From the sequence record DRR378314_1835: a stretch of 20,000 nt of DNA; one strand, 5' to 3'. Positions within the stretch are counted from its first letter, which is position 1; the number at the start of each line of letters is the position of its first letter. Both the position numbers and the translations under genes were made by a program. Under the pieces are notes generated by a model. That model had not been told where the DNA came from. It made no database searches and saw only the letters and a list, made by a program, of their open reading frames with translations. Shown piece after piece: positions 1 to 20,000 of the stretch.

Positions 1-2
1 TC

Positions 3-176
3 ATAATAAAACAAGGTGCGTGGCTTGGAACCGGAGTAACTGTACTTGGTGGTGTGACAATTGGTAAAGGAGCCATTATAGGTGCTGGCAGTGTCGTTAC
101 TAAAGATGTACCAGCATTTTGTATTGCAGCTGGCAACCCTGCAAAAGTAGTAAAGGAAATAGAGGGTGACGCATGA
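3..176 (+). CDS. 3' end of a hexapeptide-repeat (left-handed beta-helix) O-acetyltransferase, SypM-like; truncated by the window start
   Basis: My translation of frame 3 gives IIKQGAWLGTGVTVLGGVTIGKGAIIGAGSVVTKDVPAFCIAAGNPAKVVKEIEGDA*, with the typical LbH acetyltransferase C-terminus (IGAGSVVTKDVP...GNPA). TGA at 174-176 overlaps the next ATG (ATGA). Not in the ORF track. Confidence 0.9.
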   Translation: MIKQGAWLGTGVTVLGGVTIGKGAIIGAGSVVTKDVPAFCIAAGNPAKVVKEIEGDA

Positions 177-1303
177 AATTTATCGTTTTCGCAGAAGATT
201 GGGGCAGTCACCCAAGCAGCACTCAGCATTTATTTCATGAGCTTGCGCAACAGCACGAGATCCACTGGGTGAACTCTATTGGAATGCGTAAACCACGTTT
301 GAGGCTTCATGATATAAAGCGTGTTTTTGATAAAGTGTTACAAGTATTCAAACCTACCAAAACACAGTCACTTACAACGCCTAAAAATATGGTTGTATAT
401 AAACTGCCTATTTTACCTTGGCATGATAACCGCTTTGTTCGCTCTATAAATAAACGTATTTACGCTCACTTTTTCAAAGAACATGGAGACCCTACTCCTG
501 TGGTTTACTGGTTAAGTGTGCCAACTGCGCATTACCTTGTAAAAAAACAGCCACAAGATAAGGTGATTTATTATTGCGGGGATGACTTCTCAGCATTAGC
601 AGGGGTAGATGCACAGCTTGTTACTCCTTTTGAGAAGAAATTAATAGCAACCGCAGATTTAATTTATGTCATAAGTGATTTTTTAATGGCAAAAATGCCC
701 GCCAATAAAGCTAAAATGTTAAGCCACGGCGTGAGCGTTGAGTTATTTAGTGAAAGTACAATCAAGGCCGACGAAATCAAAGCATTCAATGCGCCAGTGA
801 TTGGCTTTTACGGCAGTATAAATGCATGGCTTGATATTGACCTGCTTGAGGCGCTTGCAGCAGCAAGACCCGATTACCAATTAGTATTAATCGGTCATAT
901 TGTTACTAACATAGAACGGTTATTAAGTTTTAAAAATGTGACGCATATTCCAGCCGTCAGTCATGAGCGATTAGCATCTTTTTCTGCACATTGGAGTGTA
1001 TCGATTTTACCTTTTGTTATTAACGATCAAATACGTGCATGCGATCCCCTAAAGCTAAAAGAATACCTAGCAGCAGGCAAACCTATTGTTACAACAAACT
1101 TCCCCGCTGTAGAGCGTTATGCTTCCCACCTTTTTATAGCGGATACTACACAGCAATTTATTAGCCACCTTGATAACGCACTGAACCTTAGTAAAGCGCA
1201 ATTAATGTGCTTAGAAAAGACACAGCAAAACATTGCACTCCAACACAGTTGGCAATCTAAGGCGAATACAGTAATCAATGATACCGTGCGGCTAAATCGC
1301 TAA
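173..1303 (+). CDS. Glycosyltransferase, GT-B fold (GT4-like), SypN-like
   Basis: 376 aa; GFYGSI motif and C-terminal DPLKLKEYLAAGKPIVTT nucleotide-sugar-binding motif; follows the acetyltransferase as sypN follows sypM. Confidence 0.85.
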   Translation: MKFIVFAEDWGSHPSSTQHLFHELAQQHEIHWVNSIGMRKPRLRLHDIKRVFDKVLQVFKPTKTQSLTTPKNMVVYKLPILPWHDNRFVRSINKRIYAHFFKEHGDPTPVVYWLSVPTAHYLVKKQPQDKVIYYCGDDFSALAGVDAQLVTPFEKKLIATADLIYVISDFLMAKMPANKAKMLSHGVSVELFSESTIKADEIKAFNAPVIGFYGSINAWLDIDLLEALAAARPDYQLVLIGHIVTNIERLLSFKNVTHIPAVSHERLASFSAHWSVSILPFVINDQIRACDPLKLKEYLAAGKPIVTTNFPAVERYASHLFIADTTQQFISHLDNALNLSKAQLMCLEKTQQNIALQHSWQSKANTVINDTVRLNR

Positions 1304-1325
1304 TTTTTTAGCGCAAACGTTATAT

Positions 1326-1341
1326 TGGCGCGCCCTGTGCA
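1326..1341 (+). promoter_or_regulatory. Candidate sigma54 (-24/-12) promoter for the sypO-P-QR-like genes
   Basis: TGGCGC-GCCCT-GTGCA: GG-N10-GC spacing matches TGGCAC-N5-TTGCA, in a 136-bp intergenic gap. Confidence 0.6.
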
Positions 1342-1377
1342 ACTACCTAGTAAAGCCGGTTATTAGCAGCAAATCAT

Positions 1378-1422
1378 TTTTATTTTGCAAATAATCGCTC
1401 ATTTATGCATAGCAAAATGCAA
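1378..1422. promoter_or_regulatory. Candidate LuxO-type activator boxes (half site plus near-full site, 32 bp apart)
   Basis: TTTTATTTTGCAA (1378-1390) and TAGCAAAATGCAA (1410-1422); same 32-bp centre spacing as the pair upstream of sypA. Confidence 0.5.
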
Positions 1423-1439
1423 ATATATAGGTAGGGATT

Positions 1440-2933
1440 ATGTTAGTTAGAGAGCAAATAAAACGGTTACTTTATTTAGCTTTGTATGCACTGTATACAC
1501 GGGCTAAGCTTTTTGTGCTGCCATTAGCGATTGTCCCTGTTGTGGTTATATTATTGGCAGTAACGGCACAAAAAAAATACACTAACCACGCGACAATTCT
1601 TATTGAAGAGTCAGCGTTACTTAATCCTTATTTAGATGATCTATCTTTTTCTTTTGACTTAACTAACCGTATGGCAGCTCTAAGAACCTTGGTTATTAGC
1701 CGTAAGGTACTTATCGCTGTTGCACGCGAAACCAATTTAGTGCCTAAAAATGCAAGCCCAGCTGCCATTGAAAAGGTACACCAAGAGTTGTCTCAGTCAC
1801 TTTCACTTTCATTAGTCGGTGATGAACTTGTGCGTGTTAATTTTATTTGGCATGAGCCATCACAAATGAAGCCTGTGTTGGAAAAAATTGTTGAAAAGTT
1901 CATTGAGAGTTTATTGGCCCCAACAAAAGCCTCGTTGGATACCTCAGAGCAGTTTTTTTACCAACAGCTTGTTAGCCTTCGCCAAGAGCTTGAGATATCA
2001 GAAGAGGAATTAGCTGCATTCAAAGCTAAAAATACTAATACGCTGCCCACTGTACTTCATAGTAACAGACAGACATTTGATAAGTTATTGAGTGACTTGC
2101 AGCAAAAGTCAATTGTGCTGTCTGGCGCCAAAGCCAAGTTGGAAGCGTTAACCTCAAAAATGGGTCAAGCAAACCCTATTTTAGGACGCATTGAGGAACG
2201 AATCATTACTGCTGAGTCCGAATTAAGCTTTTTAAAAACGCGTTACACAGACAAGCACAGTAAAGTGATCTCAAAACAACGGGAGCTGATAAACATCAGA
2301 GCTCGTCAGCAAACGTTAATCGAAAACGGCAAGAATCTAGATGCTAAAAATATTGAACAACTATGGCAAATGGCTAATACATTACCCGCTAACACGGATA
2401 ATGAAAGTAATGTGCTTGTGTCACAAATATTGGCGTTGGAAGAAGCTAAAAACCAAGTTTATCAGCATCAACAGGAATTTGAGCTGCTTGAACAACAAGT
2501 CAATGAGCTAAGCCAACGTTTACTTATCACCAGTGATGTTGAAAAACAATTACGAAAATTAGAGCGTGATTACGATGTTAAACAGTCTTTGTACAAAGAC
2601 ATGTTAGGGCGATACGAAATGGCTAAAGTCACAGGTAAGTTAGTCAAATATGAAGGTCCAGATAAAGTTAAAACAATCGAGCGCGCTTACAGCCCAACTC
2701 AACCAATTAACACTTCAATGATGGTCGCTGTGATTGTAGGTATTTTGTTAGGTGTCTTTACAAGTGGAACATGTGTTTTCGTTGCTACGTTATTCGATAG
2801 CCACTTAAAAGATATTCAAACTATTGAGAAGTTAGCAGCCGTTGAGGTGATAACTGTTTTACCCATCGTAAGTAAAGAGGAGATCTATACGAACTCACAC
2901 TCAACGATGAACTTATTAAAAAAGGGGTATTAA
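1440..2933 (+). CDS. sypO: Polysaccharide co-polymerase / chain-length determinant (GumC/Wzc N-terminal type), SypO-like
   Basis: N-terminal TM segment, long coiled-coil periplasmic region (RYTDKHSKV motif), C-terminal TM after AYSPTQP, no kinase domain; RBS GGTAGGGA. Confidence 0.85.
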   Translation: MLVREQIKRLLYLALYALYTRAKLFVLPLAIVPVVVILLAVTAQKKYTNHATILIEESALLNPYLDDLSFSFDLTNRMAALRTLVISRKVLIAVARETNLVPKNASPAAIEKVHQELSQSLSLSLVGDELVRVNFIWHEPSQMKPVLEKIVEKFIESLLAPTKASLDTSEQFFYQQLVSLRQELEISEEELAAFKAKNTNTLPTVLHSNRQTFDKLLSDLQQKSIVLSGAKAKLEALTSKMGQANPILGRIEERIITAESELSFLKTRYTDKHSKVISKQRELINIRARQQTLIENGKNLDAKNIEQLWQMANTLPANTDNESNVLVSQILALEEAKNQVYQHQQEFELLEQQVNELSQRLLITSDVEKQLRKLERDYDVKQSLYKDMLGRYEMAKVTGKLVKYEGPDKVKTIERAYSPTQPINTSMMVAVIVGILLGVFTSGTCVFVATLFDSHLKDIQTIEKLAAVEVITVLPIVSKEEIYTNSHSTMNLLKKGY

Positions 2934-2934
2934 T

Positions 2935-4011
2935 ATGAATGTTTTACACTTGGTTCAGCATTTTAAAATTGGCGGCTTAGAAAAAATGGCTGTAACACTA
3001 ATGCAAAAAAGCCAATTTGCTCATAACAGCTTGATTGTTTCCCTTGAAGGTAAAGAACAAGATGCATTAAAAGAGTGGCCTGCGCTTGCACAGTTTGGGC
3101 ATCAAATGGTGAGCTTAAATAAAGCGCCCAAATTTGATTTTTCCTTACTAAAAAAACTAAACCGATTAATCAAAGAGCACAATATAGATGTGATACATAG
3201 CCACCACATAGGGCCTATGCTTTATGCCAGTCTTGTATGTTTGACAAACAAAAATGTGCGCCATGTTTCAACAATCCACGATGCGTGGTATTTAAATAAT
3301 TTTAAGCAACGCTTAATAACGAAAATATTAAATAGCCTTACCAAAATTAATTGGGTTGCCGATGCTCAAGTAGTGGCAAATGATTTTTACCAACATACAT
3401 CTATCAAGGCTGATAAAACTATTCTTAATGGAATTGATTTTCATCAGTTTACCGATATCGATGAGGCCAATGCACGTAATCTGCTCGGGTTACCCTTAGA
3501 TAAAAAACTCATAGGGTGTTCTGCTCGTTTGGAGCCAGGAAAAGGTCATTTGGACTTAATAAAGCTGCTCCCTGAATTAGATAGCGATATTGAGTTAGTG
3601 TTTGCAGGAAATGGCAGCTTAATGTTGTCGCTTCAAAATGCAGCTTCAGTGCTTGGTGTGTTTGAGCGAGTGCATTTTTTAGGAAATGTACAGCATATGC
3701 AGCAGTTTTACTCGGCAATTAATGTGATGTGCCTTTATTCGCAAAGAGAGGGATTACCGCTGTCTATATTGGAGTCCATGGCGTGTGGAAAAGTCATTGT
3801 GGCCAGTGATGTTGGCGGCATTAGTGAGGTTGTTACGCAAGAGCAAGGAGTACTTGTTGGGTTAAATGATCTAGTTGGTTTAAAAGTTGCTCTATTAAAA
3901 GCGTTAAACATGAAGCAAGGGCAATGTATTAGAGAACATATCTTCTCAATTGCCGATGCAGATCAAATGAGCAAAGCATACGATCATTTTTATAATGGTT
4001 TGGCTTTATAG
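2935..4011 (+). CDS. Glycosyltransferase family 4, SypP-like
   Basis: IGGLEKM N-terminal motif, ARLEPGKGH, and the EGLPLSILESMACG (EX7E) motif. Confidence 0.88.
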   Translation: MNVLHLVQHFKIGGLEKMAVTLMQKSQFAHNSLIVSLEGKEQDALKEWPALAQFGHQMVSLNKAPKFDFSLLKKLNRLIKEHNIDVIHSHHIGPMLYASLVCLTNKNVRHVSTIHDAWYLNNFKQRLITKILNSLTKINWVADAQVVANDFYQHTSIKADKTILNGIDFHQFTDIDEANARNLLGLPLDKKLIGCSARLEPGKGHLDLIKLLPELDSDIELVFAGNGSLMLSLQNAASVLGVFERVHFLGNVQHMQQFYSAINVMCLYSQREGLPLSILESMACGKVIVASDVGGISEVVTQEQGVLVGLNDLVGLKVALLKALNMKQGQCIREHIFSIADADQMSKAYDHFYNGLAL

Positions 4012-4021
4012 GGGAAACATT

Positions 4022-5821
4022 ATGTCGGTCTTATTTACTATATGGGTAATTTTAATTGTATTGGTTTTGTACCATCACGTGGGGTATTTAGTTGTTTTAA
4101 AACTCTTTAGTAATGAACAGCGTAAGGAAGATAAGCCCACTGTAACTCCCACCACACGCTTTGGAATTTTAATGTGTGCTTACAATGAGCAAGCTCATAT
4201 TAAAGAGAAGTTATATAACTTAGGGTCGATGCTTTACGATACTCAGTATTATGCAATTCATGTTTACCTTGACGGTTGCACAGATAAAACATATCAAGAA
4301 GCCATGATTGCTCAATCGCATCTTGCAAAGCAAAATGTTAATTGTCATTTGCATTTTAGCAAAGAGAATAAAGGTAAGGCATTTGGCATCAATGAATTGA
4401 TCAAACTCACCAAGCCAACTTACGATGCATTATTATTTACCGATGTGAGCGCCTTATTAAGCATAGATGTATTAAATAAAATCGATACAGATTTTAAAAA
4501 CCCAGAGGTGAATGTAATCACCGGGGTGTATGTGCTTGATGAACTCGCCTCTGCACAGCAAAAGCAGTATTGGCATTATCAGAACAAAGTAAAAAGTATG
4601 GAATCATCGCTTGGGGCTGTTATTGGGATGCCAGGCGCTATGTTTGCTATACGCTCTGAGGCTGCTGAGCTTTTAGAGGGTGGCACCATCAATGATGATT
4701 TTATTCTTTCGATGAAGGCTCTTCAAAAAGGTGGTAAATCGCAGGTTAATAGTGACATCAATATTTTAGAAAGAGAGTGTGACGAACAAAGCCATGATAA
4801 TGCAAGAAGAGTGCGAATTGGTGCTGGAAACTGGCAACAAATAAAAGCATTGTTTGCTTTATTAAACCCCAAGTTGGGTTGGGTAAGTTTTAACTTTTTT
4901 TCACATAAGGTGTTACGTGGACTAATGCCAATTATATTATTGAGTGTTTATGTATCGACGTTTACCCTAGCATTTTTGTCCAGCTCAGTATTACCTTCAT
5001 TATTAAGTATGTTGATACTTGCGGTTCATGGGGTTGGCGTAATTAAACGCCTATTTAATATTAAAGCTAAATTGCCAATTGTAGACAGTGTTAATTACCT
5101 AATTAGTGCTTATGCGCTGGCGCTTTGGGGAATTGTTAAATTTGAGCGCGGAGACTACAAAACTCATTGGCAGCGTGTTCATCATTTAAATAAACAAAAC
5201 AATGCGCCGATCAAAACTATCAAGCGTGGAATTGATATTATCGGCTCCGCAACCGGATTAATTTTGTTATTGCCTGTTATGCTTGGGGTGGCGCTAAGCA
5301 TAAAAATGACCTCTAAAGGACCTGTATTGTTTAAGCAACAAAGAGTGGGTGAGAGTAATGATGACTTTGTTGCCTTGTTTGATGTGCTTAAGTTCCGTTC
5401 TATGGTGGTTGACGCTGAAAGTAAAAGTGGTGCCGTTTGGGCGAGTAAAAATGACCCTAGAATCACGCCTATAGGTCGTTTTATTCGCAAAACTAGGTTA
5501 GATGAGTTACCGCAACTTTGGAATGTACTGATCGGTGATATGTCATTAATAGGCCCTCGTCCAGAGCGACCGGTATTTTATTCAAAGCTGGAAAAAGACA
5601 TTCCTTATTTTTGCCAAAGAACATACGGTATAAAACCAGGTATATCAGGCTTAGCGCAAGTAATGAATGGATATGATGAAAGTATTGATGATGCGCGAAA
5701 TAAAATCGGTTGGGATTATGCTTATATGCTAAGTACGTCATCAGCGCGTAGTTGGTGTTATATGGAGTGCAGTATTTTGTATAAAACCTTTGTTGTTATC
5801 TTTACAGGAAAAGGTCAGTAA
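4022..5821 (+). CDS. Fused GT2 glycosyltransferase (SypQ-like) + polyprenyl-phosphate phosphoglycosyltransferase (SypR/WbaP C-terminal type)
   Basis: N-terminal GT2 motifs CAYNE, DGCTD, FTD, NDDF, RRVRIGAG plus TM helices; C-terminal Bac_transf motifs KRGIDI, KFRSM, DPRIT..GRFIRKTRLDELPQLWNVLIGDMSLIGPRPE. Start moved to ATG 4022 (RBS AGGGGA). Confidence 0.88.
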   Translation: MSVLFTIWVILIVLVLYHHVGYLVVLKLFSNEQRKEDKPTVTPTTRFGILMCAYNEQAHIKEKLYNLGSMLYDTQYYAIHVYLDGCTDKTYQEAMIAQSHLAKQNVNCHLHFSKENKGKAFGINELIKLTKPTYDALLFTDVSALLSIDVLNKIDTDFKNPEVNVITGVYVLDELASAQQKQYWHYQNKVKSMESSLGAVIGMPGAMFAIRSEAAELLEGGTINDDFILSMKALQKGGKSQVNSDINILERECDEQSHDNARRVRIGAGNWQQIKALFALLNPKLGWVSFNFFSHKVLRGLMPIILLSVYVSTFTLAFLSSSVLPSLLSMLILAVHGVGVIKRLFNIKAKLPIVDSVNYLISAYALALWGIVKFERGDYKTHWQRVHHLNKQNNAPIKTIKRGIDIIGSATGLILLLPVMLGVALSIKMTSKGPVLFKQQRVGESNDDFVALFDVLKFRSMVVDAESKSGAVWASKNDPRITPIGRFIRKTRLDELPQLWNVLIGDMSLIGPRPERPVFYSKLEKDIPYFCQRTYGIKPGISGLAQVMNGYDESIDDARNKIGWDYAYMLSTSSARSWCYMECSILYKTFVVIFTGKGQ

Positions 5822-5827
5822 TTTTTT

Positions 5828-5872
5828 TCGCATAATGCAAAAGCACACTTAAAAAGCGATTGCATTATGCGT
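5828..5872. promoter_or_regulatory. Paired bacterial enhancer (LuxO-type binding boxes) upstream of sypA
   Basis: TCGCATAATGCAA (5828-5840) and TTGCATTATGCGT (5860-5872) are near-exact inverted copies of each other (12/13), each a pseudo-palindrome resembling TTGCA-W3-TGCAA; centres 32 bp apart. Confidence 0.75.
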
Positions 5873-5915
5873 ATCAAGCCTGCTTACACCAAGCACTAAA
5901 ATAAAAACTAATAAA

Positions 5916-5928
5916 ATTCAACTGCTTA
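5916..5928 (+). promoter_or_regulatory. Candidate IHF site between enhancer and sigma54 promoter
   Basis: ATTCAACTGCTTA vs WATCAANNNNTTR (one mismatch), preceded by an A-rich tract. Confidence 0.5.
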
Positions 5929-5932
5929 TATT

Positions 5933-5948
5933 TGGCATTCTTCTTGAA
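5933..5948 (+). promoter_or_regulatory. Candidate sigma54 promoter for the sypABCDE-like operon (variant -12, GA instead of GC)
   Basis: TGGCAT-TCTTC-TTGAA, 60 bp downstream of the enhancer pair and 37 bp before the sypA ATG. Confidence 0.65.
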
Positions 5949-5985
5949 TTACTTTAAGAGTCTTTAAACTTAAAAGGTAACAAGC

Positions 5986-6294
5986 ATGATTAATTTAGCC
6001 AGCGATACAGAGCAAAAAGTTTTAACACTTCCTACAGACTTCTCAGGTTTTGCAGTTGATGAACTAAAAGATAAGTTTGAATATTTTGTAGAACAGGATG
6101 CGAGTTCGGTTATTCTTGATTTCTCAAACACGGAATTTATCGACTCTTCTGGAATTGGTGCTATTGTTTTTCTATACAAAAGAATTGAAAAACAAGGTAA
6201 TTCATTATCTTTACTAAATGTGACGGGTCAGCCGTTTAAGCTAATGAATCTGTTGAGAGTCGATAAAACAATTCCGTTTATAGACTCAATCTAA
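5986..6294 (+). CDS. sypA: STAS-domain anti-sigma factor antagonist, SypA-like
   Basis: 102 aa; LDFSNTEFIDSSGIGAIV with the conserved phosphorylatable Ser; first gene of a sypABCDE-type block. Confidence 0.9.
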   Translation: MINLASDTEQKVLTLPTDFSGFAVDELKDKFEYFVEQDASSVILDFSNTEFIDSSGIGAIVFLYKRIEKQGNSLSLLNVTGQPFKLMNLLRVDKTIPFIDSI

Positions 6295-6313
6295 ATGGAC
6301 TAAGGAGAGTATA

Positions 6314-7171
6314 ATGAGATCTTATGTCATCATTGCCATTATTTTGTTTGTAGGTGGGTGTTCTTCTTGGCCGGAGCACGGTAAAGGGGGGCTAGCTGAA
6401 AAATATCAAAACTATCCACAGGAAGATGAACTATATGATTCTAATTATACGCAACCTGAAGATGTGGTAACCAGTGAGTTTGAGCATTTAGTACTTAAAC
6501 TTGAATTACTTAAATCACAAGACATCAAGGCGTGCATGCCTGCGCAGCTACTCAAGGCGCAAATATACGAAAACCGTATTCGTCGATTAATTGCAGCTCA
6601 AATGTGGCAAGATGCTGAGCACGACTTACTACTTCATTATCATGCGCTAAATCAGCTAACTAATCATTTTGATACTGTTCGTAAACTCACCGATTGCGCA
6701 CCAGAAACGGCGACCAAGCCTGCGCTTGTGAATGTTAAAAAACAATTATCAGAATTACTTAATAGTGACAACCAATTTGCATTTAATGCGTTTGAAATAA
6801 CGCCTAAATATGCCGTGAGAGTGGCCCAAGCAGCGGATTTAATTAAACAGTTAGAAAGTATCAACATTTTATTGGTAGGTCATACTGATAAATTAGGTAC
6901 AACGAATAGTAACTATGAGCTTGCTCTCAAACGTGCAGAAACAGTAAAGCAATGGTTGGTAATATATGGGGTGCCTAAAGCGAGTATTACCACACTGACT
7001 CAAGGGAGCTTAAAACCGTATAGTGACAATGCAATTCAAAATGAAAGTGCTCGTCACTCAGACCGCAGAGTTGAAGCAATAATACTCGATGCAAATAACA
7101 CGAATCCACAAGATCAAAAAGAAAAAGCATTGGTTAAATGGACAAAAATTATTGCAAGTAAAAAGGAGTAG
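6314..7171 (+). CDS. sypB: OmpA-family peptidoglycan-binding lipoprotein, SypB-like
   Basis: Lipobox FVGGC; C-terminal OmpA domain (GHTD...NYELALKRAETV...DRRVE); RBS AAGGAG. Confidence 0.85.
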   Translation: MRSYVIIAIILFVGGCSSWPEHGKGGLAEKYQNYPQEDELYDSNYTQPEDVVTSEFEHLVLKLELLKSQDIKACMPAQLLKAQIYENRIRRLIAAQMWQDAEHDLLLHYHALNQLTNHFDTVRKLTDCAPETATKPALVNVKKQLSELLNSDNQFAFNAFEITPKYAVRVAQAADLIKQLESINILLVGHTDKLGTTNSNYELALKRAETVKQWLVIYGVPKASITTLTQGSLKPYSDNAIQNESARHSDRRVEAIILDANNTNPQDQKEKALVKWTKIIASKKE

Positions 7172-7175
7172 TGCC

Positions 7176-9257
7176 ATGAAAACTATTTTTACTATGCTGA
7201 TATTACTATTTTTGGTGACCCCTGGTGCTGCAAGCACAGCTGCTGACGAACTTGAAGTGCAAGTAGGTAACAAACTGTTTTTGTATATACCGGGTGAGGT
7301 TGAATTTGATGGCTTATTTGAGGTAGATAAAAATGGCCAAATCAATATCCCTGAAATTGGAAAATTTAACGTAGCTAATAAAACGAATGCACAAATAGAA
7401 TCTGAATTAAAGCCGCTGTTAACAGAGCTATATGTTGCAATTGATGATTTTTATGTGGAGGTGCGTAGCCGCGATATTTTTATTAACGTGTTAGGTTATG
7501 TCATTAACCCATCTCAAGTTAGTATTCCAGATGACGGCAACATTCAAATGGTTATTGCAAAAGCCGATGGCTTAAAGCCGGGTGCTCAGCTTGATAGGCT
7601 ACAGATAAGACGTGGCGATGAGGTCATTGAATTTAACTACAAGGCCTACCTAGACACAGGCAATATTAGCCTATTACCCCCACTTAAAAGTGAAGATACC
7701 GTGTTTGTGCCTGTCTCTCCTTTGTTAGGTAATGTGCAAATAGATTTTGATGCACAAACGCTCAGTGCCACTGGGGATGCCAGCGACAAAAGCGCCATCA
7801 CTATTTTAGGTGAAGTACACAACCCAGGTAGTTTTTCATTCAAAGAAAAAATGACAATTTTAGATGCGCTAATGCGTGCAGAAGGGGTGACGCGTTACGC
7901 TGACGTGACCAAAATAAGAGTCATTTTAAATGAAACCCCTGTCATATTTGATTTAAAAGCTTATCTTGATAAACCAGTTAATAGTATGCCTGAGCTAGAA
8001 GCAGGGTCGACTATTTACGTCCCCATTATGGTGGATGATGTCAATACTACCTCGCGTACAGTTTATATTATGGGAGAGGTGCAAAAACCTGGTGCCTATG
8101 AAGCGGCAGACAGTACTAATTTTTTAGATATTTTAGCTAATGCTGGCGGGCCTACACGGTTTGCTGAAACACGTTTAATTAAAATATTGACCCCTCAAGG
8201 CGAGAGTATTTTATTTGATTTACAAAGTTACAGTGAAGGCACACAAACAGTTAAGGTGCCTGATCTTAATCCAGGTGATGTCATATTTGTGCCTGAGAAA
8301 ACAGACGTTAATGAAAAAAGCTGGTTAAAAATCCCCACTAAACGAGCAATAAAAATCATTGGTGCTATTCAATCGCCAGGACGTTATGAGTGGAGCAATG
8401 AGATGGACTTTACCGATTTACTTGCGCATGCTGGTGGGCCAACCAAAGGGGCGAACATCAATGATATTAAAATAATTCGAGATGGTGAAGAAACCCAGCG
8501 TTTTGATTTAGAAAAATACACCATTACTGACGGGCAAACTTCTTTACCTGATTTGCATGCAGGCGACACCATTATTGTGGAAGAATTACCCGTTGATCCA
8601 GCTGATAATAAATCGCAATGGATACGCCAAGAGTCGAGTAAGTCAATCTACATTATGGGACAAGTGGGCTCTCCTGGGCGCTATGCGTTTAATGATAATA
8701 TGCACTTCATTGATATTCTGTCAGCTGCTGATGGGCCAAATGCAAATGCAGACATTAGAAATATCCGCGTAACACATCGTAATAGTAATCGTGCACGGGT
8801 AAGCAAGTTAGATTTAGCGCTTTATTTTGAAACAGGTGATGAAACATTATTTCCGCACGTGCAGCCTGGCGATACTATTTTTATCCCAGAAAAAAACAAA
8901 GACTGGTTGCGCACACCTAAAGAACGGGTTGTACGCATTATGGGCGCGGTACAAAAGCCAGGGCGGTATAACTTTGACGATACCATGTCTATTCTTGATG
9001 TATTGGCGGAAGCTGGTGGGCCACTGAATTCAGCGTTAATTGATAAAATTGTTGTCGTTAATCATTCATGTTGTAAAGAGCAGTCGAGGGTTTTTGATTT
9101 AGAGGCGTTTATTAAGTCACCTAATTCAGCAAATATTCCTGTATTGCGTGCCGGCGACACGCTTTATGTGCCAGATAAAGGGCAGGATTTACTCAGTCAA
9201 TTTAAAGACAATTTCCTCGACTTTATTACTATTATTGCGCTAGTGGTGGGCTTATGA
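7176..9257 (+). CDS. sypC: Polysaccharide export (OPX/Wza-like) protein with six SLBB repeats, SypC-like
   Basis: Signal peptide, Poly_export motif (VDKNGQINIPEIG), six I/V-x-(I/V)-x-G-x-V-x-x-P(G) beta-grasp repeats, C-terminal helix. Start moved to ATG 7176 (RBS AAGGAG). Confidence 0.88.
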   Translation: MKTIFTMLILLFLVTPGAASTAADELEVQVGNKLFLYIPGEVEFDGLFEVDKNGQINIPEIGKFNVANKTNAQIESELKPLLTELYVAIDDFYVEVRSRDIFINVLGYVINPSQVSIPDDGNIQMVIAKADGLKPGAQLDRLQIRRGDEVIEFNYKAYLDTGNISLLPPLKSEDTVFVPVSPLLGNVQIDFDAQTLSATGDASDKSAITILGEVHNPGSFSFKEKMTILDALMRAEGVTRYADVTKIRVILNETPVIFDLKAYLDKPVNSMPELEAGSTIYVPIMVDDVNTTSRTVYIMGEVQKPGAYEAADSTNFLDILANAGGPTRFAETRLIKILTPQGESILFDLQSYSEGTQTVKVPDLNPGDVIFVPEKTDVNEKSWLKIPTKRAIKIIGAIQSPGRYEWSNEMDFTDLLAHAGGPTKGANINDIKIIRDGEETQRFDLEKYTITDGQTSLPDLHAGDTIIVEELPVDPADNKSQWIRQESSKSIYIMGQVGSPGRYAFNDNMHFIDILSAADGPNANADIRNIRVTHRNSNRARVSKLDLALYFETGDETLFPHVQPGDTIFIPEKNKDWLRTPKERVVRIMGAVQKPGRYNFDDTMSILDVLAEAGGPLNSALIDKIVVVNHSCCKEQSRVFDLEAFIKSPNSANIPVLRAGDTLYVPDKGQDLLSQFKDNFLDFITIIALVVGL

Positions 9258-9958
9258 AAATTATACCAGAGCAGTACCATGAGTTAGAAACAATCTGTAA
9301 TACTATTAAAGATAGTGATGCGCGGTGTGTCACGTTTATTTCATTACATGGTGCAGAAGGGTCATCTAGTGCCTGTATAAGCGTTGCAAGGCGTTTACAA
9401 AGCCAAAATCAATCAGTGTTAATTATTGACCTTAATCCAATAAGCTCATTTAACATTGATGAGCATTTACCAAGCTTAACGAATGAGTGGCGATTTGATG
9501 ATATTTCATGCCAGCTCAGTGTATTACCTTACAAAGAAGTTAATATACTAACGATAAAAAACTTATCGGCTATTGAATCAGCAAAAAATAAGCATGTTTT
9601 GAATGAGGCAATTATCCGTTTAAAGCAAGAATATGATTATATCTTGTTAGATATGTCACCGGCTTTAAAGCTTAATCGTAACAATGTTCCCTTGCACTCA
9701 CTAAGTTTGTGTAGCGATTTAACGTTGGTTACTGTTGGGTTGGGTATCAACGATGAAGAGTCATTGTGTGAAGGTGTTCGGGAATTAAAACAGGCAGGAC
9801 ATAGCAATATAAAAATGTTAGTTAGCCAACATGATTTTGCCCCCTTAGGTGAAAGAGTCTTGCTCTTTTTAGAGAGTAAAGCTCAGAAGTGGCCGAAAGT
9901 GTGTCGGCTATTAAGTAACAAAATACATAAACAGAAATGGCTGTTTAAGCATTACTGA
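9254..9958 (+). CDS. sypD: Wzc/CpsD-like P-loop domain protein with degenerate Walker A, SypD-like
   Basis: TFISLHGAEGSSS (Walker A-like, no Lys), VLIIDLN, YDYILLDMSP; ATGA overlap with sypC. Confidence 0.75.
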   Translation: MKIIPEQYHELETICNTIKDSDARCVTFISLHGAEGSSSACISVARRLQSQNQSVLIIDLNPISSFNIDEHLPSLTNEWRFDDISCQLSVLPYKEVNILTIKNLSAIESAKNKHVLNEAIIRLKQEYDYILLDMSPALKLNRNNVPLHSLSLCSDLTLVTVGLGINDEESLCEGVRELKQAGHSNIKMLVSQHDFAPLGERVLLFLESKAQKWPKVCRLLSNKIHKQKWLFKHY

Positions 9959-9966
9959 GGGGCTGC

Positions 9967-11427
9967 ATGGATATTTTATTTGAACGACGTTTTGAATTAC
10001 TTTGGCCAACATTAACTGAAATTCGCCAAGTACTTAAACATGTATTAGGGGCATTGTCTGTTAAGCGTGATGAAGCTGATGCAGCCGGATTGGTTGCAAC
10101 GGAATATTTAACTAATCTTATTCGCCATAATGAGGGAAGTGAGCAGTGGATCACTGTGCGCATAAGTCAAATAAGCAGTGATTCGTATCACTTAACTTTT
10201 ATCGATGAACTAAAACCCTATAACCTATTTGAAAAAAATAACTCCACTTGGAAAATAGACTCTGAAGAGCTGGTGGAGGGAGGAATGGGGGTTGAATTGA
10301 TTCGCCACTATTTCGCTGACGCCTCATATGAAACAATTGAGTTAAAAAACTTTTTTACATTTCCTTTAACTCAGATTGATAAGCGACCTTGCGTTATCTA
10401 TGTTGATGACGATGTAACTCAGCTTGCACTGATGAAAGCCTATTTAAAAGACAAGTTTCAAGTTATTACATGTGAAAATATCGAGGCCGGTTGGCAAGCT
10501 ATTCTAACGTCGGATGCAAGTATTCTGTTATTGGATCATAAGCTCAAAAATGGCACTTGTGAGCCGCTATTGGCGAAGCTAAATCGTTCGAACCTTAAGT
10601 CCCAATTATCTGTTGTTATGCTTACGGGTGATGACAGTGAAGAGGTGATCAGTAAAATTAACCGTTTAGGTGTTGATGATTACTTAATTAAACCCGTAAA
10701 GAAAAACAAACTATTACAAAGTATTGAGCGTGTTACACATCGATTTGCCTACTTGTCATACCAAAGCACGTTTGGTCAGGCTCCAGCAAAGGTCCACCTT
10801 GCAAATAAAAAAACTGCGCATATTTTTGGCTCAATTAGCGTTGGCAATGGCGGCGATTTTTTTATGCCAATCAATGATGAAGGCAGTGCGTTTATACTCG
10901 GTGACATGATGGGGCACGGGTTACAAGCTTTGAAAGAAAGCTTTGCAATTAAAGGTTTTATAAGTGGATTTTTAGCAACAGGACTCGCTTACCAAGATAT
11001 GCTGAGTGCATTAAATGATGCACTTTACAAGCAACAACTATGTAAATCGAGCCTAGTGACCTTGGTTATTTGCTTCTTAAAAGACAACAAACTGTATTGG
11101 TTAAATGCAGGTCATCCAGCTCCAGTGGTAATTTATAAAGATGGCACTGTTTTACAGCTTACAGGTACCGGTCCGTTACTCGGTCTTTCAAAAGAGCATA
11201 CTTATACACTTTATGAAGCTGAGTTAGAAAATGTAGAGCACCTTTTGGTGTATACCGATGGTTGGACCGAGAATCGATGTGCTGATATGAATGAAATTGC
11301 TGAACTAAAAAAAATAATACCCCCTCACCAGGACTCTGCTGAGGAGTTTGCTCATTTATTATGGAAAAATTCACAAGTAATCCTTTCTAAAGAAGTAGAT
11401 GATGCATCGTTGGTGATCATTAATTGA
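9967..11427 (+). CDS. sypE: Tripartite partner-switching regulator: RsbW-type Ser kinase - receiver - PP2C/SpoIIE phosphatase, SypE-like
   Basis: TEYLTNLIRH and EGGMGV (HATPase), YVDDD/LLLD/MLTG/IKP (REC), GGDFF, GDMMGHG, NAGHP, YTDG, DDASL (PP2C). Confidence 0.88.
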   Translation: MDILFERRFELLWPTLTEIRQVLKHVLGALSVKRDEADAAGLVATEYLTNLIRHNEGSEQWITVRISQISSDSYHLTFIDELKPYNLFEKNNSTWKIDSEELVEGGMGVELIRHYFADASYETIELKNFFTFPLTQIDKRPCVIYVDDDVTQLALMKAYLKDKFQVITCENIEAGWQAILTSDASILLLDHKLKNGTCEPLLAKLNRSNLKSQLSVVMLTGDDSEEVISKINRLGVDDYLIKPVKKNKLLQSIERVTHRFAYLSYQSTFGQAPAKVHLANKKTAHIFGSISVGNGGDFFMPINDEGSAFILGDMMGHGLQALKESFAIKGFISGFLATGLAYQDMLSALNDALYKQQLCKSSLVTLVICFLKDNKLYWLNAGHPAPVVIYKDGTVLQLTGTGPLLGLSKEHTYTLYEAELENVEHLLVYTDGWTENRCADMNEIAELKKIIPPHQDSAEEFAHLLWKNSQVILSKEVDDASLVIIN

Positions 11428-11520
11428 ATTTGATTTAATGTGTTTTATATAGTTAACTTAAATTGCGCTAGGCGAATAATAATTAAAGTAATTTTAGTGG
11501 ATAGCTAAGGGGAAAGGATA

Positions 11521-12927
11521 ATGCCACCAACAATTTTAATTGTAGAAGATACCCAGTCGTTAGCTATGATGTACCAAGCCTATTTACTCCCTACAGGTGT
11601 CAACACCTTGCTTGCTAATGACGGGGCAACTGCTTTAGAAATCATAGATCGCGTCAAGCCTGACTTAATCGTGCTAGATGTTATGCTTCCTGATATGAAT
11701 GGTTTGGATATACTCGCTCAATTAGAACCCGAAAACTCTCCACAAGTGGTTGTTTTAACTGGCCACGCCACTAAAGAAATGGCAATCCAAGCAATAAAAT
11801 TGGGGGCGAGTGACTTTTTAGAAAAGCCTGTTGAAGCAGATCGCTTTAGAATAACAATAAATAATGCTCTCAAAATTAAAGACCTAAAACAAAAAGTTAC
11901 CACATACAAAAACACATATGAAAATGGTCGTTATTTTGATTTGATTGGTAGCTCAAAACAAATGCAGTCTGTTTATCAAATCATCAGCTCTGCATCTGTG
12001 AGTAAAGCGACGGTGTTTATTACTGGCGAAAGCGGCACAGGGAAAGAGTTGTGCGCACGTGCTGTCCATCAAGCATCTAGCAGAGCTAGTAAGCCATTTG
12101 TGGCATTAAATTGTGCCGCAATACCTAAAGATTTGATAGAAAGCGAAATATTTGGTCATCTAAAGGGGGCATTTACAGGAGCTATTGCAAATCGTGCTGG
12201 TGCTGCAGGTCAAGCTGATGGTGGAACACTCTTTTTAGATGAGTTGTGTGAAATGGATATCAATCTGCAAAGCAAGTTGCTGCGTTTTATCCAAACGGGA
12301 ACCTATCAGTTAGTGGGTAGCGAAAAAGAGGTTAAAGTTGACGTGCGTTTTGTGTGTGCGACAAATCGAGATCCTTTAGCTGAAGTTGAGGCGGGACGAT
12401 TTAGGGAAGATTTGTATTATCGATTACATGTGATCCCTATCGAACTTCCTCCTTTACGCGAGCGTGAAGGCGATATTATTGAAATAGCTGAGGCCTTGTT
12501 TGTAAAAATAGCGAAAGAAGAGAGCCACCCATTTAAGTCTATGACAATGGATGTAAAGCACGCTTTTAGCCAATATGATTGGCCGGGTAATGTTAGGCAG
12601 TTAGAGAACGTAATTCGAAATATATTAGTACTCAATCCACAAGAAATAATTGATGTAAATATGCTTCCAGTTCTTCCAAATAGCAACATTAAAACACCGT
12701 TGCCAATTGAGAAAAAAGAACCTGAAAACCGTGTTTCTGTAGAAGATTTAACGGCATTACCTTCAGATGAAGCTGGGGTGAAGGCGCTTTGGCTGGCTGA
12801 GAAAGAATACATAGAAAGAGTAATCGATATTTGTGCCAGTAATATTCCTAAAGCCGCGGCACTATTAGATGTGAGCCCCTCTACTCTTTACAGAAAAATT
12901 AAAGGGTGGGAGGAAAGTGCTACTTAG
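11521..12927 (+). CDS. luxO: Sigma54-dependent response regulator (REC-AAA+-Fis HTH) of the LuxO/SypG family
   Basis: Asp53 receiver; GESGTGKE, GAFTGA, FLDELCEM (LuxO/SypG-type), WPGNVRQL; HTH NIPKAAALLDVSPSTLYRK close to LuxO as I recall it. Occupies the sypG position, so orthology is uncertain. Confidence 0.85.
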   Translation: MPPTILIVEDTQSLAMMYQAYLLPTGVNTLLANDGATALEIIDRVKPDLIVLDVMLPDMNGLDILAQLEPENSPQVVVLTGHATKEMAIQAIKLGASDFLEKPVEADRFRITINNALKIKDLKQKVTTYKNTYENGRYFDLIGSSKQMQSVYQIISSASVSKATVFITGESGTGKELCARAVHQASSRASKPFVALNCAAIPKDLIESEIFGHLKGAFTGAIANRAGAAGQADGGTLFLDELCEMDINLQSKLLRFIQTGTYQLVGSEKEVKVDVRFVCATNRDPLAEVEAGRFREDLYYRLHVIPIELPPLREREGDIIEIAEALFVKIAKEESHPFKSMTMDVKHAFSQYDWPGNVRQLENVIRNILVLNPQEIIDVNMLPVLPNSNIKTPLPIEKKEPENRVSVEDLTALPSDEAGVKALWLAEKEYIERVIDICASNIPKAAALLDVSPSTLYRKIKGWEESAT

Positions 12928-13934
12928 TTAGGCGCATTGTAAGCATCAAGCAATATTGAAAATTGTTGTTTGCCGGAAAACCTTTGCGTAAGGACTGAGT
13001 AAGCATTTTGTATCATTATTTTTTTACTTTCAGGATGCAGCGTTAGCAGTGTTTCAATGCATTGTTGGCATTCTTTTTCATGTCCTTTATTCATTAATAG
13101 TCCGTTAGTTTTATTGATAATACTTGGTATTTCGCCAACGGGGCTGCTAATTACTAGTTTATTCTTGGACATTGCTTCAAGTAGTGTCATTGGCAAGCCT
13201 TCCTCTCGAGAGCAGATGAGTAACACATCTATGTTATGCCAAATTTCATCTCGTTTAGCTAATCCGTAATACTGTAAGTTACTTATTTTTGGAATATCTT
13301 TTTTCATTGGGCCATCACCAAAAAGATGAAAGCTCACATTAGGGTTGTTCTTCATATTGTTTGCTAGTGAAAAGAAAATATCAGGTGCTTTTTCGTAAGA
13401 TAGTCGCCCCACAAACCCGACTCTAATATGACTATGAGTTTCGATAGGGGGAACTTCTTTAGGCATATCTATAAAATTTTCAAGTAATGTTGCATTATGA
13501 ATTGTTTTTTTAATTTTACGTGAAACTGCGAAATTAGTAGAAAGTATTGATAGCCACACGTCTAGCTTGTTATAAAACCACATTTTTCCTTTGCCAGCCT
13601 CGCCAGCATGATAGGTGCTAATACAACGTCGCCCCATTATTTTGCAAGCTATACGGCCTAAAATACCCGCTTTATAGCCATGCGTATGGATGACCGTATG
13701 TTTATCATACTGAGTGAATTGATTTATCAAGCTACTGAGTGTACCTTGAATGAAGGAATACTCTACGCTCTCTTTATCAAGCAGTGTATAAAATTCATGA
13801 TTGTGATGATTTTTATAAAATAATACAGAGCAGCTAACATGATTATTTTTTAGTAGCTTAAATAGTTCTACTATATGGGTTTCAATGCCGCCGATCATGG
13901 ATGAGTCGACAAATAAAACAACCTGACATTTCAT
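12924..13934 (-). CDS. Glycosyltransferase family 4, SypH-like
   Basis: IGGIETH, HTHGYK, FVGRLSYEK, EGLPMTLLEAM motifs; RBS AGGAG on the minus strand. Confidence 0.88.
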   Translation of the reverse strand: MKCQVVLFVDSSMIGGIETHIVELFKLLKNNHVSCSVLFYKNHHNHEFYTLLDKESVEYSFIQGTLSSLINQFTQYDKHTVIHTHGYKAGILGRIACKIMGRRCISTYHAGEAGKGKMWFYNKLDVWLSILSTNFAVSRKIKKTIHNATLLENFIDMPKEVPPIETHSHIRVGFVGRLSYEKAPDIFFSLANNMKNNPNVSFHLFGDGPMKKDIPKISNLQYYGLAKRDEIWHNIDVLLICSREEGLPMTLLEAMSKNKLVISSPVGEIPSIINKTNGLLMNKGHEKECQQCIETLLTLHPESKKIMIQNAYSVLTQRFSGKQQFSILLDAYNAPN

Positions 13935-13955
13935 ACTTAACTCCTAAAGAACAAT

Positions 13956-14288
13956 ATGATTGATAATTCCATAATAGAACAACTTAAATCTGATGTGGGT
14001 GAAATTTTAGCCATCGAACTAATCCACGTTTTTGTTGATGAATCGCAAAAGTTAGTCGCAGAGATGGTTCACTCATCTGATGCTAAAACAATAGAAATAA
14101 ACGCGCACAGTTTAAAGAGTAGTTGCAACAGCTTTGGTGCTACCCAATTAGCGCAAACGTGTTTGCAAATTGAAAAAACTGTTAACCAAGAGGGTGTAAG
14201 CTCCCAGTTACAACAACTTTTAAAAGTAGCGGAGTCCCAAAGCGAGCTCACCTTTAAGCAACTTGCGTTGGTAATCAAAAATCCTTAA
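13956..14288 (+). CDS. luxU: Stand-alone histidine phosphotransfer (Hpt) protein, LuxU-like
   Basis: 110 aa; AHSLKSSCNSFGA motif (His51), matching the H-x-LKSS-xx-x-FGA Hpt signature. Confidence 0.85.
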   Translation: MIDNSIIEQLKSDVGEILAIELIHVFVDESQKLVAEMVHSSDAKTIEINAHSLKSSCNSFGATQLAQTCLQIEKTVNQEGVSSQLQQLLKVAESQSELTFKQLALVIKNP

Positions 14289-15157
14289 ACAAGAGGGCTT
14301 TCATCTATTGAGCTTTTTAAAAAAGTACAAAATATATGATTTAGCTCGCTAATATCGTGCAAGTGGTTTGAGTGATTTTTAAAATGTGAATTACTAGCTA
14401 AAATTTCAGAAATAGCCGAAGGTGAGATACTTAAATCGTATATTTTGCTACCGAGCTGCTCTTGCAGCCAATCAATTCCAGCACTTTGAATATGCTTCAT
14501 AACACTGTTTTCTTCAGCTGTGTTTTCAATAAAGACCCGGCACGCAGATGTTTTTTCAACGGCTCGAAGTATATCGTCGATTAACAACGCGGGCATCACG
14601 CTAGATATAATACTGCCGGGCCCAATAATAACTAAATCAGCATTTAAAATAGCATCGACACACCCAGGCGATGCAGCCACTTTATTAGATAAATAGATTT
14701 TATCGGGAAGAGAATTTAACGCATCAATGGCGCATTCACCAAAAACCTCTTCACCATTGCTTAAAATAGCGACGAGGTCTGTTGGTGATTCAGTCATCGG
14801 TAATACTGTCTCAGAGTTACCTAAAAGCTTATTGAATTTTGCAATTGCTGCTGTTGCAGAATGTGATGCTTGTAGCATGTTTAACAGGACTAAATTGCCT
14901 AAGCAGTGGCCTTTTAAATCACCAGTGGTAAATCTATGCTCATAAATTTTCCTCGTAACGGCTGAGTCATCAGCAAGTTGAACACTGCAGCGCCTTATAT
15001 CTCCAAGTGCAATACAGTTATGTAATTGCCTAATTTTTCCCGTGCTTCCACCATTGTCGGTAGTCGCAACAATAGCTGTTAATTGATTACACACTGGCTT
15101 TATTGCACTTAAAACTTGTGCGAGTCCGTGACCACCACCAATACATACTATATTCAT
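14285..15157 (-). CDS. yvcK: YvcK/GlmR (YbhK, CofD-related) family UDP-sugar-binding protein
   Basis: IGGGHGL, TTDNGGSTG, GDIRR, GHCLGNL, IGPGS motifs; start moved to ATG 15157 (RBS AAGGGG). Confidence 0.9.
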   Translation of the reverse strand: MNIVCIGGGHGLAQVLSAIKPVCNQLTAIVATTDNGGSTGKIRQLHNCIALGDIRRCSVQLADDSAVTRKIYEHRFTTGDLKGHCLGNLVLLNMLQASHSATAAIAKFNKLLGNSETVLPMTESPTDLVAILSNGEEVFGECAIDALNSLPDKIYLSNKVAASPGCVDAILNADLVIIGPGSIISSVMPALLIDDILRAVEKTSACRVFIENTAEENSVMKHIQSAGIDWLQEQLGSKIYDLSISPSAISEILASNSHFKNHSNHLHDISELNHIFCTFLKSSIDESPLV

Positions 15158-15191
15158 GCACTTGCCCCTTCGCTTGCTTATACTGTTAGTA

Positions 15192-15207
15192 AGCAGTAAT
15201 CGTTCCA
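15192..15207 (-). promoter_or_regulatory. Candidate sigma54 promoter for yvcK
   Basis: Minus strand TGGAAC-GATTA-CTGCT, GG-N10-GC, 34 bp before the yvcK start codon. Confidence 0.6.
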
Positions 15208-15221
15208 CCTTAAAACATTTA

Positions 15222-15302
15222 TTAACTCAATGATTTATATTGAATTTTGTTCTATATTTAATTGGGATGGAATCGACGGTTGCAAATATTTGCATAACGC
15301 GA
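15222..15302. promoter_or_regulatory. Candidate IHF site and activator box upstream of the yvcK sigma54 promoter
   Basis: IHF-like AATCATTGAGTTA (minus strand, about 15223-15235); perfect palindrome TGCAAATATTTGCA (15281-15294) overlapping TTGCATAACGCGA (15290-15302), which resembles the sypA boxes. Confidence 0.45.
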
Positions 15303-15325
15303 TGCATTTTAAACGGAGAGCATTC

Positions 15326-17323
15326 ATGCAACACAATGATGTCATTACGGTTAATGAGCTACAACTACATCTTTCTAAGCTATCTCAATGTGAAGATGAG
15401 ATAGGTATATTCACAGCAATGAATAAAATGCTTCAACCTTTAATGAAGTACCAAGACTGCATTCTTTTGAAAAAAGAGAATACTCAATGCACATTATTTG
15501 CAGCAAGCAACCATAATTTTCATATTGATAAATGGCCACATTGTGCACTGTTCTCACAGGCGCTAGAAAGGGGCTTTAGCCTTTGCCAAAATTCAACTGA
15601 GGAGTTGGAGTTTACTTATTTAGATGAGCTAACAAAGCGCAATATGCAGACTTGTTTAATCATAAGTACTGAGCTTGAAATGGGCCGTTTTTTATATATT
15701 TTCACGAACATTAATTTAATAGAACACTCTGGGGTAGTGCAATCTGAAATAATAAAGCTTTATTTACAACAAGTGGTTTTAGCCTTTATAAACTTAAACC
15801 GGGTTGTTGAGCAATCAAGTAAATCGGTTAGATTACTCGATGACCTTACTCAGTTGTCGACCTTGTTTAAAGAGCTTGCAAGCGAATGGTTTTGGCGAAC
15901 AGATTCGGACATGAAATTCGTTAGTGTGAATAATATCGAGAGTGAAAATAAAATATATACCCAGTTATTTTTAAAAAAGAAAATTATGTCCTTACTCACG
16001 CATAATGAAAAACAAAATACACAGAAGTGGCAAGGTTTTTCAAAGCTGATAGAAGAGCGTGAAGATTTTAGTAATTTTGAGTTTGAAGTGAATGCGTCGC
16101 AACGCTTATGGGTGTCATTAAATGGTAAGTCACAGTTTGATGAGTTGGGCCAATTTATAGGGTATTTAGGAATCGCTAAGGATATTACATTTTCTAAACA
16201 GCGAGAGGTCGCTTTAGAAAGTGCTAAATTAAAAGCGGAAGAGGCAAGTAATACTAAATCTAAATTTTTAACTGTTATGTCACACGAAATCCGCACTCCT
16301 ATGAATGCAATTATGGGGGTTATTGAGTTACTTCTTGATACTGAATTAACTCAAGAGCAACGCCAGTGGCTTGATTATGCTAATTCAAGTGCCGATATAC
16401 TTTATGGTTTAATCACTGATGTATTGGATTTTTCAAAAATAGAATCGGGCACAATTTTACTGGTGAATAAACCACTCAATGTAAAGCTATTGATCGAAAA
16501 TATAGTGGGTCAATTACACATAATAGAAGACAGTGACGATATCATTTTTTCAATCAATATTGATGAAAAAGTGCCTACTTTTATAATGGGGGATGAATTT
16601 CGATTAGGGCAAATTCTATTTAATATTATTGGTAACGCGTTTAAATATACGCGTTCTGGCAGTATTTCTTTGCGAGTGAATGTCGAAAATGCCCTGCTTA
16701 ATTTTGAAGTCAAAGATTCTGGAGTAGGGATCGCCAAAAAAGATTTAGCACTAATCTTTCAGCCTTTTAGACAAGTGAATGATGGCATTAATAGAGAAAG
16801 TGAAGGTGTGGGTTTAGGGTTAAGTATTTCTAAGAACTTAATTGAATTAATGGATGGCTCAATAGATGTCCATACTCAACTTGGTTTAGGGAGTACGTTT
16901 AGTATATCAATTCCATTGAATACGGCGCTAGAAAGTGAGGTAGAGAAAGTTTCATTACAAGATCGTTCAACACTCAACATACTTGTTGCTGAAGATAATA
17001 AAACCAATCAATTATTGATTAAAGCATTCCTAGAAAAGTTAAATCATAAAGTAACGGTTGCTAACGATGGTGCAGAAGCGATTGAATTTATGCAGCTCAA
17101 AAGTTTTGATCTAATACTCATGGATATCATGATGCCAACTATGGATGGGTTAACTGCTACACAACATATTCGCAATGAGCTTCTAAGCGATATTCCTATT
17201 TACGCCCTTACCGCCAACGCTGCCACAGACGACAAAGCCTCTTGTTTCAAAGTGGGTATGAATAAAGTGCTTACAAAACCGATTAAGTTTGAGACATTGA
17301 AGGCATCATTAAATGCATTGTAA
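15326..17323 (+). CDS. Soluble hybrid sensor histidine kinase (GAF-like - PAS - HisKA - HATPase - REC)
   Basis: PAS (EWFWRTD...GYLGIAKDIT), H-box SHEIRTPMN, N-box NIIGNAFKYT, DSGVGI, GVGLGLSI, receiver AEDN/MDIMMP/KP; no clear TM segment and no Hpt. Start moved to ATG 15326 (RBS GGAGAG). Confidence 0.9.
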   Translation: MQHNDVITVNELQLHLSKLSQCEDEIGIFTAMNKMLQPLMKYQDCILLKKENTQCTLFAASNHNFHIDKWPHCALFSQALERGFSLCQNSTEELEFTYLDELTKRNMQTCLIISTELEMGRFLYIFTNINLIEHSGVVQSEIIKLYLQQVVLAFINLNRVVEQSSKSVRLLDDLTQLSTLFKELASEWFWRTDSDMKFVSVNNIESENKIYTQLFLKKKIMSLLTHNEKQNTQKWQGFSKLIEEREDFSNFEFEVNASQRLWVSLNGKSQFDELGQFIGYLGIAKDITFSKQREVALESAKLKAEEASNTKSKFLTVMSHEIRTPMNAIMGVIELLLDTELTQEQRQWLDYANSSADILYGLITDVLDFSKIESGTILLVNKPLNVKLLIENIVGQLHIIEDSDDIIFSINIDEKVPTFIMGDEFRLGQILFNIIGNAFKYTRSGSISLRVNVENALLNFEVKDSGVGIAKKDLALIFQPFRQVNDGINRESEGVGLGLSISKNLIELMDGSIDVHTQLGLGSTFSISIPLNTALESEVEKVSLQDRSTLNILVAEDNKTNQLLIKAFLEKLNHKVTVANDGAEAIEFMQLKSFDLILMDIMMPTMDGLTATQHIRNELLSDIPIYALTANAATDDKASCFKVGMNKVLTKPIKFETLKASLNAL

Positions 17324-17340
17324 GAATTGCTAACAGAGGG

Positions 17341-17380
17341 TTACGATACTAGGCCTTTAATAAAAGGCTTAGTATCGTAA
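17341..17380. terminator. Long hairpin, probable bidirectional terminator between the kinase and yicC
   Basis: TTACGATACTAGGCCTTT-AATA-AAAGGCTTAGTATCGTAA: 18-bp arms with one G-U pair, between convergent genes. Confidence 0.75.
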
Positions 17381-17397
17381 TTAAAAGCTTTTGTAGC

Positions 17398-18258
17398 TTA
17401 TTCTATGTTCTGGATCTGTTCTCTCATTTGCTCAATCAACACTTTTAGCTCTACCGCTGCATTAGTGATGTCACTATTAATTGATTTAGAGGCGAGGGTG
17501 TTTGCTTCGCGGTTAAACTCTTGCATCATAAAATCTAAACGGCGGCCACATGCACCGCCTTTTTTCAGAATTTTTTTAGTTTCTTTCACATGTGACTTTA
17601 AACGGTCGAGTTCTTCGGCTACATCTTGCTTTTGCGCAAGGTAGATTAGTTCTTGCTCTAGGCGAGATTCGTCAATATCGGTTTTTAAATCTTCTAACTT
17701 TTGAGCTAGTTTTTCACGTTGCCACTTAGCAATCTCTGGCATGTGAGTTTCTACAACAGCCACTTGCTCTAAAATAGCATCAAGGCGGGTTGCTATCATT
17801 TCTTCAAGGTTTGCTCCCTCATCGCCACGTGCAGATTTGAAATCTTCAACGACTTGATCAAAACCAGAAATGAGCGCGGTGTTAATACTATCCATATCAA
17901 GCTCTTGCGCTTCCATTACACCCGGCCAACGAAGGATATCAACTGGATTTATGTCACCATTACTTTGTTGTTGCACCCATTTAGCGCTATTAATGAGTTG
18001 TGTCGCAAGGGATTCATTTATTGAAAGTTCACCTACATGTGCAGGGTTAGCAACAAACTTTAAAAATACCTCAACTTTACCGCGCTGTAAGTGTTTACGT
18101 AGGCGTTCACGAATAACCGGCTCCATGCCACGAAATTGCTCAGGTGCGCGAATAAAGGTTTCAAGGTAACGTTGGTTAACTGAACGAACTTCCCACGTGC
18201 CAGTGCCCCAATCGCCTTTAATTTCGCGACGGGCGTAAGCAGTCATACTGTGGATCAT
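17398..18258 (-). CDS. yicC: YicC/YloC family endoribonuclease
   Basis: MIHSMTAYAR start, RSVNQRYLE, GRRLDFMMQEFNREANTLASKS, EQMREQIQNIE end; divergent from rph. Confidence 0.96.
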   Translation of the reverse strand: MIHSMTAYARREIKGDWGTGTWEVRSVNQRYLETFIRAPEQFRGMEPVIRERLRKHLQRGKVEVFLKFVANPAHVGELSINESLATQLINSAKWVQQQSNGDINPVDILRWPGVMEAQELDMDSINTALISGFDQVVEDFKSARGDEGANLEEMIATRLDAILEQVAVVETHMPEIAKWQREKLAQKLEDLKTDIDESRLEQELIYLAQKQDVAEELDRLKSHVKETKKILKKGGACGRRLDFMMQEFNREANTLASKSINSDITNAAVELKVLIEQMREQIQNIE

Positions 18259-18362
18259 GAATGATTTCCTAGTTTTTTTATGCAATATAAAATTGATTAT
18301 ACCGTAACACTACGTAACCTCTAGAAGAATTTTTTTACAGTCGGCTTTTATTTAAATCAGCA

Positions 18363-18391
18363 TGGCATCTGTACTCACATACACTTATAAT
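18363..18391 (+). promoter_or_regulatory. Candidate sigma70 promoter of rph-pyrE
   Basis: Perfect TATAAT at 18386-18391; weak -35 (TGGCAT/ATGGCA) 17-18 bp upstream. Confidence 0.4.
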
Positions 18392-18421
18392 ATGGCAAAT
18401 TATGAATTAAGGGGATCGTTA

Positions 18422-19135
18422 ATGCGTCCAAGCGAAAGAACACCTAACCAAATAAGACCGGTTTCATTTACACGTAATTATACATTACACGCTGAAGGTT
18501 CAGTGTTGGTTGAATTTGGAAACACTAAAGTACTTTGTACAGCGACTGTTGAATCAGGTGTACCGCGCTTTATGAAAGGCCAAGGTAAAGGATGGATCAC
18601 TGCTGAGTACGGTATGTTACCTCGCTCTACCCATACTCGAAATGGCCGTGAAGCGGCGCGTGGTAAGCAAAGCGGTCGTACCATGGAGATTCAACGTTTA
18701 ATCGCACGCTCGCTTCGTGCTGCGGTTGATTTAAAAGCATTAGGTGAGAATACGATTACCATCGATTGTGATGTTATTCAAGCCGATGGCGGTACACGCA
18801 CTGCATCTATCAGCGGTGCTTGTGTTGCCTTAGTTGATGCATTAACACATATGCGCAGTAAAGGTATGATTAACTCTAACCCGCTTAAGTTTATGATTGC
18901 CGCAATTTCTGTAGGTGTTTATAAAGGCCAAGCGATTAGTGATTTAGAATATCTAGAAGACTCTGAAGCTGAAACAGACATGAATGTTATTCTTACTGAA
19001 ACAGGTAAGATCATCGAAGTACAAGGTACCGCTGAAGGTGAACCGTTCTCGTTTGACGAACTTGATGAGCTGCTAACTTTAGCTAAACATTCAATTCGCG
19101 AAATTATTGACGTTCAAAAGCAAGCGCTCGCTTAA
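18422..19135 (+). CDS. rph: Ribonuclease PH
   Basis: MRPSER start, [31 protein letters not shown]; start moved to ATG 18422 (RBS AAGGGG). Confidence 0.97.
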
Positions 19136-19157
19136 TAAAGTAATAGGTTTAATTGTA

Positions 19158-19802
19158 ATGAAAGATTATCAAATAGAGTTTATTGAGTTTGCCCTTGAAA
19201 AGCAGGTGCTTAAATTTGGCGAGTTTACTTTAAAATCAGGCCGTACTAGTCCTTACTTCTTTAATGCTGGCTTATTTAACACTGGGCGTGACCTTGCGCG
19301 CCTTGGCCGTTTTTATGCTGCGGCTTTAGAAGATGCAGCAATTGATTATGATGTTTTATTTGGTCCTGCTTATAAAGGTATTCCGATTGCAACAACGACT
19401 GCTGTAGCGTTAGCTGATCATCACGATAAAGATGTGCCTTATTGCTTTAATCGTAAAGAGAAAAAAGCGCATGGTGAAGGTGGTACATTAGTGGGTTCTG
19501 AGCTTAAAGGTAAAATCATGTTAGTAGATGATGTGATTACTGCCGGTACTGCTATTCGTGAATCAATGGAAATCATCGCGCAAAATGGTGCAGACTTAAG
19601 TGGCGTGCTAATCGCTCTTGACCGCCAAGAGAAAGGCAAAGCACAGTTATCTGCGATTCAAGAAGTAGAGCGTGACTTTGGTACTAAAGTTATTTCTATT
19701 GTGAAATTAGCTGATCTTATTAGTTACCTCGAAAGCAAAGGTACAATGGATGAACATCTAGAAGCCGTTAAAGCTTACCGCGAGCAATACGGTATTGCTT
19801 AA
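19158..19802 (+). CDS. pyrE: Orotate phosphoribosyltransferase
   Basis: MKDYQ start, [37 protein letters not shown] motif; downstream of rph. Confidence 0.97.
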
Positions 19803-19840
19803 TTACGCCTTGTGTAGGTGCTATCTAATTATTACTTAGT

Positions 19841-19870
19841 AAAAGCCCAGTGATTTTCACTGGGCTTTTT
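19841..19870 (+). terminator. Rho-independent terminator after pyrE
   Basis: AAAAGCCCAGTGA-TTT-TCACTGGGCTTTTT: GC-rich stem with U tract (A tract on the other side). Confidence 0.88.
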
Positions 19871-19954
19871 ACATTAAATCATTTAATAAAGTTATTAAAT
19901 CGTAAATTAAGTATAGGTTTTGTAGTGTTTGGCGTGAATAGTGAGCGAACAGTA

Positions 19955-20000
19955 CTTTATTTAAAGTTTTCTTTAAAAAACGCTTGCGTATAATTCGGAT
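19955..20000 (+). promoter_or_regulatory. Possible promoter (AT-rich UP element plus -35 TTGCGT) for a gene beyond the window
   Basis: A/T tracts then AAAAAACGCTTGCGT, reminiscent of stable-RNA promoters; the matching -10 would lie outside the window. Confidence 0.3.

Follow-up and report, generated by a model that had tools for sequence, protein, structure and literature searches.

The window analysed here, a 20,000-nucleotide stretch of DNA from a marine Pseudoalteromonas, carries a syp-type EPS locus whose sigma-54 activator, a member of the LuxO/SypG family, most likely stems from its LuxO side and is predicted to switch on the syp operons directly; we put the probability of this reading at about 0.68. 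Direct EPS control by a LuxO-lineage relay, as an earlier note on this DNA had proposed, is the best reading because conserved LuxO-type sites and sigma-54 promoters are found at the syp operons, and searches for Qrr were negative. The window contained no Qrr match at E ≤ 1, and in the nearest genome examined (G001; 4.5 Mb, activator 99% identical to that of the window) none of the 150 of 586 candidates scored matched RF00378, with one match in A. fischeri and four in V. cholerae. The relay is thus predicted to fill the role of SypG directly, rather than via small RNAs.

The relay genes stand at the end of the syp-type locus (sypN-R, sypA-E). Open reading frames and Pfam matches bore out the gene content that had been read from the sequence: positions 11521 to 17323 hold a sigma-54 activator, an inverted sypH-like glycosyltransferase (GT) gene, a stand-alone 110-residue Hpt with H51, a yvcK gene convergent with it and a hybrid kinase that lacks an Hpt domain (Table 1). 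The structural genes at 173 to 5821 match the A. fischeri syp locus at 31 to 39% (tblastn), and the order of sypA-E is that of A. fischeri. The fusion of sypQ and sypR has already been reported in Pseudoalteromonas (PMC8941931, section 10). The gap between sypE and the activator is 93 bases and therefore holds no sypF, as the earlier note had stated. That note had also described the activator as flanked by sypE and sypH; a sypH-like GT4 gene does adjoin it, but is encoded on the minus strand and runs towards the activator. This gene is 37 to 41% identical to the one that follows sypG in A. fischeri, occupies the same position in other Pseudoalteromonas loci and is broken up in sp. H71. An rpoN gene was found in G001.

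Table 1. Genes and predicted regulatory elements of the window.
Feature	Position	Strand	Remarks
sypN-like GT	173-1303	+	Pfam/NCBIfam
Candidate -24/-12 element	1326-1341		Upstream of the sypO-upstream sites
sypO-upstream LuxO-type sites	1378-1390 (2 mismatches), 1410-1422 (1 mismatch)		32 bp apart
sypO-like chain-length determinant	1440-2933	+	Pfam/NCBIfam
sypP-like GT4	2935-4011	+	Pfam/NCBIfam
Fused sypQ+sypR, GT2/sugar transferase	3995-5821	+	Pfam/NCBIfam
sypA-upstream paired LuxO-type sites, predicted enhancer	5828-5840 TCGCATAATGCAA, 5860-5872 TTGCATTATGCGT		32 bp centre to centre
Predicted sigma-54 (-24/-12) promoter of sypA operon, TGGCATTCTTCTTGAA	5933-5948	+	38 nt 5′ of sypA ATG
sypA, STAS	5986-6294	+	Pfam
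sypB, OmpA	6314-7171	+	Pfam
sypC, export	7089-9257	+	Pfam
sypD, ATPase	9254-9958	+	Pfam
sypE, HATPase_c_2-REC-PP2C	9967-11427	+	Pfam
LuxO-lineage (most likely) sigma-54 activator	11521-12927	+	Response_reg + Sigma54_activat + AAA_lid_14 + HTH_8
sypH-like GT4 glycosyltransferase	12924-13934	-	Pfam; inverted, between activator and Hpt
LuxU-like stand-alone Hpt	13956-14288	+	Pfam Hpt, 43 bits; H51 in AHSLKSS
yvcK/ybhK (CofD-related)	14285-15208	-	TIGR01826, 245 bits (cut-off 196); convergent with Hpt
Single LuxO-type site, TTGCATAACGCGA, 2 mismatches	15290-15302		24 nt before likely kinase start at 15326
Cytoplasmic hybrid histidine kinase	15326-17323	+	Sensor region, HisKA, HATPase_c, REC; longest ORF from 15230

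The activator has D53 in its receiver domain, GAFTGA in its AAA+ domain and a Fis-type HTH with GNIPKAA...SPSTLYRK. The motifs that had been taken as LuxO-like are present, D53 and GAFTGA included, but they run through the entire LuxO/SypG family and are of no help in telling its members apart. The HTH has GNIPKAA and YRK(I/M)K as in LuxO and its relatives versus GNVLNAA in Vibrio SypG, and the protein shares 54.5% identity with A. fischeri LuxO versus 44.9% with A. fischeri SypG. In three of three trees it was the sister of Vibrionaceae LuxO, and in none did it fall within SypG, a placement that the earlier note had named as a possible objection. Support for the LuxO sister placement is moderate (SH-aLRT 89 with 92 rows and 83 with 52 rows; 77.5, with UFBoot 93, under LG+F+G4), the deep nodes of these trees being weak. 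Forcing the activator into the syp-linked group cost 28.4 lnL units; that position is disfavoured, though the AU test did not reject it (p 0.065).

It is rather unlikely that the activator is instead simply the SypG/ScvE orthologue belonging to a syp locus that was inherited vertically or horizontally and lost sypF, with Hpt, yvcK and kinase an unrelated adjoining module and the likeness to LuxO a result of slow family divergence. The gene does occupy the sypG slot, between sypE and the sypH-like gene, Table S4 of PMC8941931 records ScvE for four Pseudoalteromonas species, and at the above p value placement with the syp-linked regulators is not rejected. The NCBIfam LuxO model also scores the activator (631 bits, below its cut-off of 800) close to A. 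fischeri SypG (603), versus 826 and 853 for true LuxO proteins. The grouping with LuxO in three trees and the LuxO-type HTH signature argue against orthology with SypG, as does the genome itself: the LuxO model scan of G001 found neither a second LuxO/SypG-family gene nor the separate luxOU locus envisaged in the earlier note, the next-best bEBP reaching 373 bits and the activator 633.

Vibrionaceae SypG clusters with regulators from at least four other families that are likewise linked to syp (94.2/96; 92 in another tree), and therefore the duplication predates the Vibrionaceae. The nearest outgroups of the pair formed by LuxO and the Pseudoalteromonas activator are regulators linked to Hpt and NosP-type kinases, without syp genes. 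Since SypG groups with syp-linked regulators and the Pseudoalteromonas activator with LuxO, the LuxO/SypG split looks older and the syp link in Pseudoalteromonas secondary; sypF and sypG were probably replaced in this locus by the LuxO-lineage activator. These branchings run counter to the suggestion in the earlier note of an undivided ancestral module, in which one relay and activator served EPS until the Vibrionaceae duplicated it into SypG and a LuxO retargeted to Qrr. Such an origin would explain a single family member in a genome where no Qrr was found, the union of LuxO-type synteny with a SypG-type position, and the TTGCA-type sites, which are the general family type outside Vibrio SypG. 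However, Vibrionaceae SypG branches apart from Vibrionaceae LuxO, and the activator gene is accessory, as detailed below, making this history decidedly unlikely.

The gene arrangement supports descent from the LuxO side. Convergent Hpt and yvcK genes accompany the activator in 33 of 33 Vibrionaceae loci, as the earlier note had described for Vibrio, and in six of nine Pseudoalteromonas loci; outside these two groups, two surveys found the arrangement in 0 of 38 and 0 of 40 loci. Hpt-yvcK pairs without the activator are present in 3 of 29 yvcK loci from other genera. In A. fischeri and Photobacterium angustum (P. angustum), the Hpt gene luxU sits between luxO and yvcK and overlaps yvcK tail to tail, as in the window, where the two 3′ ends share 4 nt. 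The window Hpt is 27 to 32% identical to these two LuxU proteins, and LuxU is its top NCBIfam match (35.9 bits, under the cut-off of 140); it is one of two stand-alone genes among the 14 Hpt matches in G001. The yvcK gene, present there in one copy, is not nearer to Vibrio (38 to 40% versus up to 45% to others).

Several Pseudoalteromonas species share the arrangement, their activators being 63 to 96% identical. Among 61 genomes of the genus, the activator (at least 64% identity) was found in 21, yvcK (at least 45%) in 20 and the kinase sensor domain in 20; the latter two occur in the identical 20 genomes, all of them activator-positive, and in none of the 40 activator-negative ones. In 17 of these 20 genomes, the genes fall inside 5 kb. 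Because it recurs across species and its activator, yvcK and kinase co-occur, the arrangement is, on these counts, more than chance. The activator gene was present in one of nine genomes of a family sample, and by its distribution it is an accessory block in Pseudoalteromonas. The strict co-occurrence with yvcK and kinase (20/21 versus 0/40) again speaks against a SypG/ScvE orthologue beside an unrelated module. P. phenolica-type loci, which keep the activator with syp and have yvcK and kinase about 35 kb away, favour it, whereas sp. H71, in which activator, Hpt and kinase remain together although syp is lost, does not. Since the relay genes persist there without syp, other targets may exist.

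The predicted regulatory sites would link the activator to the syp operons. The sequence TTGCAWWWTGCAA is a published LuxO enhancer (PMC10162802). Upstream of sypA, a pair of such sites 31 to 32 bp apart is present in nine of nine Pseudoalteromonas loci although the flanks diverge, and it is the sole exact paired match in G001 (control, 0). Downstream of the pair, at a constant distance, comes a conserved GG-N10-G(C/A) element, and TGGCAY-N5-TTGnn recurs at the same position in all nine loci, the -12 element of the window being TTGA rather than TTGC. Of 13 distinct sequences upstream of sypA in Pseudoalteromonas, 12 have a site with at most one mismatch. G001 contains 61 LuxO-type sites (control, 38), seven of them inside this 25-kb locus, and sets of sites and promoter also precede a DUF4842 gene and the sypI-like gene. 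The sites before sypO lie 17 to 50 nt from its start, in an unusual position relative to the candidate promoter; a site 30 to 42 nt before the start is conserved in three loci (L188, L190 and L015). The single site before the kinase gene is found at the same place in L012, L015 (where it is perfect), L018 and L190.

TTGCA-type sites also precede sypA in five non-Vibrio syp loci with SypG-side regulators (L076, L178, L179, L180 and L182), and the first sypA site of the window fits the SypG motif TTCTCANNNTGMDWN with one mismatch. Therefore, this comparison shows that the site type marks regulation by the LuxO/SypG family and does not indicate LuxO descent. We consider it very improbable that these palindromes are structural (intercistronic hairpins) or bind a different factor, with the relay acting on targets elsewhere. 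The two sites before sypA complement each other and would fold into a hairpin of 12 bp (-20 kcal/mol, z -3.7), and their centres co-vary in five lineages, so that they may have a structural role in RNA or DNA. The placement of sites immediately ahead of the sypO and kinase start codons is odd, and the relay is retained without syp in sp. H71. Nevertheless, the 13-mer recurs in five intergenic stretches of the locus, singly or in non-complementary pairs, it agrees with the published LuxO enhancer, and the GG-N10-G(C/A) element follows at its fixed distance. In two loci (L016 and L017) the centres of the sypA pair are non-complementary, and the genome has no further family member to bind the sites.

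The longest kinase open reading frame begins at 15230; we dropped this start for the ATG at 15326 (M33), most likely the true one, from which orthologues align and which has GGAG 8 nt upstream. The conserved LuxO-type site falls in the intergenic stretch thus freed. The kinase carries H352 in HisKA (longest-ORF numbering) and D632 in REC, and the latter domain stops three residues short of the stop codon, so there is no Hpt domain. Its sensor region is homologous to kinases whose genes immediately follow FIST (NosP-type) genes in A. fischeri (34% over residues 15 to 658), Pseudaeromonas and locus L161; the latter two have activator, Hpt, FIST and kinase in this order on one strand. NosP-associated kinases such as P. 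aeruginosa NahK, which feeds the Hpt HptB in the NosP-NahK-HptB pathway, are likewise cytoplasmic HisKA-HATPase-REC proteins without Hpt. Unlike them, the window kinase scores below the cut-off of the NCBIfam NahK-type domain model (176 versus 400 bits), and no FIST gene was found in G001. In V. cholerae, phosphotransfer in the NosP-VpsS-LuxU-LuxO pathway, including that from VpsS to LuxU, is documented (PMC6769237).

Under the preferred reading of direct EPS control, the cytoplasmic kinase would autophosphorylate and pass phosphate from H352 to D632, then to H51 of the Hpt, which would hand it on to D53 in the activator and, probably, to the REC domain of SypE as well. Once phosphorylated, the activator would bind the paired sites and act together with sigma-54 RNA polymerase to switch on sypA-E, the sypI-like operon and a neighbouring secreted-protein gene; the single sites before the kinase gene and sypO may serve feedback or fine control.

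This relay resembles the LuxU-LuxO quorum-sensing relay of Vibrio in its REC-AAA+-HTH activator with the aspartate in a VLD motif, its stand-alone Hpt of about 110 residues tail to tail with yvcK, its enhancer motif with sigma-54 promoters (in Vibrio, those of qrr), its input from hybrid kinases without Hpt and its sister position in trees. In contrast to Vibrio, its predicted targets are polysaccharide operons, with no Qrr gene found, luxO and luxU are separated by a glycosyltransferase gene, the locus is flanked by gmk and yicC within an EPS island, and an accessory activator (21/61 genomes) and the Hpt score under the NCBIfam LuxO and LuxU cut-offs. A survey of scv/syp-like loci (Liu et al. 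2022, PMC8941931) described the sypQ/R-type fusion and listed loci with a ScvE-type regulator for four Pseudoalteromonas species; LuxO does not occur in its main text, and in the sections covered we found no mention of the Hpt, yvcK and kinase neighbours or of the enhancer sites.

The locus shares with V. fischeri Syp the structural genes, the sypA-E order, an activator in the sypG slot, SypE and SypA, and, ahead of sypA and the sypI-like gene, predicted sigma-54 promoters that have paired enhancers. In V. fischeri, the Hpt-containing hybrid kinase SypF acts on SypG and SypE, SypE and SypA form a partner switch, and four sigma-54 syp promoters carry the SypG enhancer. The Pseudoalteromonas locus differs in lacking sypF, its kinase and Hpt being separate genes of another lineage, and in an activator outside the SypG clade with IPKAA rather than VLNAA in the HTH. 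Its sites read TTGCA...TGCAA, whereas the SypG enhancer TTCTCA...TGAGAA is found in seven of seven Vibrionaceae SypG loci (Vibrio and A. fischeri). The gene order is also permuted, sypI-R preceding sypA-E, and sypH is inverted.

One LuxO-lineage protein with a LuxU-like partner appears to run the syp genes of the window directly, and no Qrr turned up in the window or among the candidates scored in the nearest genome. The host is a Pseudoalteromonas: the best matches of the activator are records of this genus (62 to 78% identity), and the nearest genome, G001, has 85% of the window's words in common and encodes an activator protein 99% identical. Gene order was derived from ORF calls and Pfam/NCBIfam scans of the window, and the syp identities were backed by comparison with the Aliivibrio fischeri syp locus. 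ORF calls and scans agree with the earlier note on an activator, an Hpt and a hybrid kinase devoid of Hpt at the end of a syp locus; its gene content and order stood, with two corrections: the sypH-like gene is on the opposite strand, and the kinase probably starts at 15326 (see the table). The activator is encoded inside the locus beside sypE and sypH. sypF is absent, and the GT4 gene, which corresponds to the A. fischeri gene after sypG, is inverted. In G001 the locus continues upstream with an inverted GT2 gene and genes for a sypI-like GT4, a flippase, a Wzy-type polymerase and a hexapeptide transferase, and farther upstream with those for a large secreted DUF6923-GEVED-DUF4842 protein, a 164-aa ORF and an EEP-family protein, the entire block being flanked by gmk and yicC. 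What we took to define a syp/scv locus, sypA to sypE plus sypH-R type transferases, a flippase and a polymerase, is present in one cluster. The phosphorylation residues are present in all three relay proteins: D53, the phospho-acceptor of the activator, H51 in the Hpt, and H352 and D632 in the kinase. The activator also has GAFTGA at position 216 and a Fis-type HTH. The longest sypC ORF shares 83 nt with the end of sypB, so the real sypC start is probably farther downstream.

Features of the window locus and of related sequences, with positions in the sequence named
Feature	Sequence	Position	Remarks
sypN-like GT, sypO-like chain-length determinant, sypP-like GT4, fused sypQ+R transferase	window		first genes of the window
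Stretch with two LuxO-type sites	window	1326-1440	between a candidate -24/-12 element and the sypO start, 17-50 nt from the ATG
PK-repBA match (Rfam)	window	5754-5874	
Predicted enhancer site TCGCATAATGCAA	window	5828	upstream of sypA
Predicted enhancer site TTGCATTATGCGT	window	5860	upstream of sypA
Predicted sypA promoter TGGCATTCTTCTTGAA	window	5933	38 nt 5' of the ATG
sypA (STAS), sypB (OmpA), sypC (export), sypD (ATPase), sypE (HATPase_c_2-REC-PP2C)	window		after the sypQ+R fusion
sypB/sypC ORF overlap	window	7089-7171	
Sigma-54 activator, REC-AAA+-HTH	window	11521-12927	93-nt gap after sypE
sypH-like GT4	window	12924-13934	strand opposite to the activator
Hpt, 110 aa	window	13956-14288	
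yvcK	window	14285-15208	opposite strand
Hybrid kinase, HisKA + HATPase_c + REC, without Hpt	window	15326-17323	start likely
yicC, rph, pyrE	window		3' of the kinase
DUF6923 + GEVED + DUF4842 protein, 730 aa	G001, contig C15	96974-99292	about 9.5 kb upstream of the window start
GGDEF diguanylate cyclase	loci L016/L017 (P. phenolica, sp. SS15)	11579-12739	follows the activator
Activator, Hpt and kinase	locus L011 (Pseudoalteromonas sp. H71)	10001-15817	intact; sypH-like GT and yvcK in short ORFs

Textbooks present LuxO, regarded as an sRNA activator, as the hub of quorum sensing in Vibrio, and SypG as the switch of the symbiosis biofilm. The NCBIfam LuxO equivalog model (NF041946, curated cut-off 800 bits) does not decide which of the two the activator resembles: it scored 631 bits, below the cut-off, with 826 for A. 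fischeri LuxO, 853 for V. cholerae LuxO and 603 for A. fischeri SypG. Sequence identity, 54.5% with A. fischeri LuxO versus 44.9% with A. fischeri SypG, favours LuxO. For trees, family members were collected from 80 named loci, from 151 genomes sampled evenly across the order and from second copies in vibrios, every member being labelled by its gene neighbours; quick PMSF searches were combined with a bootstrapped LG+F+G4 run. In the first tree, of 92 rows (quick search under a site-heterogeneous model), Pseudoalteromonas was represented by six rows, which formed a clade (100) sister to the 11 Vibrionaceae LuxO rows (99), with an SH-aLRT of 89, and Vibrionaceae SypG (100) joined the syp-linked regulators of other families. 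A 52-row tree agreed with this, with an SH-aLRT of 83 for the join of Pseudoalteromonas with LuxO. In the LG+F+G4 tree this join received 77.5 (SH-aLRT) and 93 (UFBoot), and SypG joined syp-linked regulators from two other families (94.2/96). The activator lies outside the SypG/syp-linked clade in all three trees, whose deep nodes are weakly supported. A tree constrained to hold the Pseudoalteromonas rows within the syp-linked group was worse by 28.4 lnL units, with a p-AU of 0.065; this placement is thus disfavoured, short of rejection by the AU test. The combination that the earlier note had named as contrary to its proposal, an activator nested within SypG together with a separate luxOU locus, was not found, as G001 has one LuxO-like gene. 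The first HTH helix reads GNIPKAA in Pseudoalteromonas, LuxO and most other members, and GNVLNAA in Vibrio SypG. After the recognition helix, the syp-linked groups have YRKKQ, and a hydrophobic residue is found there in Pseudoalteromonas, in LuxO and in relatives of the Aeromonadaceae type. This small signature agrees with a LuxO placement of the activator.

Gene neighbourhood was then compared. In each of the 33 Vibrionaceae loci a convergent yvcK comes after the activator, and LuxU lies between the two where inspected, which bears out the order luxO-luxU><yvcK given for Vibrio in the earlier note. In the window, the LuxU-like Hpt is located 3' of the activator and yvcK is convergent, with the GT4 gene inserted between activator and Hpt. 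Six of nine Pseudoalteromonas loci have the order activator, inverted GT, Hpt, convergent yvcK and kinase. No yvcK was found beside the activator in the 38 other loci of a first set or the 40 of a second. The window copy of yvcK is the only one in G001, which encodes 14 Hpt domains, two of them stand-alone. The activator is present at ≥64% identity in 21 of 61 Pseudoalteromonas genomes; the relay-linked yvcK and the kinase sensor region each occur in 20, which are the same 20 and all activator-positive, and neither was found in the 40 activator-less genomes. Where present, the relay genes lie within 5 kb of each other in 17 of 20 genomes. In P. phenolica-type genomes (G163, G180) the activator stays with syp, and yvcK and the kinase are found some 35 kb away on the same contig.

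Convergent Hpt><yvcK pairs also occur without an activator, at 3 of 29 other yvcK loci, which argues that the Hpt-yvcK pairing is older than the triple with the activator. These pairs belong to other families (L220, L224 and L226, in genomes G145, G034 and G005), with no activator nearby, and in two genomes of one genus a gene for a SypE-like REC-PP2C protein immediately precedes the Hpt gene. The yvcK sequence itself was uninformative as an independent marker of Vibrio affinity, the Vibrionaceae copies being 38 to 40% identical and those of other families up to 45%. One or two in-frame stop codons interrupt 4 of the 20 relay-linked yvcK copies (G158, G175, G200 and G171), which suggests that yvcK decayed repeatedly in Pseudoalteromonas while the kinase stayed open.

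The Hpt is a stand-alone protein with the histidine of an HxxK(S/G) motif. Its top NCBIfam match is the LuxU model NF041948, at 35.9 bits, far below the cut-off of 140. Hpt and REC domains form a textbook transient pair. From the conserved neighbourhood and co-occurrence, the Hpt would pass phosphate from the hybrid kinase to the activator. No Pfam domain was found at E ≤ 0.01 in the kinase sensor region (residues 33 to 330), and the Pseudaeromonas homologue gave only weak GAF (0.0019) and PAS_4 (0.00035) matches. The region is homologous to that of kinases encoded 3' of FIST N+C (NosP-type) genes; Pseudaeromonas and locus L161 have activator-Hpt-FIST-kinase operons with such a kinase. The best full-length A. 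fischeri match is 34% identical over residues 15 to 658, and the match with the SypF kinase is confined to the catalytic core. The window kinase scored 176 bits with the NahK/VpsS-type hybrid kinase model (NF041832), below its cut-off of 400, and no FIST domain (PF08495) was found in G001, with one in the control genome G003. VpsS, a V. cholerae kinase associated with NosP, exchanges phosphate with LuxU and acts via LuxO on the vps genes (PMC6769237). This is a precedent for a relay from a NosP-type kinase via a LuxU-like Hpt to a LuxO-like activator, and by analogy the window kinase would feed such a relay.

We next considered the cis-elements. The LuxO enhancer is given as TTGCAWWWTGCAA (PMC10162802) and that of SypG as TTCTCANNNTGMDWN (Ray et al. 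2013, quoted in PMC10162802); the window site TTCGCATAATGCAAA has one mismatch to the latter. The two sites predicted upstream of sypA are 32 bp apart. All nine Pseudoalteromonas loci have two sites 31 to 32 bp apart, followed 55 to 65 nt on by TGGCAY-N5-TTGnn; the sites are often perfect and the flanks diverge. With two more species added, a site with at most one mismatch was present in 12 of 13 distinct sypA upstream sequences, and these are of the TTGCA type. G001 has 61 sites with at most one mismatch versus 38 in the control, seven of them inside the 25-kb locus. The exact paired pattern occurs once in G001, at sypA, and not in the control. Sets of sites and promoters are also found in G001 5' of the DUF4842 gene and of the sypI-like gene, and rpoN is present. 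A second perfect TTGCAWWWTGCAA site in G001 (C1:184417) lies inside a long ORF, and a neighbouring site (C1:187497) between unrelated genes; both were treated as chance occurrences. Scanning the whole window for the sigma-54 consensus showed no enrichment by itself (21 matches versus 13.1 expected; 3 of 200 shuffles reached 21), and we counted conserved, positioned elements only. The position of the pair before sypO, kept in three other species, is unusual for an enhancer, and a lone LuxO-type site directly before the kinase start is kept in other species as well. We would guess from their position, which suggests feedback or repression, that this pair and the kinase site serve such a role. 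The two sypA sites are complementary to each other, so that a fold could form, and in five lineages the centres of the pair co-vary. The inverted pair accounts for the only Rfam match in the window at E ≤ 1, a weak one to PK-repBA (26.7 bits versus a gathering score of 45).

All seven Vibrionaceae SypG loci, from Vibrio and A. fischeri (L103, L105 and L144 to L148), have TTCTCA-type sites and none has the LuxO type; the palindrome TTCTCA-N3-TGAGAA is the form found in the Vibrio loci. Non-Vibrio syp loci with SypG-side regulators have TTGCA-type sites too, and the site type is therefore no argument for LuxO descent. It argues instead for direct control by the only member of the family in G001. 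The GNVLNAA helix and TTCTCA-type sites go together in the Vibrionaceae SypG loci, with TTGCA-type sites and mostly GNIPKAA elsewhere; it looks as if SypG and its site changed together where LuxO and SypG coexist. Of 21 LuxO-bearing Vibrionaceae taxa, 12 have SypG as well, and both proteins activate qrr1 in V. fischeri (PMC10162802). One record titled Vibrio cholerae strain BI-5D (L105) holds luxO, four Qrr genes and a syp-like locus whose SypG-type activator is 46% identical to that of the window.

The Qrr model (RF00378) matched neither the window nor G001, with 150 of 586 candidates scored and one and four matches in the positive controls. Three presumed RNA runs, available as contigs only, showed even depth and about 7% divergence from the window, and thus resemble DNA from a related strain. 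A metatranscriptome, also as contigs, yielded eight short low-depth pieces scattered across the window.

The best-supported reading is that a LuxO-lineage activator, its LuxU-like Hpt and a hybrid kinase of the NosP-kinase type take over the position and function of SypF and SypG in a syp-type locus. We infer the mechanism beyond gene content and cis-elements: the activator would act directly on the sigma-54 promoters of the syp operons. As SypE and SypA are encoded, this organism probably has the post-transcriptional partner switch known from V. fischeri as well, perhaps with input from the same Hpt; loci in another family have the order kinase-Hpt-sypE-activator. Two syp loci of the genus coded g31 (L159, L160) contain sypA-D, a hybrid kinase, a stand-alone Hpt, sypE and an activator from the SypG side of the tree. 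A separate kinase and Hpt inside a syp locus are thus not confined to Pseudoalteromonas.

Direct syp control by a LuxOU relay, as the earlier note proposed, stands as the best account. Its further suggestion of a module resembling the ancestor of both LuxO and SypG finds no support in the trees: the relatives of SypG are syp-linked regulators of several families, and those of LuxO beyond Pseudoalteromonas are linked to Hpt and NosP-type kinases, without syp. What fits best is that a resident LuxO-type relay secondarily captured a syp island, eased by the common TTGCA enhancer. A longer history, which we regard as rather unlikely to hold in all its steps together, would place this function of LuxU and LuxO before Vibrio quorum sensing. 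Pseudoalteromonas would then display a cytoplasmic NosP-kinase-type relay with LuxO acting on TTGCAWWWTGCAA before surface-polysaccharide operons; the Vibrionaceae would later have aimed the same activator and enhancer at Qrr genes; SypG would then have moved to TTCTCA...TGAGAA (IPKAA to VLNAA), insulating the paralogues; and in Pseudoalteromonas the common site would have let the resident LuxO capture the incoming syp island, making sypF and sypG dispensable.

With one LuxO-lineage protein that appears to control syp directly, the system offers a simple test bed for the enhancer specificity that separates paralogous sigma-54 activators, for regulator swaps as polysaccharide islands move, and for what LuxOU sensed prior to the attachment of autoinducer receptors. 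Our reading also predicts how biofilm formation is regulated in Pseudoalteromonas, a genus that matters in the colonisation of marine surfaces, and is relevant to work on Vibrio quorum sensing and biofilm regulation. Syp/scv loci with a regulator called ScvE and a Q/R fusion have been described in four Pseudoalteromonas species (PMC8941931), in a paper whose main text does not mention LuxO. Expression of "luxO" has been measured in Pseudoalteromonas, a Vibrio-like role being assumed (PMC6275029), and a study of wrinkled variants of P. lipolytica does not, in its available text, have this locus as its subject (PMC8919034). In full text outside subscription journals, we found nothing that links a Pseudoalteromonas LuxO-like gene to syp, or that connects the gene with LuxU/yvcK, the LuxO clade or the enhancer sites.

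Some Pseudoalteromonas loci depart from this organization. In P. phenolica and sp. SS15, a diguanylate cyclase gene replaces the GT-Hpt-yvcK-kinase segment. In sp. H71, no syp gene was found within 10 kb upstream of the relay, where nitrite reductase genes are present instead; the relay outlives the EPS genes in this strain. Another member of the family, 47% identical, occurs in seven of the 61 genomes, which represent seven additional species. Among three of its loci (L185 to L187, in G162, G160 and G187), it lies beside a LuxU-like Hpt in two and a kinase in one, and neither syp nor yvcK is found by it in the two with detected neighbours. Finally, a pair of LuxO-type sites with a spacing of 22 bp and a GG-N10-GC promoter lie 5' of the DUF4842 gene of G001, whose product may belong to the matrix and be co-regulated with the polysaccharide.
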